From a virus, in IMG/VR virus record IMGVR_UViG_3300028048_000073, positions 1 through 62,659 of that record: a DNA stretch of 62,659 bases; one strand, given 5' to 3'. This document shows positions 1 through 62,659 of this stretch, in pieces. How positions within the stretch are numbered: the first letter of the stretch is position 1; each line of letters begins with the position of its first letter. Both the position numbers and the translations under genes were made by a program. The notes below the pieces were generated by a model. That model was not told where the DNA came from, did not search any database, and saw only the letters and a program-made list of their open reading frames with translations.

Positions 1-96
1 TATGTTCTCATTCGTTAATATAAAAATTGTCATATTATCATCTCCTATTGTTTTGGGTGCGGGATACCTCGTGTTCCGAGGTATCCCCATTTTGTT

Positions 97-291
97 TTAA
101 TTGAGTGTGTCCACTTTGTAGGTTACTTCTTCAAAAGTAACCTCGCCCCACTCAAACGTGTCCTCTGCGTCTCTGAATTCTTCATCAACCTTTGCTCTTG
201 CTTCTTCGTAAGTGTCATATGCGCCGAGTATTTCAGCGTTTTCATACTCCGAGCATTTCCAAGCTACCCACTTCATTAACTTAACTTTCAT
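97..291 (-). CDS. small acidic hypothetical protein (early gene)
   Basis: 64-aa ORF; AAAGGTGG RBS 9 nt upstream of ATG; own consensus promoter upstream (314-342). Confidence 0.5.
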   Translation of the reverse strand: MKVKLMKWVAWKCSEYENAEILGAYDTYEEARAKVDEEFRDAEDTFEWGEVTFEEVTYKVDTLN

Positions 292-313
292 TTTGTGTTA
301 CCACCTTTCTTTA

Positions 314-342
314 TTGTGTCTATATTATAACACATCTTTTTT
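314..342 (-). promoter_or_regulatory. sigma-70-type promoter, minus strand: TTGACA-17nt-TATAAT
   Basis: Reverse complement reads TTGACAaataaaaaaagatgtgtTATAAT. The hexamers match consensus perfectly and the spacer is exactly 17 nt. Confidence 0.6.
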
Positions 343-384
343 TATTTGTCAATAGGTTTTTTGAAAAAAAATTAAAAAATTTTC

Positions 385-402
385 AGAGGGCTTTCGCCCT
401 CT
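385..402 (-). terminator. rho-independent terminator hairpin (agagggc-tttc-gccctct) followed by T-run on minus strand
   Basis: 7-bp GC-rich stem overlapping stop of 402..653 gene, T-rich tract downstream in transcription direction. Confidence 0.5.
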
Positions 403-653
403 TACTTATTCCAGATTTCAATTATACAATCCTTAATTTCCTCAAAGTCGCTCAGCTTTGAGTTTAACGTGCAGATTATGTTACAAATCAGACCGCCGAT
501 AAGCACTTTTGGAAGCGTGAGCAGGTCAGCTTCAAAGAAGAAGTTAGCAAGGAAAAGAACGATTGAAGAACAGATACAACCCATTGCATAAGTAAGACCT
601 GCGTCAACAAGAACGGCAAGAGAAATTGCGAATACCTTTTTTACTGTTTTCAT
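402..653 (-). CDS. small hydrophobic/membrane hypothetical protein (early gene)
   Basis: ORF track 402..665 trimmed to ATG at 653 (MKTVKK...) preceded by AAAAGGTGG RBS; two predicted hydrophobic segments. Confidence 0.5.
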   Translation of the reverse strand: MKTVKKVFAISLAVLVDAGLTYAMGCICSSIVLFLANFFFEADLLTLPKVLIGGLICNIICTLNSKLSDFEEIKDCIIEIWNK

Positions 654-705
654 AATTAAAACCACCTTTTATTTTATTTGGGCTTTTCCTTAACCCTGTA
701 ATTAT

Positions 706-734
706 ATTATACAGCATATCGAGCGGAAAGTCAA
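706..734 (-). promoter_or_regulatory. sigma-70-type promoter, minus strand: TTGACT-17nt-TATAAT
   Basis: RC reads TTGACTttccgctcgatatgctgTATAAT upstream of the 402..653 gene. Confidence 0.55.
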
Positions 735-851
735 TAGTTTTAAGTGTAAAAGAATGTAAAAATATTTCGATGTTTTTTGTGCATTTTGCTAAAGCTGTAA
801 TAATAAAAAAATGAGCGGCTCACCGTGGCAATGGCTCACCGCTCCGCATAC

Positions 852-1031
852 TCAACTTACAAGTAAAGCAAGGACAATTACAAGTGCGTCATCTGCCATC
901 TCCGCAAAGAAACGGAGAATTTTCTTTACTGCGTTTATTACCTGCGTATCGTACTTTTCAAGCAATGTTGCAAGCCCGAAGCCCACAAACACAATAGCAA
1001 TGATAATCCACATTCTAACAAACCAACTCAT
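852..1031 (-). CDS. small membrane hypothetical protein (early gene)
   Basis: 59-aa ORF starting MSWFVRMW with AAAGGTGG RBS; single TM-like hydrophobic N-terminus; track ORF 852..1172 trimmed to RBS-supported ATG. Confidence 0.45.
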   Translation of the reverse strand: MSWFVRMWIIIAIVFVGFGLATLLEKYDTQVINAVKKILRFFAEMADDALVIVLALLVS

Positions 1032-1079
1032 ATTTATTACCACCTTTTCAAATTTCGTAATCTCTTGATTACATATATT

Positions 1080-1108
1080 ATTATATACTATTTTTTTAGA
1101 CTTTTCAA
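1080..1108 (-). promoter_or_regulatory. promoter, minus strand: TTGAAA-17nt-TATAAT
   Basis: RC reads TTGAAAagtctaaaaaaatagtaTATAAT. A TTTTGCACAAAA motif lies about 55 nt further upstream. Confidence 0.45.
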
Positions 1109-1192
1109 TAGGCAGAATACACAAATTTGACCTAAATTTTTTGTGCAAAATTATGTTCGATTTTTGCGGCAAAAAGAAAAGGGCTTGCGCCC

Positions 1193-1390
1193 TTATTCTT
1201 CTACAAATCTTCGATCAAGTCTCATTTCTGTAACTGTGTGTCCTTGCAGTTCAAGTAATTCGTACTCTCTCATAAGAGCCTTTTTAGCGTTTTTCTCTGT
1301 GCGAAAAACACCGAGCAGGTTATCAACCTCAAATTCATCGCCGAAACTGTCAAAACCTTCAAACTTTATTCTTGCTACATAAACCATCAT
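1193..1390 (-). CDS. small hypothetical protein (early gene)
   Basis: 65-aa ORF, AAAGGTGG RBS 9 nt before ATG, terminator hairpin aagggcttgcgccctt just downstream. Confidence 0.45.
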   Translation of the reverse strand: MMVYVARIKFEGFDSFGDEFEVDNLLGVFRTEKNAKKALMREYELLELQGHTVTEMRLDRRFVEE

Positions 1391-1442
1391 AATTCTTTAC
1401 CACCTTTTAGATTTTTTAGGGTTTGTCGTTCCCTGTGATTAT

Positions 1443-1471
1443 ATAATAGCACATTTCAAAGCAAATTGCAA
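1443..1471 (-). promoter_or_regulatory. promoter, minus strand: TTGCAA-17nt-TATTAT
   Basis: RC reads TTGCAAtttgctttgaaatgtgcTATTAT. It is preceded by the conserved 21-mer TTTTGTGCAAAACGTAGAAAC. Confidence 0.45.
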
Positions 1472-1590
1472 GCCTTTTGACAAAACTTTTTTTGTTTCTA
1501 CGTTTTGCACAAAAGTACAGTAATTTTTTGTATATCTTGCTATTGAGCCACTGCACGCCTTTAGTACTTTAAAGCGCTAAAGCGGCAGCG

Positions 1591-1627
1591 GCACAAAAAG
1601 AAAAAAGCGGCTTATTTTGCCGCCGCT
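1591..1627 (-). terminator. rho-independent terminator for the 1612..1839 gene
   Basis: gcggc...gccgc stem followed by a T-run on the minus strand. Confidence 0.45.
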
Positions 1628-1839
1628 CTTTTCTGTATTCCTGCATATCTCTTTTGAAGTGCGTTTATTGTTCTCACGCCCGTATTTATTGCCGCTCTTG
1701 CTTTGAACGCTTCAAATTCGCTCATGTTTTCAACTTCTGCGTTCATCTCTCCGAGTATCTCATACAGTCTGTTGACGTTTCCCGTCGTTCTTGCTTCTTC
1801 AATTTCCTGCATTGCTCTCTCAATCATTGTTTCAAACAT
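1612..1839 (-). CDS. small hypothetical protein (early gene)
   Basis: Track ORF 1612..1851 trimmed to ATG at 1839 (MFETMIE...). The GTG at 1851 lies inside the AAAGGTGG RBS itself. Confidence 0.45.
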   Translation of the reverse strand: MFETMIERAMQEIEEARTTGNVNRLYEILGEMNAEVENMSEFEAFKARAAINTGVRTINALQKRYAGIQKRAAAK

Positions 1840-1889
1840 TGTGTTTACCACCTTTTCAAAATTTGTTGTTGTTGTCTTTCGACACTATT

Positions 1890-1918
1890 ATAATATCACA
1901 TATCAACCTTAATTGCAA
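1890..1918 (-). promoter_or_regulatory. promoter, minus strand: TTGCAA-17nt-TATTAT
   Basis: RC reads TTGCAAttaaggttgatatgtgaTATTAT. It is preceded by a second copy of the conserved 21-mer (1941-1961). Confidence 0.45.
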
Positions 1919-1939
1919 TACTTTTGACCCAATTTTTTT

Positions 1940-2520
1940 CGTTTCTACGTTTTGCACAAAAAACAGGCAGCGGATTTGTTCATTTTGCTAAGTCAATATA
2001 CAAGTTGCACAAAGATTTTTTAGTGTAAAAAGTGTCGTCATTTTGCACAAAAGCTCTTTGTGCAACTTTAACAAAAAAGGCAGCGGCATTTTGTGCAAGT
2101 TGCTAAGTCAATGGGCAAAATGCACAAAACTTTTGTTCGATAAAAACCTCCGTCAAAATGCACAAAAAAGGTTACAAAGTTTTCCACATATTACAGAGTT
2201 GTAACCTTTTTTGTGCATTTTGACGGAGGTTTTCCACAGGGCAGCGGCTCAGAATATTTTTGTGCAAAATGCTGAAAATAGTTACAATTTTGTTACCTTT
2301 GTAACTTTTAAAAAATTACAATTATTACAATTTTGTAACTATTTTCTACGTTTTGCACAAAAAATGGGCAGCGGCAAGGCAAAATTTTGTGCAAATCGCC
2401 AAAAATTGTTACAAAATTGTAACTTATTACAATTTTGTTACTTTTGGGAAGTTACAAACCTGTAACTATATTTGTGCAAAATGCACAAAAATTTCATTAT
2501 GAAATTTTTGTGCAAAATGA
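1940..2520. repeat. noncoding block dense in operator/iteron-like repeats: TTTTGTGCAA / TGCACAAAA, GTTACA-N4-TGTAAC, GGCAGCGGC, TGCTAAGTCAAT
   Basis: At least 16 copies of the TTGTGCA(A/T) decamer in both orientations and about 5 GTTACA..TGTAAC inverted repeats. There is no ORF with an RBS in the block. Confidence 0.7.
2143..2233. repeat. perfect 35-bp inverted repeat (arms 2143-2177 and 2199-2233) with 21-nt loop
   Basis: Left arm aaaacctccgtcaaaatgcacaaaaaaggttacaa is the exact reverse complement of the right arm. U-runs flank both sides. Confidence 0.8.
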
Positions 2521-2556
2521 CGGGTCGCATCTATATGGCGCGAGCGCCAGCGACCC
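2521..2556 (-). terminator. GC-rich hairpin (gggtcgc...gcgaccc, nested ggcgc-ga-gcgcc) plus T-run on the minus strand; terminator for the 2705..2875 gene
   Basis: seen directly; the stem is the most GC-rich 36 nt in the region. Confidence 0.45.
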
Positions 2557-2704
2557 GAGGAGGCATTTTTTGACGTGTGCACTTTTGTCGTTTTGGGAAA
2601 CAATCATTATGTTGTTGTGTGTGCTTTTGCTCTTTGTTTTTTCTTCATTGTGCTTAGTCTGTACATCTTCGAGCTAAGGCCATGTGGCCTCAACCCTTGC
2701 GATG

Positions 2705-2875
2705 TTATCCTAAGAAGTATGCCTTGAGTACCTTATAGCATAGGTCAGCATTTTCTTTTCCTGTTTCTGAATCGTCTTCTGCAAATCCATTCATTGCTGC
2801 TTTGATTAATTCCTCAACAGAAATAAAAGATAACAACATCTGCAATGCTACTACATTATTGATGTTATTATACAT
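2705..2875 (-). CDS. 56-aa hypothetical protein (early gene, absent from the ORF track)
   Basis: ATG preceded by AAAGGAGA RBS; a perfect TTGACA-17-TATAAT promoter lies about 40 nt upstream; translation MYNNINNVVALQMLLSFISVEELIKAAMNGFAEDDSETGKENADLCYKVLKAYFLG. Confidence 0.45.
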   Translation of the reverse strand: MYNNINNVVALQMLLSFISVEELIKAAMNGFAEDDSETGKENADLCYKVLKAYFLG

Positions 2876-2910
2876 AATGATTGTTTCTCCTTTCTTTTGT
2901 TGTTATATAT

Positions 2911-2939
2911 ATTATAACATATATTTTATATGTTGTCAA
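2911..2939 (-). promoter_or_regulatory. sigma-70-type promoter, minus strand: TTGACA-17nt-TATAAT
   Basis: RC reads TTGACAacatataaaatatatgtTATAAT. Confidence 0.55.
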
Positions 2940-3585
2940 TGTGTTGTATCTATTGTGTTGTTGTGTGTGTTGTATATATGTATGTGTTGTGTGCGTTATT
3001 GTATGTGTGTTGTTGTATATATGTTTATGTTGTTGTATCTGTTGTTGTTGTGTTTATTATGTTATTATGTTATTGTTGTGTTAATGTTGTTGTGCTCTTT
3101 GTTGTGTGTGTTGTTACTGTTATGTACGTGTGTGTATGTCTATGTAGCTGTGTGTATATGCGTATATATGTATGTATATATGTTATAACAATAGTGTTGT
3201 TATGTATATGTATGTATATTAGTATGTGTGTATGTATTGTAGTGTATATTATTATGTTATTATGTGTATGTATTATTGTGTATGTTATGTTGTTGTATTG
3301 TATGTGTTTATGTATATTATTGTATGTGTTGTTATGTTGTATGTGTTTGTACATAAGTACATTGTGTTGTTATATGTCTGTGTAGATATGTATTGTTGTA
3401 TATCTATGTTGTTGTTGTATTATTTTATATTGTATTATTGTGTATATTGTTGTGTATGTTATTGTGTTATGTTTATTATATTGCTGTGTATGTTATGTGT
3501 TAGTGTTGTTGTGCTTGTCTCTTTATGTGTTGGTGTAGTTATAGTGTTATGTTGTTGTGTGCGTGGATAAGTGTGCGTGAGTAGC
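2925..3585. repeat. about 660-bp low-complexity GT-rich, C-depleted tract of degenerate TGT/TAT/GTT triplets with short (TG)n runs
   Basis: The plus strand is almost only G, T and A over 650 nt. There is no regular repeat unit and no credible ORF. Confidence 0.8.
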
Positions 3586-4252
3586 TGCTATGTGGCATCA
3601 TCTAAGCAAGTACTGCCGCATTTTATTCACCGTATTTTTATACCTCTTATTATCTCTTTCTATTGGTCTTAGCAATAGAACAATACAATATAATCTTATG
3701 TATTTATGCGCGCGTTCGGTTTGTATATCCTCGCACAAGTTTGGTTCATTACGAAACGGCTGCCCGCGCCTCAATATATACTCCATTATTTTCTCACTAT
3801 TGTTCTTCCACAAATGTTGTAATAAATATCCTTCATTAATAATATCATTCAAAATTTTTAAATAGTTTTATCAATACTCTTTAAATGTTTTTATACCTTT
3901 AAATAATTTATTAAGATAATTGTTTATAAAGCAAAATTTATTTAATTGTTTTTATTTATTTATGGCAGCGGCAAATATAAAAAGAAAATAAAACATAATG
4001 CGCTTGCTTTTGTGGCAGGTGTATTAAATAAACGGCTTACTTTTGTGGGAGGGTCCTAGGTGAACGGAGCCAAGAAAAAAAGTCTTCAGCTTCGTGACGT
4101 ACCGGGGGTATATTTTGGGATAATAAATTTGATTTTCTAAAAAATTTAATTTACCACGCACTTTCCGACAGCAAAAGTTTTTTCGTTTTAAAAAAGCGAA
4201 GCATATTTTCTAAACACCAATAACGAAAAATTTTTAAATCAATTAAATATTC

Positions 4253-4281
4253 TTGACATTGCGAAAAATTTTTGATATAAT
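4253..4281 (+). promoter_or_regulatory. sigma-70-type promoter with extended -10: TTGACA-17nt-tgaTATAAT
   Basis: Perfect hexamers; 27 of 30 positions are identical to the promoter at 21113. Confidence 0.6.
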
Positions 4282-4307
4282 AGGGATAGGAAAGGAGGGA
4301 ACGAAAA

Positions 4308-5384
4308 TTGGACAATTCAAAACAACACATTCCCCTTGATTACTCAATCACAGACCCAAAAGAAAGAAAGAAACTTGTTGATAAAATCCTTGCAGAGAAT
4401 CCAAATCCCTCCAAGCAATATTTAGAAATTTTATCAGATTACATCGTTTTAGCAATGACCAAAGAAGAAAAAAAAGAAAAGAAAATCCTTACAGATAATC
4501 GCATGGTAACTGTCAACAAGCGCGAAACCTCTTATCAAGGGCTTGTATCTAAACTTGAAAATGGCGAAGATGGCTTATACCATATGATGGGCGGCAATGA
4601 TAAAAACATCATTTTAACCCCCAAAATAAGTATTACTAAAAAAGACCTTGATGAAATACCTGCACTTCAACAAATGCGCAAAGATATCGAATATTGGAAA
4701 GAAAAAGAAAAAACTGCGGTGGGCAAAGACCGTTATATCATTAAAAAAACAATCATTGAACTTTCACAAGACCAATATATCGTCAAAAGTGCTTTTCGTA
4801 ATCCCATTATAACTCAAAACACCGTAAAAACAGAACACAAAATTGATTTTGGTGAAAACTATTATATCGACGCGGAAGGCAATATTCAAAGTGATGGTCT
4901 TGTCACCCTTCTCAATCCTCAGCACGTCTCTGCCATTCTCTGCAATTATAATTTATTCAGATGCGGCGACTCAGGTAAAGACCTCACAGACCTAGTAGAT
5001 GAGCTTGACAAACTTATTGATCAAACACTTAAAGACGACTATCCTTTCTATTATGACCTTGTTTGGCTTAAAATAGATGGAATAAAAAATGCGGATATCC
5101 ACAAACAACTTAATGACAAACACGGCTACACCTACTCCGTCGAATATCTTTCAGCTTTGTGGCGCAAAAAAATCCCCAAACTTCTATCAGAGCAAGCGCA
5201 AGAAAATGCGCTTATCTGGTATTACACCGAAGTAGAACGCGGCAAGTGGAAACGTTGCTCTCGATGTGGCGAAGTCAAATTAGCGCACAGCCGTTTTTTC
5301 TCTCGAAATAAAACTGCATCCGATGGCTGGTATAGTGTATGCAAGTGCTGCCGCAACAAGAAAAAAGGAGCTGGGCAGAAATGA
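4308..5384 (+). CDS. hypothetical protein with C-terminal Cys4 zinc-ribbon; possible small terminase or DNA-binding packaging protein
   Basis: 358-aa ORF with TTG start after GGAAAGGAGGG RBS; CSRCG...CKCC motif at the C-terminus; first gene of the rightward block before terL. Confidence 0.5.
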   Translation: MDNSKQHIPLDYSITDPKERKKLVDKILAENPNPSKQYLEILSDYIVLAMTKEEKKEKKILTDNRMVTVNKRETSYQGLVSKLENGEDGLYHMMGGNDKNIILTPKISITKKDLDEIPALQQMRKDIEYWKEKEKTAVGKDRYIIKKTIIELSQDQYIVKSAFRNPIITQNTVKTEHKIDFGENYYIDAEGNIQSDGLVTLLNPQHVSAILCNYNLFRCGDSGKDLTDLVDELDKLIDQTLKDDYPFYYDLVWLKIDGIKNADIHKQLNDKHGYTYSVEYLSALWRKKIPKLLSEQAQENALIWYYTEVERGKWKRCSRCGEVKLAHSRFFSRNKTASDGWYSVCKCCRNKKKGAGQK

Positions 5385-5431
5385 TTAATCTTATTGCTAT
5401 TGCCTCTATTTAACACAAAGGAGATGATATA

Positions 5432-6691
5432 ATGCCGTTTTGTCAAAAATGTCAAAAGACACTTAAAGATGTGGCTTTTTATACATATAAAGATGGAACA
5501 AAAACAGAATTATGTAAGAAATGTTTAACAATGCACGTAGACCCCTATAAACCTGAAACTTTCCTTTGGATACTTGAAAAAATGGATATTCCGTGGCTTC
5601 CTTGGGAATGGAATCCTCTTGTGGCGAGGGCAGCCGCTAAAGGAAGCCAGTATGTTAGTGGTACCGCCATTATGGGCAAATACCTTGGAAAGATGCGGCT
5701 AGGTCAATGGGGAAAATTAGGTTGGGCGGATACAGAAAAAGAACAGGCGAAAAGAGACGCCTTAAGAGCTGAATACACTATTGTTCATGGCGAAGCACCA
5801 AAAGATAAGGAAACTCTTCATCAGCAATATATTGATGGAGAAATAACAGAAGCTCAATATAAGACTATGCTGCCAGAAGAATTAGTCGTGCCGCCACCAC
5901 CTGAAGCACCCCCAGAGCCAGTAGACCCTTATAAAGAAAACGATTTTCTGGATGAAGTGGAAAGTCCTGCGGCTCAACTATCTCAAGAAGATAAAATTTA
6001 TTTAGCCATGAAGTGGGGCAGAAATTATCATGCTGAACAGTGGATAAAGCTTGACCGTATGTATGAAGAGATGTCTAATTCTTTTGATATATCAGATGCG
6101 GATTCTAAGATAAATTTGCGGCAGCTCTGTAAGACATGGCTGAAAGCTGAAGAAGCTATTGATATGGGTGATATTGATAGTTATCAAAAGCTCAATAGAG
6201 TTGCGGAAAGCCAACGTAAAAGTGGTAATTTTACTGCCGCACAAAATAAAAAAGAAAAAGATGACTTAGTAGATTGTGTTGGAAATCTTGTTGCCTATTG
6301 CGAGCGGGAAGGCGGAAAGATTCCTCGTTTCGATATATCTGCGCCAAGAGATCTCGTTGATAAAGAAATTCAAGACCAAAAAGATTATATTCATGCGCTC
6401 ATATATGAAGATAAGGCATTGGCACAGCAGATAGAAACTTATCTAAAGAAACGTGAACTATTGGATGAAAAAGTGCGGAAGAAGCTGCTCGAGCGCGCGG
6501 GAATCAAAGAAGACGACGAACTTAACGATGATGACTTTATGGATAGATTCAATGAAATTTCTCGTGAAGTTGAGCATGACTTAGCCGTTCAATCTGGTTC
6601 TATTGATAATGAAGACAATGATGAAAAATCAGTAGAGGGAGATGATGAATATGGCTTTGTCGGATTTGACAGCCCTCTACGACAAGTATGA
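5432..6691 (+). CDS. hypothetical protein with N-terminal zinc-ribbon (CQKC...CKKC) and acidic coiled-coil C-terminus; small terminase candidate
   Basis: 419-aa ORF, AGGAGATG RBS, 3-prime end overlaps the terL start. Confidence 0.5.
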   Translation: MPFCQKCQKTLKDVAFYTYKDGTKTELCKKCLTMHVDPYKPETFLWILEKMDIPWLPWEWNPLVARAAAKGSQYVSGTAIMGKYLGKMRLGQWGKLGWADTEKEQAKRDALRAEYTIVHGEAPKDKETLHQQYIDGEITEAQYKTMLPEELVVPPPPEAPPEPVDPYKENDFLDEVESPAAQLSQEDKIYLAMKWGRNYHAEQWIKLDRMYEEMSNSFDISDADSKINLRQLCKTWLKAEEAIDMGDIDSYQKLNRVAESQRKSGNFTAAQNKKEKDDLVDCVGNLVAYCEREGGKIPRFDISAPRDLVDKEIQDQKDYIHALIYEDKALAQQIETYLKKRELLDEKVRKKLLERAGIKEDDELNDDDFMDRFNEISREVEHDLAVQSGSIDNEDNDEKSVEGDDEYGFVGFDSPLRQV

Positions 6692-6987
6692 GTCCAAAAT
6701 AGGAATGTCGGAAGAACGCTTAAAAGAGCAACTTCCAAATTTAAGAAAATTAATTAGTTTTTTTAGAGAATATCCAGATTTATTTGTAGACTTCATGAAA
6801 GGCGAGAAGAGCACTTTTAAGTTCTATTATTATCAAAGAGTATTTATAAGAATGGTGGCGCGGCATCGATACGTTTATGCGACGTATCCGAGGGCCTTCA
6901 GCAAAAGCTTCTTGTCGGTATTAGTGCTAATGTTGAGGGCAGTTCTTTTTCCTGGTTCTCATTTGTTTGTAACTACGGGCGGTAAAT
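6642..6987 (+). CDS. terL: large terminase subunit, exon 1 (T4 gp17-like ATPase N-terminus including Walker-A-like PRAFSKS)
   Basis: FYYYQRVFIRM...YPRAFSKSF...FPGSHLFVTTGGK matches gp17 RDYQRDMLKIM...SRQLGKT...KAVGILAHKGS in order and spacing. Confidence 0.7.
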
Positions 6988-7921
6988 AATATAAAAAAGA
7001 AGGAGGAGCACATAGTGAGTGCAAAAAACGTCCTTAGATATTTTGATAAAATTAATACAGAAGAGAAAGCCTATTGGTTGGGTTTTTTATATGCAGATGG
7101 TTCTATTTCTTCCAAAGAAGATAAAATTGAATTAGGTTTAGCAGAGAAAGATTTACATCATATTGAAAAATTTAAACAAAGTTTACAATTACCAAATAAA
7201 ATATGTTATAGGGCTTCAACAAAATCTTATAGAATTAGCTTTAGAAGTCAATCATGTAAGCAAGATCTCATTAATAAAGGTTGTGTTCCTAAAAAATCTT
7301 TAATTCTAAAATTTCCAACAGAAAAACAAGTTCCTTTTTATCTTTTAAAACATTTTATTAGAGGATATTTTGATGGAGATGGATGGTTCACAAATACGTC
7401 TGATTGTTTTCAAGTTGGCATCATTGGAACACAGGACTTTATTCAAGGGTTTTTAAATGCAGTAGAAAACATTAATAAAACAAATAAAATTTTTAGTGTT
7501 CATAGAGAAAACGGTGCAAAAAGATACATATTTGGAGCTTATAATGATGTCTTAAATTTTTTAAATTGGATTTATAAAGATTCAACAATTTATTTAGATA
7601 GAAAATATGAATCTTATTTAGATTTTATTCAAAATGGAAGTAAATATCATAAATAATAATTTTTATATGCCGCCATATTAAAGTAATTTAATATAAGAAA
7701 ACTGCGGAATTAAGCGGGGAAGCTGAGATGCTAATCCGAACCGAAGGCCAATAAATAAAAGGATTGGTCAGGGGCAACGCATAGGGGGTGACGAAAGAAT
7801 AATCTCTCCACGAGGCCGCAGCTCCTTTGAAAGGATGAAAAGATATGCTAGACTTATACGAAAGCAAGTATAAGATTTTATGGATAAAAAGCCATAAAGA
7901 TAATATAATCGAAAGAACAAG
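6988..7921 (+). mobile_element. putative group I intron (about 934 nt) interrupting terL, carrying a LAGLIDADG homing-endonuclease ORF
   Basis: The two terL halves are in-frame homologues of contiguous gp17 sequence. The intervening sequence has stops, its own RBS, and a 3-prime 260 nt with P/Q/R/S-like core elements (attaagcggggaagc, taatccgaacc, ggtcaggggcaa, aagaataatctctcc). The modelled exon 1 ends in T and the modelled intron ends in G. Confidence 0.6.
7015..7656 (+). CDS. LAGLIDADG-family homing endonuclease (two motifs: LGFLYADGSI and IRGYFDGDGWF)
   Basis: 213-aa ORF inside the terL interruption, GTG start after GAAGGAGG RBS. Confidence 0.8.
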   Translation: MSAKNVLRYFDKINTEEKAYWLGFLYADGSISSKEDKIELGLAEKDLHHIEKFKQSLQLPNKICYRASTKSYRISFRSQSCKQDLINKGCVPKKSLILKFPTEKQVPFYLLKHFIRGYFDGDGWFTNTSDCFQVGIIGTQDFIQGFLNAVENINKTNKIFSVHRENGAKRYIFGAYNDVLNFLNWIYKDSTIYLDRKYESYLDFIQNGSKYHK

Positions 7922-9306
7922 CCTCAAGCATTACACTATCTAAAGTCGAAGAGCTCTGTAAGCTATTACCATTCTTACAGAATGAAATCAATTGGGAGCG
8001 TGGGGAAACAAGAAAAACAAAAGATGATGTATGTTACAAATTTAAAAATGGTTCAATTATAGATATTCTTGCAGCAAAAGAAAGTTCAAGAGGGCAAAGA
8101 AGACACTCTGGATTGATGGAGGAGTGCGTTCTTATAGATCAAACTGCTTTGAATGAAATAATTATCCCAACGACGAATGTGAACAGGAACCTTCCGGACG
8201 GATCAACTGACCCTAAGGAGATTGTGAACAAGAGCCAAGTGTATATCACCACAGCAGGCTGGAAAGCCTCGTTCGCGTACACAAAACTTATTGAACTATT
8301 GATTCAATCAATTATTGAACCAGATGAAGTCATGATTGCGGGAGGTACCTATGAAACGCCTGTACTCGAAGGGTTATTAGATGAAAACTTCGTTAATCAG
8401 TTACAGCTACAAGATACTTACAATGAGGATTCCTTTGACCGAGAGTACAGGTCTCGTTGGAGTGGAGATGTGGCGAACGCATTCTTCTCTGCGGAAAAAT
8501 TTGATAGATATAGAGTGCTGAAACAGGCTGAATACGAACATAGCGGCCGCTCCTCAAAAACAGCTTATTATGTATTTGGCGTGGATGTTGGACGCTTTGA
8601 TTGTACTACTGAGGTACTTGTTTTTAAAGTTACGCCTCAACCGCAGGGTCCAGCAATCAAATCGCTTGTTAATATTTATACCCTAAATGCAGAGCACTTT
8701 GAAGACCAAGCAATTAAATTGAAAAAACTATTCTTCAAATATCATGCCAAATGTATTGCTATTGACGCAAATGGCGTTGGTGCAGGTTTAGTTGACTATC
8801 TCGTAAAAGCTCAAACCGACCCAGATACTAATGAATATTTACCGCCTTTTGGCGTTGAGAATGATGATGATGGAAAATATAAGAATTTTAGAACTCCAGA
8901 TATGGAAGAAGATGCATTGTTCTTAATCAAAGCAAATGCGCCAATGAATACAGAAATGTATGCTTATGCAAAAGTACAAATGATTAATGGTAAGATTAAA
9001 CTATTAATTGATGAGTCTCAAGCAAAAGCAACACTTATGTCTACAAAGGCAGGACAAGCGATGAGTATCGCGCAACGCAATGATTATTTAAGACCTTATG
9101 TTTTAACAACTGTTTTAAGAGAACAATTGCTTAATCTCTCGCAAGAAAATGAAGGATTAAATATTATTCTTAAACAAGTATCTAAGACAATCAAAAAAGA
9201 TAAATTCTCTGCTTTTATATATGGACTTTACTATATTAAAAAGTATGAAGATTCGAAACATAAACGAAAGAAAGTTAGACTTTCTGATTATATGTTCTAT
9301 ACATAA
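7922..9306 (+). CDS. terL: large terminase subunit, exon 2 (Walker B / coupling motif / nuclease domain)
   Basis: SSSITLSKVEELCKLLPFLQ...NGSIIDILAAKESSRGQRRHSGLMEECVL aligns with gp17 [21 protein letters not shown]...[30 protein letters not shown]. The frame is open from 7909. Confidence 0.75.
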
Positions 9307-9388
9307 AATTGGACAAAAATAAGCATTTCTCTTTCTCTTGTTTTTAAATATGAGAGAAAGAGAATTTGCATAAAAGAAAGGGTGATGA

Positions 9389-9751
9389 ATGTGAGGGCTT
9401 CAAGAGCAGAAATAAAAATAGAAGATATATTAAAATTTTCAGATTTAAATTTTCAAGAAGAATATAGTTTTCCAGATTTAGTTTCAAATAATGGGCGTCC
9501 TCTTCGATAGCTTTGATTTTGCAGTATTTGATGATGAAGGAAATCTTGATTTCTTAATTGAATATAATGGAATTCAGCATTACGAACCCAAAAGCAAATT
9601 TGGTGGAATTTCTGGCTTGCGCAAACAACAATACAATGATAATATGAAAAGAAGATATTGTGAAAAACACAATATTACTCTTGTAGAAATTCCATATACT
9701 GAGGAAAACCTCATTAGTTATGATTATATAATGAAAGCCGCAGGCTACTAA
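9389..9751 (+). pseudogene. free-standing PD-(D/E)xK-like (DUF559 / Vsr / EDxHD-like) endonuclease gene split by a +1 frameshift at 9508-9512
   Basis: ORF A (9389..9511, ...NNGRPLR-stop) and ORF B (9491..9751, FDFAVFDDEGNLDFLIEYNGIQHY...) together align with the C-terminal domain of the 59937..60968 protein (LFFDIGIYNKDKLLYLIEYDGIQHF...IPLIRIPY). Confidence 0.55.
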
Positions 9752-9763
9752 AGGGGTGAGAAA

Positions 9764-11410
9764 ATGGATGAAAAAATGACATATATTAGTTATGATGCCA
9801 AAAGACAAGAGTATATTCATAGTAAAAGTTTTAATTTCTTTGAGCCAGGAGATAGGCTTGAAAATATGAATAGTCTTACGGCCTATGGTGACATAAAAGT
9901 TGGTCCAAAAATACTTGAAAATGCAGTTGTTGACTTAAACTTTTTTAAAAAGGTTAATCCAAGGCTTGGAGATAAGATGACAGTCATGCGGGCGCTAAAC
10001 GATGGTGACATTGTTACTTTACGAGAGGTGTCTGATTTCTTTTTTAGAACAAGTGGTATTTATGCTCGATTATGTAGATATCTTGCTTTTCTATATAGAT
10101 ACGATTGGATAATTACTCCGCACGTTATTCAAGCGGGCGCAGAGACTGATACTGAAAAAATTGTAGATAAATTTTATAAAGCTCAAAATAGATTTGAAAA
10201 TTTTGGTGTTAAGGCTTTTTGTCAAGACGTTGCTTTAAAAGTTGTTAAGCATGGCTGTTATTATGGCTATATAGTTGAAAATGGTAACACAGCAAGTGTA
10301 CAAGAATTGCCACCAAATTATTGCCGCAGCCGCTATAGAGTTAATGAGAAACCTGCTATTGAATTTAATATGAAATTCTTTGATGACCAATTCAGAACTT
10401 TAGAACTTCGTTTAAAAGTTTTAAAACTTTTCCCCAAAGAATTTAGAAAAGGATATAAACTTTATAAAGAGGGTAAACTAAAAGACGAGATGGGGCAACA
10501 TAATGGTTGGTATTTGCTCGATGTCGGTAATGCAATAAAATTTAATCTTAATGGTGAAGACAGTCCTATAATGGCGTCTGTTATTCCTGCGATAATAGAT
10601 TTAACTGCCGCACAAGAGTTAGATAAACAAAAAGCCGCACAAAAATTATTAAAAATTATTATTCAAAAATTGCCTTTAAACAAAGAAGGCGAAATGATCT
10701 TTGACCCAGATGAAGGTAGAGATATTCATAATAATGCTGTTAGAATGTTAGGTAATGCTATTGGTATCAATGTATTAACTACTTTTGCGGACGTTGAGGT
10801 TGCAGATACAGACTCTACTGCTTCACAAACTGCAACAGATGAATTGGAAAGAAGAGAGCGTACCGTTTATAATGAGGCGGGAGTTTCTCAAATGCAGTTT
10901 AATACAGATGGTAACATAGCTCTTGAGAAAAGTATTCTTAATGATGAAGCTATGATGTATAATTTAGTATTGCAGCTACAGAAATTCTTAAATATTCTAT
11001 TGAAGCCTTATAATAAAGCTCCAAAGAAACTGAATTTAATTGCAGAAATATTGCCAACTACAATTTATAATTATAAAGATATGGCAAAACAATATAAAGA
11101 AATGGCAACAATGGGCTTCTCAAAAATGGCGCCAATGGTTGCTATGGGACAGTCTCAAGCAAATATACTTGCTTCCGCTTACTTCGAGAATCAGGTTCTA
11201 CAGCTGTACAATATCTTAATACCACCACTAAGCACAAACGTTATGAATGGCGATACTCTATTGAATCTTGGACAGGGCGGCGATCCAAAAGGAAAACAAA
11301 CAGAACAGCCGCAGCAACAGCAAGGTGAAGAAAAAACGTCTGGTAGACCTGAAAAGCCAGATGATGAAAAAAGTGAGAAAACGATAATGAATAGAGAAAG
11401 TATGAATTAA
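9764..11410 (+). CDS. portal protein (putative)
   Basis: 548-aa ORF immediately after terL, acidic Q-rich C-terminus, GGGGTGAG RBS. Confidence 0.55.
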   Translation: MDEKMTYISYDAKRQEYIHSKSFNFFEPGDRLENMNSLTAYGDIKVGPKILENAVVDLNFFKKVNPRLGDKMTVMRALNDGDIVTLREVSDFFFRTSGIYARLCRYLAFLYRYDWIITPHVIQAGAETDTEKIVDKFYKAQNRFENFGVKAFCQDVALKVVKHGCYYGYIVENGNTASVQELPPNYCRSRYRVNEKPAIEFNMKFFDDQFRTLELRLKVLKLFPKEFRKGYKLYKEGKLKDEMGQHNGWYLLDVGNAIKFNLNGEDSPIMASVIPAIIDLTAAQELDKQKAAQKLLKIIIQKLPLNKEGEMIFDPDEGRDIHNNAVRMLGNAIGINVLTTFADVEVADTDSTASQTATDELERRERTVYNEAGVSQMQFNTDGNIALEKSILNDEAMMYNLVLQLQKFLNILLKPYNKAPKKLNLIAEILPTTIYNYKDMAKQYKEMATMGFSKMAPMVAMGQSQANILASAYFENQVLQLYNILIPPLSTNVMNGDTLLNLGQGGDPKGKQTEQPQQQQGEEKTSGRPEKPDDEKSEKTIMNRESMN

Positions 11411-11487
11411 TTTTGGACATAACTTATTAACATATTTTTAGATATTTTAAAATACAATAGATAAATTTTTGTGAGGAGGATTAAGAT

Positions 11488-12864
11488 ATGCATCAATCCG
11501 TTGCTACTATTAAGTCTCCAGAATTTATCAATCTTCAGCCTCTTGATATTAATCCCTTAATGAGTTCTTGCGAAGTTAAGGTTTTATACACTGGACAAAA
11601 TCGAAATGGTAGTTATATCACAAAAGAGGTTGCTACCGAAATGGCAAAAACATTGCGCGGAGCTCCGATTGTCGGCTACTATAAAGCAGATGCTGAAGAC
11701 TTCGGTGACCACGGCGATCAAATAGTTATTGATGGAGACGGTTTTCATTTTAATTGTTTGACTCGCCCTTATGGTTTTGTCTCACCAGATGCAAAAGTTT
11801 GGTTTCAAGAATTTGATGATACCGATGATTTTGGAAATATTACAACAAGAGAATATCTAATGACTACAGGTTTCCTTTGGACGGGTCAGTTTGAAGAAGC
11901 TCGCCGCGTTGTTGAGAAAGGCAATAACCAGTCTATGGAATTAGATGATAAGACTCTTGATGGGCATTGGAGTACAGATTCTCTAAAGGGTATTGAGTTC
12001 TTCATTATAGATGATGCAATATTCTCAAAGCTCTGTTTATTAGGTGAAGATGTAGAGCCATGCTTTGAAGGAGCAAGTGTAACTGCTCCAGAAATAAGTA
12101 CAGCATTTTCAAAAGATGAAAATGATTTTAAAGCTACTTTATATAATATGATGAAAGATTTAAAATATGCTTTAGAAAGGAGAAGTGACACTATGGACAA
12201 TGAAACAAAAGTTGAAGTTCAGGATACAACAACAGAGTTTGAAGCTACAACAGAAACAGTTGCTGAGGTAGCTGAAACAGTAGAAACTCCTGTAGAAGAA
12301 ACTGAATTTAAGAAAACTGAAGACGACGATAAGAAAGAAGCCCCTGCGGATGAACAGAAAGAAGATTCTGGTTCTGATTCAGAGTCAACAGATGATAAGA
12401 AAGAAGATTCATCTGATGATAAAGAAGATGATGAAAAGAAGAAAGACTTTAGTGCGAAGGCGCCTGAAGTAGATGCTCCCGCAGTTGATTATGAAAAAGA
12501 GTATAATACTCTAAAGAGTGAATATGCTCTTGTCGTAGAAGAACTTAAAGAATTACGCTCTTTCAAGGCACAGATAGAAAGTGCTCAAAAAGATGAATTG
12601 ATTGGTAAATTCTATATGCTTTCTGATGAAGATAAAGCAGATGTAATTGAAAATAAAGAGAAGTATTCTCTTGATGAAATTGAAGCAAAACTTTCAGTAA
12701 TTTGTTTTAGAAAAAAGGTCAATTTTGATTTAGAGACAAATGATAAAAATGAAAGTAATACAGAAGACGATGTTGAAATAACAACATATAATCTTTCTGA
12801 TGATGAGTGTCTAATGCCTGCTTGGATTAAAGAAGCATTGGCAAGACAAAATAAAACAGAATAA
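11488..12864 (+). CDS. prohead protease / scaffolding-like protein (putative)
   Basis: 458 aa; globular N-terminal domain, then a highly acidic segment with coiled-coil heptads; lies between portal and capsid genes. Confidence 0.4.
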   Translation: MHQSVATIKSPEFINLQPLDINPLMSSCEVKVLYTGQNRNGSYITKEVATEMAKTLRGAPIVGYYKADAEDFGDHGDQIVIDGDGFHFNCLTRPYGFVSPDAKVWFQEFDDTDDFGNITTREYLMTTGFLWTGQFEEARRVVEKGNNQSMELDDKTLDGHWSTDSLKGIEFFIIDDAIFSKLCLLGEDVEPCFEGASVTAPEISTAFSKDENDFKATLYNMMKDLKYALERRSDTMDNETKVEVQDTTTEFEATTETVAEVAETVETPVEETEFKKTEDDDKKEAPADEQKEDSGSDSESTDDKKEDSSDDKEDDEKKKDFSAKAPEVDAPAVDYEKEYNTLKSEYALVVEELKELRSFKAQIESAQKDELIGKFYMLSDEDKADVIENKEKYSLDEIEAKLSVICFRKKVNFDLETNDKNESNTEDDVEITTYNLSDDECLMPAWIKEALARQNKTE

Positions 12865-12886
12865 TCTTAAAGGAGGAAAATATACA

Positions 12887-13624
12887 ATGGCTAGTTTTAA
12901 AAGAATTGGATTTGGTCAAATAGAACCGAATCAGCTGTCTGCCATTAAGACAGGTCAGATTTATGCGAGCCTTCCACTTGACCCCACAGTAAAAATATTA
13001 CAAAATGGTCAATTTATGTATTACAATTATGCACGAAACATGGTAACTGCTGAAGATACAGTAAGCGATGCTCAGGGTGCTGCAACAATGCCAGAGCCTT
13101 ATTTGGTATATAATGAAATTAAAATTTATGAGGATTGGCGTTCTTATAAAGATTTTGCTATGATTCGTGTTGGTGACAACTATGTTACTGATGAGGCAAT
13201 GATTGGCAGACTTACTTCTGCAAATGTAGATGGTACGACTTATGGTGGTGGTTCATTAACAACTGGTGCTCCTGTTGGAACTCCTGCTTCGCCTGGTGAT
13301 ATTACAATTACACCAGCTTACACTGGAGCAACAATTGGACACACAGAGTATCCTTACCGTATGGATGGTATTGCTCCCCGTCTGCTTAAGACAAATATTG
13401 GTGATATCTTTACAACAAATACACTGAAAGCGCAGGCAAATGAGTATGAAGAGGGAGATGTCGTTACGCCGAAGCCTCTTCAGTACCCGATTGGCGGAAC
13501 TCCTGAGTATACCGTTCTCGAGTTTGATAAAGCAACAAATGAGACAACAATGCTATTTGTTATTGTAAAGAAATATACAATGCCTGATGGTCAACGTGGC
13601 TATAAGGTTCAGAGAATTGCTTAA
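12887..13624 (+). CDS. head protein (decoration or second capsid component), hypothetical
   Basis: 245-aa ORF with strong RBS AAAGGAGG, directly before the capsid candidate. Confidence 0.4.
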   Translation: MASFKRIGFGQIEPNQLSAIKTGQIYASLPLDPTVKILQNGQFMYYNYARNMVTAEDTVSDAQGAATMPEPYLVYNEIKIYEDWRSYKDFAMIRVGDNYVTDEAMIGRLTSANVDGTTYGGGSLTTGAPVGTPASPGDITITPAYTGATIGHTEYPYRMDGIAPRLLKTNIGDIFTTNTLKAQANEYEEGDVVTPKPLQYPIGGTPEYTVLEFDKATNETTMLFVIVKKYTMPDGQRGYKVQRIA

Positions 13625-13644
13625 TGAAAGGAAGGTGAACGAAT

Positions 13645-14673
13645 ATGGCATTAGCAGTAAATGATATTATTAGTTTAGGTAAAGTAGTTGCTAGAGCGGA
13701 TAGAAAGGCGGCTACAGCGTTCAGCTTCCAGGGTCAGAATTTGACTTATTCTGCTCTGAATGAAACATTTAGAGATGAAATGAAAGAGCTGGCAAAAGAT
13801 TATTATACATTCCAAAAGAATAAGGTAACTGTTTACCAGATCATGGCTGAAATTATTGAGGAAGTATTCCCACAGAAAGTATTCGAGCAATACGGTCAGT
13901 TTGCTGAGGTTAAAACTTTTGCACAGGGTACTAAACCTATCTTCGTTCAGAAGATTACACAGGCTTCACGCAGACGTGCAAAACAGTTCATCGGAAAAGT
14001 CGGTCTCGCAGGTATCTACGAAGTGTTCAAACTTGATGGCAAGAGCTATGAAGTTACAACGAACGCTATCGGCGGAGCTGCTCAGATTGGCTTCGAGGAA
14101 TTCCTTGACGGCCGCGTAGATTTCGCTGACGTACTTGACATTGTTATGGAAGGTATGGACGAGTGCATTTATGTAGAAATTGAGAAACAATTGTTTGGTG
14201 CTATTGGCAACGTTCAGGCTGCTAATATCGTTTCTACAAATAAGTTCGACGAAGTTCAGATGGATAGACTTCTTGCAATCGCTGATTCTTATGGCGGAAA
14301 GGCAGATATTTATTGTACATTTGAGTTCGCTGCAACGATGGTTCCCGCACAGGGTTGGGTTTCTGATAGAATGAGAGACGAGAAGTGGAATAATGGTTAC
14401 TTTGCTAATTATAAGGGTCACAGAGTTATCGTTCTTCCTCAGTCTTTTGAAGATGAAACTAACCAAGTTAAGGTTATCGACCCAAGATTTGCTTACATCT
14501 TTGCTTCTGGAGTTGAAAAGCCCGTTAAGATTGCTTTTGAGGGTTCGACAATCGTTGATGAATATGTTGGTTTTGATCGTTCAAGAGAAGTTCAGGTTTA
14601 TAAGAAGGTTGGCGTAAGAGCTATCTTCTCTAACGACTTCTGCGTATATGATAACTATAGCTTAACAAGATAA
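13645..14673 (+). CDS. major capsid protein (putative)
   Basis: 342-aa ORF after the protease/scaffold gene, AGGAAGGTG RBS; codon usage closer to host-like, suggesting high expression; followed by a stem-loop. Confidence 0.5.
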   Translation: MALAVNDIISLGKVVARADRKAATAFSFQGQNLTYSALNETFRDEMKELAKDYYTFQKNKVTVYQIMAEIIEEVFPQKVFEQYGQFAEVKTFAQGTKPIFVQKITQASRRRAKQFIGKVGLAGIYEVFKLDGKSYEVTTNAIGGAAQIGFEEFLDGRVDFADVLDIVMEGMDECIYVEIEKQLFGAIGNVQAANIVSTNKFDEVQMDRLLAIADSYGGKADIYCTFEFAATMVPAQGWVSDRMRDEKWNNGYFANYKGHRVIVLPQSFEDETNQVKVIDPRFAYIFASGVEKPVKIAFEGSTIVDEYVGFDRSREVQVYKKVGVRAIFSNDFCVYDNYSLTR

Positions 14674-14692
14674 TTTAAAATACATTCGAGTA

Positions 14693-14719
14693 CAGGGAGA
14701 TTAAAGTCTAATCTCCCTG
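14693..14719 (+). terminator. stem-loop (cagggagatt-aaagtct-aatctccctg) after the capsid gene; possible attenuator
   Basis: 10-bp perfect stem; no clean T-run. Confidence 0.3.
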
Positions 14720-14752
14720 TGCTTAAAAAAGAGATAAAGGAGAAAATTGAAT

Positions 14753-15346
14753 ATGGAAGAAATAGTATCGAAGAAAAAGGTAGTTCCCGTTCGCAATCGA
14801 AATAAGGGTACAACTTGCTATACCCTTGAAGACGGAATGAAAAGAGTATTTGCGCCAGGTCAGACAAGAAACATTGATATTGATGAACTTAAAGAATTGT
14901 CAATGTCTCCAGGCGGTGAGTATGCTTTAAAGAACTTTTTTATTGTTAAAGATAGAACTGCTCTTGAGGCATTGGAAATTGAAACAGAACCAGAGTATTT
15001 TTATACAGAAGCTGAAATTAAGAAGCTCCTAACAACAGGCTCTTTAGATCAGCTTGAGGACTGTTTGAATTTTGCGCCAGATGGTGTAATTGAGATTGTT
15101 AAGAGCATGAGTGTTGAAATGGAATTACCTGATACAAGAAAGAGAGAGCTTATTACTAAGAAGACAGGTTTTAATATTGAAAATGCTATTAACGTTAATA
15201 GGATTTTAAATGAAGAGACTGACGATTCGAGTGAGAAAAACCAAAAGCCCGAAAGAAAGGCAAAGGCGATAGAGACCGCCGATTCCGCTCCGAGCAGAAA
15301 GGCAGAACCTGTAACTACGTCAAAGTATAAGATACTCGAAAAGTAA
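14753..15346 (+). CDS. hypothetical head/connector-associated protein
   Basis: ORF track 14747 trimmed to the ATG after an AAGGAG RBS. Confidence 0.45.
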   Translation: MEEIVSKKKVVPVRNRNKGTTCYTLEDGMKRVFAPGQTRNIDIDELKELSMSPGGEYALKNFFIVKDRTALEALEIETEPEYFYTEAEIKKLLTTGSLDQLEDCLNFAPDGVIEIVKSMSVEMELPDTRKRELITKKTGFNIENAINVNRILNEETDDSSEKNQKPERKAKAIETADSAPSRKAEPVTTSKYKILEK

Positions 15347-15366
15347 TTTATGGGAGGAGGATTTAT

Positions 15367-15867
15367 ATGGCGGATGTCACATCTTTCTCTGACATATATA
15401 AAATATTCTTCTCAAAGATAACAGATGATATGTATATGGAATTAGATAGACAGGATACCGAAAAACTCGTTGGTGAGCTTTTTGTTAGTGCTTTGCACTG
15501 GTTTGAGTTTCCGCGTGTTGATATCCATGATTATTCTGATGAAGGATATAATATTGCGCTATCTAAGGAAGAACAAAATATTATAGCTCACTATATGATT
15601 GTTGAATGGCTTGGTCAGCAATTAGCGAGTGTTGAGCTTACACGACAGAAGTACAGCGGCAGCGACTTTAAGTTCACGTCTCAGGCGTCACATATCCAGC
15701 GGCTACAGGCGATGAAAAAAGACTGGGAAAGACTTGGTTTTCATTTGCAACGTCTTTATAAACGTAGAGAAAGAACTGAAGATGGCGAAGTTGTACCTAC
15801 AATGTCACATTTAATGGAGAGTTATGGTTCTGAAACCAAACCTTTCAGTAGAAGATACAGCTGTTAA
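15367..15867 (+). CDS. hypothetical protein (head-tail connector region)
   Basis: 166-aa ORF, GGGAGGAGG RBS. Confidence 0.45.
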   Translation: MADVTSFSDIYKIFFSKITDDMYMELDRQDTEKLVGELFVSALHWFEFPRVDIHDYSDEGYNIALSKEEQNIIAHYMIVEWLGQQLASVELTRQKYSGSDFKFTSQASHIQRLQAMKKDWERLGFHLQRLYKRRERTEDGEVVPTMSHLMESYGSETKPFSRRYSC

Positions 15868-16138
15868 AAAGTATCTTGTTCGGTTAACGAACCAAATCTA
15901 TAAATTATTACCAAGCCGAGAAGAGGGCGCAGATTGGCAATGGTCGCTCTCAATAGTAATTGAAGAAATTATGGGAATGAAAGAAATCTTTATTAATCAT
16001 CAGGACAAATTGCTTTCTGTATTGTGTAAATTAGAAGGTATGCGTTCTCTCAATGACGAGGAAGATTTTGCGTTATATCGTAGAACAGTTTTTGAATGTT
16101 TGGGTTTAATAAATGAGGTGGCTGCAGATGTTAACTGA
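15824..16138 (+). CDS. hypothetical protein (head-tail joining region)
   Basis: 104-aa ORF overlapping its neighbours in operon fashion. Confidence 0.35.
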   Translation: MVLKPNLSVEDTAVKKYLVRLTNQIYKLLPSREEGADWQWSLSIVIEEIMGMKEIFINHQDKLLSVLCKLEGMRSLNDEEDFALYRRTVFECLGLINEVAADVN

Positions 16139-17084
16139 AAATATGAATATGCGGCTGCAATGGATGGGTGGCGCTCGACAACAGGATCGAATGAATGAAG
16201 ATAAACTTCGAACCTTAAAGAAAGCATTGCTATATTCTTATCAGGCAATTACGCTTGAAAATGAGGAAGGAAAACAATTTAGAGCGTTGTTAAATCCAGA
16301 CAAGTTAAAAAACGACTACGACCAAAAAACACTTTCAATCCCGTTCAATGATATATGCCTTAATGAAGAGCGTATTGGAACTACAATTGAGGGATTGCAG
16401 CCGACTGGTATCTCTACAGGTCAGGTCTTCCGCAATGTAGACAACGATACCTATTGGTTAATTTATCTACGGAATCTGGAAGAAACAGCCTACTTCCGCG
16501 CAGAAGTGAGAAGATGCAAAGAAGAGGTTGAAATTAATGGACATAAATATAAAGTTTATGTGCGTGGGCCTGTAGAAACAAAGATTCAATGGAATCAAAA
16601 GAAAGGTGACAACTGGAACAATCTTAATTATAGTTTGCTTATGTATATTACAGAAAATGAAGAAACACGAGAATTTTTTCATAGGTTTTCTAAAATTAAA
16701 GTTAGAGGTAAGCCTTATGAATGCCAAGTGCAAGATTCATTCGCGGCAGATGATATAATTGAAGTTGTACTATTGGAAACCTATGATAATCCATTGGAAG
16801 ACCAAGAAGGTATCCCAGCAGTTGAAGAGATTATTCCCGCAGAAAATGAACCTCAAATTAAAGGTCCAAGCTATGTGGGTCCATACTCAATTAATGAATA
16901 TGAGATATCCAATATCGCTTCCGGTGGCACATGGAAAAAAGATTCTGCAAATGTTAAATTTATTTCTGGTGGGAATGGTAAAATTAACATAGAGATTTTA
17001 ACAGGGAAACCGTTTAAATTTAATTTATCTTATACTGTGAATGATGAAACAGTTACTAAACAAATCAATGTAGAATCTTTTTAA
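16113..17084 (+). CDS. hypothetical structural protein
   Basis: 323-aa ORF with translationally coupled start. Confidence 0.45.
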   Translation: MRWLQMLTENMNMRLQWMGGARQQDRMNEDKLRTLKKALLYSYQAITLENEEGKQFRALLNPDKLKNDYDQKTLSIPFNDICLNEERIGTTIEGLQPTGISTGQVFRNVDNDTYWLIYLRNLEETAYFRAEVRRCKEEVEINGHKYKVYVRGPVETKIQWNQKKGDNWNNLNYSLLMYITENEETREFFHRFSKIKVRGKPYECQVQDSFAADDIIEVVLLETYDNPLEDQEGIPAVEEIIPAENEPQIKGPSYVGPYSINEYEISNIASGGTWKKDSANVKFISGGNGKINIEILTGKPFKFNLSYTVNDETVTKQINVESF

Positions 17085-17100
17085 AGGAGTTGAAGGATAG

Positions 17101-17697
17101 ATGGTAGATTTGACAGTAAAATGTAAATCATCTTTTCTTTCTTGTGAAAAAGATACAGAAGAAATTCTTTATAAATTATTTATTAAAAGTAGACAATATA
17201 GTGAGAATCTCAAAAGATTACTTTTAATTCCTAATAAAGATTGCTTGACCAACAAAGAAAACGAGGAATATAAAAAGTTATTAGAACAAGCTGATTTAAA
17301 CTATCTTAGAAAAAATGGATATTTAAAACTTGAACCAAAGATTAGGATGCCAGAGCATGAAGATAAAAAATCATATATTATTATGTCTTTTGATAACTTC
17401 ACGCAAAGCGGCAATCCAGAATTTAGAGATTGTATTGTCACTTTTGATGTTATATGCCATATAGATACTTGGGATATAGGTAATTATCAATTGAGACCAT
17501 TGAAGATATGCGGATATATTGATGGACTTTTAAATAATACTCGTTTATCAGGTATTGGTACTTTTCAATTTATGGGATGTAGTGAGCTAATTCTTAATCA
17601 AGATTTAGCTGGATATACTTTGATGTATAGCGCTGTGCACGGATCTGATGATTTAATAGAACGAGATGGCGCAATCCCAGAACGGAAATATAAATGA
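17101..17697 (+). CDS. hypothetical protein (AT-rich)
   Basis: 198-aa ORF, GGAGTTGAAGGA RBS, lower GC than neighbouring structural genes. Confidence 0.45.
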   Translation: MVDLTVKCKSSFLSCEKDTEEILYKLFIKSRQYSENLKRLLLIPNKDCLTNKENEEYKKLLEQADLNYLRKNGYLKLEPKIRMPEHEDKKSYIIMSFDNFTQSGNPEFRDCIVTFDVICHIDTWDIGNYQLRPLKICGYIDGLLNNTRLSGIGTFQFMGCSELILNQDLAGYTLMYSAVHGSDDLIERDGAIPERKYK

Positions 17698-18455
17698 TAG
17701 ATCCTTTTATTCTTAACTCCAAAATAGACATTCCTTTTTATGGCGCTGAGGTTTCAGTTCATCAACCTTCCTTAAAAGAAATAGCATATATTGGAGGTCA
17801 AGATGTTTTGTTTCCTGGCTGTGAATTATTAAGAATTTCTAAAGATATCTTAAATGAGAATGACAAAGTTGATTTAGAAAACATCACAAACTTTGATATA
17901 TTAATGCAAGTAATTTCTATTTCTTCGCCAGAATTAAAAAAGCCAATAGAAAGTGCTAAATTAGTCTTGGAGATCTTGTTCCCAGAATATGAAATAGAAT
18001 GGAAACCACCTTTTGAGATTGTTTTGACTAAAGAGTTTTATAAAACCTCAATTAATCGTAATAATTATGATGAGCTAAGAGCAATGCTTCCTGAAATATT
18101 TTGTTTAGTTCGACAAGGACAGCAAGATGAGTTTGATCCAAATGATGCAATGGCAAGACGAATTGCGGAGCAGATTAAACGATATAGAAAAAAAATGGCT
18201 CAACAAAGGGGCGGCGAAACAGGCTCAATTTTTGATAGATATATTTCTATTCTATCTGTTGGTTTAAATAAGGATAAAAATAAGCTATTAGAATATTCGG
18301 TATATCAATTGTTTGATGAATTTGAGAGATATCAAGCTAAAGTAGCTTATGATATATATGTCCAAGCAAAAATGGCTGGGGCAAAAGATATTGAAGATGT
18401 AGACAATTGGATGAGGGATTTACACTCACGGTCTACAGAAGATGAATTTATTTAA
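17694..18455 (+). CDS. hypothetical protein (AT-rich)
   Basis: 253-aa ORF overlapping the previous stop (ATGA). Confidence 0.45.
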   Translation: MIDPFILNSKIDIPFYGAEVSVHQPSLKEIAYIGGQDVLFPGCELLRISKDILNENDKVDLENITNFDILMQVISISSPELKKPIESAKLVLEILFPEYEIEWKPPFEIVLTKEFYKTSINRNNYDELRAMLPEIFCLVRQGQQDEFDPNDAMARRIAEQIKRYRKKMAQQRGGETGSIFDRYISILSVGLNKDKNKLLEYSVYQLFDEFERYQAKVAYDIYVQAKMAGAKDIEDVDNWMRDLHSRSTEDEFI

Positions 18456-18469
18456 GGAGGAAAACCGAT

Positions 18470-19489
18470 ATGAAATTTGGTGTTAGAGAATGTACTAATA
18501 TTGTATTTAGAGCAAAATCTAAAGTTACTATTGGTAACACTACTTTCCAAGCTGGTCAGCCGGTTCTTTATATTGATACGGCAAAGACTTCAACACTTGA
18601 AGGTGCAGCAACCTCTGTATATGCAACTGGTGGTCGTGGTAACCCAAGATTGATTACTTGGGAGGGAGAAAGAACTTTGACTTTTACAGTTGAAGATGCG
18701 CTTTTATCCCCACTTGGTTTCTCAATTCTTTCTGGTGCAGGCCTATTGAAGAATAGCGGAACGGAGCCCGTACACGTGCATAAAGTTGTATATCAGAATA
18801 TCGCAACTGATGGTGTAGTTGACGTTTCTGACGCACTTGATGAAGGGGAGACTTTCTGTGCAGAGGCCCCAATCTTTGTATTACCTACAGAATTGGACGG
18901 TTCAATTGCGCAGGCAGATCCATTTAAAATTAGCACAGCGCCAACTGCTAATTCAATTAAACTAGCTGCAACAGATGCGCCTGGTTATACAAAATATGTT
19001 GAAGCTGACCATGTTGGTACAACTGTTATGGTAGATTTTTATGCTATTGCAGCCGGCGAAGAGGTCGTCCATGAATTACAAATTGATGCAGAAAATTTTG
19101 CTGGCTACTATTATGTTGAAGCAGACACGCTATTTAGACGTCAGGATACGGGAAAAGATATGCCTGCTATTTTAACACTTCCAAATGTTAAAATTCAGTC
19201 TAATTTTACCTTTACAATGGCAAGTTCTGGAGATCCATCAACATTTACATTTACTATGGATGCAATGCCTGGATATACATATTTTAACAAGAAAAAGAAA
19301 GTTCTTTGTGTTGTTCAAGTTATTGAGAGTACACAAGGTGCATCAACACGCGAAAGTGTAATGCCTCATAATGCAACTAGTCATACATCTTTGCATGATG
19401 AAAATGATGTGACAGGAAGAGACGGTACGACGGCTTATAAAGATGGTACATTTATGGATAGCTGGGTAAATGAAACAGCGAATGGTTGA
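18470..19489 (+). CDS. major tail protein (putative)
   Basis: 339-aa ORF, AAGGAGG RBS; beta-rich Thr/Gly composition; sits upstream of the chaperone and tape-measure genes. Confidence 0.45.
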   Translation: MKFGVRECTNIVFRAKSKVTIGNTTFQAGQPVLYIDTAKTSTLEGAATSVYATGGRGNPRLITWEGERTLTFTVEDALLSPLGFSILSGAGLLKNSGTEPVHVHKVVYQNIATDGVVDVSDALDEGETFCAEAPIFVLPTELDGSIAQADPFKISTAPTANSIKLAATDAPGYTKYVEADHVGTTVMVDFYAIAAGEEVVHELQIDAENFAGYYYVEADTLFRRQDTGKDMPAILTLPNVKIQSNFTFTMASSGDPSTFTFTMDAMPGYTYFNKKKKVLCVVQVIESTQGASTRESVMPHNATSHTSLHDENDVTGRDGTTAYKDGTFMDSWVNETANG

Positions 19490-19625
19490 AATAATCAACC
19501 AATTCCTGTAACGCCTGATCCTTAGACTGGTAATATGTAAATAATAATATTGATGCGGGGGTGGTGGCCAATAGGCTGCTACTTCCGTATTTTAATATAC
19601 TATATTATATGGGGGTGAGAAGCAT

Positions 19626-21111
19626 GGGAAGATACACATATAATTCAGCTACTCCATATTATATTCATAATTCTATTATGTCAAAAAGAAAAGGAACTTC
19701 TTTTTTAAATGATGTTGAAGAGAATCCTACCTATAAAACAATATTAGAACAACACTGTAAGGATATAAAATTAGAAAAAAGAATTTCTAATCAGTATTTA
19801 TCATTATATCAAAATTTTTTAAAAGATAACAATGTAAGAATAGATTTTACACAATTAGATATGGAAAAAATAAATCAACAAATTTCAACAGAAATGGAAA
19901 AATTACTTAATGGAGCATCAAAAAAAGCACAACAGCAATATATAGATCTTTTTGATGAAAAGACCCTTTATCAAAGAATTATGGAGAAAGCAGAAGAATA
20001 TATGGATACAGGAAATGGGCAAGCTTTATATGAAATTAATAATAAAATTATGGAACCTTTATTTGATAATATTGCAAAAAGTTTTGGTAGTAATTCATAT
20101 GGAGATTTTATTGAAATATTAAAAAATACATCATCTTTTCAAGATAGTGGTTTTTCTGATAAGTTTTTAAAACAAATACAGAAGACATCAGAACAATATG
20201 ATATAGCTATTGAAAAATTAAAAGCATTAAAAAGCAATAATGGAATTGATTCTAAATCCATTCAAAAATCATTAAGGAGAATTGTATCTGGATTGTCTAC
20301 ATCCCTTTCTCAAAACCTATTAAGCACAGTTATTGGAGAATATAGCGGGTTTTTAGCAACGGATAGTATTAAAAAAGAAATAGAAACCACTTTATTAGGA
20401 TATAAACATGAAGGTACAACACAAGCAGTATCTCTTTCAGGTGAAAAAGTTACAAAGAAACAAGATAATGCCATTTCAACTATTATTGATATTGATGGGA
20501 AAAAAATAAATATTATTATAGGTTTATCTAATAAATGGTATTTTAGTCAAAAAGAAACTAAAGCAGAAATTGGAAAAAATACTATTCAAAATGATTTATC
20601 AATTTCCAGTGGTAGGATGGGATCTGTAATAAGATTGCTTGAGCAAGTAGAAGATATAAAAATGAAATATTTGATAGCGAATGTTGTTCATTTTAAAACA
20701 ACAAATGCAAAAAATAAGAAAGAAGGCTTAATAGAATTGGAAAATCGATATCAAATACCGACTTTGGTTTATCGAAATATTATTTTATTAGGTTTTTTAT
20801 CTGGTTTTGTTTCTGCTGGTAAACGAGATTTTGTAAATTATTTTTTAATAAATGGACAATTTAAATCTGTCTTAGAGATAATTCAAGATTTTTTAGAAAC
20901 AAAAACTAAAATTGAAGATTATTTCTCTGTATTTTTTGGCTCAAAGCTATATAAGACTCCAGTTTCAGTAATCTCTGTTAATGAAAATTTTTGGGGAGAA
21001 AATCCATTAAAAGGAAGTAAAGAGAGATTGGTTAGATTGGATAGAGTTCCTATTTTATTAGAAATGCATATAGGAAAAATAATAAGAGCGCAAAATAATT
21101 TAGAAGGATAA
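19626..21111 (+). CDS. hypothetical 495-aa protein of unknown function (AT-rich, accessory/moron candidate)
   Basis: Track ORF 19561 trimmed to the ATG after a GGGGGTGAG RBS. GC is about 26% versus about 36% in flanking tail genes. A consensus promoter follows immediately downstream. Confidence 0.5.
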
Positions 21112-21112
21112 T

Positions 21113-21141
21113 TTGACATTTCAAAAAATTTTTGTTATAAT
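21113..21141 (+). promoter_or_regulatory. sigma-70-type promoter with extended -10: TTGACA-17nt-tgtTATAAT
   Basis: Perfect hexamers; nearly identical to the 4253 promoter; sits inside the tail module. Confidence 0.55.
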
Positions 21142-21185
21142 ATAAAAAAGGAATAAAATCAAAAGTGGAAAAGGAGTTAGATAAT

Positions 21186-21743
21186 ATGGAAACAGAAATT
21201 ACTTCTCTATATCCTCATTTTTCAGATATAGATACAAAATATAAAAAAGAATTTAAGACTTTTATTTGGCGCGATAAAGAAATTAAAGTATCTCAATATC
21301 TTCCTATTGATGAGAAAATTGCTTTAATTGATATTGCACTTCAAAAGTCAATGCACAATGGTATAGTACATCCGCTTCAGCTTGAAAAATATTACCAGCT
21401 TGGTCTTGTTTATATGTATTCTGATATTGTATTCTCAGAAGAGGATCGTACAGATGAAGCTAAGATTTATGATGAACTTTATGTAACGGGATTATTAAAT
21501 GAGGTTATAAAATATATCCCAACGAAAGAATTGCAGACTTGCGCAGATAAACTTAATCAAACTAAAGCTGCTATTGAAAAGCATAAAGTAAGTGCAGTTG
21601 GTATTATTGAAACATTGATTGATACTATTGAAAATGAAGTTCCGCATATCATGGATATGGTAAATAATCTTACACCAGAAAATGCACAGCAGCTATTGCA
21701 GATGATTTCATCAAAAATACCTGTAGAGGAAGGTCAAAATTAA
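21186..21743 (+). CDS. tail assembly chaperone (putative)
   Basis: Acidic protein of about 186 aa immediately upstream of the tape-measure gene; GGAAAAGGAG RBS. Confidence 0.4.
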   Translation: METEITSLYPHFSDIDTKYKKEFKTFIWRDKEIKVSQYLPIDEKIALIDIALQKSMHNGIVHPLQLEKYYQLGLVYMYSDIVFSEEDRTDEAKIYDELYVTGLLNEVIKYIPTKELQTCADKLNQTKAAIEKHKVSAVGIIETLIDTIENEVPHIMDMVNNLTPENAQQLLQMISSKIPVEEGQN

Positions 21744-21770
21744 ATAAGCAGAACAAGTTAATTCGTCTAA

Positions 21771-21806
21771 GTCTATTATCATTATATAATGATAATAGAC
21801 TTTTTT
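21771..21806 (+). terminator. rho-independent terminator/attenuator: 14-bp stem gtctattatcatta-tata-taatgataatagac plus T6
   Basis: perfect hairpin followed by TTTTTTATTTT, between the chaperone and tape-measure genes. Confidence 0.55.
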
Positions 21807-21840
21807 ATTTTATTGTGAAAACAAAAAGGAGGAAAAGGAT

Positions 21841-24800
21841 ATGGCTAACAGTGGTCGTTTTGAATATACGATTGGTTTTAAAACTGATGATAAAGGTTTA
21901 AGAGACGCTCGTAAAGCATTACAAGAAATTCAAAATTTGACAATTAATTCACCCGGTATGTCAGATAAAAGTGGATTTTTGGAAAATGCTAAAAAAAGTG
22001 CTGCAGAATTAGAATTAGCTTTAACAAAAGCATATAACGTAAAAATGGGCACTACAAGCGTAGCTAAATTAAATACAGAATTAAATAATTTAAAAACACC
22101 TTTGAATAAAATATATGAAGATATGGTTGCAATAGGACCGAAAGGTGAGGCAGCTTTTAATAAGATTGCTGCGCAAGCAATGAAAACGAATCTTCAAATT
22201 AAGCAAGGTAATATAATTTTAAATAAATTTGGAAAAACTTTATGGAGAAATGTTGAATGGTTAATTTCTGGTAATTTAATTAATACAGTTACTGGAGTTT
22301 TTACAAAAGCATACGGATTTACTAAAAATTTAGATAGCTCATTGAATGATATTCGTATTGTAACTGGAAAAAGCGCAGATGAAATGGCGCGTTTTGGTAA
22401 AGAAGCACAAGAAACTGCCGCAAAATTAGGCAAAGGGACTACAGATATCACCAATGCTTCTTTAATTTTCTATCAGCAAGGACTTGACAGAGAAGAGGTT
22501 GATGCGCGCACAGAAGTTACTGCAAAAATGGCGAATGTAACAAAACAATCTGCTGATGTTGTTGCGGATCAAATGACAGCTATTTGGAATGGTTTTAGAG
22601 CAGGTAGTGATGAATTGGAGCACTATGCGGATGTAATGACTGCTATTGCTGCAAGTACAGCGTCCAGCTCACAAGAATTGGCTGGATCAATCTCTAAGGT
22701 GGCATCTATTGCCAATACAACTGGTGTTGACATGGAGCAACTATCCGCTATGATATCAACTGTCATTTCTGTAACTAGAGACAGCCCAGAAACAGTTGGT
22801 ACAGCATTTAAAACTATTTTTGCCCGTATCAATGATTTAGTTGAAGATGGCACAGATGAGTTTGGTGTTTCTCTTGGTAGAATATCTTCTCATTTGGCTA
22901 ATATGGGCATTGAAATTCTTAATGAAGATGGAACATTAAGAAACTTAGGAAATACATTAACAGAAACGGGAGAAAAATGGAAATCTTATAGTAGAGAACA
23001 ACAAATCGCCATTGCTGAACAAATGGGTGGTAAACGTCAATGGAACCAAGTGCTTGCCCTGTTCGATAACTGGGATAAATATAAAAACGCTCTTGATGTA
23101 GCAAGAGATTCAACGGGAGCACTACAAAAACAACAAGATATTTATATGGATTCCACAGAAGCACATTTACAAGCGGTAAAGACTGCTTGGGAAGGCGTCT
23201 ATGGAGAAATGATGACTGCTGACAATATTAATACTGTTGCGGATTTCTTTACGGATTTATTAGAAAAAGTTCAAAGTTTTATTCAAGCCGTTGGAGGAAT
23301 GAAGCCTTTATTAACTAGCGTTGCAGGAATTTTAATGACTTCTTTTTCTTCTCAAATTGGTCAAAGTATTGGCAATATAGCTTTGAATTTTCAGAGAATG
23401 TCATATAATGCAAGAGAACTTTCTGCACAAAATCAATTAATTGCGCAATTTGGTAAGTTGGAAAGTCCTTTAATGAAAGAGTTGGCAGATAATCATCAAA
23501 AAATCTTACAATATCAGTCAAGTATGACGGAGCAACAAAGACAACAATATGAAAGTTTATTGGATATTAGAGTTGAAGCAGAAAATGAATATAAAGCTAT
23601 AAAAGAACAAGACGACGCTTTAAAAGGTCTCTTAACGAAATATGAACAAATTGGAGAAATACAAAAGCAAAACAATTCTTTATCAGAAACAACAGACGCT
23701 ATCCAGCAACGTGCGGGCGCCCTTGAAACAATGCGTGAGAATGAAGGGTTTGAAACAAAAAGTGGGCGTTTAGTTTCTTTAGATTGGACAGATAATGATC
23801 ATAAACAGACAATAGATAGTTTGAAAATTGTTAATGCCATAGAACAAGAAATAGTTAAAAGACAAGAACAAGCAATTAAATTAAAAGAACAAATGGTAGA
23901 ACAAACAGGAAAACAAAAGGAAGCTACTCGAAAACAAGCTAAAGAAGAAGAAACTATTGTAAAATATTTAAGAGAAGCTGCTGATATAGCTCGAGAAAAT
24001 GCTCATAGAAGAGCAACGGAAAAAGGAAATCCAAGCCTGCCAAGCAAGGCTGCAAAGACCATTGAAGAAGTACAACAAAAAATTACAAATAAATATCAGG
24101 GAAATCATGATGATGTTGTAGATTTAGTTAAAAATTTAAATGATGTGTTAGGTAAAACAAGTAAACCTGCTGAATCTGCTAAACAAAAAATTGATTTAAT
24201 TAAAGCAAGTTTAGAAAAACTTGGCAAACAAGGGGCTTTAACGGAGAAAGATGTTCAAAACTTAAAAGATAAGTATGATGCATTTGGACAAACAATATCT
24301 AAGGTAACATCTAAAGAAACTTTAATAGAAGGATTTGGAAAATTAAAACAAGAAGTTTTAGCTACGGGAGCAGTTTCTGAAGAAGAATTTACAAAAATGA
24401 TTCAAATGCTTCAAGATGGCGTTCCACAAGCGGCAGATACTGCAAAAGCACATCTTGAAGCTGCAAAAAAAGCAACTAAAGAATTTTTTGAACAATTGGA
24501 TTTTCAAAATAAAATAAAGAACATTACTACAGCAATCGGCGCAGTTGGTCAATTAGCGGGGGCAATTCAATCACTTAAAAATTTAGGTTCTATTTGGGAT
24601 AATAAAGATTTAACAACTGGAGAGAAACTATTACAAACTGTTCAAAATTTAGGTTTTGTAATTCCTATGCTAACTACTTCAGTAATGAATTTAACTAAAT
24701 CTTTATTTGCAAATGCCGGAGCTTTAACAGTAGAAATGCTAGCTGAAAAAGGAGTTGTGCTACAAAAAGGTGCTCATTTAACTGTTACACAATTATTAAC

Positions 24801-27800
24801 CATAGCACAAGTTGCATTAAATGCCGCTTTAAAAGCTAATCCAATCGGTCTCGTTATAACTGCAATTGCCGCACTAGTTTTGGCTATGAAAGGACTTTTG
24901 TCAATTCTTAATAAGGCAACTAAAATTACGGGCGGATGGAGGGCAGCTACTGTTGCCCTAGGCACAGGTATTGGGGCTCTATTTTTAGGTCCTATTGGGG
25001 CTGCTATTGGGTTGACTGCAGGATTAATAGCTAATTTCTGGCAATTAAAAGATGCTGAAGAAGCCGAAAGAAAAGCTATGATTGAATCATCAAAAGCTAA
25101 AATTGAAGCTAATAAAGAACTTCTGGAAACAGCAAAAGCTCAGCAAGAAGCTATACAGTCTTTTAAAGATGCTTATGATGCTTATGAAAAAGATAGGAAT
25201 AAATTAAGCGATTTAACCACAGCAGTTGAGGCATATAGACAAACACTGTCTAGTTCTGAACAAAAACAACTCGACCACTTAAAACATATTGCAGATATTA
25301 CTGGAAATTATGATCTTTTAAGAGATGCTATTCTTGGTGTTGAAGCGGCGGTGCAAGGAACAGAAAATAAAATTTCAGAAGAAAATAAATCTAATTATGA
25401 AAAACTTGTTGCTGCTGAAATAGAAGAAGGTAGTGGGGCAGAAAATTTTAAAGAAGTAAAAGGTAAAGATAGTATTTCTGATTTTACTGGAAAATCAGAT
25501 TCTTCTTCAATTACAGTAAAATATACTTATAATGGCTTAGGAAACAATTCAGGAGAAAAACGAGAATTTGGTACAGAAGAAGAAGCAACGGAATGGTATA
25601 GGAGCTTGAGTACGGATGAACAGGCACAATGGAGTGCTGGTAGCCCTGTTTCCGTAACTGGTAAAGGTTTTGTTGTATCTGGTTCTAGTTCACAAAATTT
25701 TTCCAATATAGGAAAAGCATATAATACTCATTTTAATCAACTTGGTCAGGCTATGGCTCAACAATTGGTTCAAAGTGGGTTAATAACAGAAAAAGATCAA
25801 AAAGAAGTTGCTAATTTTTTAACTTCGGAATTTAAAAAAGGCAATTTTAGTATGGATACTTTGCAACAGGCAATTCAATCCAAATGGGGCATCGATCCAG
25901 AAAAAATGAAAAAAGGATTTGCTAATGTTGTTGCAGAAACAATGCAAGATTGGGATGATATTCTTTTAAATAGTGAAAATTTGGATGTCAATAGCTCTTT
26001 TTATCAAATTGCTCGCGGTGCGATAAATTTTTATACAACTGAAAATACACAAGGCTTAGCTGACACCAATCAATTTTTAGATAAGAATAAAATAGAAAAA
26101 GCAGTATCAGAAACAACTAAAAAATACGAAAATGATTTTAAAAAAGCTGTAAAAATGTCTAAAGAGCAAATTCAATTAAAAACAGAAGAAATATATAAAG
26201 ATTTGCTTTCACAGGGATTAGATTCTGAAGATGCTAGAGATCAAGCTGAACAAATTGTCCAAGGGTTTTTTAGTGATATTGAAGGTGGTATGACTGAGGC
26301 CGCAAAGAATGGCATTTTAAGTTTTAATAATGGCGAAATTGTAAAAACATTAGTCAATGGAGTGAATTTAAAATCATTAAAAACAAATTTTGAAGAAGAA
26401 TTAAAGAGGCATCCAATAAAAGTTGATGGAAAAGATTTTTACATTGATGTCGAAAACTTATCTTGGGAAGGTATCCAACAAGATATTAATAACGGTTCAT
26501 TAAAAAAAGAAGATATTTTTAATGCAGAAGGTCAATTAAATGTTGATACAAAATCTTTACAAATTTTAGCATCTTATTCTCAAGAATATCAAAATTTAGG
26601 AAACAATGTTGCAACTACAACAACTAATTTTGAGCAATTAAATGGTACTATTGATAGTTTGAATGAAAAGATTGAAAAGAAAAATATTAAAAATCTTGAT
26701 AAGGATTCTGATTGGAAAGCATTACAAGAGTCTGAAAGTGATTTAAGAATTTTATTTAAAGATAATGAAGAAATGCTTGAAAAAATGGATATTCTTTTTG
26801 ATCCATCTAAATATGGCACAGATGAGTGGTATGAAGCTTTTCATCGAGTAGCTGATGGAATTAGGTCATCTGGAACAATAGAAGCTTTTAATGAAATGAG
26901 TAAGGTTGAAAATGATTTTCTTAATGAGCATAGAACAATCCAAGAAGAAATAGGCGGAAAGACAGATTTTCAAGTTAAAATGGAAGTTGATGGTGATGAA
27001 TATGAAGATTATATGGAAAAAATCACCGATGCTGATTATAAAGTCAATGTTCAAGTTCAAGTAGAAAATTCTAGAGAATTAAAAGATTTAAAAAATGAAC
27101 TTAATTCCACTATTGGGTTAGCTGGAAAAATTGGCGAGGGATTTATTGTTTCTCGAGATGATTTGTTCGAATTAGCAGAGGCATATCCTGCACTTTTAAA
27201 GAATGCCCAGCATATGACAGACGGGACTATTAAATTAAATGAGGCTTCTGTAAAAGATTTTATAGATGCTAAGAAAAAAGAATTTCAAGCAGAAGTTGAA
27301 GCAAAAAGGCAGAAAATATTAGCACAAATTGAAATTTTAAAGCATAAAAAAGAAACTTATGATAAAATGGCTGATATTGGCGCGAGAATGGCTTCAGGGG
27401 CAATTGATACGGAAGAAGACCTTGTTGAGGTTACTGGACAATTAGATGCACATAATGAGGATTTAAAAATTGCTAATCATTATCTTACAAATCAAGAAGA
27501 TAGTAAATTAATGGAAGCTAATGTAGATGATTTTAATAAATCAGGTAAAAAAATTGTAGACAGTAATAGATCGTTTTGGCAACAAGTTGTTGATGACAGG
27601 GCTGCAATTTTAAGTGGACAAGCAATAACGGATTCATATAATCCAGATGATTTTAAATGGTCATCGGATAGCTGGGATGATTTAATAGGCTTTATTAATA
27701 GAAAAGACCTTGGAAATGGACACTATCTTGCAGATTATTGGGGAGCTATTGATGAAATAAAAAACCGAGGTCAAGATATATATGATAAATTTCATAAGTT

Positions 27801-30800
27801 AAGTGAAGAAACTCAAGGGCTTATAGACGATGAGTATGCTTCATTAGATAGCTTAAATTTATATGAAAAAGCTGGATTAGATGCTTTTAATAATATTGGA
27901 AAAGTAACTGATGCGACCAAGGATAACACAAAAGCAGAAAAAGATGCAGCAGAAGCACAACAAGAATTGCTCGATTTGTTAAATGAAGAAATAGATGCAT
28001 ATCATGATGTTACGCAACAAATTGAGCGCCATACGACAGCATTAAATCGTCTTCAAAAAGCTCAAGAAAAAGCCACCGGAAAAACATTAATTAAAAATCT
28101 TCAAGATCAGATGAAGGCATATCAAGATCTAAATAATGACTATGCAGACAAGCAGTTCTTACAATATGAAGAGGCTGCTGCTTATAGAGTCCAACTTGAA
28201 GAGCAGGGTGTTGCTTTTGATGAAAACGGTGTCATTAGCAATTATAGTGATATTCTTAATCAAAAACAAAAAGAAATTAATGCTGATCTAGCATGGTATA
28301 ATTCTCTAAGTGCAGAGGATCAAGAGGCACAAAAAGATTGGATTGAATCTCGACAAGCAGAGTATGATAGCTTAGTAGATCTTATTGGCAATTATGACCA
28401 GCTATGGAATCAAGATATTCCTGATTTGGCAGATGAAATAGCTGAGAATATTGATAAACAAGTTGAGCTTGAATTAGAGATTAAAAAACAAATTGTTCAA
28501 ATTGAGGTAGATAAGGGTTCCTTAAAACGAATGGAGATGGAACTTAATAAAACACTCGATAATGTACAAGAGAAAGATTTAGAGAGAAATCTTGCCTATA
28601 ATATCCAATCTTATTTTACCTATAGTGATGAAGAAAAGGCAAAATTAAAAAGATATTTAGAGGCAAAGCAGAAAAAAGATGAAGCAGATACAAGTGGAGA
28701 AGACCTATCAGCAGCAGATTTGGAGAACTATAGGGAAGCATTAGAAGATTATAATTCAATAATGCAAGAAAAGGCTAAGCAAGCGAATGAGATAATTTCA
28801 AGTGCTTTTGATGGCTTAAATGAAAAAATTGAAAGACAAAAAACTCAATTTGAAACTATGTCTAAATTATTTGAACATGATATGAACCTTATAAAATTAA
28901 GATATGGTGATCAAGCTTTTGAACAATTGAAGACTCTTTACGCGGCAAGAGAAGAAAACGCAAAAGCACAGCTTAGTAATGCGAATTTGGCTTTAGAAGT
29001 CGCTCAAAAAGAACTAGCAGCTGCGCAAGCAAAAGGAGATTTAGATTTAGTGCAGGCGGCGCAGGATAAAGTAACATCAGCATTGGAAGCACAGAGACAA
29101 GCCGTCATTGATGGTATTAATGCAATTCAAGATACTGCAATGAATACTGTCGATGCTATCTTTGCGCATTTAGATGAACAAGTTGCTGGAGTTTCTTTTG
29201 AAAAAATGAAAAAACAATGGGATGACATGGAAAAGGATTCTGCTGATTATTATGATGCTATTAATGGAGCGTATGAGATAGAGAAATTACGTACTAATAT
29301 GAAAAAAGCAATTAATGAATCTGGAAGTGCGGCTACACAAAAGGCATTAAATAATTTAATGAATGAAGAAATTACAAAATTACAACAAAAAGATAAATTA
29401 TCAAAATATGATATTGAGAGAGCTAATGCTTTATTTGATATAGAACAAAAACGTGCTGCTTTTAGAGAAGCGCAAAACAATAAATCTAAAATGCGTTTAC
29501 GTAGAGATGCATCTGGTAACTATTCTTATCAGTTTGTTTCTGATGAAGATAAAGTAACTTCTGCAATACAAGATTTGGCAGATGCTCAAAATCAATTATA
29601 TAATATAGACAAGGAAGCATATAAAAATAATCTTGAAAAAATGCAAGAATACTACTTGGAATACCAAGAAGAAATGAAGGCGGCGGCGAACGCTAGCGCA
29701 GAAGAACGACAAGCAATCGAAGACAGATATATGGAACGTGTTGCTGAACTTCAAGAAGAAAATAGAGATGCAAGTAGGAACCTAATTCAAGATGTTGTAA
29801 ATGATAGCGAAATATTAACTGGAAAGAGTATTGAAAATATAGAAGATATGACTCAAGCCGAAGTAGATGCGCTTATGGGGAGTGCTATTCCTGCATGGAA
29901 GTCTTATCTTGGTGTTATGAGTCGATCAAAAGACTTATTGGCCGATATGAAACAAGCTGGACTGGATGCCTCTCAGGTTTTTGACACTTCAAAAGCAAAA
30001 ATTGATATTGAAATGGCTCTTAATGGACTATCATGGGATAGCTTAATAGAAGGCTTTGATCCAGCTGTAGAAAACATAAAAACAATGACATCCTCAACAA
30101 ATGAGATTGCGCAAGAGGTAAAGAATATTTCTGCAGGGGTTAGTCAATTTATAGAAGCTATTAAGTCTAACAATTTCACAGAGGGGCTAGAAAAATTTGT
30201 GATGGCTTTAGAAAATGGAACATTAATTACGCCTGCAATTAATATTTTACCTCAAAGAAATGCCTATATTTCTTCTGATAATATGGATACTATTGTTGAT
30301 TCTGCCGCTAGTCCAATGGATAGAATAATTACATCATATACACAACTTAAAGGGGAAGAGGCAAGAGCTCGTCGAGATCAACTTATTGATAATGGAGTGA
30401 TTTTTGATGCTGATGGAATTATTAATAACTATGCTGAAATTATAAAGCAAAAACAATTGGGGCTTAGCGCCGATTCAGCATGGAGCAGTTCCTTAAGTGG
30501 AGAAGATCAAGAGATACAGAAAGATTGGATTGAATCTCGTCAAGCAGAATATGATAATCTCATAGATTTAATTAGCGGTTATGACCAGTTATGGAATCGA
30601 GATATTCCTGCTTTAACAAATGAAATAACAAAAATCGCAGAAGAAAAAACGAGTAATGATTTACAAGAACGAGTTAGCGATTTAATAGATAATTCCATGT
30701 TTGTTTCTGAAACAGTTCAATTTTTAGCAGATAGGTTATCTAAGGTATATTCTCAGCAGTCTGAAATACTAAGCGAGACGATGGATTATTTACATACTTT

Positions 30801-30963
30801 GAGTACTGCTAAAGAAAAAGAAAGAGAACTTCAAGAATATCAACCAACTGTTGTTAATATTAACGCTGATTTCCCCGCAGTAACATCTCAACATGAAATT
30901 GAACAAGCTCTTGATTCTCTTGTTGCAAGAGCTACGCAGAGAGCTTATCGTACGGTTAGGTAA
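21841..30963 (+). CDS. tail tape measure protein (3040 aa)
   Basis: Giant alpha-helical, coiled-coil-rich ORF with a hydrophobic Gly/Ala-rich central TM-like block (aa about 1000-1070); position after the chaperone; internal duplication. Confidence 0.75.
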   Translation: MANSGRFEYTIGFKTDDKGLRDARKALQEIQNLTINSPGMSDKSGFLENAKKSAAELELALTKAYNVKMGTTSVAKLNTELNNLKTPLNKIYEDMVAIGPKGEAAFNKIAAQAMKTNLQIKQGNIILNKFGKTLWRNVEWLISGNLINTVTGVFTKAYGFTKNLDSSLNDIRIVTGKSADEMARFGKEAQETAAKLGKGTTDITNASLIFYQQGLDREEVDARTEVTAKMANVTKQSADVVADQMTAIWNGFRAGSDELEHYADVMTAIAASTASSSQELAGSISKVASIANTTGVDMEQLSAMISTVISVTRDSPETVGTAFKTIFARINDLVEDGTDEFGVSLGRISSHLANMGIEILNEDGTLRNLGNTLTETGEKWKSYSREQQIAIAEQMGGKRQWNQVLALFDNWDKYKNALDVARDSTGALQKQQDIYMDSTEAHLQAVKTAWEGVYGEMMTADNINTVADFFTDLLEKVQSFIQAVGGMKPLLTSVAGILMTSFSSQIGQSIGNIALNFQRMSYNARELSAQNQLIAQFGKLESPLMKELADNHQKILQYQSSMTEQQRQQYESLLDIRVEAENEYKAIKEQDDALKGLLTKYEQIGEIQKQNNSLSETTDAIQQRAGALETMRENEGFETKSGRLVSLDWTDNDHKQTIDSLKIVNAIEQEIVKRQEQAIKLKEQMVEQTGKQKEATRKQAKEEETIVKYLREAADIARENAHRRATEKGNPSLPSKAAKTIEEVQQKITNKYQGNHDDVVDLVKNLNDVLGKTSKPAESAKQKIDLIKASLEKLGKQGALTEKDVQNLKDKYDAFGQTISKVTSKETLIEGFGKLKQEVLATGAVSEEEFTKMIQMLQDGVPQAADTAKAHLEAAKKATKEFFEQLDFQNKIKNITTAIGAVGQLAGAIQSLKNLGSIWDNKDLTTGEKLLQTVQNLGFVIPMLTTSVMNLTKSLFANAGALTVEMLAEKGVVLQKGAHLTVTQLLTIAQVALNAALKANPIGLVITAIAALVLAMKGLLSILNKATKITGGWRAATVALGTGIGALFLGPIGAAIGLTAGLIANFWQLKDAEEAERKAMIESSKAKIEANKELLETAKAQQEAIQSFKDAYDAYEKDRNKLSDLTTAVEAYRQTLSSSEQKQLDHLKHIADITGNYDLLRDAILGVEAAVQGTENKISEENKSNYEKLVAAEIEEGSGAENFKEVKGKDSISDFTGKSDSSSITVKYTYNGLGNNSGEKREFGTEEEATEWYRSLSTDEQAQWSAGSPVSVTGKGFVVSGSSSQNFSNIGKAYNTHFNQLGQAMAQQLVQSGLITEKDQKEVANFLTSEFKKGNFSMDTLQQAIQSKWGIDPEKMKKGFANVVAETMQDWDDILLNSENLDVNSSFYQIARGAINFYTTENTQGLADTNQFLDKNKIEKAVSETTKKYENDFKKAVKMSKEQIQLKTEEIYKDLLSQGLDSEDARDQAEQIVQGFFSDIEGGMTEAAKNGILSFNNGEIVKTLVNGVNLKSLKTNFEEELKRHPIKVDGKDFYIDVENLSWEGIQQDINNGSLKKEDIFNAEGQLNVDTKSLQILASYSQEYQNLGNNVATTTTNFEQLNGTIDSLNEKIEKKNIKNLDKDSDWKALQESESDLRILFKDNEEMLEKMDILFDPSKYGTDEWYEAFHRVADGIRSSGTIEAFNEMSKVENDFLNEHRTIQEEIGGKTDFQVKMEVDGDEYEDYMEKITDADYKVNVQVQVENSRELKDLKNELNSTIGLAGKIGEGFIVSRDDLFELAEAYPALLKNAQHMTDGTIKLNEASVKDFIDAKKKEFQAEVEAKRQKILAQIEILKHKKETYDKMADIGARMASGAIDTEEDLVEVTGQLDAHNEDLKIANHYLTNQEDSKLMEANVDDFNKSGKKIVDSNRSFWQQVVDDRAAILSGQAITDSYNPDDFKWSSDSWDDLIGFINRKDLGNGHYLADYWGAIDEIKNRGQDIYDKFHKLSEETQGLIDDEYASLDSLNLYEKAGLDAFNNIGKVTDATKDNTKAEKDAAEAQQELLDLLNEEIDAYHDVTQQIERHTTALNRLQKAQEKATGKTLIKNLQDQMKAYQDLNNDYADKQFLQYEEAAAYRVQLEEQGVAFDENGVISNYSDILNQKQKEINADLAWYNSLSAEDQEAQKDWIESRQAEYDSLVDLIGNYDQLWNQDIPDLADEIAENIDKQVELELEIKKQIVQIEVDKGSLKRMEMELNKTLDNVQEKDLERNLAYNIQSYFTYSDEEKAKLKRYLEAKQKKDEADTSGEDLSAADLENYREALEDYNSIMQEKAKQANEIISSAFDGLNEKIERQKTQFETMSKLFEHDMNLIKLRYGDQAFEQLKTLYAAREENAKAQLSNANLALEVAQKELAAAQAKGDLDLVQAAQDKVTSALEAQRQAVIDGINAIQDTAMNTVDAIFAHLDEQVAGVSFEKMKKQWDDMEKDSADYYDAINGAYEIEKLRTNMKKAINESGSAATQKALNNLMNEEITKLQQKDKLSKYDIERANALFDIEQKRAAFREAQNNKSKMRLRRDASGNYSYQFVSDEDKVTSAIQDLADAQNQLYNIDKEAYKNNLEKMQEYYLEYQEEMKAAANASAEERQAIEDRYMERVAELQEENRDASRNLIQDVVNDSEILTGKSIENIEDMTQAEVDALMGSAIPAWKSYLGVMSRSKDLLADMKQAGLDASQVFDTSKAKIDIEMALNGLSWDSLIEGFDPAVENIKTMTSSTNEIAQEVKNISAGVSQFIEAIKSNNFTEGLEKFVMALENGTLITPAINILPQRNAYISSDNMDTIVDSAASPMDRIITSYTQLKGEEARARRDQLIDNGVIFDADGIINNYAEIIKQKQLGLSADSAWSSSLSGEDQEIQKDWIESRQAEYDNLIDLISGYDQLWNRDIPALTNEITKIAEEKTSNDLQERVSDLIDNSMFVSETVQFLADRLSKVYSQQSEILSETMDYLHTLSTAKEKERELQEYQPTVVNINADFPAVTSQHEIEQALDSLVARATQRAYRTVR

Positions 30964-30969
30964 GGTTAG

Positions 30970-30988
30970 GGCTGCGGTTACCGCAGCC
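30970..30988 (+). other. GC-rich stem-loop (ggctgcgg-tta-ccgcagcc) after the tape-measure gene
   Basis: 8-bp perfect GC stem in an AT-rich context. Confidence 0.3.
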
Positions 30989-31048
30989 TTAACTTGACTT
31001 TTATAAGATTTTTTGATACAATAAAAAGAGAAGAAGGAGTGATAAAAC

Positions 31049-34000
31049 ATGGCTTTTATTGAGAATGTCTTAGAAGCAGCAGAGATCACTGCGAATGCAA
31101 AACAGCAGGCCTTTGATAGAACTATTCAAGCAATAGTAAAAGATAACTCAGATCCAGATCATGAGGGCTTGATAAAAATATCTTATAAGGACGCTATTCT
31201 ATCTGTTTATACAGAGGCTAAAAATGTTAAGGAATACAAGCCGGGCGCGCATGTTTATGTTACAATTCCTAATAATGATATAAATGGGCGAAAAACGATT
31301 TTAGGATTGGTAGAAAAGATTGGTCCGTTAGCAATTATAAATGACAATGATGAATGGTCTATTGAAAATCGTTATCAGGCGGCGGAAGACGTGCAGTTTA
31401 TGGATGATGATTTTACTATTGGAACAAAATTCTTTAAATATGAATACGTAATAAACTCAGGAAATAATGAATTATCTTTTAAAAGATACGATAGTAGTCA
31501 TCCGGGCGGCGTAATAGAAAATAATGCAAAAATTCAAGAGTTTTTAAAGTACCTTAAAGATGCGGCGGTTCAAGGAAATTATCTTCGTTTAAAGGGTATA
31601 TTTACAACTTTTTTAATGTCAGAGCAACGAAATTTTTCCTCATCTAATTATGGTATTAAGATTAGTTTTAAGGTTGGTGGGGAATATTTTTCTACAACTT
31701 TAGATATTGATCAAATGACAGGCAATCCCTATTTCCAAAAAGAGCAGCAGCAATCTATAATTATTGATACGACGAAAGTGGACGCGAAACGACTTCAGTC
31801 TATAACAATTGAATATGAAAGGTATGGCTTCCCGCCATCACAGCAAAATTTGGAAGAAAATAATGTAGTGAATGCTATTAATCCTTTTATTTCCATTTCT
31901 AATTTTATTGTTGAAATAGTTTCTAGTATGTCTCAGGAAGAAACAGCTGATTTAACGTTGTATATCAATCCACTTAATGGAAAAACTTTTTTGGCACAAG
32001 GAAATGGTACTAGTATAACGGCATTAAAGTTAAATGCAGTTATAAAAGAGAATAAGGTACAATTAGACAATTCATCTTTGAAATGCTGGTGGTATGAAAG
32101 GGATAGCTCTTGGATTGACGCAAAGACTAATCTTTCAAGTACAGATGATAGTGATAATATTATATATGATTATTATAGTCAATTGAAAGCAGTTGCGATT
32201 CTTGATAGAGGCGGACCTGGCTGGCGGCCAGTCCATAGAGATACGTTAACAGCGGAAAAAGTTTCTAATGTAATTGGAAAAGATGTAACAAAAGAGTTTA
32301 GTAAATTAAAAAATAGTTATCCTAGCCAAGTGTATGATTACAATATTAATGATATTAATCCTTTTATCGTATATCGTGAAGATTTGGGACTAGCTATAAA
32401 TAAAGAATATAAAGTTGTTGGTATCTATAATGGAGTTGAATTATCTGCTACAATTATAATTAATGATCGTGATAAAGAGAATCCATATTCTTTAACGCTT
32501 GAAGAAAAAACATTATCTGGAGAAACATACACACAATATCGTTTAAAAACAACAGCAGATAGGCACGCGAATATTTCACTTAAATGGTTTTATCTTCAAG
32601 ATGGTGAAGCTTCAGAATTATTAATAGATACGAAAAGAATAGACGAAGAGAATAAAAAAATAGAAGGATGTTGTTCTTCTGACTATTGGACAATCGGATT
32701 GAAGCATAAAATTTTTCCTTATAGTGGTGAAGTTATTTGTGAAATTTATGAAAGCAATGAATTAGTAACAACATTAAGGGAAAATTATAATGCGCCATTA
32801 GGTGAACAAGTTTTATTTTATAATTTTGAACAAGTTTTTTTATACGATTCTAATGGAAAAATAAAAATAGTTGGGGATAATGCAGATGAAGAAGAGGAAG
32901 AAGATAAATATAGTATTACTGTTCGCCCATTGAGTTTATCTGGAGTAGTCTCTAATGTTAATTGGTATATCCCTGACAATCATTTTTTTGACACTTCACA
33001 ATTAGAAGCAACAGCAGAAAACACAAGTACAATAGATTTTATTGAACAGGATGGCATTCGATATATTAAAATTCGAGATAGAACGTCATTATCTAATTTA
33101 AAGATTAAAAAGGATTTTTCTAAAGACGCCTTTTGTGAAAACATTACTGTTACTTATCACTTTAATTCAGCTGATTATTCTAAATCTACTAATTTTTCTT
33201 TTTTAATGGAAGGCGATGATGGCACCAATGGCAGTGGACTTGTGTGCCGAGTAGTACCAAATATAGACACAGATGGCTATTGCCCCAACACTGTTATTTT
33301 AGGCGTTCAAAATGTCAATGGAGACGGCGGCACTCGCAAAGATACTAAAGCCATGTTTAATTTTCTTCCAGCAAGAATTAGCGAAGCAGATATGAATAGG
33401 GGCATTAAAAAAATGATGGAATCACGAACACCTCATTATTTTAAAGCTCAACTTTGGAAACAAAATAAAAAGATTTTTGAAGGGACAATTCGTAAGGCAT
33501 CTGATAGGGATATAACGAAATTAAAATGGGAACTATTAAATGATAATATTATACAGTGTAATAACAGCAGCGACTCTATTATTGGATGTCAAAAAGCTTT
33601 TTCTGAAGCAGAATTATTAGAAGCTCTTCGGCTGCCGCAAGGAATAAAAGCTATAATAAAATATCAAGGGCAAGAAATTTCCTATACCTTACCCTTTTTA
33701 ACTTTTGGTTTTACGGGACAAGATCGGGGTGCTAATAGCCATGCCCTTACTTATGCTAATTTAAAAGAATATGGTATTATAAATAATAAAAATGGTTTTT
33801 CTTTAAATCAATTGGTTAAATTTTATTACAATGAAGATGGAGAAGTAAATGGTATTTCTGTTAATAATAGTAATAATGTTTTGAGCGGTAATCTGAAAAA
33901 AAGTTATGCTATGATTAAGCCAGACAGCAAAGATAAAACAGAATGTCAAGCCTTTTTACTTAAAGGTGATGAATATTGGTGGATCGCCAAAGGAACCTCT

Positions 34001-35551
34001 GCAATAAAAGAAAAATGTCAGACAACTTATAAAGAAGTTGATTTAACATCTCACTTTGGAATACTTGCGAGTGGAGAGAATTCATATAAAATAAGTCCTT
34101 TTGCAACTAGATATTATCCCGGAAAAACATCTTCTGATGTAATTTGGATAATAGATAACAAAAGCAAGGTCTATATACAGATTCCTTTATTATCTTTTTT
34201 AATTTTAGTTTCAGATAGTTTTATCGCTGATTGGAATGGCGGCGTTGAAATAAATGAAGAAGAAGGCGATATTCTTACAGAATGGATCGCCGCAGGAGAG
34301 GTGCCTGCTGATAACAGTTTTTCTGGCGGAGTCTTAGGAAAAAGAAATAATAAAAATGGTTTAGTGCTTTATAATGGCGAAAGAACTATGTATTTAAGCA
34401 AAGAGGGTACAATAGAATTAGGTACAGACCCTGAGAAGCGATTAAAAATTGATGGTAAAACAAGTTCAATTTTTTCAGGCACGAAGAATGGGCTAATTTG
34501 TGATTTTAATAGTGATAGAATAGATATGCTTCAAAAAATCAGTGGAACAGATTCTACCATTAATAATTTATTTTTAAGAGTACGAGTCGGTAATGAAAAT
34601 CGTTTTTCAATTCAAAAAGATGGCACCATTACAGCTGATTTGATTGTCGGAAATACAAATAAAATGGTACATCCGTGGTACAAGGATAGTAAAGGGAAAA
34701 TTGAAGTTGTAAAAGACAATAGCAATAAACCAATAAAAAGCCGTTTTTATTTAAAAGAAGACACTGGGGCGCTGGGCGTTAATGTACTATATGTGCAGGA
34801 TGGAAAAACTGAAATGCCGACTGACAAAGACAGCTATATTGAAGGGATGAGAATCACTTGTGAAGGCATATATCATGGAATTGGCGCGCTTTGGTCGACT
34901 GGAGAAAACAAACCATTGGTATATAACGGCGAGCAGAAAAATAGCTTTGCTCTAAATCGCTCTGGAATAGTGACCTGTGATACAGGAGAAAATTATGCTG
35001 CATTATCAGCAAAAGGATGGGCATCAACCTCGCAGGGATTTGCCATTGGAATGAATCCGATTCCTAGAAGTGTTAATGAACAAGGTACGACACCATATTG
35101 GGTTTTTCGTAAAACGGGCTTATCTTCACCAGATAATCTTCAAAAAATCTATCAAGATCCTAGTGATTCATCAAAAAGATCTTTTTCTTTGTCAGGTAAA
35201 AGGGTTTCAATTGCATCTAAAACAGATAAAATTGTAATCACAGGATCTGGTTCTCCAAACTATGGCGCAGGATCTTCTCCAAATGATGATGACGTTCATG
35301 GAGAAGGTAGCTTACATGTTATAAGTGGACATGGTATTTGGGGTAGAGGAATTACTTCAGATGGAGAAATTTGTGCACAAGGCAGCATTCGATCTGCTTG
35401 TGATGTAAGCGCGGGAAGATTTCAAATAACTACTAATGATTCTTATACTGATGGGTTTACTGGTGGTCCTTTCTATTTTGTTGATGCAAATGGAGACACT
35501 TGTAGCTTTACAGTGACAGGCGGTATTATTACTAATGTGACTACTGGTTGA
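31049..35551 (+). CDS. large tail protein (distal tail / tail-associated lysin-like or fibre protein, 1500 aa)
   Basis: position directly after the tape-measure gene; beta-rich; GAAGGAG RBS. Confidence 0.55.
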   Translation: MAFIENVLEAAEITANAKQQAFDRTIQAIVKDNSDPDHEGLIKISYKDAILSVYTEAKNVKEYKPGAHVYVTIPNNDINGRKTILGLVEKIGPLAIINDNDEWSIENRYQAAEDVQFMDDDFTIGTKFFKYEYVINSGNNELSFKRYDSSHPGGVIENNAKIQEFLKYLKDAAVQGNYLRLKGIFTTFLMSEQRNFSSSNYGIKISFKVGGEYFSTTLDIDQMTGNPYFQKEQQQSIIIDTTKVDAKRLQSITIEYERYGFPPSQQNLEENNVVNAINPFISISNFIVEIVSSMSQEETADLTLYINPLNGKTFLAQGNGTSITALKLNAVIKENKVQLDNSSLKCWWYERDSSWIDAKTNLSSTDDSDNIIYDYYSQLKAVAILDRGGPGWRPVHRDTLTAEKVSNVIGKDVTKEFSKLKNSYPSQVYDYNINDINPFIVYREDLGLAINKEYKVVGIYNGVELSATIIINDRDKENPYSLTLEEKTLSGETYTQYRLKTTADRHANISLKWFYLQDGEASELLIDTKRIDEENKKIEGCCSSDYWTIGLKHKIFPYSGEVICEIYESNELVTTLRENYNAPLGEQVLFYNFEQVFLYDSNGKIKIVGDNADEEEEEDKYSITVRPLSLSGVVSNVNWYIPDNHFFDTSQLEATAENTSTIDFIEQDGIRYIKIRDRTSLSNLKIKKDFSKDAFCENITVTYHFNSADYSKSTNFSFLMEGDDGTNGSGLVCRVVPNIDTDGYCPNTVILGVQNVNGDGGTRKDTKAMFNFLPARISEADMNRGIKKMMESRTPHYFKAQLWKQNKKIFEGTIRKASDRDITKLKWELLNDNIIQCNNSSDSIIGCQKAFSEAELLEALRLPQGIKAIIKYQGQEISYTLPFLTFGFTGQDRGANSHALTYANLKEYGIINNKNGFSLNQLVKFYYNEDGEVNGISVNNSNNVLSGNLKKSYAMIKPDSKDKTECQAFLLKGDEYWWIAKGTSAIKEKCQTTYKEVDLTSHFGILASGENSYKISPFATRYYPGKTSSDVIWIIDNKSKVYIQIPLLSFLILVSDSFIADWNGGVEINEEEGDILTEWIAAGEVPADNSFSGGVLGKRNNKNGLVLYNGERTMYLSKEGTIELGTDPEKRLKIDGKTSSIFSGTKNGLICDFNSDRIDMLQKISGTDSTINNLFLRVRVGNENRFSIQKDGTITADLIVGNTNKMVHPWYKDSKGKIEVVKDNSNKPIKSRFYLKEDTGALGVNVLYVQDGKTEMPTDKDSYIEGMRITCEGIYHGIGALWSTGENKPLVYNGEQKNSFALNRSGIVTCDTGENYAALSAKGWASTSQGFAIGMNPIPRSVNEQGTTPYWVFRKTGLSSPDNLQKIYQDPSDSSKRSFSLSGKRVSIASKTDKIVITGSGSPNYGAGSSPNDDDVHGEGSLHVISGHGIWGRGITSDGEICAQGSIRSACDVSAGRFQITTNDSYTDGFTGGPFYFVDANGDTCSFTVTGGIITNVTTG

Positions 35552-35596
35552 CCAACAGCAGGCATATCTAGATGGAATGGATAATAGGAGGGTTTT

Positions 35597-35791
35597 ATGC
35601 AATTAATAAAACAACAACAATTATATCAAAATATTGAAAAGGTTATTTTTGAAAGCGAATTGTCTGTAGACATTGTTTATTTTATTATAAAAGATATCGA
35701 AAGGGAGCTAGCTAATCTATACCAAACAGCTCTTCAAGAAGAAATTAATAACAATATTTCAAAAGAGGAAAGTGATCAAAATGAAGATTGA
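35597..35791 (+). CDS. small hypothetical protein
   Basis: 64-aa ORF after a GGAGGG RBS. Confidence 0.3.
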   Translation: MQLIKQQQLYQNIEKVIFESELSVDIVYFIIKDIERELANLYQTALQEEINNNISKEESDQNED

Positions 35792-36185
35792 TTCTTTGAT
35801 AATGACAACAATATTGAGTATTTTTATTCCAGTTATCACATCAGTTTTAACTGTGCTTGTTAAGCGATGGGTGGATGAAAAAATTAAAGATATGGAAAAT
35901 AAAAAATTAAAAGCTCTTATCTCTGAGGGAACAAATATTATTTTAGATTCTGTTAATTATGTTCAACAGACTTATGTAGATGCTTTAAAGGGACAAGACT
36001 TTTTTGACACACAATCACATCAAGAAGCTTTTTACATGGCGCGAGATCGCGCCTTGGAGCTCCTTCCGCAAGAGATTTACGATACCATAGAAAAAAGATA
36101 TGGTAATGTAGACATTTTCGTAGAAACAATGATTGAAAGTTATATAGCTAAAAATAAACAAAAAGTCGAAAAAAAAGAGCTGTAA
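35781..36185 (+). CDS. single-pass membrane protein (holin-like architecture)
   Basis: N-terminal TM segment ILSIFIPVITSVLTVLV; AAGAGGAAAG RBS; followed by a clean terminator. Confidence 0.45.
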   Translation: MKIDSLIMTTILSIFIPVITSVLTVLVKRWVDEKIKDMENKKLKALISEGTNIILDSVNYVQQTYVDALKGQDFFDTQSHQEAFYMARDRALELLPQEIYDTIEKRYGNVDIFVETMIESYIAKNKQKVEKKEL

Positions 36186-36199
36186 AGCTCTTTTTTTTG
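36176..36199 (+). terminator. rho-independent terminator: agagct-gtaa-agctct plus T8
   Basis: seen directly. Confidence 0.55.
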
Positions 36200-36259
36200 G
36201 ACTACTTTATTTTGTTATATCTATTTATTTTTTATATAAAAATAAAGGAGGGGTTGTTC

Positions 36260-36700
36260 ATGGCGCAACTATTAGCAACTTATTCTGTTGCAGAAATTTT
36301 AGTATTTATTGTTCTTTTAGCTATTGCTACAAAAGGTGTTGTTACTTTTTGGGACTGGGGCGCAGAGAGGCTTCGCAAAGTGTTTCATAAAGAAACGCAG
36401 CAAGAATTGGATAGAGATAAAATAAATCAAATTGCTGAAAAACAAGAAAAATTTTTTGATGACCTACAAGAGATGAACAAAAAAATTAGTATTCTTGTAG
36501 ATTCAGATAAAGATGATATTAAGGCTTTTATTACAGATAAGTATCATCATTTTTGTTATGATAAGAAATGGATTGATGATTATAGCTTGGATTGTATTGA
36601 AAGAAGATATTCTCATTATAAAAATGAGGGTGGCAACTCTTTTATTGCTACATTAATGGGGGAGCTTAAAGCGTTACCAAAGCAACCACCGCAGCCTTAA
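36260..36700 (+). CDS. membrane-anchored hypothetical protein
   Basis: ATG after an AGGAGGGG RBS; N-terminal TM segment ILVFIVLLAIA; track ORF 36197 trimmed. Confidence 0.45.
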   Translation: MAQLLATYSVAEILVFIVLLAIATKGVVTFWDWGAERLRKVFHKETQQELDRDKINQIAEKQEKFFDDLQEMNKKISILVDSDKDDIKAFITDKYHHFCYDKKWIDDYSLDCIERRYSHYKNEGGNSFIATLMGELKALPKQPPQP

Positions 36701-36729
36701 AATCATAGGAGAAGAAGGTGTATTAAGTT

Positions 36730-37881
36730 ATGGCAATTAGTCAAAAACCATATCCACCAATTGTAGATACTTGGAATCCCACAGTTATAAAAGGCGAGGG
36801 TGTAAAAGTATATTTTTCATTATCTGCTTATAACAGTATAAAAGATATACGTAGAGATTTGCTATTGGTAGAGATAATGGATGTAGAAACAAATAACAGT
36901 GCTGTTAACGTACTGGGGAATAATGGTTATTATCAACTAATCTCAAGTATTAGCGTGGATGAAGATAATAATTATTATACTATGATACAAAATAACCGTC
37001 TAAATTTAGAGAAGGAAAAAACATATAAAATTCAATTAAGATTTTGTTCTAGCGCTTGTCAAGTATCATCCGCAATGGTTCAGACAAATCCTGCAAATTA
37101 TAGGGATTATATTTCTGATTATTCAAGTGCAACATTGATAAAAGTAATTTCACGACCAAAATTAAAATTGTCTACTTTTCCTATTGTAGATGCCAATTCT
37201 GAATATGTAGTATCTACAGCATCTTTTGTCATTAGCGGAAAAGTGCTATTTATACCGGAGGCGCAAACGGATAGCGAAGATATTGCTGAAAAAACCGAAG
37301 AGTGTTTAACGTCTTATTCTATTATTTTGTACGAGAATGAAGCGGTAAAAGCAACGTCAAATGATACAATATTTTATGATTCTGGAATTCTTTATCCAGA
37401 TACCAAAAATTTAAATTCCTTTTATAAAACTATTAAAAAGGATTTAAAGAATGGCGCACATTATTTATTAAATTTTTCTTACACAACATCATCAGGATAT
37501 ACTGCTACTGAGGAATATGCTTTTAGAGTGCTTTATGAGGCAGAAATTGATTATCCACCGCCATATGTTTTTACTGAATTAGATAAAGAGGATGGTTCGA
37601 TTTTAGTTACAATTACTGCTAATACTGAAAAAGCCTATCAAGGTTACTTCATTTTGAGACGATCAAGTAGCTTAGATAACTTTGAAACATGGGAAGATTT
37701 AAAATTTTATAAATATGAAACACCAAAAATTATACAAGAGCATTTAAAAGATTATCTTGTTCAAGCGGGTGTTATATACAGGTATCAAGTTATTCCTATG
37801 AACTCTGCTGGGTACAGAGGAATATGGGATGCAATAACTTTAAAACCCTCAGAACCAGATCCCGCACCGCAACATATGTGA
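36730..37881 (+). CDS. hypothetical tail/baseplate protein
   Basis: 383-aa ORF. Confidence 0.45.
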   Translation: MAISQKPYPPIVDTWNPTVIKGEGVKVYFSLSAYNSIKDIRRDLLLVEIMDVETNNSAVNVLGNNGYYQLISSISVDEDNNYYTMIQNNRLNLEKEKTYKIQLRFCSSACQVSSAMVQTNPANYRDYISDYSSATLIKVISRPKLKLSTFPIVDANSEYVVSTASFVISGKVLFIPEAQTDSEDIAEKTEECLTSYSIILYENEAVKATSNDTIFYDSGILYPDTKNLNSFYKTIKKDLKNGAHYLLNFSYTTSSGYTATEEYAFRVLYEAEIDYPPPYVFTELDKEDGSILVTITANTEKAYQGYFILRRSSSLDNFETWEDLKFYKYETPKIIQEHLKDYLVQAGVIYRYQVIPMNSAGYRGIWDAITLKPSEPDPAPQHM

Positions 37882-37896
37882 GGAGGCGAATAAAAA

Positions 37897-40371
37897 ATGG
37901 ATAATTTAATTTGGAATGCTGATTTGCAATTATGGGTAACTGAAGATGGTAGAGTTAATAGTGAAATTTTTTGCGATTTTGAAGATGTCCATATTGAAGG
38001 GGATAAACAAAATCGTTATAAATTAAAGCATAATACAACTATATCTTCTTTTCAATATACAGTTGTAGAGTCAAAAACAGATACATTAGGCGGAAAATAT
38101 CCTTTTATTCGCCGAAATGGAGATACTTATTATCGTCAATTTCCTATTGCGGGCATGATTACGCATTTTAATGAGAATGACTATCCAGAAGAATATTTAG
38201 CGAATTTTATTCGTAAAAATGCATCTAATGCTAACGATGAAGTAATTTATGATCAACATGATTTTGCAGAGGATGGCTCTTTAATTGAATTGAGAGATTC
38301 GTTAGAGAAAAAGCGTTTAAAATATGTTTCAAAAGATTCTGAGAGAGAGAACAAATATAACAAATATTATTATAATGATTTAAGTTTAAATGGATATACA
38401 GATTATTTATTAGAAAAAAATTATAGAGATGACGTTATAGATTATTTTTATCAAAATAAAGTTCGTCTTTTTCGATCTCCAACCGAGGGCAATATATTGG
38501 TTAAGCTAATGAATATAGCAATGACGCCTAATGAACAAATCAACAGAAGGGTGTATAATATTCAATGTACAGCTTTTGAAGTAGATGAGTTTACTTTTGA
38601 AAATTGTATTAAGTATGGCATTTGGGATAATGATGAAGAGTTATTTTCTGATTCATCTTCTTCAACATCAATTGTTGCAAAAGTAGGACAGTTACAATAT
38701 GATTTGACGAAAGATTTGAATAATAAAGATTTTTTTATAAAAACAAATTTTTATGAGGATATTTTTAATGAAGTTAAGCAATCTTTAGAAAATTTTGTAT
38801 CTTTAGATAAAGTTATTTGGATGAAAGCTAACTTTTATAGTGCACCGAGTTATTTTGGAATAGATCCAAATGACAGCACATCTGGAAAAGTAAAAAGAGT
38901 TTTACTTCCTAATAGCGAAATTGTTCAAGAATTGCAGGGGAAGCTTTCAGAATCGGAATTGGCAGATGAGGAAGAAGAAAATTTAATTATAGAAAAGCGT
39001 AGTTATACTGGAACTAAAGCAGATTTGTTATATCAAAGTCCATTTTTAAAGCAAACTGCTTTTACAGATGAAAATAATAGTTATGGTTTATTACAGAGAC
39101 TTGCCTATCTGGTAATAAAAATTCTTTATGGGGACACTTTTGATTTAGATAACGCTAAAGAATGGACAGAAGAACAACGAGATAATTTTTATCAAGAAAT
39201 TGGAGCGCATAATATTTGCAGTACATCAGGAGTCTTATGGATTAATGATGATAATGATAATATAATTATTCGTCCTATAATTCAGGATGTGCTTAATCAA
39301 ATTTTTTCCATAACAGATGTCGATAAATCGATTGCCGCTTTGTTTTTACTAAGATATTCCACAAGACTGGAAACTGATAAATTATTGGATAAAGTAGATG
39401 AAGTAATGCAATTTGACAATATACAATCACAAACTGCGTTAGCTTTCTTAAGATATTCGACTGGTTTCTTAGATGATTTGGCAACAGTTTTTATGTTATC
39501 AACTTATATTGCTTTAGTAGCTGCGGTAGGCGGAAAAGATGATAATGATGAAATTAAGGGACTTGGGTTTGGCAGTCCTATTACAACTTCTAGCCCCACA
39601 GAAACAACAGTTGATACTCGTGGATATTTAGTGGAAGATGGCGAGAATATAACCAGTTTAAAGAATTTAACAAGAGCTGATCCTACTGTTGCAGGTCATG
39701 AATTAATAGTAAATGGAAATACTATTATCGTACCACCACAAGTTTCATATGAATTAATTGATAAAGATACAGATATTACAGAGCTGCAAACAATAAGATT
39801 AAAAGATGAGCCTTTAAAGTGTCTAATTGATTATGTAGCGCAATGTCACGTTCTTTCAGCAGATATGCTCTCTAAAACTCGGCAGGTTTCTTTACAATAT
39901 TATAAAGTTGGACAAATTCAAACTGGCGTAAATGGAGAAAATTTAATTACAATGATTAAAAATAAATATGAGCGATCTATTACAACTGATGAAGGATCTT
40001 TAGCAAAAATATCCGTAGTTGGAGTTGCTTATGTGTCAATAGAAGCGGAACCATATTCTGTTTTTATTGTTCAAGATAGTTCTGATGCTAGTTATGATGT
40101 TCATGTTGTTAATAATACCGGTGTTTTAACTTTATATGATCCAGGCACTTTCATTTTAACATTACAAGCTAAAAAACGTAGAAGCGCAGGGGTGGATGCT
40201 CCAAGCTCATTGTTAATAAATGGCAATGATTTTTCTGAGACGTTAGAGGATTGGGAAGACCAGGAAGATGTTATAGTAGATAGAAATGAAGTTGTTTATT
40301 CTGATACGCACTCTCTCAACGATATGCTCATCAATTATATTGTATTATTAAAAGAAACGAGGTATGTATAA
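37897..40371 (+). CDS. hypothetical baseplate/tail fibre protein (824 aa) with internal L-x-LRYST repeats
   Basis: GGAGG RBS; repeat ALFLLRYSTRL / ALAFLRYSTGF. Confidence 0.5.
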   Translation: MDNLIWNADLQLWVTEDGRVNSEIFCDFEDVHIEGDKQNRYKLKHNTTISSFQYTVVESKTDTLGGKYPFIRRNGDTYYRQFPIAGMITHFNENDYPEEYLANFIRKNASNANDEVIYDQHDFAEDGSLIELRDSLEKKRLKYVSKDSERENKYNKYYYNDLSLNGYTDYLLEKNYRDDVIDYFYQNKVRLFRSPTEGNILVKLMNIAMTPNEQINRRVYNIQCTAFEVDEFTFENCIKYGIWDNDEELFSDSSSSTSIVAKVGQLQYDLTKDLNNKDFFIKTNFYEDIFNEVKQSLENFVSLDKVIWMKANFYSAPSYFGIDPNDSTSGKVKRVLLPNSEIVQELQGKLSESELADEEEENLIIEKRSYTGTKADLLYQSPFLKQTAFTDENNSYGLLQRLAYLVIKILYGDTFDLDNAKEWTEEQRDNFYQEIGAHNICSTSGVLWINDDNDNIIIRPIIQDVLNQIFSITDVDKSIAALFLLRYSTRLETDKLLDKVDEVMQFDNIQSQTALAFLRYSTGFLDDLATVFMLSTYIALVAAVGGKDDNDEIKGLGFGSPITTSSPTETTVDTRGYLVEDGENITSLKNLTRADPTVAGHELIVNGNTIIVPPQVSYELIDKDTDITELQTIRLKDEPLKCLIDYVAQCHVLSADMLSKTRQVSLQYYKVGQIQTGVNGENLITMIKNKYERSITTDEGSLAKISVVGVAYVSIEAEPYSVFIVQDSSDASYDVHVVNNTGVLTLYDPGTFILTLQAKKRRSAGVDAPSSLLINGNDFSETLEDWEDQEDVIVDRNEVVYSDTHSLNDMLINYIVLLKETRYV

Positions 40372-42593
40372 TGAATACTTATCCTTATTTATTAGATAAA
40401 AACTTTTTAAAAGAATTTGATGAGTTACAGCTAAAAGAGCAATCCATTAGAATTATTGTTTTAGATTGGTATGAGAAACCGATTCAAAATATAGAAGGAC
40501 AAGTAACTTCTGGTTCAATTAGCTTAGATGGACAGTCTAGCGTTAGAAGAACATGTAATTTAACTTTTACCGCAGATGAGCACCAGGCGCAAATTACAAA
40601 AGTAGAGAATCTGCTTTCAATTAATAAAAAAATAAAATTAGAAATTGGTTTTACTAATATTACAAAAATGTATCCACAGTATAAAAAAATTTGGTTTCCT
40701 TTAGGAACTTATTTAATTATAAATCCTTCGATTACCCATAATAACAACGGAATTAATATTTCTTTACAACTAAAAGATAAAATGTGTCTTTTAAATGGAG
40801 AATGCGGAGGTGTGATTCCCGCAGCTGTTGATTTTACGATAATGGAATCTTACGATGATAATGGACAATTAATCACAACACAGCCAACTATTTATCAAAT
40901 TATCCAAGAGGTTGTTAATCATTATGGTGGAGAACAGTTGGGGAAAATTATAATCTCAGGTTTAGATAAAAAAGTAAAACAAATGGTACAATGGCATGGG
41001 AATAAGCCATTATATTATGTTCAAAAAGATACTGCCGTTGGAAAAGTTCAATTTTATACAACTGATGAAAATGAAATTTTTCAGCTTTCTTCATCAGACG
41101 ATTTTCAAGAATACACGCTTGGAGATGATATAGGATATCAATTAGTAGATTTTATTTATCCAGATGAATTAAATGTAGATGCTGGAGCAACTGTTTGTTC
41201 CGTATTGGACTCTATTAAAGAAAAATTAGGAAATTTTGAATATTTTTATGATTTAGATGGAAATTTTATTTTTCAAGAAATCCCTAATTTCTTAAATACT
41301 TCACAATCTACTAATATTATTTCTGAAATTAAAGGTGAAAAAAATATCTTGAAGAATTTAGGAAAAAATGCTCAGTTGTATTTAACTGATAGGACAAGCG
41401 GAAAGACGGTTTATAGATTTAGTAATCAAAAGATTATCACATCTTATGCTAACACTCCGCAATACAGCATGATAAAAAATGATTTTGTAGTTTGGGGAAC
41501 GAGAAAAACGGTTGATGGACTCGAATTTCCTATTAGATATCATTTAGCTATTGATGAAAAACCTATGATAGCAGATGAAATTTATCAATTATGCTTTTAT
41601 GAAGATGAAGAATTGGGTTATGAAATTCCATTTTTACCGGTAAATACTATTAAGATATCTTCAGAAGTGTCTATTGGTACTGAAAATAATTATTTAAAAG
41701 CTCAAATTCCAGATCGTAATCCAGAGTATATTTATTTAATTATAGATACTCGGACGCCAGGGACATCCTTTAAGTATTTAGTGCGTTGGGATACAGATGA
41801 AAAAATATTTAAAGCAATACGAGGTTCTATTTGTGATGTAAAGGCTACGGACTGGCGCACACAGCTTTTAATTAATGGACTACAAGCAAAAAAGACTGGT
41901 GCTGATACTAATTACTATTATGCTGAACTTTTGAATGAATGGCCTAAGATATATGATATAAAAGGAATCCGACATGACATCAATGAAGTTATTGAAGGGA
42001 CTTTTTATAATAATCAAAAAGAGAAAATAGACCACTATTATGAAGGAATTTTTAGAGAGGAAGCAGTGACCTCTTTAACAAGTATGGACTATTTTTTAGA
42101 TTTTATTGAGCCAACTGGCTTATTACAAGGATTAAGTGTTAATCAAATAGGTAGAAGAACAAAAGTTTTAAATGACAAATCTGTTAATTGTATCTTTGAG
42201 CCAATTGTCCCTGACTATATCCTGATTGAAAAAGGCGTTTCAAATTCGCAAGAAGAGTATGGCAATACGAATGAGAAACGCCGCTATTGTATTGATAGGG
42301 GATACGCATTTCTACAAGTTGATGATAACATAATACAGGGTATAGGAAAAGGTGGCCATTATAATAGTGCTTTTTACACTATTCAAGATCTTTTATACCA
42401 ATATACGGGATATAATGAAAGTATTACGCTTAATTGTTTACCAATTTATTATCTAGAACCCAATACTCGCATTTTTGTATCAGATTCAAAAAGTGATATT
42501 CAAGGTGAATATGCAATAAAATCTTTAACAATACCGTTGGATATAAATGGAACAATGACAATAACGGCAAATAAAGTATTAGATAAGATTTAA
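40371..42593 (+). CDS. hypothetical baseplate protein (740 aa)
   Basis: start overlaps the previous stop (TAATG). Confidence 0.5.
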   Translation: MNTYPYLLDKNFLKEFDELQLKEQSIRIIVLDWYEKPIQNIEGQVTSGSISLDGQSSVRRTCNLTFTADEHQAQITKVENLLSINKKIKLEIGFTNITKMYPQYKKIWFPLGTYLIINPSITHNNNGINISLQLKDKMCLLNGECGGVIPAAVDFTIMESYDDNGQLITTQPTIYQIIQEVVNHYGGEQLGKIIISGLDKKVKQMVQWHGNKPLYYVQKDTAVGKVQFYTTDENEIFQLSSSDDFQEYTLGDDIGYQLVDFIYPDELNVDAGATVCSVLDSIKEKLGNFEYFYDLDGNFIFQEIPNFLNTSQSTNIISEIKGEKNILKNLGKNAQLYLTDRTSGKTVYRFSNQKIITSYANTPQYSMIKNDFVVWGTRKTVDGLEFPIRYHLAIDEKPMIADEIYQLCFYEDEELGYEIPFLPVNTIKISSEVSIGTENNYLKAQIPDRNPEYIYLIIDTRTPGTSFKYLVRWDTDEKIFKAIRGSICDVKATDWRTQLLINGLQAKKTGADTNYYYAELLNEWPKIYDIKGIRHDINEVIEGTFYNNQKEKIDHYYEGIFREEAVTSLTSMDYFLDFIEPTGLLQGLSVNQIGRRTKVLNDKSVNCIFEPIVPDYILIEKGVSNSQEEYGNTNEKRRYCIDRGYAFLQVDDNIIQGIGKGGHYNSAFYTIQDLLYQYTGYNESITLNCLPIYYLEPNTRIFVSDSKSDIQGEYAIKSLTIPLDINGTMTITANKVLDKI

Positions 42594-42598
42594 AGGAG

Positions 42599-42919
42599 TT
42601 GAAATTAATGGCATATAAAGTTGGACAGGTAATAAAGACTGTTTCTGGGGATGAAGAATTTTATGAAATAACAGCTAATGGACAATACATCATTAAAGGA
42701 ACTCCAGAAAATGTTTTAAATACAATTCATGATAATTTTGGTGTATATAATTTATCTCATTTTGGAATACAATCCCGTCCAGGTGCTATTTTTGCAATAG
42801 ACGATGAGGTTATTATCATTGGGCGGTCAGGCTCATATGAACTTTCTGTTGATTTAGTGTCTGTTGATAAATTATATATGTTGTCAAAAGATACTTTTAT
42901 TATTGACTTTAGATATTAA
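42599..42919 (+). CDS. small hypothetical tail protein
   Basis: 106-aa ORF, AGGAGTTGAAA RBS. Confidence 0.4.
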   Translation: MKLMAYKVGQVIKTVSGDEEFYEITANGQYIIKGTPENVLNTIHDNFGVYNLSHFGIQSRPGAIFAIDDEVIIIGRSGSYELSVDLVSVDKLYMLSKDTFIIDFRY

Positions 42920-42932
42920 AGGAGGGGAAATT

Positions 42933-44252
42933 ATGGATTATTTTTATGGCGGTAAACAAGGCTTTTCTTTTATTTTACGCCCCAATACAGCTTCAAGCGA
43001 TAGATATTGGCATAGCTTGGCGGAAATCCAAGCTTTGGGAATTAATCGCGGAGCTTTAAAATATGGCGACTATGCTGTCATTACAGAGTCTGGTCCCTCT
43101 TATTCAGATGAACATGGAAAAGTATATCGAATAGATAACGCTAATGTTCCGGTCTTAGTGGGGAAAATAGGCAACCCCGCGCCACTTTATAATATAGAAT
43201 TAACAGATGATAGAAAAGATGCTCAAAGTATTGTATTTAATTTTATGGATGAAACTTCTTCAAGATTTCAAACAGGCGTAACAGGATATTGGAAAATGAT
43301 TAAAAATGAAAACGACGAAGACGTGATTGGAATTAGCTTTGATTTCCCAGTTCCCGCAATTTCTTTTACAAACGTTCCTTTTAATAATTTTGAGTCCAAT
43401 AGAAAAGCGGGCATTACTCGAATAGTAAATACATTAGAAAATCGACCAATGGAATATTTTTTTGAAAATGTAATTCCTCCAGCAACATATATAGGGGATA
43501 TACAAGAAAGATATAATATTTCAAACCTAGATCCCTTTAATGAAGGAGATCTTTGGTTCCAAGTTTTTAATGCGGAAGAAGATAAAATTACCACTGAACA
43601 AAAAACCATATTGTTTAGCAGCGAATTGAGTCAATTAACAAATCAGCCTAATTATGAAGAATGTTTAAAAATTAATTTTTCTACTTATGCCCCTCACGGT
43701 AGTGGACCAATAATGGTGGATACAACAGAGCTTGACATATTGGGGGATGCAGTGCAAGACGCTTTAGTTTGTGATTTTTCATTTTTTTCGGGAGAAGCTA
43801 TTGATAGCGTTCTAAATTCACTAAAAATTAGTAATATTTCTAATTTTTCAAAAATTTCAGCTAATTTATCTTTGAAAGACTCCCCATATGTTGAAGATAT
43901 TTATCAAGATTATGTTTTGACTTTCATTGGCTATTCTCAAATAGAAGATACCGATGTAAATGCAGATGAAGATCATATGTTCATTGTATATGGTAAAGCA
44001 GGCGAGAAAAAAGCCCTTATTATTTATGGTAAAGATATGGAAGAAGTAAACTTATCAGATTTAATTGAAAGGTATGATATTTTAATACCTTATCGTATCG
44101 TTTTTTATAATAAAAACAATACATATGCAGATCATATGACCATTACGCAGCAAGGCTTCCCCGCGATATACAACGGCAATGAAGAGAATAACACTACGAC
44201 ATTATTAAATAATTACATTAAATCTTTAGGTGTTACTTTTTATCCATTTTAA
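42933..44252 (+). CDS. hypothetical tail fibre / receptor-binding candidate with conserved FYGGKxGFSFIL N-domain
   Basis: ATG after an AAAGGAGGGG RBS (track ORF 42864 trimmed). The N-terminal 60 aa are paralogous to the 47243 protein. Confidence 0.5.
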   Translation: MDYFYGGKQGFSFILRPNTASSDRYWHSLAEIQALGINRGALKYGDYAVITESGPSYSDEHGKVYRIDNANVPVLVGKIGNPAPLYNIELTDDRKDAQSIVFNFMDETSSRFQTGVTGYWKMIKNENDEDVIGISFDFPVPAISFTNVPFNNFESNRKAGITRIVNTLENRPMEYFFENVIPPATYIGDIQERYNISNLDPFNEGDLWFQVFNAEEDKITTEQKTILFSSELSQLTNQPNYEECLKINFSTYAPHGSGPIMVDTTELDILGDAVQDALVCDFSFFSGEAIDSVLNSLKISNISNFSKISANLSLKDSPYVEDIYQDYVLTFIGYSQIEDTDVNADEDHMFIVYGKAGEKKALIIYGKDMEEVNLSDLIERYDILIPYRIVFYNKNNTYADHMTITQQGFPAIYNGNEENNTTTLLNNYIKSLGVTFYPF

Positions 44253-44268
44253 AGGAGGCGATTAACAT

Positions 44269-44883
44269 ATGTCAGAAATAGAGTTTTCACCTTCTAATTT
44301 TATTCAATATCCGCTTCCTTTTAATGTTGATATAACAACAAATACCGTTTATTCAGGTATTTACAGCCAAGACCATAATATGCGTGAAGTTTTACATTTT
44401 ATAAATTGGGAAGGTGTACGACATGAATATGACTTTCCCGAGGGGATATCTGAAGACTATCAGGGGTTTGTTGCTATTGACGAACCAGCAGACGATACAG
44501 CCATCGTTTATCATTTGGCAATTTATGCAAAAGAAAACTGTGAATTTTATATTATGAATTATGAAAAATATAATAAAGATATTGAATTAGCAAATGAACA
44601 GACGATCCCCGCAGGGTGGGTAATTCATAGACGAAAATATCGTATTGGTATGGGCAATAAATTAGAATTTCAAAATGTAAGGATTTTAAGTGTTGGTATT
44701 GTTGATACAGAGAAGAATAATTCAGAGTATTTCGGAAAAAATGCTCAGTTGGACATGTGCATTTCTACTTTTGGTAATATGGCATATTTAGATACAGATG
44801 GCGATATGTATGAAGGTATTATCGATCCTTTTACTATTGACGTTATAGGTAAAACAGATGGCAATTCAGATGACATAAATTGA
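44269..44883 (+). CDS. hypothetical protein; possible stop-codon readthrough into 44899..45099
   Basis: 204-aa ORF ending at TGA; a 72-codon open frame with no RBS or ATG follows in the same frame. Confidence 0.5.
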   Translation: MSEIEFSPSNFIQYPLPFNVDITTNTVYSGIYSQDHNMREVLHFINWEGVRHEYDFPEGISEDYQGFVAIDEPADDTAIVYHLAIYAKENCEFYIMNYEKYNKDIELANEQTIPAGWVIHRRKYRIGMGNKLEFQNVRILSVGIVDTEKNNSEYFGKNAQLDMCISTFGNMAYLDTDGDMYEGIIDPFTIDVIGKTDGNSDDIN

Positions 44884-44898
44884 GATGCTAGCAGAACA

Positions 44899-45099
44899 TT
44901 GAGTGATATTACTAACTTAGTTTCTATCGTTGGAGACGGTGTAGCAATAGGCTTATCTGAGGAAGACGTTATTACCGAAGTCAATGGAATTATTAATAGC
45001 GAGAACTTTTCATCAGGAATTACACCTTTTGAAGATTATCCGGCGGGAGTTGAAATGGCTTCTGATGAAGATTGGATAGAATATAATAATGGTGGGTGA
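44899..45099 (+). other. in-frame downstream open reading frame (candidate C-terminal readthrough extension)
   Basis: Same frame as 44269..44883; separated by a single TGA plus 5 sense codons; no SD; TTG start only. Confidence 0.3.
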
Positions 45100-45273
45100 T
45101 AAAAATGGCGTTAACATTAGAAAAAAATAAATATTATAGAAGAGCACGAATTCCTTATTTATATGTAAAAACAATTCCAAATGAAAATTTATTTGGACAT
45201 ATTAAAATGGGTAATAAAGAATTTATTGCAGGAAGTTATTTATGCTTAGAGTGTGGACAAGGAGGGACATTTA

Positions 45274-47229
45274 ATGAACAATAAGACAAAAGTTGTTACA
45301 AAAATTAACCGACTTGAAGATAAAGTGAATGATCAATGGACTACATATAATATTGGTGCAGAAGCAACAAATGTATATGGGCGGAATGGCGATCGAGGTC
45401 GCCATACTGCTCAATCACTTCTTTTAAAAGATATGCCACCTGTAAAGTACGTATATGGTCAAGATATATATAATGCTAGTGACAATACTTTTGAACCTTT
45501 AACTTGGAAGAATATTCAAAGATGGCTAGACAACAAACAAATTTCAGAATTTTTGAAAGAAGGGGACTGCATAGAAGTGCAGTATCATCCTGGAATTTGG
45601 GGCTATTTTTGGATTATTGGTATTAATAGACATAATGGTCAAAGTGGCAAAGAATTAGACCAAAACTTAGATCATATTGATTTTTGCGGCGGATCTTTTC
45701 GATATTTTTCCTCCGCTCATAAGGGGACCTTTTTCCAAGTTGACCATAACAATGGCTCAGAACAAAACAATGGCATTGCCTTTGGTCATTTCTGGCAGCA
45801 GGCTGGACAAAAAAACAATAAAAACTTTTTTGATTTTATTAAAACACCATTCTTAAATGGGAGTGGTTTAGGACATGTAAATAGCGATGGTGTGGTAGAA
45901 TGGACATATATAAAACCAAAAACATTATATTTAGGGGCAAGATATGCTCAGACTCCAGTTTTTGATTCAATTGCTACCAATATTTTTTATGCAAACTTTA
46001 TTTCTACTGAAACGAGTACGGAACAATCATTGGATAATTTTGTATCTTTCTTAGGTTCAATTAATGAAAAAGTTCAAACAGCAATTGATACAGATTTACT
46101 TTCAAATGTTGGTACTGATACGATTGTTAACTATCAAAAATCATTAATTTTAGAATTATTGATAAGAATGAGTTTTGACTTAGAAACATATATTGAGTCA
46201 TATATAGAAAATGCTCGTGATTCTAATCATCCTACTATTGTATATAACTATTATGGCGTGCAATCATCTGCAGCAGCTCTTGATGTATTACGATACAGCG
46301 TTGGCTTGATAAAAGATAGCGTATTGGATGGCGTGTCTCAATATTATGCAGTGACGAGTTATTGGGCGTTGTCTTTGTTAAGATATCGTCTAGCTGCCTT
46401 TTTACCTATTCTTTCTTCTTCTAGCGACAGGGTTGGTCTTAAAGAAAGAGATAACGGTTTAAATATTATTTTTTCTCCTGAGCTGGAAACTGCGATTAAT
46501 GAGGCAATTGCTGCACAAACTTCATCAAGTTATATTGACAAACTTAATCAAGCAAAGCGAATCGCTAAGGAGTTACGTTATGCACATTTGCTAGACAATA
46601 CTTTTATTTCCTTTTTAGATGAAGATGGAGAATCTTCTGTCTTAAGATGGGTAAAAGAAGTTGCTGCAGGCAGTACTCAGTCGCATATTGCCACAGCGGA
46701 AAATAAAGCATTGATTAATGAAACTTTAGATGTTTTATGTGATTTGTGTGATTATTTTAATAAAACTGGCGCAACCAGAACGACACCCTATTCAACAGGA
46801 GTAATAAAACTTCCTGTGAATGAAGAAGATACCAGCACATATCTTTGGGGATTAACGGAGCAAGAATTGTTTGGACATAATGCTTTTGGCGACCCTCTTT
46901 TTGAGCAGGGTCAATTATTTCAATATCCCATACTTGCTGATCCTGCGATGCGAAGAAAAATATGCCACGATTTGGTTAAAGATCCTAATTCTGAAAGTTT
47001 ACATATGGCAACATTAACAGCAGTAAAAGGGTCTAGCTATCAAGTTGCAGGTATGGATAGCGAAACATTAATGCCAGAGACTTTAGATATAGTACACTCA
47101 AGACTTCAAGACCCAAATGACGCAAATTCAGATGTTATAAATCCTATTGACATGCCCATTTGTTTCAGGATGCAGCAAAATGCCGAAGATACAACGGGTA
47201 TTATTGCAGATAATTCTGGGTTAATGTAA
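45274..47229 (+). CDS. hypothetical tail fibre-like protein (651 aa) with LRYS-type repeats
   Basis: ATG after an AGGAGGG RBS; motifs ALDVLRYSVGL and SLLRYRLAAFL resemble the repeats in the 37897 protein. Confidence 0.5.
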   Translation: MNNKTKVVTKINRLEDKVNDQWTTYNIGAEATNVYGRNGDRGRHTAQSLLLKDMPPVKYVYGQDIYNASDNTFEPLTWKNIQRWLDNKQISEFLKEGDCIEVQYHPGIWGYFWIIGINRHNGQSGKELDQNLDHIDFCGGSFRYFSSAHKGTFFQVDHNNGSEQNNGIAFGHFWQQAGQKNNKNFFDFIKTPFLNGSGLGHVNSDGVVEWTYIKPKTLYLGARYAQTPVFDSIATNIFYANFISTETSTEQSLDNFVSFLGSINEKVQTAIDTDLLSNVGTDTIVNYQKSLILELLIRMSFDLETYIESYIENARDSNHPTIVYNYYGVQSSAAALDVLRYSVGLIKDSVLDGVSQYYAVTSYWALSLLRYRLAAFLPILSSSSDRVGLKERDNGLNIIFSPELETAINEAIAAQTSSSYIDKLNQAKRIAKELRYAHLLDNTFISFLDEDGESSVLRWVKEVAAGSTQSHIATAENKALINETLDVLCDLCDYFNKTGATRTTPYSTGVIKLPVNEEDTSTYLWGLTEQELFGHNAFGDPLFEQGQLFQYPILADPAMRRKICHDLVKDPNSESLHMATLTAVKGSSYQVAGMDSETLMPETLDIVHSRLQDPNDANSDVINPIDMPICFRMQQNAEDTTGIIADNSGLM

Positions 47230-47242
47230 AAGAGGTGATAAA

Positions 47243-47518
47243 ATGTCAAATAGTTTTTATGGTGGGAAAAGAGGATTCTCTTTTATTTTACAAAAAAATC
47301 CACATAATGTGCAAGGATATTTTAATTCATCAGAGGAAATCTTAACAGCAGTGAAAAATGGCGATTTAAAATATGGCGAATATGCTATGGTATCATCAGG
47401 AGAAGAACAAGGCTTTCTTTATCGTGCGGTTTTTGATAATATAGTTCTTTGTGGGAAAATGCCAACTTCTTCTGGAGGAGGCGCCATTCAATATTTAGAA
47501 TGGCAAAACTATCCATAA
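47243..47518 (+). CDS. small protein consisting of the FYGGKxGFSFIL domain alone
   Basis: 91-aa ORF, AGAGGTG RBS; paralogous to the N-terminus of 42933..44252. Confidence 0.5.
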   Translation: MSNSFYGGKRGFSFILQKNPHNVQGYFNSSEEILTAVKNGDLKYGEYAMVSSGEEQGFLYRAVFDNIVLCGKMPTSSGGGAIQYLEWQNYP

Positions 47519-47545
47519 AATTTTAATAAAATTTCATACAAATTT

Positions 47546-47580
47546 GGGCAACGTTGATTTATTGCGTTGCCCTTGTTTTT
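47546..47580 (+). terminator. rho-independent terminator: gggcaacg-loop-cgttgccc plus TTGTTTTT
   Basis: seen directly. Confidence 0.6.
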
Positions 47581-47614
47581 ATATACTGATGACAGAGGAA
47601 AGGAGTGTAAAAAA

Positions 47615-48052
47615 ATGGCTTATCAATCTACAAGTGGATTTTTTCCGCAACAACCAATAAATCCTTATGTGCCACAGTTTCCAACTCAAAGATATTTTGG
47701 GGTAGAACAATCAGCTATTCCACAAGGCTTTTTAAAAGGAAGGCCTGTTTCTTCCATTGATGAGGCGAGAGTAGCACAAATAGATTTCGATGGAAGCTTG
47801 AACATTTTTACCGATATCGCAAATAAAAAAATATATACAAAGCAAATTAACATGGATGGAACGTCAAACTTTAATACATATTGTCTGACTGCGCCAGAAC
47901 CAGAAAAGCCAGCAGCGCCCGCAATTAATTTAGATGAATATGTGACAAAGAATGAATTGAATACGTTATTATCACAACTAACATCTACTATTGCAGCAAT
48001 AGAACAAAGAATACAGAAAAAAGAAAATGCGGAAGCAGGATCTAAATTTTAA
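47615..48052 (+). CDS. hypothetical Pro/Gln-rich protein
   Basis: ATG after a GAGGAAAGGAG RBS; track ORF 47567 trimmed. Confidence 0.45.
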   Translation: MAYQSTSGFFPQQPINPYVPQFPTQRYFGVEQSAIPQGFLKGRPVSSIDEARVAQIDFDGSLNIFTDIANKKIYTKQINMDGTSNFNTYCLTAPEPEKPAAPAINLDEYVTKNELNTLLSQLTSTIAAIEQRIQKKENAEAGSKF

Positions 48053-48063
48053 GAGGTGATTTT

Positions 48064-48300
48064 ATGCCAATCAATGGATTACAATTAATACAAATGATAA
48101 AAAGTGGAAATAACCCACAGCAACTTGTTATGTCAGTTTTAAATCAGAGAGCGCAAAGCAATCCCATGTTTGCGAATATGCTTGCCTTAGCAAATAAAAA
48201 TGATACTGCTGGTTTGGAACAGATAGCAAGAAACCTCGCGAAAGAGCGAGGAATGGATTTTGATAAAGAATTTGCTAATTTTAAGCAAATCTTTAAATAA
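48064..48300 (+). CDS. small hypothetical protein
   Basis: 78-aa ORF, AGAGGTG RBS. Confidence 0.4.
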   Translation: MPINGLQLIQMIKSGNNPQQLVMSVLNQRAQSNPMFANMLALANKNDTAGLEQIARNLAKERGMDFDKEFANFKQIFK

Positions 48301-48327
48301 ATATTTTTTTGAAAGGAGAACAGATAT

Positions 48328-49203
48328 ATGTTCAACACAAGTAAAGACAGCGGTTATAGTTTATCTGATATTGCCGCAGTAACAGGCAATGGATACGGCG
48401 GCAACCGCGGTGATGGTATTTTTGGTGATGGAGGCTCTTGGTGGATAATTCTATTTATCCTGCTCATCTTCGGTGGATGGGGTGGAAATAACTGGGGTGG
48501 AAATGGAAACAGCGGAATAAACGGCATCCTCCCAGTAATGGCTATGAACAGTTCAGCTGCAACTGATGTTCAAAGAGGATTCGATCAATCCGCTGTTATG
48601 AATGCTTTATCAGGGCTAACATCTGCAGTCTCTAATGGTTTTGCGAACGCAGAGGTTACAAGATGCAATGCCCAAGCTAATTTATTGTCCACTCTTGGCA
48701 GTAACCAAATGGGACTATATCAAACCCTCAATGCAAATCAAAATGCGACAACAGCAAACATGAATGCGCTTGCAATGAGTCTACAGAATTGTTGCTGCGA
48801 TAACCGTGCAGGACTAGCTGATTTGAAATATACTGTAGCAACTGAGAATTGCGCAGATAGAACAGCTCTTAACGACGGTATTAGAGATTTAATGGCTGCG
48901 GGTACTGCCAATACCCAAGCATTAATTAATTCTCAGACAGCAGGTTTCCAAGCAATTCAAGACAAACTTTGTCAGATGGAAATTGACGCTCTTAAAGATA
49001 AGAACGCAGAGCTTCTCGCTCGTAATAATGCACTTGAATTTGCTCAGACCCAGACTGCACAAACAGCTCAGATTCTTGCGGACAACGCTGCTCAAACAGC
49101 TACATTGGAACAATATCTCAACCCTGCTCCAATTCCAGCCTATGTAGTTCAAAATCCAAATTGTTGCAGCCAGCAATATTTTGGATGCGGTTGTGGCGCA
49201 TAA
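48328..49203 (+). CDS. Gly-rich membrane protein with Ala/Asn/Gln-rich repeats and Cys clusters (NCCCDN, NCCSQQYFGCGCGA)
   Basis: 291-aa ORF, AAAGGAGAA RBS; TM segment WWIILFILLIFGGW flanked by GGxGG/NWGGNGN. Confidence 0.5.
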   Translation: MFNTSKDSGYSLSDIAAVTGNGYGGNRGDGIFGDGGSWWIILFILLIFGGWGGNNWGGNGNSGINGILPVMAMNSSAATDVQRGFDQSAVMNALSGLTSAVSNGFANAEVTRCNAQANLLSTLGSNQMGLYQTLNANQNATTANMNALAMSLQNCCCDNRAGLADLKYTVATENCADRTALNDGIRDLMAAGTANTQALINSQTAGFQAIQDKLCQMEIDALKDKNAELLARNNALEFAQTQTAQTAQILADNAAQTATLEQYLNPAPIPAYVVQNPNCCSQQYFGCGCGA

Positions 49204-49225
49204 TTTGAAAGGAGAGTATTAAACA

Positions 49226-49660
49226 ATGGCAGAATATACAAGTAATGCCTTGCAGACAGTAGCTGCAGGACAAAATGTACTTTTTACTGAGACACCAATT
49301 CCCTGTAATAGGGGCTATGTCCTTCATCGTGAGGGATCTGGTATTCTCACTTTACGCGGCATTGTGAATAATTGTAACGGGTGTTTTGCCCGTTACAAGG
49401 TTTCCTTTGGCGCAAATATAGCTCTCCCTGAAGGCGGTACCGTTGAAGCAATTTCATTGGCTTTAGCTATTGATGGAGAACCTATTCCAACAAGCTCAAT
49501 GATTGTAACTCCCGCCGCAGTGGAAGAGTTTGATAACGTGTATGCGTCTATTTTCATCACGGTGCCCAGAGGTTGCTGCTATACAATAGCAGTTGAAAAT
49601 ACAAGCACGCAAGCTATCGACGTTCAAAATGCAAATTTAATTATAGAAAGGACGGCGTAA
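49226..49660 (+). CDS. BclA C-terminal-domain-like (C1q/TNF-like jelly-roll) protein
   Basis: 144 aa ending ...YTIAVENTSTQAIDVQNANLIIERTA; this parallels the Bacillus BclA C-terminus ...ITVIANTATAS...SASIIIEKVA, recalled from memory. Confidence 0.45.
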   Translation: MAEYTSNALQTVAAGQNVLFTETPIPCNRGYVLHREGSGILTLRGIVNNCNGCFARYKVSFGANIALPEGGTVEAISLALAIDGEPIPTSSMIVTPAAVEEFDNVYASIFITVPRGCCYTIAVENTSTQAIDVQNANLIIERTA

Positions 49661-49666
49661 TAGATA

Positions 49667-50260
49667 ATGAGTGTTGAAAGATTAAAAAGTATTAAAGAAC
49701 AGCTTATGAGTTGTGTAGAGTCTCAAATGCATAATCTAAAAGAAGTAGACGCAAAAGAACTTGGTGAAGCTGTTGATATGGTAAAAGATATGGAAGAGGC
49801 TATTTACTATTGTACAATAGTAGAAGCTATGAAGGAAACAGATAAAAAGCCTTCGGAAATCCAACCCGTTAATAATACATATTATTATGGAGGCGGCTAT
49901 CCAATTTACTATGGGGAAGATATGCGTATGATAGACCGACGCAATGGTCAAATGTATTATGATGGAAATAGAAGTACAATGCCATCCAATATGAATACTC
50001 GACCATATACAGACTGGTATGACCACGGACCTGAAGTTTCTCAAGTGAGAGATTCTCGTGAGGGTAGAAGTCCTATGTATAGAAAGATGTATATGGAAGG
50101 GCAGGAAAAACAGCATAATAAAGATACCCAAATGAAAGAATTAGAAAAATATATGCAGGAGCTCTCTACCGACATTACAGAAATGATTGCTAAAGCTTCT
50201 CCAGAGGAGAAAGCTATTTTACGTCAAAAAATGACTAATTTAGCTAATAAAATTGCTTAA
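49667..50260 (+). CDS. hypothetical Tyr/Met-rich protein
   Basis: 197-aa ORF. Confidence 0.4.
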   Translation: MSVERLKSIKEQLMSCVESQMHNLKEVDAKELGEAVDMVKDMEEAIYYCTIVEAMKETDKKPSEIQPVNNTYYYGGGYPIYYGEDMRMIDRRNGQMYYDGNRSTMPSNMNTRPYTDWYDHGPEVSQVRDSREGRSPMYRKMYMEGQEKQHNKDTQMKELEKYMQELSTDITEMIAKASPEEKAILRQKMTNLANKIA

Positions 50261-50580
50261 TGTTTATAATTAATGGAGAGACCTGGAATGTGAGATATGT
50301 AAACCCATATGATTCTTCTTTAAAACACTATAACAATAATACCTACGCATTAGGCTGTTGCAATAATATTGAAAAAACAATTTATATCAATAACACGCTA
50401 CGGGGGTCATTAGCTAAAAAAGTATTATGTCATGAAATTGCACATGCCGCAATGTTTTCGTATGGAGTTGATTTAACATATGAGCAAGAGGAATTAGTAG
50501 CAGATCTGATTGCTACATATGGGGATGAAATTATCTTTATTACAAATAAAATATTTAACAAATTAAGAGAGGGGTATTAA
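50260..50580 (+). CDS. small HExxH zinc-metallopeptidase-like protein (SprT / ImmA-IrrE-like motif LCHEIAHAAMFSYG)
   Basis: 106-aa ORF with TAATG overlap with the previous gene. Confidence 0.45.
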   Translation: MFIINGETWNVRYVNPYDSSLKHYNNNTYALGCCNNIEKTIYINNTLRGSLAKKVLCHEIAHAAMFSYGVDLTYEQEELVADLIATYGDEIIFITNKIFNKLREGY

Positions 50581-50594
50581 CCCTCTCTTTTTTA
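50566..50594. terminator. terminator hairpin agagaggg-gtattaa-ccctctct plus T6, between convergent gene blocks
   Basis: seen directly; convergent genes end on both sides. Confidence 0.6.
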
Positions 50595-51077
50595 TCGAAA
50601 GAAAGAAGGAACAAAAGCGGAGTAAGCAATACAAATTGCATCTGCTATATCATCATTAACTTTTATACCATAATGTGTTTCTACATAGTGGATATCAGAC
50701 TTTTTTAACTTTTCTCTTATTTCTCCTTTACCTGTATGAATACCAATGCGAGAACGCCATGAATTAGGATATATTAATTCTGTTTTTATTTTTGGAAACT
50801 TTTTATATAGCATCATCATAACAATAGCTTGTAAGTACATAAGCGCTTTCCAAGTTTTAACATTTTTACCAGTTGTTGGTATAACTTCTTCCATTATAAT
50901 TTTTTCTATATCTGGATATCTATTTAATATATCTTCAATACCGCCTACAATTTTTTCTATTCTTTTCATTAAGTCAGTAGAAGATGCTGTAAGGCAGGTA
51001 TAATAGATTAATTCTTTATCTTCAAATATGGCAACTCCAGTGCTTTTTGTTGACATATCCAATCCCATAATTTTCAT
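50592..51077 (-). CDS. RuvC-like Holliday junction resolvase
   Basis: N-terminus MKIMGLDMSTKSTGVAIF is a typical RuvC-fold start. It has the acidic catalytic residues expected of a RuvC fold, and its 161-aa size matches Lactococcus-phage-type resolvases. Confidence 0.6.
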   Translation of the reverse strand: MKIMGLDMSTKSTGVAIFEDKELIYYTCLTASSTDLMKRIEKIVGGIEDILNRYPDIEKIIMEEVIPTTGKNVKTWKALMYLQAIVMMMLYKKFPKIKTELIYPNSWRSRIGIHTGKGEIREKLKKSDIHYVETHYGIKVNDDIADAICIAYSAFVPSFFR

Positions 51078-51178
51078 ATCTTAATCAGTCCTTCCTTTGT
51101 TTACATTATATCAAAATTTTTAAAAGAAGTCAAATTAAGATAGACAAAAAAAGAGTGACTTTAAGTCACTCTTTAAAA

Positions 51179-51619
51179 TTATATTCCAGTGCTACCAAAG
51201 CCGCCTATTCCACGAGCCGTTTCACTTAATTCATCCGCAACAGTAAATTCAGTATTTAGATAGGGAAGAAGAACTATTTGCGCAATTCGGTCTCCTTGCT
51301 TTATTACTCTTGCTTCATTAGAGTCATTATACATTGGAATTTTAATTTCTCCTCGGTAATCGGCGTCAATCACCGCAACCGCATTTGCAAGTCGGAGTCC
51401 CTGCTTTGTAGCTAATCCACTGCGAGGGAAAATCGCACCAAAAAGAGTAACAGGAATTTCCATAGCAATACCAGTACCTATTACTTCTGTTGTATGGGGT
51501 TGAATGACAATTTCTTTTTCAGGTACAGCCGCATAAAGATCGTGCCCCGCAGACCATACTGTTCCTTTTGTGGGGATAGTTGCTAATTCATTTAAAATCT
51601 TAATTTTTGTATTCATCAC
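51179..51619 (-). CDS. dut: dUTP diphosphatase
   Basis: motifs AGHDLY, RSGLATK, VIDADYRGEI and GDRIAQ in a 146-aa ORF. Confidence 0.8.
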   Translation of the reverse strand: MMNTKIKILNELATIPTKGTVWSAGHDLYAAVPEKEIVIQPHTTEVIGTGIAMEIPVTLFGAIFPRSGLATKQGLRLANAVAVIDADYRGEIKIPMYNDSNEARVIKQGDRIAQIVLLPYLNTEFTVADELSETARGIGGFGSTGI

Positions 51620-51858
51620 AGCACCTCATAAGAAATAGCTACTTGGTCTTCGGGCTCGCGGATATCAGTAAAAGCTCTTACGAGCTGAACTTTAAAAAAC
51701 TCATCTATAACTTCGCCCTTAGCTTTACGTTCTTTATATTCACTTGTATATTTGGTGAGTGTCGAATGGCTATCCTGCTTTGCTGTTTCAATCAGTTCCT
51801 TAGCCTCTGCCTCTGTATCTACTCTATATGTCTCTGTTGTTGTAATCAAGTATTTCAT
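51616..51858 (-). CDS. hypothetical protein
   Basis: 80-aa ORF with ATGA overlap with dut. Confidence 0.4.
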   Translation of the reverse strand: MKYLITTTETYRVDTEAEAKELIETAKQDSHSTLTKYTSEYKERKAKGEVIDEFFKVQLVRAFTDIREPEDQVAISYEVL

Positions 51859-51875
51859 ATTCCTTTTTCTCCTTA

Positions 51876-52172
51876 TTATTTTGTGATAATAACTTCAACG
51901 TTACTCTTACTATATGCTTCTTTTGCAATCTTTTCTATGCTATCTTTTAGTCCCATAGAAAATTTTTTATGCCCTTTAATATTAATTCGATCTGCTGAAT
52001 ATGTACTCCATAGAGTATAACATTCTTTTGCAAAATCTGTTGTTTTTACTTTAAAAACTTGTTTTTGTTTTTTATCTTCAAGTAAAAAAATAGTTTGCAT
52101 TAGATCAAAAGGTTGAATTTTGCATACTAATTCTTTCATTTTAACAATCAATAACTCCTCTGTCATACTCAA
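51876..52172 (-). CDS. hypothetical protein
   Basis: 98-aa ORF. Confidence 0.4.
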   Translation of the reverse strand: MSMTEELLIVKMKELVCKIQPFDLMQTIFLLEDKKQKQVFKVKTTDFAKECYTLWSTYSADRINIKGHKKFSMGLKDSIEKIAKEAYSKSNVEVIITK

Positions 52173-52512
52173 ACAAGTAATAGCAACTGTTCATATCATC
52201 TTCATATCTTATCCAAATTTCATATGCAAGATTATCTGGAGTTCTATCAATAGCTAAAATCGTTCCACGCTCTTTCATACATTCAATAGCTTCTTCTGCT
52301 GCTTTAATATAAGATTTTTCATTCTGTAAATGAAACAAAGTATAATCAGAACGCTCTTTACAAAGCATCATAAAATATTCAGCAGAACTATTTTTGAAGA
52401 ACATTTCTAAAGATTTTCGCTTATTAATTAAATTCATACCAGACATTTTCTTTTCATTTGCCATTAGTTGTTGATTCATCTCATATAGTGTTTGACCTTG
52501 AATTTCAGCCAT
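52141..52512 (-). CDS. hypothetical protein
   Basis: Track ORF trimmed to MAEIQ, the ATG after an AAAGGAG RBS. Confidence 0.4.
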   Translation of the reverse strand: MAEIQGQTLYEMNQQLMANEKKMSGMNLINKRKSLEMFFKNSSAEYFMMLCKERSDYTLFHLQNEKSYIKAAEEAIECMKERGTILAIDRTPDNLAYEIWIRYEDDMNSCYYLFEYDRGVIDC

Positions 52513-52562
52513 GCTTTTTCTCCTTTTCATTATCTTACAAGATAATTATAACATAAATTTTT

Positions 52563-53048
52563 TTAAAAATCAACCCCTCGACGGAGGATACGTTGATTTG
52601 AACTTCCGCGAAGTTTTAAAGTAATATCTCTTTTATCTTTTTCATAACGTCCATCCACAATTGTATCAACAAGACTTAGGATAGTACCAATATCATTATC
52701 ATTCATATTCAAAAGAGCTTCTAAAGTATATCCTGTCCAAAGGTTAAGAGTAAGATCAGGATAAATCTTATGAATTGCAACAAGTAGTTTTGCTACTTCT
52801 GCCCTATTCTCTGGCGCCAATGGCTCCCCGCCTAAAACGGAAAAGAATGAGAGATATTCCTTTTTTTGTCCAATTAAAGAGAGTATTAATTCTTTAGTGG
52901 CGGAGGTAAATAACTCTCCGCCATTAAAGTCCCATGTTGATTGATTAAAGCACTCTGAACAATGAAAATGGCATCCTTGGACAAATAAAGAAATGCCAAA
53001 TCCTTGTCCATTTGTTACATCCGTTTCCCTTATTTGTGCGTATCTCAT
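52563..53048 (-). CDS. nrdG: anaerobic ribonucleotide reductase activating protein (radical SAM, CxxxCxxC = CHFHCSEC)
   Basis: 161 aa; GQGFGISLFVQGCHFHCSEC; lies immediately downstream of nrdD. Confidence 0.8.
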   Translation of the reverse strand: MRYAQIRETDVTNGQGFGISLFVQGCHFHCSECFNQSTWDFNGGELFTSATKELILSLIGQKKEYLSFFSVLGGEPLAPENRAEVAKLLVAIHKIYPDLTLNLWTGYTLEALLNMNDNDIGTILSLVDTIVDGRYEKDKRDITLKLRGSSNQRILRRGVDF

Positions 53049-53049
53049 A

Positions 53050-55242
53050 TTATTCTCCTATTGCATGATCTGTTACATGAACGTAGCGATTAACAAATTC
53101 ATCCATTCGTCCTTGATTTGGAACAGTTGTAGAAATATAACCACAAACTCTACGAGCAATATTCATTTTATCTGTGTTAGTATTTCCGCAATTTGGACAT
53201 TTATAATAGTGTTTGCCTAACTCGTTGGTTTTAATCTCAATTTCTCCATCATAACCACACTCTTGGCAATAGTCTGACTTAGTATTTAATTCCGCGTAGC
53301 CAATATGATGAGAAATAAATTTAATGATTTCTAAAATCGCAGGTATATTATCTTGTAAGTTAGAAGTTTCTCCATAAGAAATATATCCGCCAGGACTTAG
53401 TTTCTGATATTCTGCTTCTATTTTTAGCTTATCAAATATATTAATATGCTCTTTAACATCTACATGATAAGAATTAATTATATATTCTTTATCAGTAATA
53501 TCTTTGATAATTCCAAAATCTCTTTGAAGAGCCTTTGCAAATTTCCAAGTCAAACTCTCTTCCGGAGTGCCATATACAGAGTATCCAATATCTTCTTCTT
53601 GTGCCCATTTGTTACACATATCATTAAGATGTTGCATTAATTCTTTTGCAAATTTCATACCTTGGGGAGTGGTATGACTAAAACCAGTCATTACTTTTGT
53701 AGTTTCATAAACTCCAACATAACCAAGAGAAGAGGTCATATAACCATGATGAACTAAATCATATAAAGTTTCTTCGGGGTCTAATCGAGCCAATGCTCCA
53801 TGACACCAAAGAATTGGTGCTACCTTTGCCTTAGTGTTGGATAATCGTTCTGCTCTAATTTTTTGAATTTGGTGACATTCTTCTAAATACTTATCCAATA
53901 TTTCGTAAAAATCTTTATTTTGTTTTTGTGATAGTAAAGCGATATAAGGAAGATTGATAGTAGTAACGCCGCAATTTGCGCGTCCATAATACTTGGGCTG
54001 TCCCTGAACGTAATCTTTTGCTTTTGCTAAATTTCCATATTTGCTTGAAAAAGTATCTGGGGATAAACTACTGCGGCATCCCATGCTCGGCCAACAACCG
54101 CCCTTATTATGAGTCATTACTTCTGCACTTACATAGTCTGGAACCATACGTTTTGCTGTGCATTTTGCAGCTAACTCTGTTAGCCACCAATACTCAGATT
54201 GTTCGTTATCATTATCTTTATCCAAAATGTATAGAAGTTTTGGAAAAGCTTGTGTTATGGGTATTCCCTGTGGATTTTTTAAACCTTCAATTCTTTGTTT
54301 AAAAATTTCTGCGGTTAATTGAGCTACTTCATTTTTATACTGTTTTTGCTCATTGAGATACATACATACGCTAACAAATGGCGACTGACCATTAGTTGTG
54401 GTGAAACTATTTAGCTGATAGTTCATTGTTTGAACAGCGTCTTCAATTTCTTTAGCTAAATCTTGTTTTGCTAGTTTTTCCGCTTGCTCACGAGTAACAA
54501 TCTTTTTATATTTTTCTAAATATCTTTCATAGCTTGCTCGAACAAAAGGAGCTAAATGTGTGAGTGAAAAAGTACAACCTCCATATTGCGAACTAGCCAC
54601 TGCACTTACAATTTGTGTAGCAATAGTCATGGCAGTAATAAGTCTATGGGGTTTTTCGATAAGAACTCCATTAATTACAGTACCATTTTGTAGCATATCA
54701 TTAAGATTAATTAAGCAACAGTTAGACAATGTTTCTTGTGCCATATAATCCATATCGTGAATATGAATAATTCCCTTTTCATGATCTTGAATTATTTCTT
54801 GCGGGAATATATATTTTTTTGCAATATATTTAGAAAGAATCCCCGCCAAATAGTCACGCTGAGTAGTTACTAATTCAGCTCTTTTATTAGAGTTTTCCGT
54901 TTTCAAATATTCATTTTCACCTTTAACAAGTTCTAGGGCAGGCTTATCAAGAGGGGTAGTTCTCATAATGTCGCGCAATTGGCGATATTCAATATAAGCA
55001 TGAGCAACATCTCTTCTTTTTGTTGCCATGAGACCATTTTCAACATAGTCCTGAATTTCTTCTATTGTCAAAACCTTCTCTTTGCAAACTATTTCAATAT
55101 AGTCTGCAATTTTTTCTGCTTTCGAGATAGCATAATCTGTAAGTTGTCCATCTACAGCTGCAAAAGCTTTTAATACGGCTTTTACGATTTTATCTTTATC
55201 AAATTCAACTTTTCTGCCATCTCTTTTTATTATGTAAACCAT
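53050..55242 (-). CDS. nrdD: anaerobic ribonucleoside-triphosphate reductase (class III)
   Basis: 730 aa; ATP-cone-like N-terminus; C-terminal Zn site CQECG...CPNCG; glycyl-radical motif RRVCGY. Confidence 0.85.
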   Translation of the reverse strand: MVYIIKRDGRKVEFDKDKIVKAVLKAFAAVDGQLTDYAISKAEKIADYIEIVCKEKVLTIEEIQDYVENGLMATKRRDVAHAYIEYRQLRDIMRTTPLDKPALELVKGENEYLKTENSNKRAELVTTQRDYLAGILSKYIAKKYIFPQEIIQDHEKGIIHIHDMDYMAQETLSNCCLINLNDMLQNGTVINGVLIEKPHRLITAMTIATQIVSAVASSQYGGCTFSLTHLAPFVRASYERYLEKYKKIVTREQAEKLAKQDLAKEIEDAVQTMNYQLNSFTTTNGQSPFVSVCMYLNEQKQYKNEVAQLTAEIFKQRIEGLKNPQGIPITQAFPKLLYILDKDNDNEQSEYWWLTELAAKCTAKRMVPDYVSAEVMTHNKGGCWPSMGCRSSLSPDTFSSKYGNLAKAKDYVQGQPKYYGRANCGVTTINLPYIALLSQKQNKDFYEILDKYLEECHQIQKIRAERLSNTKAKVAPILWCHGALARLDPEETLYDLVHHGYMTSSLGYVGVYETTKVMTGFSHTTPQGMKFAKELMQHLNDMCNKWAQEEDIGYSVYGTPEESLTWKFAKALQRDFGIIKDITDKEYIINSYHVDVKEHINIFDKLKIEAEYQKLSPGGYISYGETSNLQDNIPAILEIIKFISHHIGYAELNTKSDYCQECGYDGEIEIKTNELGKHYYKCPNCGNTNTDKMNIARRVCGYISTTVPNQGRMDEFVNRYVHVTDHAIGE

Positions 55243-55290
55243 TATAATTGGCCTCCTTAGATATATAAATTAGTTTAAAGGAAAGCATCC

Positions 55291-55896
55291 TTATAATATA
55301 TTATTTTTTGAATTGAAATATTTAATTGCTTCGTCCATTATATTTTTAACTAAAACTTCCGTTGGGAAATCTTCATAATCAGTCTGCGTATATCCTAAAT
55401 AAAGATGAGGATACTTGTTAAAAAATGCCTCAAAATCTTTTTTATCGGTATGATAACGTCTTATAATTTCTTCTATATCTGGAGAAATTTCTCTGTTCAA
55501 ACTTCTAATTAATCGTACTTTATCAAAGCAATCCAAAAAACAAGGAAAAACACATATATCTTGCTTCTCTTTCTCGCGGCAAAGCAAAAAATCAATTCCT
55601 GTAGGATTAAAAACGCCAATATTTATTTTTGAAACTCTAAGATCCTCAATACCTGTTCCATAATACCAATTATTGAAAACAGTTGTTTCTAAAAATTTAC
55701 CTTGAGCTTCTTTTAAAGCAAAGTCCATTTTATTGACAAAATGATAATTGATTCCATCTACCTCTCCAATACGCTTTGGGCGAGTGGTGTATGAAACAAT
55801 AGTATGAATATCTTTAGGATATTGTTTTTCAATGGCTTTGAGCAGCGTGTCTTTCCCCGCGCCGCTCTTACCAAATATAGCAAGTATGTTATACAT
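55291..55896 (-). CDS. gmk: guanylate kinase-like (d)NMP kinase
   Basis: GKSGAGKDTL P-loop and TTRPKRIGEVDGINYHFV match Gmk TTRPPRxGExDGxDYxFV. Start trimmed to MYNIL after a GGAGGA RBS. Confidence 0.65.
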   Translation of the reverse strand: MYNILAIFGKSGAGKDTLLKAIEKQYPKDIHTIVSYTTRPKRIGEVDGINYHFVNKMDFALKEAQGKFLETTVFNNWYYGTGIEDLRVSKINIGVFNPTGIDFLLCREKEKQDICVFPCFLDCFDKVRLIRSLNREISPDIEEIIRRYHTDKKDFEAFFNKYPHLYLGYTQTDYEDFPTEVLVKNIMDEAIKYFNSKNNIL

Positions 55897-58800
55897 ATTC
55901 TTCCTCCGTTTTGTATCTTTCACTTGTCAAGACTAAGCTGTCTTTATTTACTTTTGTTATTTTATATAACTGATGACCAGGGGTATCAAAATAAGTCTTT
56001 GATACAAAAGTATCATCTTTACGATATCCTTGAATCATAAGTTTTGTTCCTCTCTTGAACCAAGATTTTTCCTTTACGTGCTTATCGCCTGCTTCATCTT
56101 TTTCAGATATCTGTTTCTTAAACATAGCATAATACTCTTTTGTGAACTTTACATTGACGACACCATCCACTGTCAGCAGAGCAATGGATGCCTTTGTATC
56201 ATTCTTACCGATAACAGTGCCTGCAATTCTTTTTATTTTATAAACAGGAAGTCGTCTACCATTCCTCTTATAATAATGGTCAACTTCTGGCTGCTGTGGC
56301 ATTGAGAAGAAGTTTTCAATTCCATATCTATTGAAATCAACATTTGCTAACTCATGTGGATGTGAGTAGAAACATAATGCAGACATTTCCCAGAATGAGA
56401 TACTTCCTTCGGCATAATGATCCCAATAATCTAAGAACAGCTTTATATTCAATTCTTGTAGAACTTGCTCTTGATATTCTTTAAGCCAAGTGCGGGCGCC
56501 ATCCATGAACTTATCATATAACTTTGCCCATACGGAGACCTTTATGCAAGGAGTTCCCGCAATTATTTCAACCTTATCAATATCAAAATACTGCTCATAG
56601 AAGTTGTAACAGTCATCATCAAAAGCATAATAGCCCCTTACTTTTCGCTTTGCTTTAAGATATTTATTAAAGTTAAAAGCATATTTGTATTGAACCATAT
56701 TCTCAGGAATTAAATCTTGGTTAATTAGTCCATTAAAATTCTGTAAGGTTAATCTCCGCTTCGGCTCACAAGCCTTTGCACAGAAGATTGTCATAATCAA
56801 AATGCGGGGGTCAACCCCTAATTCCATTGCCCATTCTCTCTCCAAGTTATCAAATGCACCACCTTTAATAAGTGATAACATCGTTGGCTTTTTCAAAGGG
56901 CATCTATTCATAAAATCAAAGAAGCTAACATAAGGTCTGCCCGCAATAATCTGGTCAATCTGTGCTTCATTAACCTGTGTAACTGGCTTTAATCCATATA
57001 GAATTTGATTATTTTTTGCATCCGGTTTAAACGTATATCCTGAACTATTGATATCAATAATAGAAACTTTAATTCCTCTATTAATTAATGTTCCAATAGC
57101 ACGAGCAATTTTTTCATAGTTGGCATTTTTTGCTTTTTTAGCATTATCTTCTTCTTCTTCTTCTTCATCCCATTCATTTTCTTCTGAATTGCTATTCACA
57201 ATTAAGCATGCTGTATTCCAATAAATGGGATTCCAATTTGTAGCTAAAAATGCTGTCTGCAGTCCTATGAAACTATAAGCAAGCGCATGGATGACGCTAA
57301 AACTGTAGGTAGCTTGAGGTTTTACCCCACAATCCCATATATATCTTCCTAAGTTAGGAGATTTTGCTCTTGTTTGAACTTTTATTTTTAATTCATTAAT
57401 GCGTTTTGTTTGTTTCTTTGAAATAATTTTGCGTGCGTCGTTACTTTCTGCCAGCGAGAAATTACAAATATTGGCGTCCATCAACATCCGCATAAGATCT
57501 TCTTGAGCGATTGGAACACCGCAAGAGGGTTCAAAATACGGTCTAACAGCTTCTACTTCTTCTCTTGTCAAACCATATTTTCTCATTTCATCGTACCACA
57601 ATGCAATATTCTTCTTAAAACGGATATATTTTTCCATAGGCGGTTCCGCGCCTTTTTCGCTTGGTGCTAATCTCATAAGTCCGTTACTAAGTGCTAATTC
57701 TTCAACTGACCGGGGAGCAATTTTCTTTGCCGCTTGGCTTCCTACGTCTGAGTCAAATTGGAATAAATCTAGCACACATCCTTCTTTGATCGCTTGCCAA
57801 ATTTCTTTTCGATTGGTAGGAAGAACCTCAGGGTGAAGATATTTATTGTAGATTTCTCTTAACGACAAATCCTTTTCTATTTGCCCATCTTCTTGTAAAA
57901 GTTTTATTGTTTGTAATATTTTATCTTGGATTTTTGTGATCAGAACGTCATATTTAATGTTCCCTGCCGCCTCGGCTTGATGAAGATCCCATTGTGTAAT
58001 AATATCTCCATTTGGCGCACGCATAAAAGCACACTTTTCAAAAGGATTTCCTTCAAAAAAGATAACCCCGGATGCATGCTCTCCTCTGCCGCTAATTGTT
58101 TGCTGCACGCCTAACGCAATATCAATTAATCCAGGGTATTGTTCAACCTCTCTTACAAAAGGCATTACAGGTTTTCTCGCCTTTTCTTCATTTCCATAAA
58201 GAACATCCTCTAATGACCAAGCTTCTCCTCTTTCAGTGGGAATTAGACTAGAAAGATACTGACCGATGTCAATATCAATGCCTTCTGGCCACTCTTCGGA
58301 ACGATAACCTCGACAAGCTACAAGAATTGCAGATTTTGCACTCTCTGTTCTAAAAGTTGCAACAAGAGTACAGCCTAAATTTTCCTTAAAAATATCGTCT
58401 AAATCATCATCTAAATAAGCTTTTCGTTCTGCTTTAATTCGTTTCAAGATAGTAGGGCGACGATCTGAAGCTACATCTATGTCAACATCAGCAATTTCAA
58501 GTCTTTCACTGTTCATATAACGAAACCAAGGGAGGTTCCATTTGACCGGGTCTAGCTGCGTAATTCCCAATAACCAGTGATTTAGTCCTGCACAGGCGCT
58601 TCCTCGTCCCGCTCCGACCGTGCTTCCGCAATCCCATATCATATCAATATAGTGTTGCAAAGTAACTGGATAAGAAAACATATTGGTATGGATTTTTTCT
58701 CCAATGATTTTCTTAGTACAAGCTTCTTCTTCAAGCCTTTCCAAGTAAATAATTTTATCAGGGTCTTCTTCCCAATTAATGTTTTTGCTCTTTAATCCTT

Positions 58801-59860
58801 CAAAACATTGATTTACCCAATATCTTTCAACCTCATTTGTTGAACTAAATAACGAACTGAGGACTGGAAATTTTTCTTTAGGCAGTATAGATTCTCTTTT
58901 AGGATAATCTTTGATATCAACAGTAGGTATCTCTGGATGAGAAAGAATAGAATACTCTTCTACTTTATTATATATATCATTACTATTTTGGAACATTTTT
59001 TGAACATAGAGTCTATCATAGTCAGACTGTGCAAGATGTTCAATTATTTCTTCGTTGGATTGAAGATAAGCATACTGATAAAAAGCATCAACTTCTCTTT
59101 CGCCCTCTTTAGAATTAAGAAAAGCTTTATGGATGGGGCGTTGTTCTGGAGTTAAATAATGAGAGTCTGACCCTATTACCATAGGAACATTAAAGCATGA
59201 GCTAACTGAAAGCAATCTTCTATTAACCATAACCTGATCTTTTGAACAACCAGGCGCACATTCAATATAAAAATCTTCTCCAAAAAGGTCTTTACACATT
59301 AATATAAAATTAACAATTTCATCATGTGCTCTTGCTACTTCTACATGATCTTCTAACCGCTCAGCTTCAATCAACTTTTTAGTATTGTAAGATAGACACC
59401 CAGCCAAGCAAGCTGTTGTTGCTATTAAAGTATTAGGATACTTTTTACAAATTTTCTTTAAGTCATCATAGGTTGTTACTACCCGTTCCATCCTGCGGTC
59501 AACGTAAGAATTGAGCCAAGCTTTTGAAGATAATTCTCTTAACGCAATATGTCCTTGAAGATTTTTTGCAATCAAGATAAAATGGTAATAAGGTTGATTT
59601 TTACTTCTATCTCCACATAGGTAAATTTCATTTCCAAGAGCGACTTTAAAATCGGGGTGTTTTTCTTTTATCTGCATAGCATATTTGTTTGCGTGAATAT
59701 GTGCACTAAGGCAGTCATGATCAGTTATTGCTATTCCGCTCAAACCCAATTCTATTGCTTTGTCAATTAACTGCTCCGGTGCATTAATTGCATCAATGAG
59801 ACGTAAAGAAGAATAATAGGTATGAGAATGTGGTTCAAAGCGAGTGTCTGTTATTTGCAT
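55889..59860 (-). CDS. dnaE: DNA polymerase III alpha subunit (DnaE-like, N-terminal PHP domain)
   Basis: 1323 aa; PHP motifs HSHTYYS and AITDHD at the N-terminus; length and architecture of pol III alpha. Confidence 0.75.
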   Translation of the reverse strand: MQITDTRFEPHSHTYYSSLRLIDAINAPEQLIDKAIELGLSGIAITDHDCLSAHIHANKYAMQIKEKHPDFKVALGNEIYLCGDRSKNQPYYHFILIAKNLQGHIALRELSSKAWLNSYVDRRMERVVTTYDDLKKICKKYPNTLIATTACLAGCLSYNTKKLIEAERLEDHVEVARAHDEIVNFILMCKDLFGEDFYIECAPGCSKDQVMVNRRLLSVSSCFNVPMVIGSDSHYLTPEQRPIHKAFLNSKEGEREVDAFYQYAYLQSNEEIIEHLAQSDYDRLYVQKMFQNSNDIYNKVEEYSILSHPEIPTVDIKDYPKRESILPKEKFPVLSSLFSSTNEVERYWVNQCFEGLKSKNINWEEDPDKIIYLERLEEEACTKKIIGEKIHTNMFSYPVTLQHYIDMIWDCGSTVGAGRGSACAGLNHWLLGITQLDPVKWNLPWFRYMNSERLEIADVDIDVASDRRPTILKRIKAERKAYLDDDLDDIFKENLGCTLVATFRTESAKSAILVACRGYRSEEWPEGIDIDIGQYLSSLIPTERGEAWSLEDVLYGNEEKARKPVMPFVREVEQYPGLIDIALGVQQTISGRGEHASGVIFFEGNPFEKCAFMRAPNGDIITQWDLHQAEAAGNIKYDVLITKIQDKILQTIKLLQEDGQIEKDLSLREIYNKYLHPEVLPTNRKEIWQAIKEGCVLDLFQFDSDVGSQAAKKIAPRSVEELALSNGLMRLAPSEKGAEPPMEKYIRFKKNIALWYDEMRKYGLTREEVEAVRPYFEPSCGVPIAQEDLMRMLMDANICNFSLAESNDARKIISKKQTKRINELKIKVQTRAKSPNLGRYIWDCGVKPQATYSFSVIHALAYSFIGLQTAFLATNWNPIYWNTACLIVNSNSEENEWDEEEEEEDNAKKAKNANYEKIARAIGTLINRGIKVSIIDINSSGYTFKPDAKNNQILYGLKPVTQVNEAQIDQIIAGRPYVSFFDFMNRCPLKKPTMLSLIKGGAFDNLEREWAMELGVDPRILIMTIFCAKACEPKRRLTLQNFNGLINQDLIPENMVQYKYAFNFNKYLKAKRKVRGYYAFDDDCYNFYEQYFDIDKVEIIAGTPCIKVSVWAKLYDKFMDGARTWLKEYQEQVLQELNIKLFLDYWDHYAEGSISFWEMSALCFYSHPHELANVDFNRYGIENFFSMPQQPEVDHYYKRNGRRLPVYKIKRIAGTVIGKNDTKASIALLTVDGVVNVKFTKEYYAMFKKQISEKDEAGDKHVKEKSWFKRGTKLMIQGYRKDDTFVSKTYFDTPGHQLYKITKVNKDSLVLTSERYKTEEEYV

Positions 59861-59936
59861 TTTATCACCTCATTTTTTATTCTATATATATTATAACATA
59901 TTTTTTATTAAAAGTCAAGAGGAGCAAAAGCTCCTC

Positions 59937-60968
59937 TTATTTATTTTGATAATATAATGATTCATTTTCTGGTGTTAATAAAAATTTTGTTGTTGTTAAA
60001 AATAGATCTTTTTCTTCATATTCTTTATTATACGGGATTCTAATAAGAGGGATATTATGCTCAAAACAATATTTATTTTTAACTATATCATTTTTATGGG
60101 TTGTATCAAAATCATTACTAAAATGTCCTTGATGAAAATGTTGTATTCCATCGTATTCAATTAAATATAAGAGTTTATCTTTATTGTATATTCCAATATC
60201 AAAAAACAATGTTTGTCTATATGGAAAATCAGAAAAATAAATCTGTTGTTTATATTGAATATTATTTTTATCTAATATAGAACAAATTTTACTCTCATTA
60301 AAACTATTCAAACAACCGCAGCTTTTTGTATTCCCATTTCTCAAATAATCTCCAAAAACAATAACATTTTTCCGGCCACATTTAAGACATTCACAATTCC
60401 AATAAGCGCCAGTTCGATCAGTTCTAGGTTTTTCTTCTTCTGTGGCTCGTTTTACAACTTTTAAAAAGCCATATACTTTTCCACACTCGTCCTTACTATT
60501 TTTCAAACCTGCCGCTTTTGCTCCACAACTAAGACATTTAGTGCTTTGTCCACTTTTTAAATTTTTATAACTAACCTCTTTTTCAGTTTTATTACAACAT
60601 AAGCATTTACATAAATAATAAACTCTATCATTGGTTCGATTTGGTACACGTTTAATAACTTCCCATTGTCCAAAAATTGTGCCAGCTGGAACTTCTATTG
60701 TTCTATGTCCTTTCTTACACCCGCAACTGACAACTTTTCCATTTCTGATGTCTATTCCAGATTTTATTAAAATAGTTTGATTTTCACATAAACATTTACA
60801 AACCCATTGTGGTCTTCGGTTTTTTGTTACATCTTCTCTATTTAATGTTCTGTATAGAATTAATAAATTTCCATATTGCTTTCCAGTTAAATCAATGGCA
60901 TTATTTGCAATTTTTCCGTTATATTCTGGATATTGAATCTTAAGTTTTTCTAATTCTTGTTCTTTCAA
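59937..60968 (-). CDS. homing-endonuclease-like protein with three Cys-rich (Zn-ribbon-like) tandem repeats and a C-terminal PD-(D/E)xK-like (DUF559/Vsr/EDxHD-like) domain
   Basis: Repeats of the form YGxLxV(I/V)KR...W.C.C..CG...SCGC occur three times. The C-terminus LYLIEYDGIQHF...IPLIRIPY is paralogous to 9389..9751. Confidence 0.55.
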   Translation of the reverse strand: MKEQELEKLKIQYPEYNGKIANNAIDLTGKQYGNLLILYRTLNREDVTKNRRPQWVCKCLCENQTILIKSGIDIRNGKVVSCGCKKGHRTIEVPAGTIFGQWEVIKRVPNRTNDRVYYLCKCLCCNKTEKEVSYKNLKSGQSTKCLSCGAKAAGLKNSKDECGKVYGFLKVVKRATEEEKPRTDRTGAYWNCECLKCGRKNVIVFGDYLRNGNTKSCGCLNSFNESKICSILDKNNIQYKQQIYFSDFPYRQTLFFDIGIYNKDKLLYLIEYDGIQHFHQGHFSNDFDTTHKNDIVKNKYCFEHNIPLIRIPYNKEYEEKDLFLTTTKFLLTPENESLYYQNK

Positions 60969-60989
60969 TTCTAATCCCTTTCCTTTTTT

Positions 60990-62187
60990 CTACCTTATCC
61001 ACACCAGTTTTTGTTCTGCTCTTGTGCAAGCCGTGTATAAAAATTTTTTTCGTTCTTCTTTGTCAAATGGGAAGTTCTCCTCGTACACAAGAACTTTTTT
61101 CCAAGAGCTGCCTTGAGCTTTCCACCCCGTTACTGCGTAGCCGTATGTAAAACTTTTTGGAATTAATTTTCTTAATTTATCATTTTTAAAGAGTTTATAA
61201 TTCTCTTGCGGAGTAAGATAAGGCTTATTATAAAGAAAATCACTTTTATCCATATCCAATACTCCGAAATTTTCGTCTATCTCGCTTGTAAAATCGCAAG
61301 TGACAATTGGAATTTTATTACCATGAATTTTCATTCTACGCGGAGGATAAAAATTCTGCTCAAAGACATTAGAAGCGTAACCTATGCAGCCATTGATAAG
61401 TGGATATCCATTTTCTATTGACTCTATTTCCCAATAGTTCTGCAAACAAATAAGTTTTTCACCCTCATCAACAGCTACCTCTGGATTCATGCCATTTAAT
61501 ATTCGCATTTGTTGGTTCAAAGAATGTCTTGTTTTATTTGTCGCACACAAAACGATATCTGCCCATTGTAGCATGCCTTCACTTAATTCATTTTTATTGG
61601 CGACAATAACTTCATTGGTTTTCATATAGGGAATTGATTTGCCTTCGCGAATAGCCATTGTTAATTTTATTATATCACTTTCAGCTGCTTGCCGCATAAT
61701 TTCATCAAGAAATACGTGCGGACAGTCAAGGAGGTGGTTATCTTGGTCATGTGACACTGGGGGCAGCTGCCCCGGGTCTCCGCAGGCTATTACATGAACA
61801 GGATATTTCATTAAATCATTGAGTAAGTCTTTACTTACCATGGAAATTTCATCAATAACAACTATCTTATATTCAATAAAAGGAACAGGAGTTCTAATAT
61901 AAACGCCTTTTGGAGTTAACTTATGTGTGTATAAAAGTTTATGCAAAGTTAATACATTTTTATTGCCCTTTTGCCGCAAAACATTAACCGCCTTGCCTGT
62001 AAAACTTGTATATACAACATCTTTATCTGGATTAATGCCTGGTAATGCTTCAATAAGATATTTTATTAATGTACTTTTGCCCGTGCCCGCCTTAGGCGTA
62101 GCCAGATATCACAGTAAATTTTTCATGATTACGATATCTGGCTACAGCTATTTTCAAACCTTCTTCTTGCTTTTTTGTTAATTGCAT
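60990..62187 (-). pseudogene. Dda/RecD-like SF1 helicase with the N-terminal 31 codons in a different frame (+1 shift at GCC-TAA inside Walker A)
   Basis: Frame A reads MQLTKKQEEGLKIAVARYRNHEKFTVISGYA-stop. Frame B reads LATPKAGTGKSTLIKYLIEAL..., with Walker B VVIDEISM, motifs YAVTGWKAQGSSW and LYTACTRAEQKL. An AAGGAGG RBS precedes MQLTKK. Confidence 0.6.
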
Positions 62188-62246
62188 AGGTTTTATTTCC
62201 TCCTTCTTTAAGTATCTTTAATATTTCTTTATTTTGTTCTTTAATT

Positions 62247-62405
62247 TCACCTTTTTTTGTGTAATAATTCAATTTCATGCGATATTGCTTGTAGTACCTG
62301 TTGATAGTATTTTTCTCGTTCAACATCTCCATCCATATTGGCTAGCTGCGCGCAAAAGGAGGTTACCGCCATTGTGGCCAACAAGCCTAAACCATTATTT
62401 TTCAT
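62247..62405 (-). CDS. small hypothetical protein (52 aa)
   Basis: ATG after an AAGAGG RBS and a TATAAT-containing region; not in the ORF track. Confidence 0.25.
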   Translation of the reverse strand: MKNNGLGLLATMAVTSFCAQLANMDGDVEREKYYQQVLQAISHEIELLHKKR

Positions 62406-62455
62406 TCTTTTTGCCTCTTTATATTATTATATCATTTTTTTAAATAAAATTCAAA

Positions 62456-62659
62456 TTAAAAATCATATTGTTTTATTTCTTCAACTTGATAATCTTCAAT
62501 AAAAATTTGAGGAGTAACTTTGCCCATCCAAACGTTCTCATTACATCTTCCAACAAGAGTAATAACTACAGCTTCATTAGATGTAAACAATTCACATTGA
62601 GCCTCTGTTGCTTTAAAAATCATTAAATCTACTCCTGCGGGAGTTGATATTTTTATTGT
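62456..62659 (-). CDS. 3-prime end of a gene whose start lies beyond the window (C-terminus ...VTPQIFIEDYQVEEIKQYDF)
   Basis: Open frame running to the window edge and ending at a TAA at 62456-62458. Confidence 0.35.
   Translation of the reverse strand, partial: TIKISTPAGVDLMIFKATEAQCELFTSNEAVVITLVGRCNENVWMGKVTPQIFIEDYQVEEIKQYDF

Follow-up and report, generated by a model that had tools for sequence, protein, structure and literature searches.

The window, a stretch of 62,659 nucleotides, belongs to a siphovirus of the gut or rumen with a large genome (~132 kb) and structural genes of the SPbeta/949/EF1 type, and the region considered here is the neck-to-tail part of its late module. The window encodes a DNA polymerase, NrdD, a helicase, a sigma factor and further nucleotide-metabolism functions and contains no integrase gene, a combination that makes the phage probably virulent. 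Scanned against Rfam, the split terminase region yielded no group I intron. The features considered here are as follows.

17101..17697, plus strand: YomW-like neck/tail-completion gene, 198 aa (phrog_6123, PF27256)
17694..18455, plus strand: YomV-like gene, 253 aa (phrog_4051, PF27211)
18470..19489, plus strand: major tail (tube) protein gene, YomU_Tube type (phrog_2729, PF27173)
19552..19597, plus strand: T1, intrinsic-terminator-like, a GC-rich 17-bp hairpin (19552-19590) and short U-tract after the tube gene
19624..21111, plus strand: slot gene for a hypervariable 495-aa protein of the 'long' superfamily, with its own RBS and an ATG start
21113..21141, plus strand: P2, perfect extended sigma-A-type promoter (TTGACA-N17-TGtTATAAT)
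21186..21743, plus strand: chaperone-like gene, 185 aa (phrog_30570, E 5.6e-10)
21769..21811, plus strand: T2, a 15-bp AT-rich perfect hairpin and T-run between the chaperone-like and tape measure genes
21841..30963, plus strand: tape measure protein gene, 3040 aa, given for context (the homologue in relative L006 carries PF10145)

Open reading frames lie at 17101-17697, 17694-18455 and 19561/19624-21111, which bears out the three genes originally predicted, as well as the position of the 495-aa gene between the tail tube gene and a chaperone-like gene. The start proposed for the 495-aa gene, 19626, is the G of an ATG at 19624, and translation from it meets 57 stops; the likely start is this ATG, with the RBS GGGGGTGA upstream. 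The locus was compared with 71 readable relatives, i.e. 45 standard-code loci, 25 loci of TAG- and TGA-recoded phages and L090, the closest relative, and with Enterococcus phage VRE9_2, Lactococcus phage WRP3 and Bacillus phage Thrax3 as outgroups. The clade carrying the slot is a large one of gut and rumen siphoviruses with three genetic codes. The gene order of the module is collinear with that of the three outgroups, and the succession of tube, slot, chaperone-like and tape measure genes is kept in 71/71 relatives.

The original prediction had regarded genes 17101 and 17694, together with the slot gene, as AT-rich, horizontally acquired morons devoid of structural signatures. For the first two this is not supported, in view of collinear orthologues in 44/44 metagenomic relatives checked (44-68% identity for 17101, 28-49% for 17694) and in all three outgroups. 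The product of gene 17101 matches phrog_6123 'virion structural protein' (E 4.7e-16) and PF27256 (YomW), and that of gene 17694 matches phrog_4051 (E 3.7e-28) and PF27211 (YomV_2nd), so that the supposed lack of structural signatures holds for the 495-aa protein only. The next product, that of gene 18470, matches phrog_2729 (E 2e-49), PF27173 and 69 phage records, annotated major tail proteins among them, and the three Pfam families thus fall on consecutive genes in the SPbeta order. Identity to L090 reaches 91% for 17101 and 79% for 17694. Positional equivalents of 17101 are WRP3_162, labelled 'structural protein' by its depositors, and a Thrax3 'tail completion protein', while the 17694 product aligns with WRP3_161 (E 7e-16), which has equal length and position. 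A literature search on SPbeta Yom structural proteins yielded nothing usable. As judged from homology and synteny, both genes belong to the core of an SPbeta-type neck/tail module and are not cargo.

GC does dip at 17101-18455 and 19624-21111, and the total GC of genes 17101 (29.5%), 17694 (31.8%) and the 495-aa gene (26.3%) is below that of the major capsid (40.3%), tail tube (39.4%) and tape measure (33.4%) genes, as predicted. This does not extend to GC3 for the first two, however, since 17101 (19.6%) and 17694 (22.0%) are then similar to the tube (22.4%) and tape measure (18.7%) genes, and only the 495-aa gene deviates, its 14.1% being the lowest value in the module and its sole outlier. 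The lower total GC of 17101 and 17694 is mainly a consequence of the Gly/Ala-rich capsid and tube proteins encoded alongside. In 40 relatives, slot GC tracks the GC of each genome and is the same as in the 3 kb upstream.

HMMER found a single homologue of the slot protein in a set of 1.84 billion representatives (P0002, E 2.7e-20), which occupies the equivalent slot in its own locus. Word-indexed searches of 5.8 billion proteins recovered nothing beyond the query, except that the use of C-terminal domains only gave 15 relatives, and tblastn of the slot protein against 50,697 phage records gave no match. It matches nothing in Pfam, PDB sequences, PADLOC, NCBIfam or the PHROG function categories, and no consistent match emerged when 19 members of the family were scanned with Pfam, NCBIfam and PADLOC; against PDB sequences, the full-length profile produced only a weak SMC match (E 0.18) and the C-terminal profile nothing. 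Its family is connected to other slot clusters by profile links with probabilities of 79-97%. Slot proteins are hyperdivergent, far more so than tube and tape measure proteins, and fall into at least two superfamilies. Profile comparison revealed no link between the 'short' families and the 'long' one, so that the slot may hold functionally different proteins. The genes are under purifying selection (dN/dS of 0.08-0.19 in close pairs). AlphaFold2 gave unusable models from a single sequence (pLDDT 33.7) and from a 16-sequence alignment (37.8), and a helical N-terminal half followed by an alpha/beta C-terminal half is predicted with low confidence. The C-terminal half bears an invariant E, K-x-D, S-x-K and N. 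In the family alignment E239, D281, K304 and N353 are invariant, and the conserved E239, D281 and S302-x-K304 adjoin a beta-hairpin predicted in the low-confidence model (pLDDT 38). The four invariant residues suggest a conserved active or binding site.

In each of the readable relatives (71/71) the slot holds a gene of 334-586 aa, and it is empty only in the distant outgroups, in which the chaperone gene comes directly after the tube gene/T1. The expectation that a chaperone gene should directly follow the major tail gene is thus correct for VRE9_2, WRP3 and Thrax3 but not for the 71 relatives. The DNA of relatives L072 and L074 is 96% and 93% identical on the two sides of the slot, with no similarity across it, and the same pattern of like flanks and unlike slots is seen between the window and L090, whose similarity resumes at 21111. 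Recombination has exchanged slot alleles with T1 and P2 as the exact boundaries. The tube and chaperone-like genes on either side stayed as they were, which speaks against a tight structural interface between their products and the slot protein. The slot is therefore a fixed site whose contents are exchanged between phages like a cassette. The idea that the 495-aa gene is a horizontal insert survives in so far as alleles are exchanged and the outgroups are empty, but not as regards an occasional acquisition, the site being universally filled in the clade. In recoded relatives, slot genes contain 16.2 recoded stops per 1000 codons, tape measure genes 16.4 and tube genes 0.1, and the chaperone-like gene has few. 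Recoded stops were described as a mark of late genes in a study of phAss-1 (PMC10607447).

Both borders of the slot carry putative transcription signals. The T1 hairpin has an energy of -26.5 kcal/mol, the tube-slot intergenic region folds with a z-score of -2.97 (0 shuffles fold as well) and an equivalent hairpin with a T-run is found in most distinct relatives and in all three outgroups. The perfect consensus promoter predicted at 21113 is indeed present: P2 begins 2 nt past the slot stop codon and comprises TTGACA (21113-21118), a 17-nt spacer and TGtTATAAT (21133-21141). Four perfect TTGACA-N16-18-TATAAT sites occur in the window, against 0.13 expected by chance. However, P2 is kept in 64/71 relatives (43/45 standard-code loci and 21/26 others) whichever slot allele is present, and Thrax3 has a P2-like promoter though it lacks the slot gene, so that P2 is ancestral punctuation and not, as had been proposed, a restart of transcription after an insertion. 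No near-consensus sigma-A promoter (at most one mismatch per hexamer) was found within 160 nt upstream of the slot gene in the 45 loci scanned for such sites; the phage also encodes a sigma factor of its own. P2, the chaperone-like gene and T2 form the only promoter-gene-terminator unit in the region, and a T2 equivalent exists in most relatives with a readable gap. The chaperone-like gene has the same position in VRE9_2, shows 22-48% identity where detected (30/45 loci) and 73% in L090, and is by its position a candidate tail assembly chaperone gene. Tail assembly chaperones of the G/GT type are small, commonly involve a frameshift and are encoded in the interval from tube to tape measure gene; the slot protein was rejected as one of them since its 495 aa are not small and the 185-aa phrog_30570 gene fits the position. 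The P2 site is one of several late-region terminator/promoter junctions, another lying at 30969-31022 after the tape measure gene.

The slot gene is thus a constant component of more than 70 phages of gut and rumen, set apart by a terminator on one side and a promoter on the other, and its evolution and recombination are much faster than those of the adjacent genes. The reading that we favour, with a probability of about 0.55, is that the T1-P2 pocket encodes a low-copy, tail- or virion-associated late protein with a host-side partner, on a fast-diverging cassette that is swapped between phages. Most upstream transcripts would end at T1, as predicted from its sequence, and read-through would let the slot protein be made late and in small amounts. 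P2, whose activity is likewise a prediction, would re-initiate transcription for an abundant chaperone-like protein, and T2 would attenuate transcription again ahead of the tape measure gene. The slot protein would work with the tail or virion in few copies, its partner would be none of the adjacent tail proteins and most likely host-sided, and recombination in the conserved T1 and P2 sequences would swap its alleles as cassettes. A host-side partner would explain the extremely fast divergence of alleles and their swapping, and the protein may have a role in host interaction or counter-defence. If it is a host-directed virion protein, it would offer a new handle on host range and counter-defence in the poorly studied large siphoviruses of Firmicutes type.

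A low-copy virion protein encoded at this position would have parallels, since tail-tube extensions are encoded just after the tube gene in the case of SPP1 gp17.1* and lactococcal TpeX. In relatives of phAss-1, pectate-lyase domains are encoded by the gene that follows the tube homologue, and in two genomes they are fused to that homologue (PMC10607447). The slot gene similarly comes straight after the tube gene and ahead of the chaperone gene, varies between relatives and is expected to yield a product sub-stoichiometric to the tube protein. Unlike these extensions, however, it forms an independent cistron that has an RBS and follows a terminator, it does not arise by frameshifting or fusion, and its product is predicted to be helix-rich rather than of Ig, carbohydrate-binding or beta-helix fold. 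Using hhalign, the slot profile showed no relation to the phAss-1 pectate-lyase protein.

In lambdoid phages, a moron in the sense of Juhala and Hendrix is a promoter-gene-terminator unit inserted between late genes. The slot gene is likewise an extra gene amid conserved tail genes, lower in GC, absent at this site from outgroups and horizontally exchanged, but its architecture is reversed, with the terminator upstream and the promoter downstream, and no near-consensus sigma-A promoter precedes it in the loci scanned. The original proposal that the 495-aa gene is acquired cargo outside virion biology, serving superinfection exclusion, anti-defence or abortive infection, would account for its hypervariability, its GC3, the missing structural signature and the empty outgroup site. 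It is nonetheless unlikely in view of the full occupancy of the slot across the clade, a GC content that follows each resident genome, a recoded-stop density equal to that of late structural genes, the absence of a PADLOC match and the replication and nucleotide-metabolism genes of the window, whose lack of an integrase also makes a prophage-expressed moron improbable. Low GC and a nearby strong promoter are thus insufficient to call a moron, both being ancestral and clade-wide here. A tail-assembly factor that is not part of the virion, for instance an additional chaperone or a scaffold on which the 3040-aa tape measure protein depends, would be in keeping with the fixed position between tube and tape measure genes in all relatives, with the long helical N-terminal half (a low-confidence prediction) and with a possible homologue, phrog_29801, directly before the tape measure gene in VRE9_2. 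This is rather doubtful, however, because alleles are exchanged without alteration of the flanking genes, divergence far exceeds that of the tube and tape measure genes and the invariant polar residues resemble a chaperone surface less than they do an active or binding site.

The same residues bear on two enzymatic readings. A domesticated or active selfish gene akin to homing endonucleases, with a PD-(D/E)xK-type nuclease fold, would fit the sharp cassette boundaries, a GC3 (14%) matching that of the endonuclease genes at 7015-7656 (12%) and 59937-60968 (14%), and the invariant E...K-x-D...S-x-K pattern, which we take to resemble the PD...SxK sites of Cfr10I/NgoMIV-type enzymes. Free-standing homing endonuclease genes of large phages, of which phrog_4645 and HNH are examples in the window, are equally AT-rich and sharply bounded between conserved genes, but they are sporadic and recognized by HMMs, whereas the slot gene is universal and unrecognized; a phrog_4645 insertion present in L090 (7339-8181) is absent from the window at that site. 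With no nuclease HMM or PDB match, and with S, N or T always in place of the second acidic residue of the motif, this origin is very improbable, and the PD-(D/E)xK reading, which is drawn from motif resemblance, is ranked low. It is also improbable, if less so, that the slot encodes enzymes of an undescribed family, delivered by the virion and perhaps equipped with a PD-(D/E)xK-like site, that target the host or its defences and whose alleles an arms race keeps hyperdiverse and recombination at T1/P2 shuffles between phages. If true, the tail module of a large clade with three genetic codes would contain, in the slot, a dedicated diversity cassette.

The tyrosine-recombinase-like genes located directly ahead of the one for the tape measure protein in WRP3 and Thrax3 showed no relation to the slot profile by hhalign. 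A 452-aa hypothetical protein of large Enterococcus siphoviruses of the VRE9/EF1 group, phrog_29801 (XAG97223.1 in VRE9_2), is similar in size to the slot protein and encoded in the same tube-tape measure interval, although its gene comes after the chaperone genes, directly before the tape measure gene and outside the T1-P2 interval. BLASTP found no similarity between the two and a literature search on VRE9/EF1 phage proteomics gave nothing usable, but hhalign aligned phrog_29801 with the 'long' slot profile (54%, E 1.3e-4) with three motifs in register, Q-x-K-x-D, G-x-S-x-K and F-x-x-N-(G/D)-x-x-x-S. This is suggestive of homology to the 'long' family, and a distant slot homologue may thus occur in cultured Enterococcus phages.

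The window is part of a 132.5-kb contig with a GC content of 33.7%, whose genes include those for a phage sigma factor, terminase, DNA polymerase, NrdD, a Dda-like helicase and several endonucleases, while no integrase was found among the window genes scanned. Its late region runs rightward as follows.

9764, rightward: portal gene
13645, rightward: capsid gene, followed by five small head and neck genes
17101 and 17694, rightward: two genes between the small head and neck genes and the tail tube gene
18470, rightward: tail tube gene
19552-19590: T1, a 17-bp GC-rich hairpin with a short U-tract after the tube gene (-26.5 kcal/mol)
19624-21111, + strand: 495-aa gene (slot gene)
21113: P2, a perfect promoter sequence (TTGACA, 17-nt spacer, TGtTATAAT)
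21186, rightward: 185-aa chaperone-like gene
21769-21802: T2, a perfect 15-bp hairpin with a T-run after the chaperone-like gene
21841, rightward: tape measure gene (3040 aa)
30969-30988, then 30994-31022: GC-rich hairpin and TTGACT-N17-TGaTACAAT, a third junction after the tape measure gene

The 495-aa frame begins at the ATG at 19624, with GGGGGTGA upstream, and not at 19626 as originally predicted, a frame that is full of stops. The expectation that a chaperone gene adjoins the tube gene holds for the outgroup phages VRE9_2 (Enterococcus), WRP3 (Lactococcus) and Thrax3 (Bacillus), in which, unlike in the window, the chaperone follows directly, but not for closer relatives. Among 80 IMG/VR loci fetched by tube protein, with order scored where the tape measure gene was readable, all 45 readable standard-code loci present the order tube, 339-560-aa gene, 157-216-aa chaperone-like gene and tape measure. 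Another 25 appear shattered under the standard code, and reading TAG or TGA as sense restores the order, their slot genes then measuring 334-586 aa. Including L090, the closest relative found, the slot is never empty in the 71 readable relatives. Three genetic codes occur within one structural-module clade (L007-L086), with ~45 loci standard, ~17 reading TAG and ~8 reading TGA as sense.

The slot gene is tightly framed, its ATG lying ~30 nt downstream of T1 and P2 beginning 2 nt after its stop codon. No near-consensus sigma-A promoter was found in the 160 nt upstream of it in any locus scanned, and the chaperone-like gene is the only promoter-gene-terminator unit in this region. P2 is one of four perfect promoter sites in the window (0.13 expected). 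T1 and T2 have equivalents in most distinct relatives examined and P2 is present in 43/45 and 21/26 loci. Because P2 is kept whatever the slot allele, T1 is also found in the outgroups and Thrax3 has T1, then TTGAAA-N17-TATAAT, then the chaperone, the slot gene lies inside an ancestral T1/P2 junction. Together with the junction after the tape measure gene, by which the late region seems to be repeatedly punctuated, this identifies the promoter as operon punctuation; its sequence is indeed perfect, but the proposal that it restarts transcription after an insertion is refuted by its conservation. P2 has almost the same spacer as another perfect sigma-A-type promoter, at 4253-4281, which lies directly upstream of the sigma factor gene (phrog_5767, 4253-5384 region); the product of that gene matches endonuclease VII and Lar-like families over its C-terminal ~40 residues. 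The T2 hairpins (equivalents in L002-L084) have a common CTTAYTAT(C)AT-like core in their stems even where the phages have otherwise diverged, and T2 may therefore be more than a plain terminator, for example as a protein-binding site.

The low GC that had marked three genes as acquired morons is real in total GC (17101, 29.5%; 17694, 31.8%; 495-aa gene, 26.3%; capsid, neck and tube genes, 36-40%), but at GC3 only the 495-aa gene departs (14.1%), with 19.6% for 17101 and 22.0% for 17694 against 22.4% for tube and 18.7% for tape measure. The remaining window genes >200 aa with GC3 of ~12-14% are recognizable endonucleases (7015-7656 and 59937-60968). In each of 40 relatives slot GC is below tube-gene GC; across this set it equals that of the upstream 3 kb and moves with the resident genome from 24-29% in AT-rich phages to 38-39% in the L065 group. 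Slot composition gives no clear sign of recent import. Nor are 17101 and 17694 insertions devoid of structural-protein signatures; they are core genes. The former matches phrog_6123 ('virion structural protein') and the latter phrog_4051, and precomputed Pfam matches on the same contig place YomW, YomV_2nd and YomU_Tube on three consecutive genes and YonB on the capsid gene, which is the YonB/YomW/YomV/YomU structural set of SPbeta in SPbeta order. VRE9_2 has the same PHROG order, and the positional equivalents in WRP3 and Thrax3 carry the annotations 'structural protein' and 'tail completion protein'. Protein identity across 44 metagenomic relatives is 44-68% for 17101, the conservation level of the tube protein, and 28-49% for 17694 (91% and 79% in L090).

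By contrast with these neighbours, slot alleles are hyperdivergent and exchanged as cassettes. Between the window and L090, capsid (90%), YomW-like (91%) and chaperone-like (73%) proteins are similar and slot proteins are not, the L090 allele belonging to a different cluster (E 1e-37 to that cluster); DNA similarity ends at 19593 and resumes at 21111. Loci L072 and L074 share 96% DNA identity as far as T1 extends and 93% once the P2 -35 box is reached, with no detectable DNA similarity in between (slot pN 0.54; flanking genes <=0.027), and L019 shows a ~10-fold excess divergence from L020 or L024 in the slot only. HMMER against 1.84 billion representatives returned a single true homologue: P0002 (30% identity, E 2.7e-20), the slot protein encoded on a different phage contig. 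BLAST and phmmer divide the 81 distinct slot proteins into many clusters, which profile comparison merges into a 'long' superfamily (the window's, L007 (27 members) and L064 (12 members) clusters, L072, L081/82 and L084; 79-97% probability, L084 more weakly at 65-83%) and a 'short' one (L002 and L029 clusters with L008, L010 and L022 at 83-95%; L063 more weakly, 48%), and gave no link between the two. Still-alignable alleles have a dN/dS of 0.08-0.19 (neighbours 0.01-0.09), and are therefore under purifying selection, looser than that on neighbours.

In-frame recoded stops, counted gene by gene per 1000 codons in recoded relatives, number 0.1 in tube, 8.4 in chaperone-like, 11.0 in YomW-like, 16.2 in slot, 16.4 in tape measure and 19.1 in YomV-like genes. 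The phAss-1 paper describes such stops as typical of late genes (PMC10607447), and the slot gene therefore behaves as a low-abundance late gene rather than an early or prophage-expressed one.

These comparisons point to a universally retained, insulated, late-expressed and hypervariable cassette gene, a picture that replaces the moron reading of the 495-aa gene. For the other two genes and the promoter the moron reading is refuted, and the observation behind the original prediction is partly confirmed. The slot product would be a low-copy tail or virion protein with a host-side partner, an overall model to which we assign a probability of about 0.55, and much less to a biochemical role. In phAss-1 a pectate-lyase protein follows the tube homologue, and two relatives have both fused in one protein (PMC10607447), so host-directed modules associated with the tube can be encoded at this position, even though the pectate-lyase protein and the slot protein are unrelated. 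A remote in-register match (54%, E 1.3e-4) to phrog_29801 of Enterococcus VRE9/EF1-type phages is suggestive.

That a gene between the tube and tape measure genes, with alleles this divergent, encodes an assembly factor is doubtful, and pure accessory cargo, in keeping with the low GC but carried by every readable relative, is less likely still. Across the aligned family E239, D281, K304 and N353 are invariant and K279 nearly so, and the motifs are G-E, Q-x-K-x-D, G-x-S-x-K-x-Y and F-x-x-I-N-G-x-x-x-S-I-x-D-I-I, with an N-terminal Y-I-H; in low-confidence models a helical first half is followed by a beta-hairpin, on which D281 and S-x-K lie, and by further helices. We take this pattern to resemble PD...SxK nuclease sites, but the database profiles searched with the family lend the nuclease reading no support, and a selfish nuclease gene is very improbable.

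The genuinely mobile AT-rich genes of the window are an 86-aa HNH/homing-endonuclease fragment (9491-9751) between terminase and portal genes, and a full 343-aa HNH endonuclease (59937-60968, - strand, GC3 14%) between DNA polymerase and the Dda-like helicase. Within 5432-9306 the large terminase gene seems to be broken into ORFs 5432-6691 (phrog_3314) and 8113-9306 (terminase matches), separated by an endonuclease gene (7015-7656, phrog_4645, GC3 12%) and a 456-nt GC-rich non-coding stretch (7657-8112); the arrangement suggests that an intron or endonuclease gene has inserted, although Rfam found no group I or II intron there. L090 (CACYVR010000001.1, 138.8 kb) has ~78% DNA identity to the head genes of the window; its record sits in a rumen MAG labelled 'uncultured Methanobrevibacter', almost certainly through mis-binning of a phage genome, and L090 carries an extra phrog_4645 endonuclease (L090:7339-8181), absent from the window, between YomV-like and tube genes. 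Immediately upstream of the tape measure gene, WRP3 (949-group; L004 10807-11799) and Thrax3 (Tsamsa-like; L087 8903-9880) encode a tyrosine-recombinase-like protein, an unusual, conserved member of the tail module that has no relation to the slot families.

What the first reader, a model, noticed from the sequence alone, without database searches (positions are those of the whole stretch)
47546..50594. Terminator-bounded six-gene terminal operon with a Gly/Cys-rich membrane protein, a BclA C-terminal-like protein and an HExxH peptidase-like protein
After the last fibre-like genes, a separate unit runs from the terminator at 47546 to the terminator at 50566. It encodes a Pro/Gln-rich protein and a 78-aa protein. 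It also encodes a 291-aa protein with a GGxGG-flanked TM helix, Ala/Asn/Gln/Thr repeats and Cys clusters (NCCCDN, CCSQQYFGCGCGA). Next come a 144-aa protein resembling the BclA C-terminal C1q/TNF-like domain of Bacillus/Clostridium exosporium glycoproteins (ending ...NANLIIERTA, compare BclA ...SASIIIEKVA), a Tyr/Met-rich protein, and a 106-aa HEIAH metallopeptidase-like protein. The Cys-rich plus BclA-like pairing recalls exosporium basal-layer and nap proteins, while the Gly-rich membrane protein looks bacteriocin- or holin-like. No canonical endolysin is visible anywhere in the window. The unit may be a lysis/decoration module, a spore-surface mimicry or adsorption module, or a toxin/immunity system.
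Basis: partly seen in the sequence, partly recalled or inferred. Interest (0 to 1): 0.65.

Follow-up and report, generated by a model that had tools for sequence, protein, structure and literature searches.

The report
Mobile phage cassette with BclA-like knob
The six terminator-bounded genes are one variant of a very common, undescribed phage gene cassette; it pairs a cysteine-rich membrane-anchored stalk protein with a small BclA/TNF-fold protein and a peptidase, its function is unknown, and a spore-related role looks unlikely.

Summary
Six tightly packed + strand genes (47615-50580) lie between two real intrinsic terminators, and every quoted motif is present. The unit is not specific to this phage. 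It is a variant of a conserved cassette found in all 51 non-redundant Firmicutes-phage loci examined (a further 4 loci, Bacteroides and archaeal viruses, carry only the p291 family). The usual order is: Cys-His enzyme, PQ-rich beta-domain protein (p145 family), small helical protein, membrane/helical/Cys-rich protein (p291 family), stand-alone TNF/C1q-fold protein (p144 family), helix-disorder-helix Tyr/Arg-rich protein.

The cassette moves between unrelated phages, virulent and temperate. The p291 family also occurs in crAss-like, Bacteroides and archaeal viruses. This argues against spore mimicry.

Best model, low confidence: a cytoplasmically assembled stalk-and-cap complex, with p144 docking the Pro/Cys tail of p291 as ExsF docks BclA leaders, matured by a peptidase.

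The parts
47546..47581 (+). Intrinsic terminator that ends the tail/fibre operon: 9-bp stem GGGCAACGU/GCGUUGCCC, 9-nt loop, then a U-tract.
   Evidence: Sequence read. Fold -16.2 kcal/mol, z -4.3, 0 of 200 shuffles as stable. A terminator-like hairpin lies within 300 nt upstream of the cassette in about half of 52 related loci (crude scan).
47615..48052 (+). p145: Pro/Gln-rich N-terminus, small beta-rich core, C-terminal helix. Member of the p145 family (phrog_21718, unknown function).
   Evidence: ORF; SD and ATG. PHROG hit 1.9e-6. An HMM built without window-type sequences gives E 1.4e-12. hhalign gives 96% probability, E 2e-9. The family has more than 4400 clusters, none with a Pfam domain. 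Alignment A4.
48064..48300 (+). p78: small Asn/Gln-rich protein with no hydrophobic segment. It holds the position of the 'small' family (phrog_22984) of the canonical cassette, but homology is not shown.
   Evidence: ORF. No Pfam or PHROG hit. Leave-out HMM E 0.11 and hhalign not significant. The correspondence rests on position only.
48328..49203 (+). p291: conserved N-terminal peptide (aa 10-21), Gly-rich flanks around a hydrophobic anchor (aa 37-51), predicted long helical region (aa 76-264, heptad-like mainly 187-255), invariant CCC (aa 155-157) and DKxC (aa 212-215), and a Pro/Cys-rich C-tail (aa 264-291). Member of phrog_16490.
   Evidence: Translation. PHROG 4.8e-33. Alignment A2 gives the invariant residues. 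Hydropathy 1.82 over aa 31-49, the only membrane-grade segment in the operon, and 10 Cys. The AF2 model is helical but poor, pLDDT 53. Heptad scan. Cross-phylum alignment A3.
49226..49660 (+). p144: stand-alone TNF/C1q-fold (BclA-CTD/ExsF-like) jelly-roll protein with invariant C27 and C117-C118. It has no signal peptide, no collagen region and no N-terminal extension. Member of phrog_20016.
49667..50260 (+). p197: N-terminal helices, Tyr/Met/Gly/Arg-rich low-complexity centre, C-terminal helices. It holds the position and has the architecture of the canonical helix-disorder-helix partner, but homology is not shown.
   Evidence: Translation; composition. Alignment A6 shows the shared architecture. 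Leave-out HMM E 0.8; hhalign finds only a weak C-terminal match, E 0.011 with 4% probability.
50260..50580 (+). p106: small HExxH (HEIAH, aa 58-62) zincin-like peptidase with a Glu cluster about 18 residues downstream. Its start overlaps the p197 stop.
   Evidence: Peptidase_M78 23.2 bits (cut-off 22), DUF6782 23.9 (27), SprT-like 18.4 (25.6). phrog_1233 1.6e-14 and phrog_87 metallo-protease 1e-5. HExxH regex. Among p144-containing non-redundant loci it is present in 5, none of which has the Cys-His enzyme.
50565..50589 (.). Two-way intrinsic terminator between the cassette and the convergent RuvC-like gene on the - strand.
   Evidence: Found on both strands by the scan. Folds at -15.7 (+) and -14.1 (-) kcal/mol, z about -3.7.

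Best explanation
The six genes are the window-type variant of a self-contained, horizontally mobile late-gene cassette of gut and rumen phages.

Shown.
- The cassette is conserved in gene order and tightly coupled.
- Its centre is a gene pair. p291 has a hydrophobic N-terminal anchor, a long helical stalk and invariant Cys motifs. p144 is a stand-alone TNF/C1q-fold protein translated immediately after it.
- A small peptidase is almost always present, of one of two unrelated types that replace each other.

Inferred mechanism.
- The proteins are made late and assemble in the cytoplasm, because none has a signal peptide. Firmicutes also largely exclude Cys from exported proteins (my knowledge of the literature).
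- p291 forms an oligomeric stalk tethered to the membrane by its N-terminal helix.
- A p144 trimer caps it by docking the near-invariant Pro/Cys-rich C-tail (NPAPIPAYVVQNPNCC...GCGCG). The precedent is ExsF, a stand-alone TNF-fold trimer that docks the Pro-rich leader peptides of BclA and F-Anchor in its inter-subunit clefts. Vicinal Cys pairs on both partners could add a metal or disulfide clasp.
- p145, p78 and p197, all rich in low-complexity sequence, act as adaptors or assembly partners.
- p106 (a Cys-His enzyme elsewhere) matures one component in catalytic amounts.

Most likely role, held weakly. The complex is a binding or structural surface assembly that becomes exposed when the cell lyses, on membrane fragments or on particles. 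I think this more likely than a lysis enzyme, a toxin or a spore-coat mimic.
For: Operon and terminators.

Cassette conservation.
- p291 and p144 are present in 52 of 52 first loci.
- The full canonical order occurs in 43 of 55 non-redundant loci, and the window type in 4.
- The window's p145, p291 and p144 still match when window-type sequences are left out of the HMMs.

Coupling: the p291 stop and p144 start are 3-36 nt apart with GGAGG in most loci.

Docking precedent: the ExsF/F-Anchor leader crystal structure, with peptides in clefts at the trimer interface (PMC12357932, read).

C-tail conservation: P266, P270, V274 and P277 are invariant; P268, Y272, N276, C279, C280, G286, C287, G288 and C289 are at 90% or more.

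Tail and partner go together: the two archaeal-virus p291 homologues lack both the tail and a p144 neighbour.

Peptidase replacement: among p144-containing non-redundant loci, the Cys-His enzyme is in 44 and p106 in 5, never together. The Cys-His family has invariant D16, C17, H97, D108 and D111. Bacteroides-phage p291 genes also sit beside HExxH proteins.

No export signals: only p291 has a hydrophobic segment, and no protein has a lipobox.

Mobility: L004 and L005 share DNA essentially only across the cassette. The identical p144 sits beside different tail and lysis genes. The position varies within late regions.

Selection: p144 is the most conserved member, 58% median identity against 29-50% for the others. 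A host-range determinant would be expected to vary faster.
Against: - No experiment or annotated relative assigns any function. Pfam, PHROGs, NCBIfam, PADLOC and PDB sequence searches are all empty or 'unknown function'.
- The p291 model is poor (pLDDT 53). Its oligomeric state and topology are not established. K+R counts on the two sides of the hydrophobic segment are equal (0.38 and 0.34), so the positive-inside rule does not decide.
- A clear heptad pattern covers only about aa 187-227.
- The p291-p144 contact is inferred from gene coupling, co-occurrence and analogy. No complex prediction could be run.
- The tail/partner co-occurrence rests on only two archaeal examples.
- p78 and p197 match the canonical cassette by position and architecture only.
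- A membrane anchor is odd for something that ends up on a particle.
- A cassette that travels between unrelated virion types argues against a specific virion docking site.
Confidence: 0.3

Rival explanations
1. Virion add-on fibre or decoration. p291 would be a trimeric shaft and p144 its distal knob, a split version of the shaft-plus-jelly-roll-knob fibres of PRD1 P5, reovirus sigma1 or adenovirus. The complex would attach to progeny particles through p145 or the p291 N-terminus. The low-complexity proteins would be chaperones and the peptidase would release the fibre from its membrane tether.
For: - The cassette is always co-oriented with late or structural genes, sometimes embedded among them. 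Examples are between tail-fibre genes and the holin, between a connector gene and terL, and followed by tail-fibre-like genes in L012 and L037.
- It occurs in both virulent and temperate phages.
- Public annotations call p291 homologues 'viral fiber' or 'spike'.
- Strong SDs precede p291 and p144, while the peptidase has only a coupled start.
Against: - The cassette is exchanged between phages with unrelated tail and lysis modules and spans very different genome types. A specific docking site on the virion is therefore hard to picture.
- p144 is the most conserved member, whereas receptor-binding heads usually vary fastest.
- p291 has a membrane-grade hydrophobic helix.
- The cassette is often set off by a terminator.
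- No virion proteomics exist for any carrier.
Confidence: 0.22
2. Lysis or egress accessory, or a proteolytically primed membrane effector. p291 would act on the cytoplasmic membrane at the end of infection in a holin-, XhlA- or spanin-like way. The peptidase would activate it, and p144 and the other proteins would regulate it.
For: - p291 has a single hydrophobic helix followed by a helical or coiled-coil domain.
- The cassette often lies next to holin and endolysin genes, on either side of them. In a crAss-like phage it lies just downstream of them.
- A dedicated peptidase is almost always present.
- The N-terminal peptide of many p291 proteins resembles a double-glycine leader: the strict pattern matches 20 of 68 family members and 0 of 3967 background ORFs.
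- No recognisable endolysin was found in this window.
Against: - In this window the holin is 11 kb upstream, and in L062 the cassette is next to terL, not lysis genes.
- Relatives already carry a complete holin and endolysin pair.
- No lipoprotein partner exists that would make a two-component spanin, and the likely hosts are mostly monoderm.
- Forty-eight of the 68 p291 family ORFs fail the strict leader pattern, many of them lacking the essential G at -2, and a second N-terminal variant (MVMPVAPMYGG) exists.
- This model gives no role to a highly conserved TNF-fold protein.
Confidence: 0.15
3. Envelope modification for superinfection exclusion or lysogenic conversion. The membrane-anchored complex would block DNA entry or mask a receptor in infected or lysogenic cells.
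For: - The position is moron-like in temperate relatives. It lies after the lysis genes and before the integrase or the prophage end, and is often preceded by a terminator.
- The cassette is horizontally mobile.
- In an archaeal provirus, the p291 homologue sits among surface and membrane protein genes next to the integrase.
Against: - The cassette is also present in phages that look virulent. These are this window, with close relatives on roughly 138-kb contigs and no integrase seen, and Ceridwen.
- No consistent sigma-70 promoter precedes it.
- The soluble partners lack export signals.
- Six genes is far more than known exclusion systems need.
- There are no PADLOC hits.
Confidence: 0.12
4. 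Bacteriocin-like toxin released by phage lysis, with immunity. p291 would be a leader-bearing membrane-active protein, p144 its targeting domain, the peptidase its maturase, and a small protein the immunity factor.
For: - p291 has a Gly/Trp-rich hydrophobic segment, and some members have a double-glycine-leader-like N-terminus.
- A Cys-His enzyme with a papain/C39-like pattern is encoded next to it.
- No export machinery is present, which fits release by lysis.
Against: - The leader pattern is inconsistent across the family.
- The Cys-His family shows no sequence match to C39 in Pfam or PDB.
- p291 is far larger than class II bacteriocins.
- It is hard to see the benefit for a virulent phage.
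- None of the small proteins has the membrane segments typical of immunity proteins.
Confidence: 0.06
5. Spore-surface (exosporium) mimicry or modification of the lysogen's spores.
For: - The fold is closest to BclA CTD, F-BclA CTD and ExsFA.
- Cys-rich and Tyr-rich partners recall cross-linked spore layers.
- The proteins lack signal peptides, as mother-cell-assembled coat proteins do.
Against: - Carriers include a virulent phage of Butyrivibrio fibrisolvens, a genus described as non-sporulating (my knowledge).
- They also include what appears to be a large virulent phage, this window.
- The p291 family extends to Bacteroides, crAss-like and Methanomassiliicoccales viruses.
- There is no sequence-level match to BclA_C, CotY/ExsY or ExsF, no collagen region and no exosporium leader.
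Confidence: 0.03

Closest known systems
ExsF (ExsFA/BxpB) docking of BclA and F-Anchor leader peptides in the Bacillus cereus-group exosporium (PDB 7r1m, 9h3d; PMC12357932)
   Different: There is no detectable sequence similarity. The docked peptide would be C-terminal, not N-terminal. The stalk is alpha-helical, not collagen. The stalk carries a membrane-type anchor. The genes are in phages, including phages of non-sporulating hosts. The p291-p144 interaction itself is not demonstrated.
BclA and F-BclA C-terminal domains (Pfam PF18573, TNF/C1q superfamily; PDB 1wck, 9h38)
   Different: Identity is 15-18%. No Pfam BclA_C hit appears at E<=1. p144 has no collagen-like repeats, no N-terminal targeting domain and no fusion to any stalk; all 150 listed relatives are 81-196 aa. 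It has invariant Cys residues.
Trimeric viral attachment fibres with a jelly-roll knob (PRD1 P5, reovirus sigma1, adenovirus fibre) and type II membrane TNF-family ligands such as EDA-A1
   Different: Here the stalk and head are separate polypeptides. The head has no export signal. The unit comes with three or four extra low-complexity proteins and a peptidase. No virion or surface location has been shown.
ImmA/IrrE (Peptidase_M78) and other small zincin-like phage peptidases, including the 'PolyVal metallopeptidase' annotation in Bacteroides phage C3_41T2LP
   Same: p106 has HExxH and passes the M78 gathering score marginally. HExxH proteins also flank p291 homologues in Bacteroides and crAss-like phages.
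   Different: There is no adjacent XRE/ImmR-type repressor substrate. p106 replaces a Cys-His enzyme in an otherwise structural-looking cassette. Profile comparison with the Bacteroides HExxH proteins is not significant (E about 0.01 over 11-26 columns).

Membership tests
BclA-type exosporium collagen-like glycoprotein | C-terminal TNF/C1q-like jelly-roll domain | tested here: met
BclA-type exosporium collagen-like glycoprotein | Sequence membership in Pfam BclA_C (PF18573) or C1q/TNF families | tested here: not met
   At E<=1 the only Pfam hit for p144 is a spurious MoCoBD_1 match. The family profile finds no BclA, ExsF or C1q chain in PDB at E<=10.
BclA-type exosporium collagen-like glycoprotein | Central collagen-like GXX repeat region and N-terminal exosporium-targeting leader | tested here: not met
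   p144 has no (GXX)n run of 4 or more. The predicted fold starts at residue 2. All 150 listed relatives are 81-196 aa with no stalk.
ExsF/BxpB-like stand-alone TNF-fold docking protein | Stand-alone TNF-fold protein of about 140-170 aa | tested here: met
ExsF/BxpB-like stand-alone TNF-fold docking protein | Trimer that binds Pro-rich terminal peptides of a filament protein in inter-subunit clefts | not testable with these tools
   There is only indirect support. The genes are coupled, the Pro/Cys tail of p291 is conserved, and tail and partner are lost together in two archaeal viruses.
Peptidase_M78 (ImmA/IrrE) zinc metallopeptidase | HExxH motif and a Pfam score above the gathering cut-off | tested here: met
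   HEIAH at aa 58-62. PF06114 scores 23.2 bits against a cut-off of 22, which is marginal. DUF6782 and SprT-like score below their cut-offs.
Peptidase_M78 (ImmA/IrrE) zinc metallopeptidase | Pairing with an XRE/ImmR-type repressor substrate gene | tested here: not met
   No HTH protein is in the operon or adjacent to it. The neighbours are p197 and a convergent RuvC-like gene.
Holin | Small membrane protein with one or more TM segments matching a holin family and paired with an endolysin | tested here: not met
   p291 matches no holin family in Pfam or PHROGs. A separate holin is present at 35772-36185. Pore formation itself was not testable.
Two-component spanin (i-spanin plus o-spanin) | Type II membrane coiled-coil protein paired with an outer-membrane lipoprotein gene carrying a lipobox | tested here: not met
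   The TM-plus-helical architecture is present. No cassette protein has a lipobox or signal peptide.
Double-glycine leader substrate with C39-type peptidase | Leader consensus L-12, S-11, E-8, L-7, I-4, G-2, G-1 conserved across the family | tested here: inconclusive
   The strict pattern is in 20 of 68 p291 family members and 0 of 3967 other ORFs. Many members lack G-2 or carry a different N-terminal motif.
Double-glycine leader substrate with C39-type peptidase | Adjacent peptidase belonging to family C39 | tested here: not met
   The Cys-His enzyme of the canonical cassette has invariant C17, H97 and D108/D111. It gets no Pfam C39 hit and no PDB hit. It is absent from this window.
CotY/ExsY-type cysteine-rich exosporium or coat proteins | Sequence membership | tested here: not met
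   p291 has no Pfam hit above noise, and its profile finds no PDB relative.
Known anti-phage defence systems (PADLOC) | Match of any cassette protein to a defence-system model | tested here: not met
   The only hit is a 14.5-bit, E 0.0034 match of the p291 helical region to candidate PDC-M40C.

The most novel reading that the evidence does not exclude
The cassette is a portable 'coat kit'. It would be a phage-borne counterpart of exosporium assembly. A TNF-fold docking trimer, a Cys-rich stalk, Tyr/Arg- and Gln-rich low-complexity proteins and a maturation peptidase would self-assemble in the cytoplasm. After lysis they would form a cross-linkable nap or fibre layer on progeny particles or membrane fragments. 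This would give gut phages of unrelated morphologies the same adhesive or protective surface. An equally unexcluded variant is a proteolytically primed membrane-insertion device resembling a class I fusion protein, with a Gly-rich hydrophobic N-terminus followed by a long helical stalk.
Probability: 0.12. Interest if true: 0.85.

Novelty: new variant of a known kind. Interest (0 to 1): 0.58.

Why it matters
Each of the three central families saturates or nearly saturates a search of 5.8 billion proteins. They occur in phages from human, lemur, rodent and ruminant gut samples. Yet every member is annotated as hypothetical or mislabelled as 'spike', 'viral fiber' or 'BclA protein'.

This work defines the cassette, its two variants, its core pair and its peptidase replacement. 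That turns scattered unknown PHROG families into one testable unit. A cultured system is available: phage Ceridwen on Butyrivibrio fibrisolvens DSM 3071, and the Vescimonas fastidiosa MM35 prophage.

If the stalk-and-cap model is right, the ExsF/BclA docking principle would extend from spores to viruses. It would also explain a large block of gut-virome dark matter. If the cassette turns out to act in lysis or exclusion, it would be a new multi-protein class of either function.

Tried and rejected
1. DNA search of the region against 50,697 phage records found no match. Only protein-level relatives exist.
2. Pfam, PHROGs, NCBIfam and PADLOC scans of all six proteins and of canonical-cassette members gave no function except marginal M78 for p106.
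3. Profile searches of five families against PDB sequences found nothing significant.
4. The AF2 model of p291 was too poor (pLDDT 53) for a fold search. That used the second and last structure job, so p145, p78, p197 and the complex could not be modelled.
6. I tested whether p291 and p144 are one protein made by stop-codon read-through or frameshift. Frames vary (0, 2 and 1 in 23, 13 and 5 loci) and a strong SD lies between the genes, so I rejected this.
7. The double-glycine leader idea is striking in some members but inconsistent across the family. I kept it only as a weak lead.
8. I tested homology between the Bacteroides or crAss neighbours of p291 and the p144, p145, p197 and p106 families. 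hhalign found nothing significant, so the similarity is architectural only.
9. I had assumed the window's p78 and p197 belong to the canonical 'small' and helix-disorder-helix families. Leave-out HMMs and hhalign do not support homology.
10. A search for a conserved sigma-70 promoter upstream of the cassette found matches at chance level.
11. Six literature searches and three papers yielded no description of the cassette. They gave the ExsF docking precedent and the lifestyle and host of Ceridwen.
12. The genome-contig scan returned only 7 MAG loci because the patterns were strict. Two bins (Methanobrevibacter, Fretibacterium) are probably mis-binned phage contigs.

Full report
**1. What is in the window**

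Between 47546 and 50594 the + strand carries six closely packed ORFs.
- p145: 47615-48052. The longer TTG start at 47567 lies inside the upstream hairpin. The ATG at 47615 has a GGAAAGGAG ribosome-binding site.
- p78: 48064-48300.
- p291: 48328-49203.
- p144: 49226-49660.
- p197: 49667-50260.
- p106: 50260-50580.

The gaps are 11, 27, 22, 6 and -1 nt. The unit is bounded by two hairpin-plus-U-tract terminators.
- 47546-47572 folds at -16.2 kcal/mol, z -4.3. The pattern scan missed it because of its 9-nt loop.
- 50565-50589 is a two-way terminator at -15.7 and -14.1 kcal/mol.

Only p291 has a membrane-grade hydrophobic segment (Kyte-Doolittle 1.82 over aa 31-49), and it has 10 Cys. No protein has a lipobox, a signal-like N-terminus or collagen repeats.

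**2. The genome around it**

The window comes from a long-tailed phage.
- Its tape measure protein is 3040 aa (PhageMin_Tail).
- A holin lies at 35772-36185 among the tail genes.
- The - strand carries RuvC-like, dUTPase, NrdG, NrdD, PolIII-alpha (DnaE-type) and SF1 helicase genes.
- Close relatives of p144 (86-90% identity) sit on contigs of 137-139 kb, and no integrase was seen. The phage is therefore probably large and virulent.
- I found no endolysin domain in the ORFs I tested.

**3. The six genes are one variant of a widespread cassette**

The adjacent p291 and p144 pair recurs in several public phage records:
- Butyrivibrio virus Ceridwen;
- Dulem viruses 33, 35 and 39;
- many human-gut phage contigs.

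Each of the p291, p144 and p145 families returns thousands of clusters from a 5.8-billion-protein collection, none with a Pfam domain or an informative name.

I collected 68 loci from phage records, IMG/VR, MAGs and metagenome contigs. I then classified their ORFs with iterated HMMs. Among 55 non-redundant loci:
- 43 carry the same six genes in the same order. These are a ~125-aa Cys-His enzyme ('up', phrog_3754), p145 family (phrog_21718), a 64-99-aa helical protein (phrog_22984), p291 family (phrog_16490), p144 family (phrog_20016), and a 126-201-aa protein with helical ends around a Tyr/Ser/Arg/Gly/Asp-rich disordered centre.
- 4 are of the window type (the window, L009, L051, L065). They lack the Cys-His enzyme and end with the HExxH protein p106.
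- 4 (Bacteroides, crAss-like and archaeal viruses) carry only the p291 family.
- The remaining 4 are partial cassettes.

Among the 51 p144-containing loci, the Cys-His enzyme is in 44 and p106 in 5, never together. This is a non-orthologous replacement of one small peptidase-like enzyme by another. The Cys-His family has invariant D16, C17, H97, D108 and D111, a papain-like pattern with no Pfam or PDB match.

Two loci have the two halves of the cassette in swapped order (L041, L043).

A caution applies. When window-type sequences are left out of the HMMs, the window's p145 (E 1.4e-12; hhalign 96%), p291 and p144 are still clearly recognised. Its p78 and p197 are not (E 0.1-0.8). Those two correspond to the canonical genes only by position and architecture (alignment A6).

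**4. The cassette is mobile and late**

- L004 and L005 share DNA essentially only across the cassette, while their tail and lysis genes differ. The identical p144 protein occurs in both backgrounds.
- The position varies but is always co-oriented with late genes.
  - After holin and endolysin and before the integrase or the prophage end (Vescimonas fastidiosa MM35).
  - Immediately before holin and endolysin, among tail genes.
  - Between a connector gene and terL.
  - At the end of the late operon in the large phage (and this window).
- A terminator-like hairpin precedes it in about half of the loci. No consistent sigma-70 promoter does.
- Carriers include phages judged virulent (Ceridwen: PMC7372960) as well as integrase-bearing prophages.

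**5. What the parts look like**

*p144.*
- With a 39-sequence alignment, AlphaFold2 gives a confident all-beta model (pLDDT 86.4, pTM 0.80).
- At sequence level there is nothing: no Pfam BclA_C, C1q or TNF hit and no PDB hit with the family profile.
- An exhaustive profile search of 1.84 billion representatives finds 821 clusters. The 150 listed are all 81-196 aa, with no fusion to a stalk or collagen region.
- The nearest predicted viral structures are likewise stand-alone 130-145-aa proteins of uncultured sipho-, myo- and podoviruses, two of them auto-named 'BclA protein'.

*p291.*
- It is predicted mostly helical with low confidence. A clear heptad pattern covers only about aa 187-227.
- Its conserved features (alignment A2) are:
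  - an N-terminal peptide, [LMY]S[AP][AS]D[IVF]AAV[TM]G[NG] or a second variant MVMPVAPMYGG;
  - Gly-rich flanks around the hydrophobic helix;
  - an invariant CCC;
  - an invariant DKxC;
  - a near-invariant tail P-x-P-x-P-x-Y-x-V-x-N-P-x-C-C...G-C-G-C.
- The family extends to crAss-like Steigviridae, a Bacteroides uniformis phage and two Methanomassiliicoccales viruses.
- In the Bacteroides phages the neighbouring genes have an analogous look: a beta-rich Cys protein, a beta-plus-coiled-coil protein, an Arg/Asp/Tyr-rich protein and HExxH proteins. Profile comparison shows no significant homology to the Firmicutes partners.
- The two archaeal homologues lack both the Pro/Cys tail and a p144-like neighbour.

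*Coupling and conservation.* The p144 start follows the p291 stop by 3-36 nt with a GGAGG in most loci, and the reading frames vary, so the two are coupled separate proteins. Across 44 canonical loci p144 is the most conserved member. Median pairwise identities are p144 58%, Cys-His enzyme 50%, p291 44.5%, small protein 40%, p145 37% and the disordered protein 29%.

*p106.* It passes the Peptidase_M78 gathering score marginally (23.2 against 22) and has HEIAH.

**6. How it most likely works**

The facts are as follows:
- a conserved, coupled pair of a hydrophobically anchored helical Cys-rich protein and a stand-alone TNF-fold protein;
- two or three low-complexity partners;
- a replaceable peptidase;
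- late co-orientation;
- no export signals;
- free exchange between unrelated phages.

The closest mechanistic precedent comes from the exosporium. There the stand-alone TNF-fold trimer ExsF binds the Pro-rich N-terminal leaders of the trimeric filaments BclA and F-Anchor, in clefts at its subunit interfaces (crystal structure described in PMC12357932).

By analogy I propose that a p144 trimer docks the conserved Pro/Cys tail of an oligomeric p291 stalk. Vicinal Cys pairs on both partners could form a metal or disulfide clasp. This is inferred from gene coupling, conservation, the joint loss of tail and partner in two archaeal viruses, and the fold.

Assembly would be cytoplasmic. None of the partners has a signal peptide, and Firmicutes tend to exclude Cys from exported proteins (general knowledge, not tested here). 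The peptidase gene has only a coupled start, whereas p291 and p144 have strong SDs. This fits a catalytic maturation role.

What the complex is for remains open. My estimates:
- About 0.3 for a binding or structural assembly exposed at lysis without a specific virion site (best explanation).
- About 0.22 for a true virion add-on fibre.
- About 0.15 for a lysis or egress effector.
- About 0.12 for exclusion or lysogenic conversion.
- About 0.06 for a lysis-released bacteriocin.
- About 0.03 for spore mimicry.

The spore reading is disfavoured by the host range (Butyrivibrio, Bacteroides and methanogen viruses) and by the presence of the cassette in virulent phages.

**7. Comparison with known systems**

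By fold, p144 belongs with the TNF/C1q superfamily and is nearest to BclA-C and ExsF. It fails the sequence, collagen and leader criteria of BclA, so I do not file it as a BclA family member. It resembles ExsF in being stand-alone, but the defining peptide-docking function could not be tested.

p106 is a marginal M78 member without the usual repressor partner. p291 is not a holin, spanin or CotY/ExsY member by any test I could run. No defence-system model matches. The cassette as a whole has no described counterpart in the libraries or papers searched.

**8. Verdict**

The unit is better described as the window-type variant of a very abundant, mobile, functionally uncharacterised phage cassette. 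Its core is a stalk-plus-TNF-fold-cap pair with a replaceable peptidase. I rate it as a new variant of a known architectural kind, with moderate to good interest (0.58). Function is not established, but the module is common and sharply defined, and it is testable in a cultured phage-host pair.

Noticed in passing
window 21841-30963 (+): A single 3040-aa ORF with a PhageMin_Tail domain (7.2e-27), a tape measure protein. Its length implies an exceptionally long tail. It is followed by a 1500-aa ORF with no family match.
   Followed up: partly
window 35772-36700 (+): A holin (phrog_13712, 7.8e-23; weak Phage_holin_6_1) sits in the middle of the tail genes. The 167-aa gene after it has no lysin-like match in Pfam, PHROGs or PDB. 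No endolysin domain was found in any ORF tested in the window.
   Followed up: partly
window 2939-3560: About 620 bp of degenerate TG/TA-rich tandem repeats (periods 12-56). It coincides with the lowest GC (0.28) and the most extreme GC and AT skew in the window. The overlapping ORFs there are probably spurious. It could be a replication, packaging or regulatory region.
   Followed up: no
window 7015-7656 (+): An ORF with LAGLIDADG homing-endonuclease domains sits among the early structural or packaging genes.
   Followed up: no
L065/L066 13857-20435 compared with window 53050-59860 (-): In close relatives, nrdD is split into 162-aa and 568-aa parts around an HNH gene. PolIII-alpha is split around a GIY-YIG gene. 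Both genes are intact in the window (730 and 1323 aa). This suggests homing-endonuclease or intron insertions that vary between relatives.
   Followed up: no
L052 (crAss-like cr116_1) 4033-7008; L053 (Bacteroides phage C3_41T2LP) 4482-7727: p291 homologues in Bacteroides-infecting phages are annotated 'spike protein/glycoprotein' or 'outer capsid protein/viral fiber'. They are followed by a beta-rich Cys protein, a beta-plus-coiled-coil protein, an Arg/Asp/Tyr-rich mini-protein and HExxH peptidases. This parallels the Firmicutes cassette in architecture, but no homology is detectable.
   Followed up: partly
L054 4878-5759; L055 4860-5783 (Methanomassiliicoccales viruses vir215, vir335): phrog_16490 (p291 family) members occur in viruses assigned to archaeal hosts, next to a diversity-generating-retroelement tail gene and surface or membrane protein genes. 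They keep the CCC and DKxC-type motifs but lack the Pro/Cys tail and any p144 partner.
   Followed up: partly
L009 (contig CACYVR010000001.1, 138.8 kb, labelled Methanobrevibacter MAG): The closest genome-collection relative of the window phage is binned as Methanobrevibacter, and another relative as Fretibacterium. Given the bacterial-type DnaE polymerase and the holin, these are probably mis-binned phage contigs.
   Followed up: no
L004 8842-9147; L011 10911-11228; L034 10800-11120: Several canonical cassettes carry a seventh conserved gene of about 101-107 aa after the disordered protein, with N-terminus like MISRLELLQAIDECE... It is absent from the window type and has no family match. L067 has a 107-aa ORF (12829-13152) at the same position, but its sequence was not compared.
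   Followed up: no
L001 (Ceridwen) 8518-9312: In Ceridwen a 264-aa gene (QHJ73770) is inserted between the p144 homologue and the disordered-protein homologue. This shows the cassette tolerates insertions at that junction.
   Followed up: no

Follow-up and report, generated by a model that had tools for sequence, protein, structure and literature searches.

A probable short programmed bypass element, of mobile origin, in the Walker A region of a phage SF1B helicase gene

Background

Efficient programmed translational bypass is known essentially from one well-studied natural example, gene 60 of phage T4 and its homologs, and shorter counterparts have long been expected (PMC5009743). The precedents closest to the locus described here are T4 gene 60 with its mobA cassette and the 10-nt inserts in the terminase gene of phage Hau3 (PMC5009743; bioRxiv 10.1101/2022.08.31.505936 and 10.1101/2024.12.09.627546; PMC10732093); gene 60 and mobA are treated by Bonocora et al. 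2011 as well as in PMC5009743 and the two bioRxiv reports. For the Hau3 terminase, a junction peptide confirmed bypass in E. coli once the UUA codon had been replaced by UAA. Laboratory stop-hops in E. coli (Weiss et al. 1987; O'Connor et al. 1989) were unstimulated, took place at a rate of about 1% and were obtained in synthetic contexts (PMC5009743). According to a 2016 review, a natural in-frame stop-hop was not known (PMC5009743).

The DNA analysed here, called the window, is the 62,659-nt record IMGVR_UViG_3300028048_000073, which encodes a helicase on its minus strand. The reading frame of this gene is broken at the Walker A motif. The break is not an error but a conserved mobile insert, and on balance it is probable that the helicase carries a short programmed translational-bypass ("stop-hop") element that came from an HNH-associated mobile cassette.

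The interrupted helicase gene

The gene begins with 31 codons that end at GCC-TAA. The +1 frame then reads (TGA)YLATPKAGTGKST... and is open for 365 further codons. The initial annotation had described this arrangement and the non-homopolymer context of the break, and both were confirmed on the minus strand. The features of the locus are as follows.

62199..62203, minus strand: Shine-Dalgarno sequence GGAGG, 11 nt upstream of the helicase ATG, read from the sequence
62187-62185, minus strand: helicase ATG, start of the 31-codon ORF
62095..62187, minus strand: helicase codons 1-31, MQLTKKQEEGLKIAVARYRNHEKFTVISGYA, the imported 5' segment bearing the hairpin
62098..62145, minus strand: RNA hairpin; in mRNA sense, 5' arm 62145-62133, 22-nt loop 62132-62111, 3' arm 62110-62098
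62095..62097, minus strand: GCC (Ala31), proposed take-off codon, in the P site when the stop enters the A site
62092..62094, minus strand: in-frame stop TAA, the A-site codon, slow to decode
62091..62091, minus strand: 1-base gap, G, proposed to be untranslated; A in the 98%-identical relative L126
62088..62090, minus strand: GCG (Ala), proposed landing codon, 7 nt downstream of take-off
60990..62087, minus strand: helicase body, with proposed resume codon GGC at 62087-62085, then Walker A GTGKST and the other SF1B motifs
60992-60990, minus strand: TAG stop ending the helicase body, read from the sequence

The arrangement AAGGAGG-N-ATG at the start of the gene is common to the sequences L001, L126, L127 and L128. 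By its Pfam matches (AAA_30 at 3.1e-23, AAA_19, UvrD_C_2 and PIF1, all in the helicase body) and the annotation of its best phage matches, the protein is an SF1B helicase of the Dda/RecD-like type. The closest characterised proteins are Dda-like/RecD-like helicases of Enterococcus phages, 41% identical over 99% of the length, and the motifs GTGKST, VVIDEISM, GDPGQLPP, KAQGS and YTACTRA are legible in the translation. These matches bear out the "Dda/RecD-like" part of the earlier name, "replicative Dda/RecD-like helicase", and not the "replicative" part. A megablast of the helicase region against GenBank phages returned no match, nor did a search of positions 59000-62659 against Rfam at E <= 1.

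The window uses the standard code (table 11) – TAA ends the upstream ORF0, and long ORFs of 1323, 3040 and 1500 aa are intact. Genes for tRNAs, suppressor tRNAs included, are absent from the window. Reassignment or readthrough of the stop does not fit the window, where a change of frame is required. A small upstream ORF in the window also has a frame break, at a run of seven A.

The break is directly preceded by an inverted repeat, GTAGCCAGATATC-22 nt-GATATCTGGCTAC, which is exact over 13 bp, as the initial annotation had it, and extends to 18 nt at 89%. The 3' arm consists of the codons for ISGY and ends one base before GCC, with the base of the stem abutting the take-off codon. None of 100 shuffled windows contained the inverted repeat, which places it above chance, and the 76-nt region folds at -27 kcal/mol (z = -3.9). 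A small stem-loop at the take-off site (GCCU/GGGC), suggested by the fold of the window, was weak and inconsistent across alleles and was set aside.

The same site in related helicases

Homologs of the helicase number roughly 4,600. Viral, metagenomic and MAG contigs yielded 83 distinct 5' ends that are interrupted at the homologous site. The sizes of the interrupted and uninterrupted sets differ by test: 83 alleles here, 25 versus 62 in the folding comparison and 22 versus 57 for the HNH gene. All 83 alleles have the same layout – GYA (with Ala as GCN) and a stop, 0-2 variable bases, a GCN, GTN, ACN or TCN codon, and then GGN-NNN-GGN-AAR (G-x-G-K). The stop is TAA in 69, TGA in 11 and TAG in 3, and is a sense codon in none; the seven in-frame 6-nt inserts all have a stop. 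Relatives in which TAG is recoded have TAA or TGA at the site, TAG being avoided. The gap after the stop is 0 nt in 18 alleles, 1 nt in 33 and 2 nt in 32, and its sequence may be none, G, A, C, T, AA, AT, AG, GA, CG, CC or CT. A scan for longer gaps, of 6-30 nt between TAA and GGN-NNN-GGN-AAR, gave only chance matches in unrelated genes.

The uninterrupted homologs read GYAG[TSA]GK[ST]T and have no hairpin; GxGK is preceded by an invariant Ala in all 62 distinct uninterrupted alleles analysed, and likewise in a set of 74 uninterrupted loci. The Ala codon is GCA in 24 uninterrupted homologs, GCG in 18, GCT in 16 and GCC in 4. The take-off codon is GCN in every interrupted allele (GCC 46, GCT 30, GCG 5, GCA 2), and the strong bias towards GCY may be due to a common origin of the cassette and not to function.

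At the landing position, 50 of the 83 alleles have GCN, 22 GTN, 6 ACN and 5 TCN. This codon, for A, V, T or S, agrees with GC at one or both of its first two positions in every allele. In the window take-off and landing codons are GCC and GCG, both Ala; in 33 of the 83 alleles only two of three bases are matched, which breaks exact-match landing as a universal rule. Landing on GTN, ACN and TCN codons requires two-out-of-three pairing, and the same pattern of codons would also be expected if this position were translated as a small residue. Two further rules, the absence of T directly after the stop and the restriction of landing mismatches to transitions, were broken by L127, L132 and later data.

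The frame relation can change between close relatives. L011 and L109 share 94.6% identity over 1139 nt but are in different frames, with TAA-G-GTA in the former and TAA-AT-GCA in the latter. With gaps of 0, 1 and 2 nt at one site, and a switch of frame at about 95% identity, only a frame-independent mechanism covers all alleles.

The hairpin is found in 83 of the 83 interrupted alleles (mean MFE -20.3 kcal/mol), and its 3' end adjoins the take-off codon in every one. In the folding comparison the mean MFE was -20.9 kcal/mol for 25 interrupted alleles versus -7.4 kcal/mol for 62 uninterrupted ones, with zero overlap. The stem covaries: the basal pair is GC in 12 sequences, AU in 6 and GU in 4, the apical pair is AU in 7, CG in 5 and UA in 2, and the arms in L006 are GTAACCAGA/TCTGGTTAC. 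Compensatory changes are present, and the covariation score exceeded that of all 500 shuffles. Downstream of the site, where a counterpart of the gene 60 3' barrier might lie, interrupted alleles were no better folded than uninterrupted ones at 40, 60 or 90 nt.

The peptide of the 31-aa ORF0 makes up dozens of protein clusters, one of them on 180 contigs. A whole-genome scan gave mostly chance matches; five helicase matches passed the filter, in gut or rumen MAG bins.

The HNH gene and the imported 5' segment

An HNH gene lies directly upstream of 11 of 22 interrupted alleles and of none of 57 uninterrupted ones (p = 8e-8); the upstream gene matches generic PHROG HNH families at 8.6e-24. In L006 the HNH gene occupies 3180-3728, with TAG read as Gln. 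Its presence varies between close relatives – L093 has it and L105, at 96% identity, does not.

Pairs of alleles with and without the insert show that the 5' end is imported: L011 versus L077 (97% downstream) and L001 versus L129 are within 94-98% identity downstream of the site, while the 5' part is replaced. In the window, residues 1-46 are 76-83% identical to the distant alleles L002 and L010, but only 52-61% to those alleles that are nearest to it in the remainder of the protein. The 93-nt 5' end of L127 is identical to that of the window, but the body is only 78% identical in protein. The window has kept the imported 5' segment and the insert, and has no HNH gene directly upstream, where about 470 nt are available and hold small ORFs. 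A 343-aa homing-endonuclease-like gene downstream of the helicase (59937-60968) was considered as the partner of the insert; it adjoins both interrupted and uninterrupted helicases and is therefore not associated with the insert.

Across the family, an endonuclease gene adjoins the insert where it occurs, its presence varies among close relatives, and the flanking segment is co-converted. As part of the explanation that we hold probable as a whole, the insert arrived within a mobile cassette associated with an HNH homing endonuclease. By analogy with T4 mobA and gene 60, the Walker A coding DNA that it splits would presumably be the target of the endonuclease, in which case the insert would confer immunity to cleavage. 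The initial annotation had listed a small palindromic insertion among its candidates. There is indeed a small insert, of 6-8 nt, but it is not palindromic, and the hairpin belongs to the imported 5' segment.

The proposed bypass

In the proposed mechanism, the ribosome would translate codons 1-31 and then stall in decoding, its P site occupied by peptidyl-tRNA-Ala on GCC and its A site by UAA. At this point the ribosome would still enclose the 3' arm of the hairpin, which adjoins the P-site codon on its 5' side. As the arm is drawn from the mRNA exit channel, the hairpin would refold, pull the mRNA forward, and then sequester the take-off region. TAA-G would be skipped, and the anticodon of tRNA-Ala would pair again on GCG, after a forward step of 7 nt (6-8 nt in relatives). 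Decoding would resume at GGC to give ...VISGYA-GTGKST..., a canonical Walker A, and a full-length helicase with the predicted junction peptide FTVISGYAGTGK.

Several observations are consistent with this scheme. A stop stands directly after the take-off codon, gap length and frame vary while the downstream ORF is intact, and the hairpin sets all interrupted alleles apart from the uninterrupted ones, which lack it. The hop restores GYAG[TS]GK, the pattern of the uninterrupted homologs. From these sequence patterns we infer that the event is probably a hop of the P-site tRNA rather than another form of recoding, and that a junction peptide spanning the gap would be made. The role of the hairpin as forward driver is extrapolated from gene 60, since the hairpin abuts the take-off codon while the 5' stem-loop of gene 60 lies 9 nt upstream; it may act in this way.

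The initial annotation had listed a programmed decoding event at the stop among its candidates and had pointed to the hairpin. The event is indeed real and probably programmed, is linked to the hairpin and is no random lesion; the site recurs in dozens of independent assemblies, which rules out a read error.

Alternative explanations

The alternative that survives best, although we judge it unlikely, is frame-specific recoding in which the insert is translated. The window would undergo a +1 frameshift at GCC-UAA-G, with out-of-frame decoding of AAG in the A site as in Ty3 or antizyme, perhaps with the aid of the upstream hairpin, and the product ...GYA-K-A-GTGKST. Relatives with a gap of 0 would rely on stop-codon readthrough, and those with a gap of 2 on a +2/-1 shift. 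In favour of this explanation, there are reports that +1 shifts can be stimulated by 5' hairpins that refold. The arithmetic works in the window, as it did when the initial annotation skipped one T; the overlapping codon is mostly AAG or AAA (Lys), and the G-to-A change in L126 is synonymous when read in this way.

The length of the product is another matter. GYA-K-A-GTGKST still lies within the loose P-loop pattern [AG]xxxxGK[ST], but it is two residues longer than every uninterrupted homolog, which makes the insert one of 7 nt and not of 1. A profile search found no uninterrupted protein with a two-residue insertion, a weak negative when taken alone, as it covered only 210 candidates. The sole in-frame protein two residues longer has GYAWAGTGK, which we read, from the protein alone, as a TGA rendered W by the gene caller.

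A prfB-like frameshift, as the initial annotation had suggested, fits the window alone: the family needs shifts of 0, +1 and +2 (in 18, 33 and 32 alleles) and uses all three stops. Frame-specific recoding would thus call for three mechanisms at one homologous site, switching at 95% identity, and for readthrough that works alike on UAA, UGA and UAG. The slippery P-site codon of prfB is lacking, as a shift of GCC-U to CCU leaves tRNA-Ala unable to pair again. The Shine-Dalgarno-like stimulator is lacking as well – the upstream sequence, AUAUCUGGCUAC, where such a stimulator would lie about 3 nt from the shift codon, is part of the hairpin arm and does not resemble a Shine-Dalgarno sequence. At the first inserted position the alleles would have K, N, R, T or a stop, so that this residue is unconserved, and the stop has never become a sense codon in any lineage, though seven of the nine single-base changes of TAA would make it one.

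It is less probable still, and in our view improbable, that the interrupted genes are dead, a selfish HNH cassette having entered a dispensable helicase of which nothing is translated past the stop. T4 dda is non-essential. The 5' segment would co-convert with the endonuclease gene whatever its function, several lineages were invaded recently (97% identity to an insert-free allele), and the helicase frame of L136 is split by a further insert of about 1.26 kb. Against this, the full-length downstream ORFs, in AT-rich DNA, are free of further frame breaks and premature stops where recoded TAG is counted as sense; the exceptions are L136, with the additional insert just named, and L284, by appearance a contig end that was wrongly assembled. 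The downstream ORF is under purifying selection, with a dN/dS between interrupted alleles of 0.02-0.17, although many invasions of the cassette look recent, as in L011 versus L077, and part of this low dN/dS may therefore predate the insertion. Between the helicase bodies of the window and L126 the value is 0.17. Although identity among the HNH proteins has fallen to 52%, codons 1-31 of the cassette still have the residues conserved in the family, and a ribosome-binding site with them. Conservation of the stop, of a gap limited to 0-2 nt, of the near-cognate codon and of the hairpin extends to alleles that have lost the HNH gene, the window among them. An inactivating mutation, one of the candidates of the initial annotation, is accordingly unlikely, given the conserved stop, hairpin and downstream ORF and the low dN/dS.

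A split gene is very improbable. A 31-aa peptide and a C-terminal protein, separately initiated by termination-reinitiation, would here assemble non-covalently. L001 and L009 do have an overlapping ATG in the +1 frame (within TAT GCC TAA), but it hinges on a synonymous TAT/TAC difference, and the window and most alleles have ACG. The new frame has no start codon between its upstream stop and Walker A, and strand beta-1 would be severed from the P-loop.

A sequencing or assembly artefact adding one base is effectively refuted, for although the break in the A7 run makes indel errors conceivable, the helicase site is not a homopolymer, differs by 7 nt from uninterrupted genes and has the same structure in more than 80 distinct sequences, which come from many samples and assemblers.

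Comparison with known systems

The programmed bypass proposed here is most like that of T4 gene 60. In both, an insert lies in an essential-type gene of DNA metabolism beside a homing-endonuclease gene, and the cassette carries its own copy of a host coding segment that ends at or just past the landing codon. In both, a stop follows the take-off codon directly, mRNA structure 5' of or around the take-off site is conserved, the downstream frame is free, and there are alleles with and without the endonuclease gene. The Mob proteins of T4 belong to the HNH family.

The differences are also considerable. The host gene here is an SF1B helicase rather than a topoisomerase subunit; the two are likened by arrangement and not by sequence homology. 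The proposed displacement is 6-8 nt as opposed to 50 nt, and take-off and landing would be on Ala GCN codons, the landing codon often being near-cognate, rather than on Gly GGA. One hairpin ending at the take-off codon takes the place of a 5' stem-loop upstream and an A-site or extended stem-loop. A nascent-peptide signal is not evident in the helicase, because its N-terminal peptide matches that of the uninterrupted homologs. Finally, the host gene here is not split into two subunit genes, and the bypass is read from sequence.

Like the E. coli laboratory stop-hops, the proposed event would have a peptidyl-tRNA cross an adjacent stop to a nearby synonymous codon, independently of frame, with 9 nt giving one amino acid exactly as in the gap-0 alleles (GCC-TAA-GCA). 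Unlike them, it seems to be under selection, comes with a hairpin of its own, and is found widely in nature.

The Hau3 terminase inserts are likewise short, disrupt the frame of an essential phage gene, are absent from homologs, begin with a slow or unread codon, and have a 5' stem-loop as the proposed stimulator. They are known from few genomes, in contrast to dozens of diverged helicase alleles, and their trigger is a rare sense codon tied to host physiology, whereas here it is a stop. The Hau3 paper does not mention a homing endonuclease, and the flanking Shine-Dalgarno sequence there is absent in the helicase.

With prfB (RF2) and antizyme the helicase site shares recoding set off by a stop in the A site and, in the window only, a +1 change. 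It differs in that a slippery P-site codon, a Shine-Dalgarno-like stimulator and a weak stop context are all lacking (the stop is UAA-G), and in a frame relation that is not conserved among homologous sites. The mitochondrial byps of Magnusiomyces capitatus resemble the helicase inserts in that many short inserts are tolerated, with imperfect matches between take-off and landing and two-out-of-three pairing (PMC5009743). However, byps are 27-55 nt long, scattered over many genes and largely context-independent, and are found in a mitochondrial system with relaxed decoding (PMC5009743).

Significance

Such helicases are now annotated as a 31-aa ORF and a truncated protein in hundreds of gut and rumen phage contigs. 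We lean, by a little, towards seeing in them a second, independent and far more diverse natural family of bypass cassettes with a homing endonuclease, and the first natural, selected short-range stop-hop, in which tRNA-Ala would jump 6-8 nt over any stop and into any frame, driven by refolding of a hairpin at the mRNA exit. If this is true, a stop codon within Walker A need not signal a pseudogene, and the more than 80 natural variants in gap, landing codon, stop and stem would be a ready mutational series for the rules of bypass. The system would be a minimal one – one hairpin, one stop codon and 0-2 spacer bases – that tests forward movement of the mRNA and the choice of landing site. A second, unrelated pairing of endonuclease and bypass would also suggest a general route by which selfish endonucleases may split conserved coding DNA while the gene survives.

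The helicase break in the window

The interrupted gene, to judge from its sequence, encodes an SF1B Dda/RecD-like helicase. Its parts were located as follows.

62187, minus strand: ATG start codon of the helicase
62097–62092, minus strand: GCC-TAA, the end of helicase codons 1–31, MQLTKKQEEGLKIAVARYRNHEKFTVISGYA (sequence reading)
to 60990, minus strand: +1 frame, KAGTGKST..., open for 365 further codons (ORF reading)
62133–62145 and 62098–62110, minus strand: arms of a 13-bp exact inverted repeat with a 22-nt loop (repeat search)

The 3' arm of the repeat stops one base short of GCC. A 13-bp inverted repeat was present in 0 of 100 shuffles of the window, and the hairpin region folds at -27 kcal/mol (z = -3.9). 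The initial annotation described a helicase split beside a perfect hairpin, and this was accurate when the coordinates, frames and exact repeat were re-read. With the one-base skip that it proposed, the product would exceed every homolog by two residues; compared with uninterrupted homologs, which read …ISGYAG[TSA]GK[ST]T, the true insert is 7 nt. The helicase stop is TAG (60990–60992), and the following gene begins 21 nt on. The protein cluster of the window (P0001) includes some database entries of 762 aa; in these, an alternative code applied by gene callers may have turned the TAG into sense, fusing the helicase and its neighbour.

Recurrence among relatives

No close DNA relative of the window was found among GenBank phages. 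Metagenomic collections contain many relatives, with human gut and ruminant samples among the sources named in the records. One relative at 71% identity, L001, is likewise broken at GYA-GCC-TAA-G and shares the hairpin. When viral, metagenome and genome collections were scanned by pattern and by homology, 83 distinct interrupted 5' ends came to light, that is, alleles with a stop and a hairpin at the site. The peptide of the 31-aa reading frame that ends at the stop (ORF0) by itself forms dozens of protein clusters, one of them on 180 contigs, and the 90%-identity cluster to which the window belongs comprises 41 sequences, annotated as fragments of 31, 329 or 378 aa. The break is neither an error nor private to the window's genome: a sequencing or assembly error does not fit the same break in 83 distinct 5' ends. 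It is very probably a conserved, selected recoding site sitting on a mobile segment.

One site in three frames

All 83 interrupted alleles have the same order: G-Y-A (Ala as GCN), a stop, 0–2 bases, one codon, and GGN-NNN-GGN-AAR (G-x-G-K).

Composition of the site in the 83 interrupted alleles
Stop codon: TAA 69, TGA 11, TAG 3
Gap length: 0 nt 18, 1 nt 33, 2 nt 32
One-base gaps seen: G, A, C, T
Two-base gaps seen: AA, AT, AG, GA, CG, CC, CT
Post-gap codon: GCN 50, GTN 22, ACN 6, TCN 5

A search for gaps putting 6–30 nt ahead of GGN found none. Little divergence is enough for the gap class to switch: L011 and L109, which share 94.6% identity over 1139 nt, have TAA-G-GTA and TAA-AT-GCA. The post-gap codon is GCT in L096 and ACT in L122, which are 97.4% identical, and L126, 98% identical to the window, has GCG-TAA-A-GCG where the window has GCC-TAA-G-GCG.

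Stop readthrough leaves the +1 and +2 alleles unexplained, as it does the use of all three stop codons. The prfB-type +1 frameshift put forward in the initial annotation fails on the 18 in-frame and the 32 +2 alleles. A ribosome that passes over the stop irrespective of frame would account for all of the alleles.

Proposed take-off, landing and product

In the proposed movement, peptidyl-tRNA-Ala would quit GCN and re-pair on the post-gap codon, with decoding restarting at GGN. The predicted product in every allele is GYA-G[TS]GK[ST]T, exactly the uninterrupted sequence, and we consider it reasonably likely that the event is such a tRNA-Ala hop, giving back GYAGTGKST. Four observations support this product. 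The Ala preceding GxGK is invariant in 62 of 62 distinct uninterrupted alleles and in 74 uninterrupted loci; the post-gap codon of interrupted alleles encodes A, V, T or S and in all 83 matches an Ala codon at its first base, its second or both; a sense codon never replaces the stop, and the seven in-frame 6-nt inserts retrieved by a stop-agnostic pattern all carry one; and TAG is avoided, with TAA or TGA at the site in 12 alleles from phages that use TAG as sense, and no internal TAG in the three TAG-site alleles.

In line with a stop that is never replaced, the sole in-frame protein with two extra residues to surface from a 5.8-billion-protein collection was GYAWAGTGK, a result that is weak alone because only 210 candidates were examined; from the protein alone, it is read as TGA rendered as W. 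Against the hop, one third of the landing codons are only near-cognate, and a product longer by two residues also fits [AG]xxxxGK[ST]. On the sequences at hand, models in which the insert is translated are less favoured than the hop, short of proof.

Of the 83 interrupted alleles, 76 use GCC or GCT for the take-off Ala (62095–62097 in the window), versus 20 of the 62 uninterrupted alleles, and the genomes are AT-rich. GCC serves for landing in 1 of 83. Either selection (e.g. weak wobble pairing favouring take-off) or cassette ancestry could produce this bias.

The hairpin

Folding of the 63 nt ending at the Tyr codon gave a mean of -20.9 kcal/mol for interrupted alleles (range -24.2 to -16.4) versus -7.4 kcal/mol for uninterrupted alleles (-15.4 to -1.7), with no overlap; over all 83 interrupted alleles the mean was -20.3 kcal/mol. 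The stem base abuts the take-off codon in every interrupted allele. The hairpin contains compensatory changes. At the base of the stem, 12 sequences pair G-C, 6 A-U and 4 G-U, and 5'-arm ATA (Ile) pairs with TAT, GTA (Val) with TAC or TAT; at its apex, 7 pair A-U, 5 C-G and 2 U-A. L006 has arms GTAACCAGA/TCTGGTTAC, and in L075 and L112 the stem uses a 5' arm displaced by one codon. The covariation score was above that of every one of 500 shuffles, with pairing in 80% of cells versus 19–52% in slid controls. The G-U pairs point to a structure in sense-strand RNA. No distinctive structure was found downstream of the site.

While GCC occupies the P site, the ribosome would still enclose the 3' arm in full (-13 to -1) and the 5' arm and loop would already be out, so the stem could form only if the mRNA advances. 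Pairing of the exiting mRNA has been proposed as the driver in gene 60 (bioRxiv 10.1101/2024.12.09.627546), and by analogy we give an even chance that the hairpin is a forward driver here.

State of the helicase gene

That the interrupted alleles are dead genes is improbable. With in-frame TAG scored as sense in TAG-recoded phages, the full-length downstream ORFs are intact except in L136 and in L284, which looks like a mis-assembled contig end. The dN/dS among interrupted alleles is 0.02–0.17 (between L096 and L122, for example, 23 changes are synonymous and 2 non-synonymous), and the cassette-borne codons 1–31 retain the family's conserved residues, with HNH proteins diverged to 52% identity. 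The dead-gene explanation is retained because invasions are often recent and part of the divergence predates the insertion.

In-frame TAG occurs inside the helicases of L004, L006, L009, L056, L101, L103, L111, L160, L270, L277, L289, L299, L300 and L309, and also within the HNH gene of L006. These phages apparently decode TAG as sense, probably as Gln. Long ORFs of the window are intact under the standard code.

Comparison with known systems

Full-text literature searches found no paper on this helicase site. A 2016 review knew of no natural in-frame stop-hop, and short counterparts of gene 60 had long been expected (PMC5009743). Nearest to the helicase site among known systems come gene 60 with mobA, the stop-hops made in the laboratory, and the Hau3 terminase gene with its 10-nt inserts (PMC10732093). 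T4 gene 60 shares the logic of the helicase site but differs in host gene; the helicase site has a far shorter distance, a differently placed stimulatory structure and much greater natural diversity.

The HNH gene and origin of the insert

In L006 a decayed fragment of an uninterrupted helicase and an HNH gene (PHROG HNH families, E = 8.6e-24) precede the interrupted helicase.

L006 3001–3129: decayed uninterrupted-helicase 5' fragment, MQLTYKQ...ISGYASLDKTILVEFE*, upstream of the HNH gene
L006 3180–3728: HNH endonuclease gene, directly ahead of the complete interrupted helicase

The fragment looks like the footprint of a cassette insertion. Sufficient flanking sequence was available for 22 interrupted alleles, and in 11 of them the same HNH gene lies directly upstream, versus 0 of 57 uninterrupted alleles (Fisher p = 8e-8, uncorrected for shared ancestry). 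L011, which has the HNH gene, and the uninterrupted L077 are 97% identical downstream of the site and collinear upstream as far as the resident ATGG, after which L011 has a spacer, the HNH gene, new codons 1–31 (~80% identical to the resident ones) and TAA-G. L001 and L129 are 94–98% identical from nt +150 on and 56–60% earlier; L093 and L105, 96% identical, differ in having and lacking the HNH gene.

No HNH gene was found in the 470 nt available upstream in the window. Residues 1–46 of its helicase are 76–83% identical to distant alleles, versus 52–61% to the alleles closest over the remaining protein, and L127 has a 93-nt 5' end identical to the window's, joined at the stop to a body 78% identical in protein; the window thus has the imported 5' segment but lacks the endonuclease gene. 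The cassette architecture parallels that of T4 mobA/gene 60, in which the insert extends to the landing codon or just past it (bioRxiv 10.1101/2022.08.31.505936). By this analogy, the likelihood is evenly balanced that the insert gives immunity to the HNH enzyme, shielding the Walker-A DNA from cleavage.

Neighbouring genes

62247–62405, minus strand: small ORF just upstream of the helicase
59937–60968, minus strand: gene for a 343-aa protein, directly downstream of the helicase
52563–59860, minus strand: replication and nucleotide-metabolism module
21841–30963 and 31049–35551, plus strand: two giant ORFs, 3040 and 1500 aa

The small ORF encodes 52 aa in the window and 76–81 aa in L126, L127 and L128, being shortened by a 2-nt difference at an A7 run (62252–62258); true mutation, slippage and a homopolymer error in the assembly are all candidate causes. 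It accompanies the interrupted helicase in the window's clade and is absent upstream of the uninterrupted L129. The module's 1323-aa ORF has a homolog, adjoining the helicase in L129, with PHP and DNA_pol3_alpha domains (DnaE-type); the module also encodes a protein with a guanylate-kinase-like domain, and the anaerobic ribonucleotide reductase NrdD and its activase. The window has ~33% GC, no tRNA genes were found in it, and related contigs are 97–200 kb; this context is consistent with a large phage infecting an anaerobe of the gut or rumen.

The 343-aa protein has repeated Cys-rich motifs and a DUF5889/DUF2726-like C-terminus, and matches the PHROG 'HNH endonuclease' and 'homing endonuclease' families (5e-28). 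Since in relatives its gene is found sporadically beside uninterrupted and interrupted helicases alike, it has the look of another mobile endonuclease gene at the locus, independent of the first. In L136, a TGA-type allele, the helicase is further split by a ~1.26-kb insert (1206–2469) after residue 134, just upstream of GDPxQ, and the frame differs on its two sides. The probable identity of this insert is an intron or another endonuclease gene, and if so, the helicase gene would be a hotspot for mobile elements.
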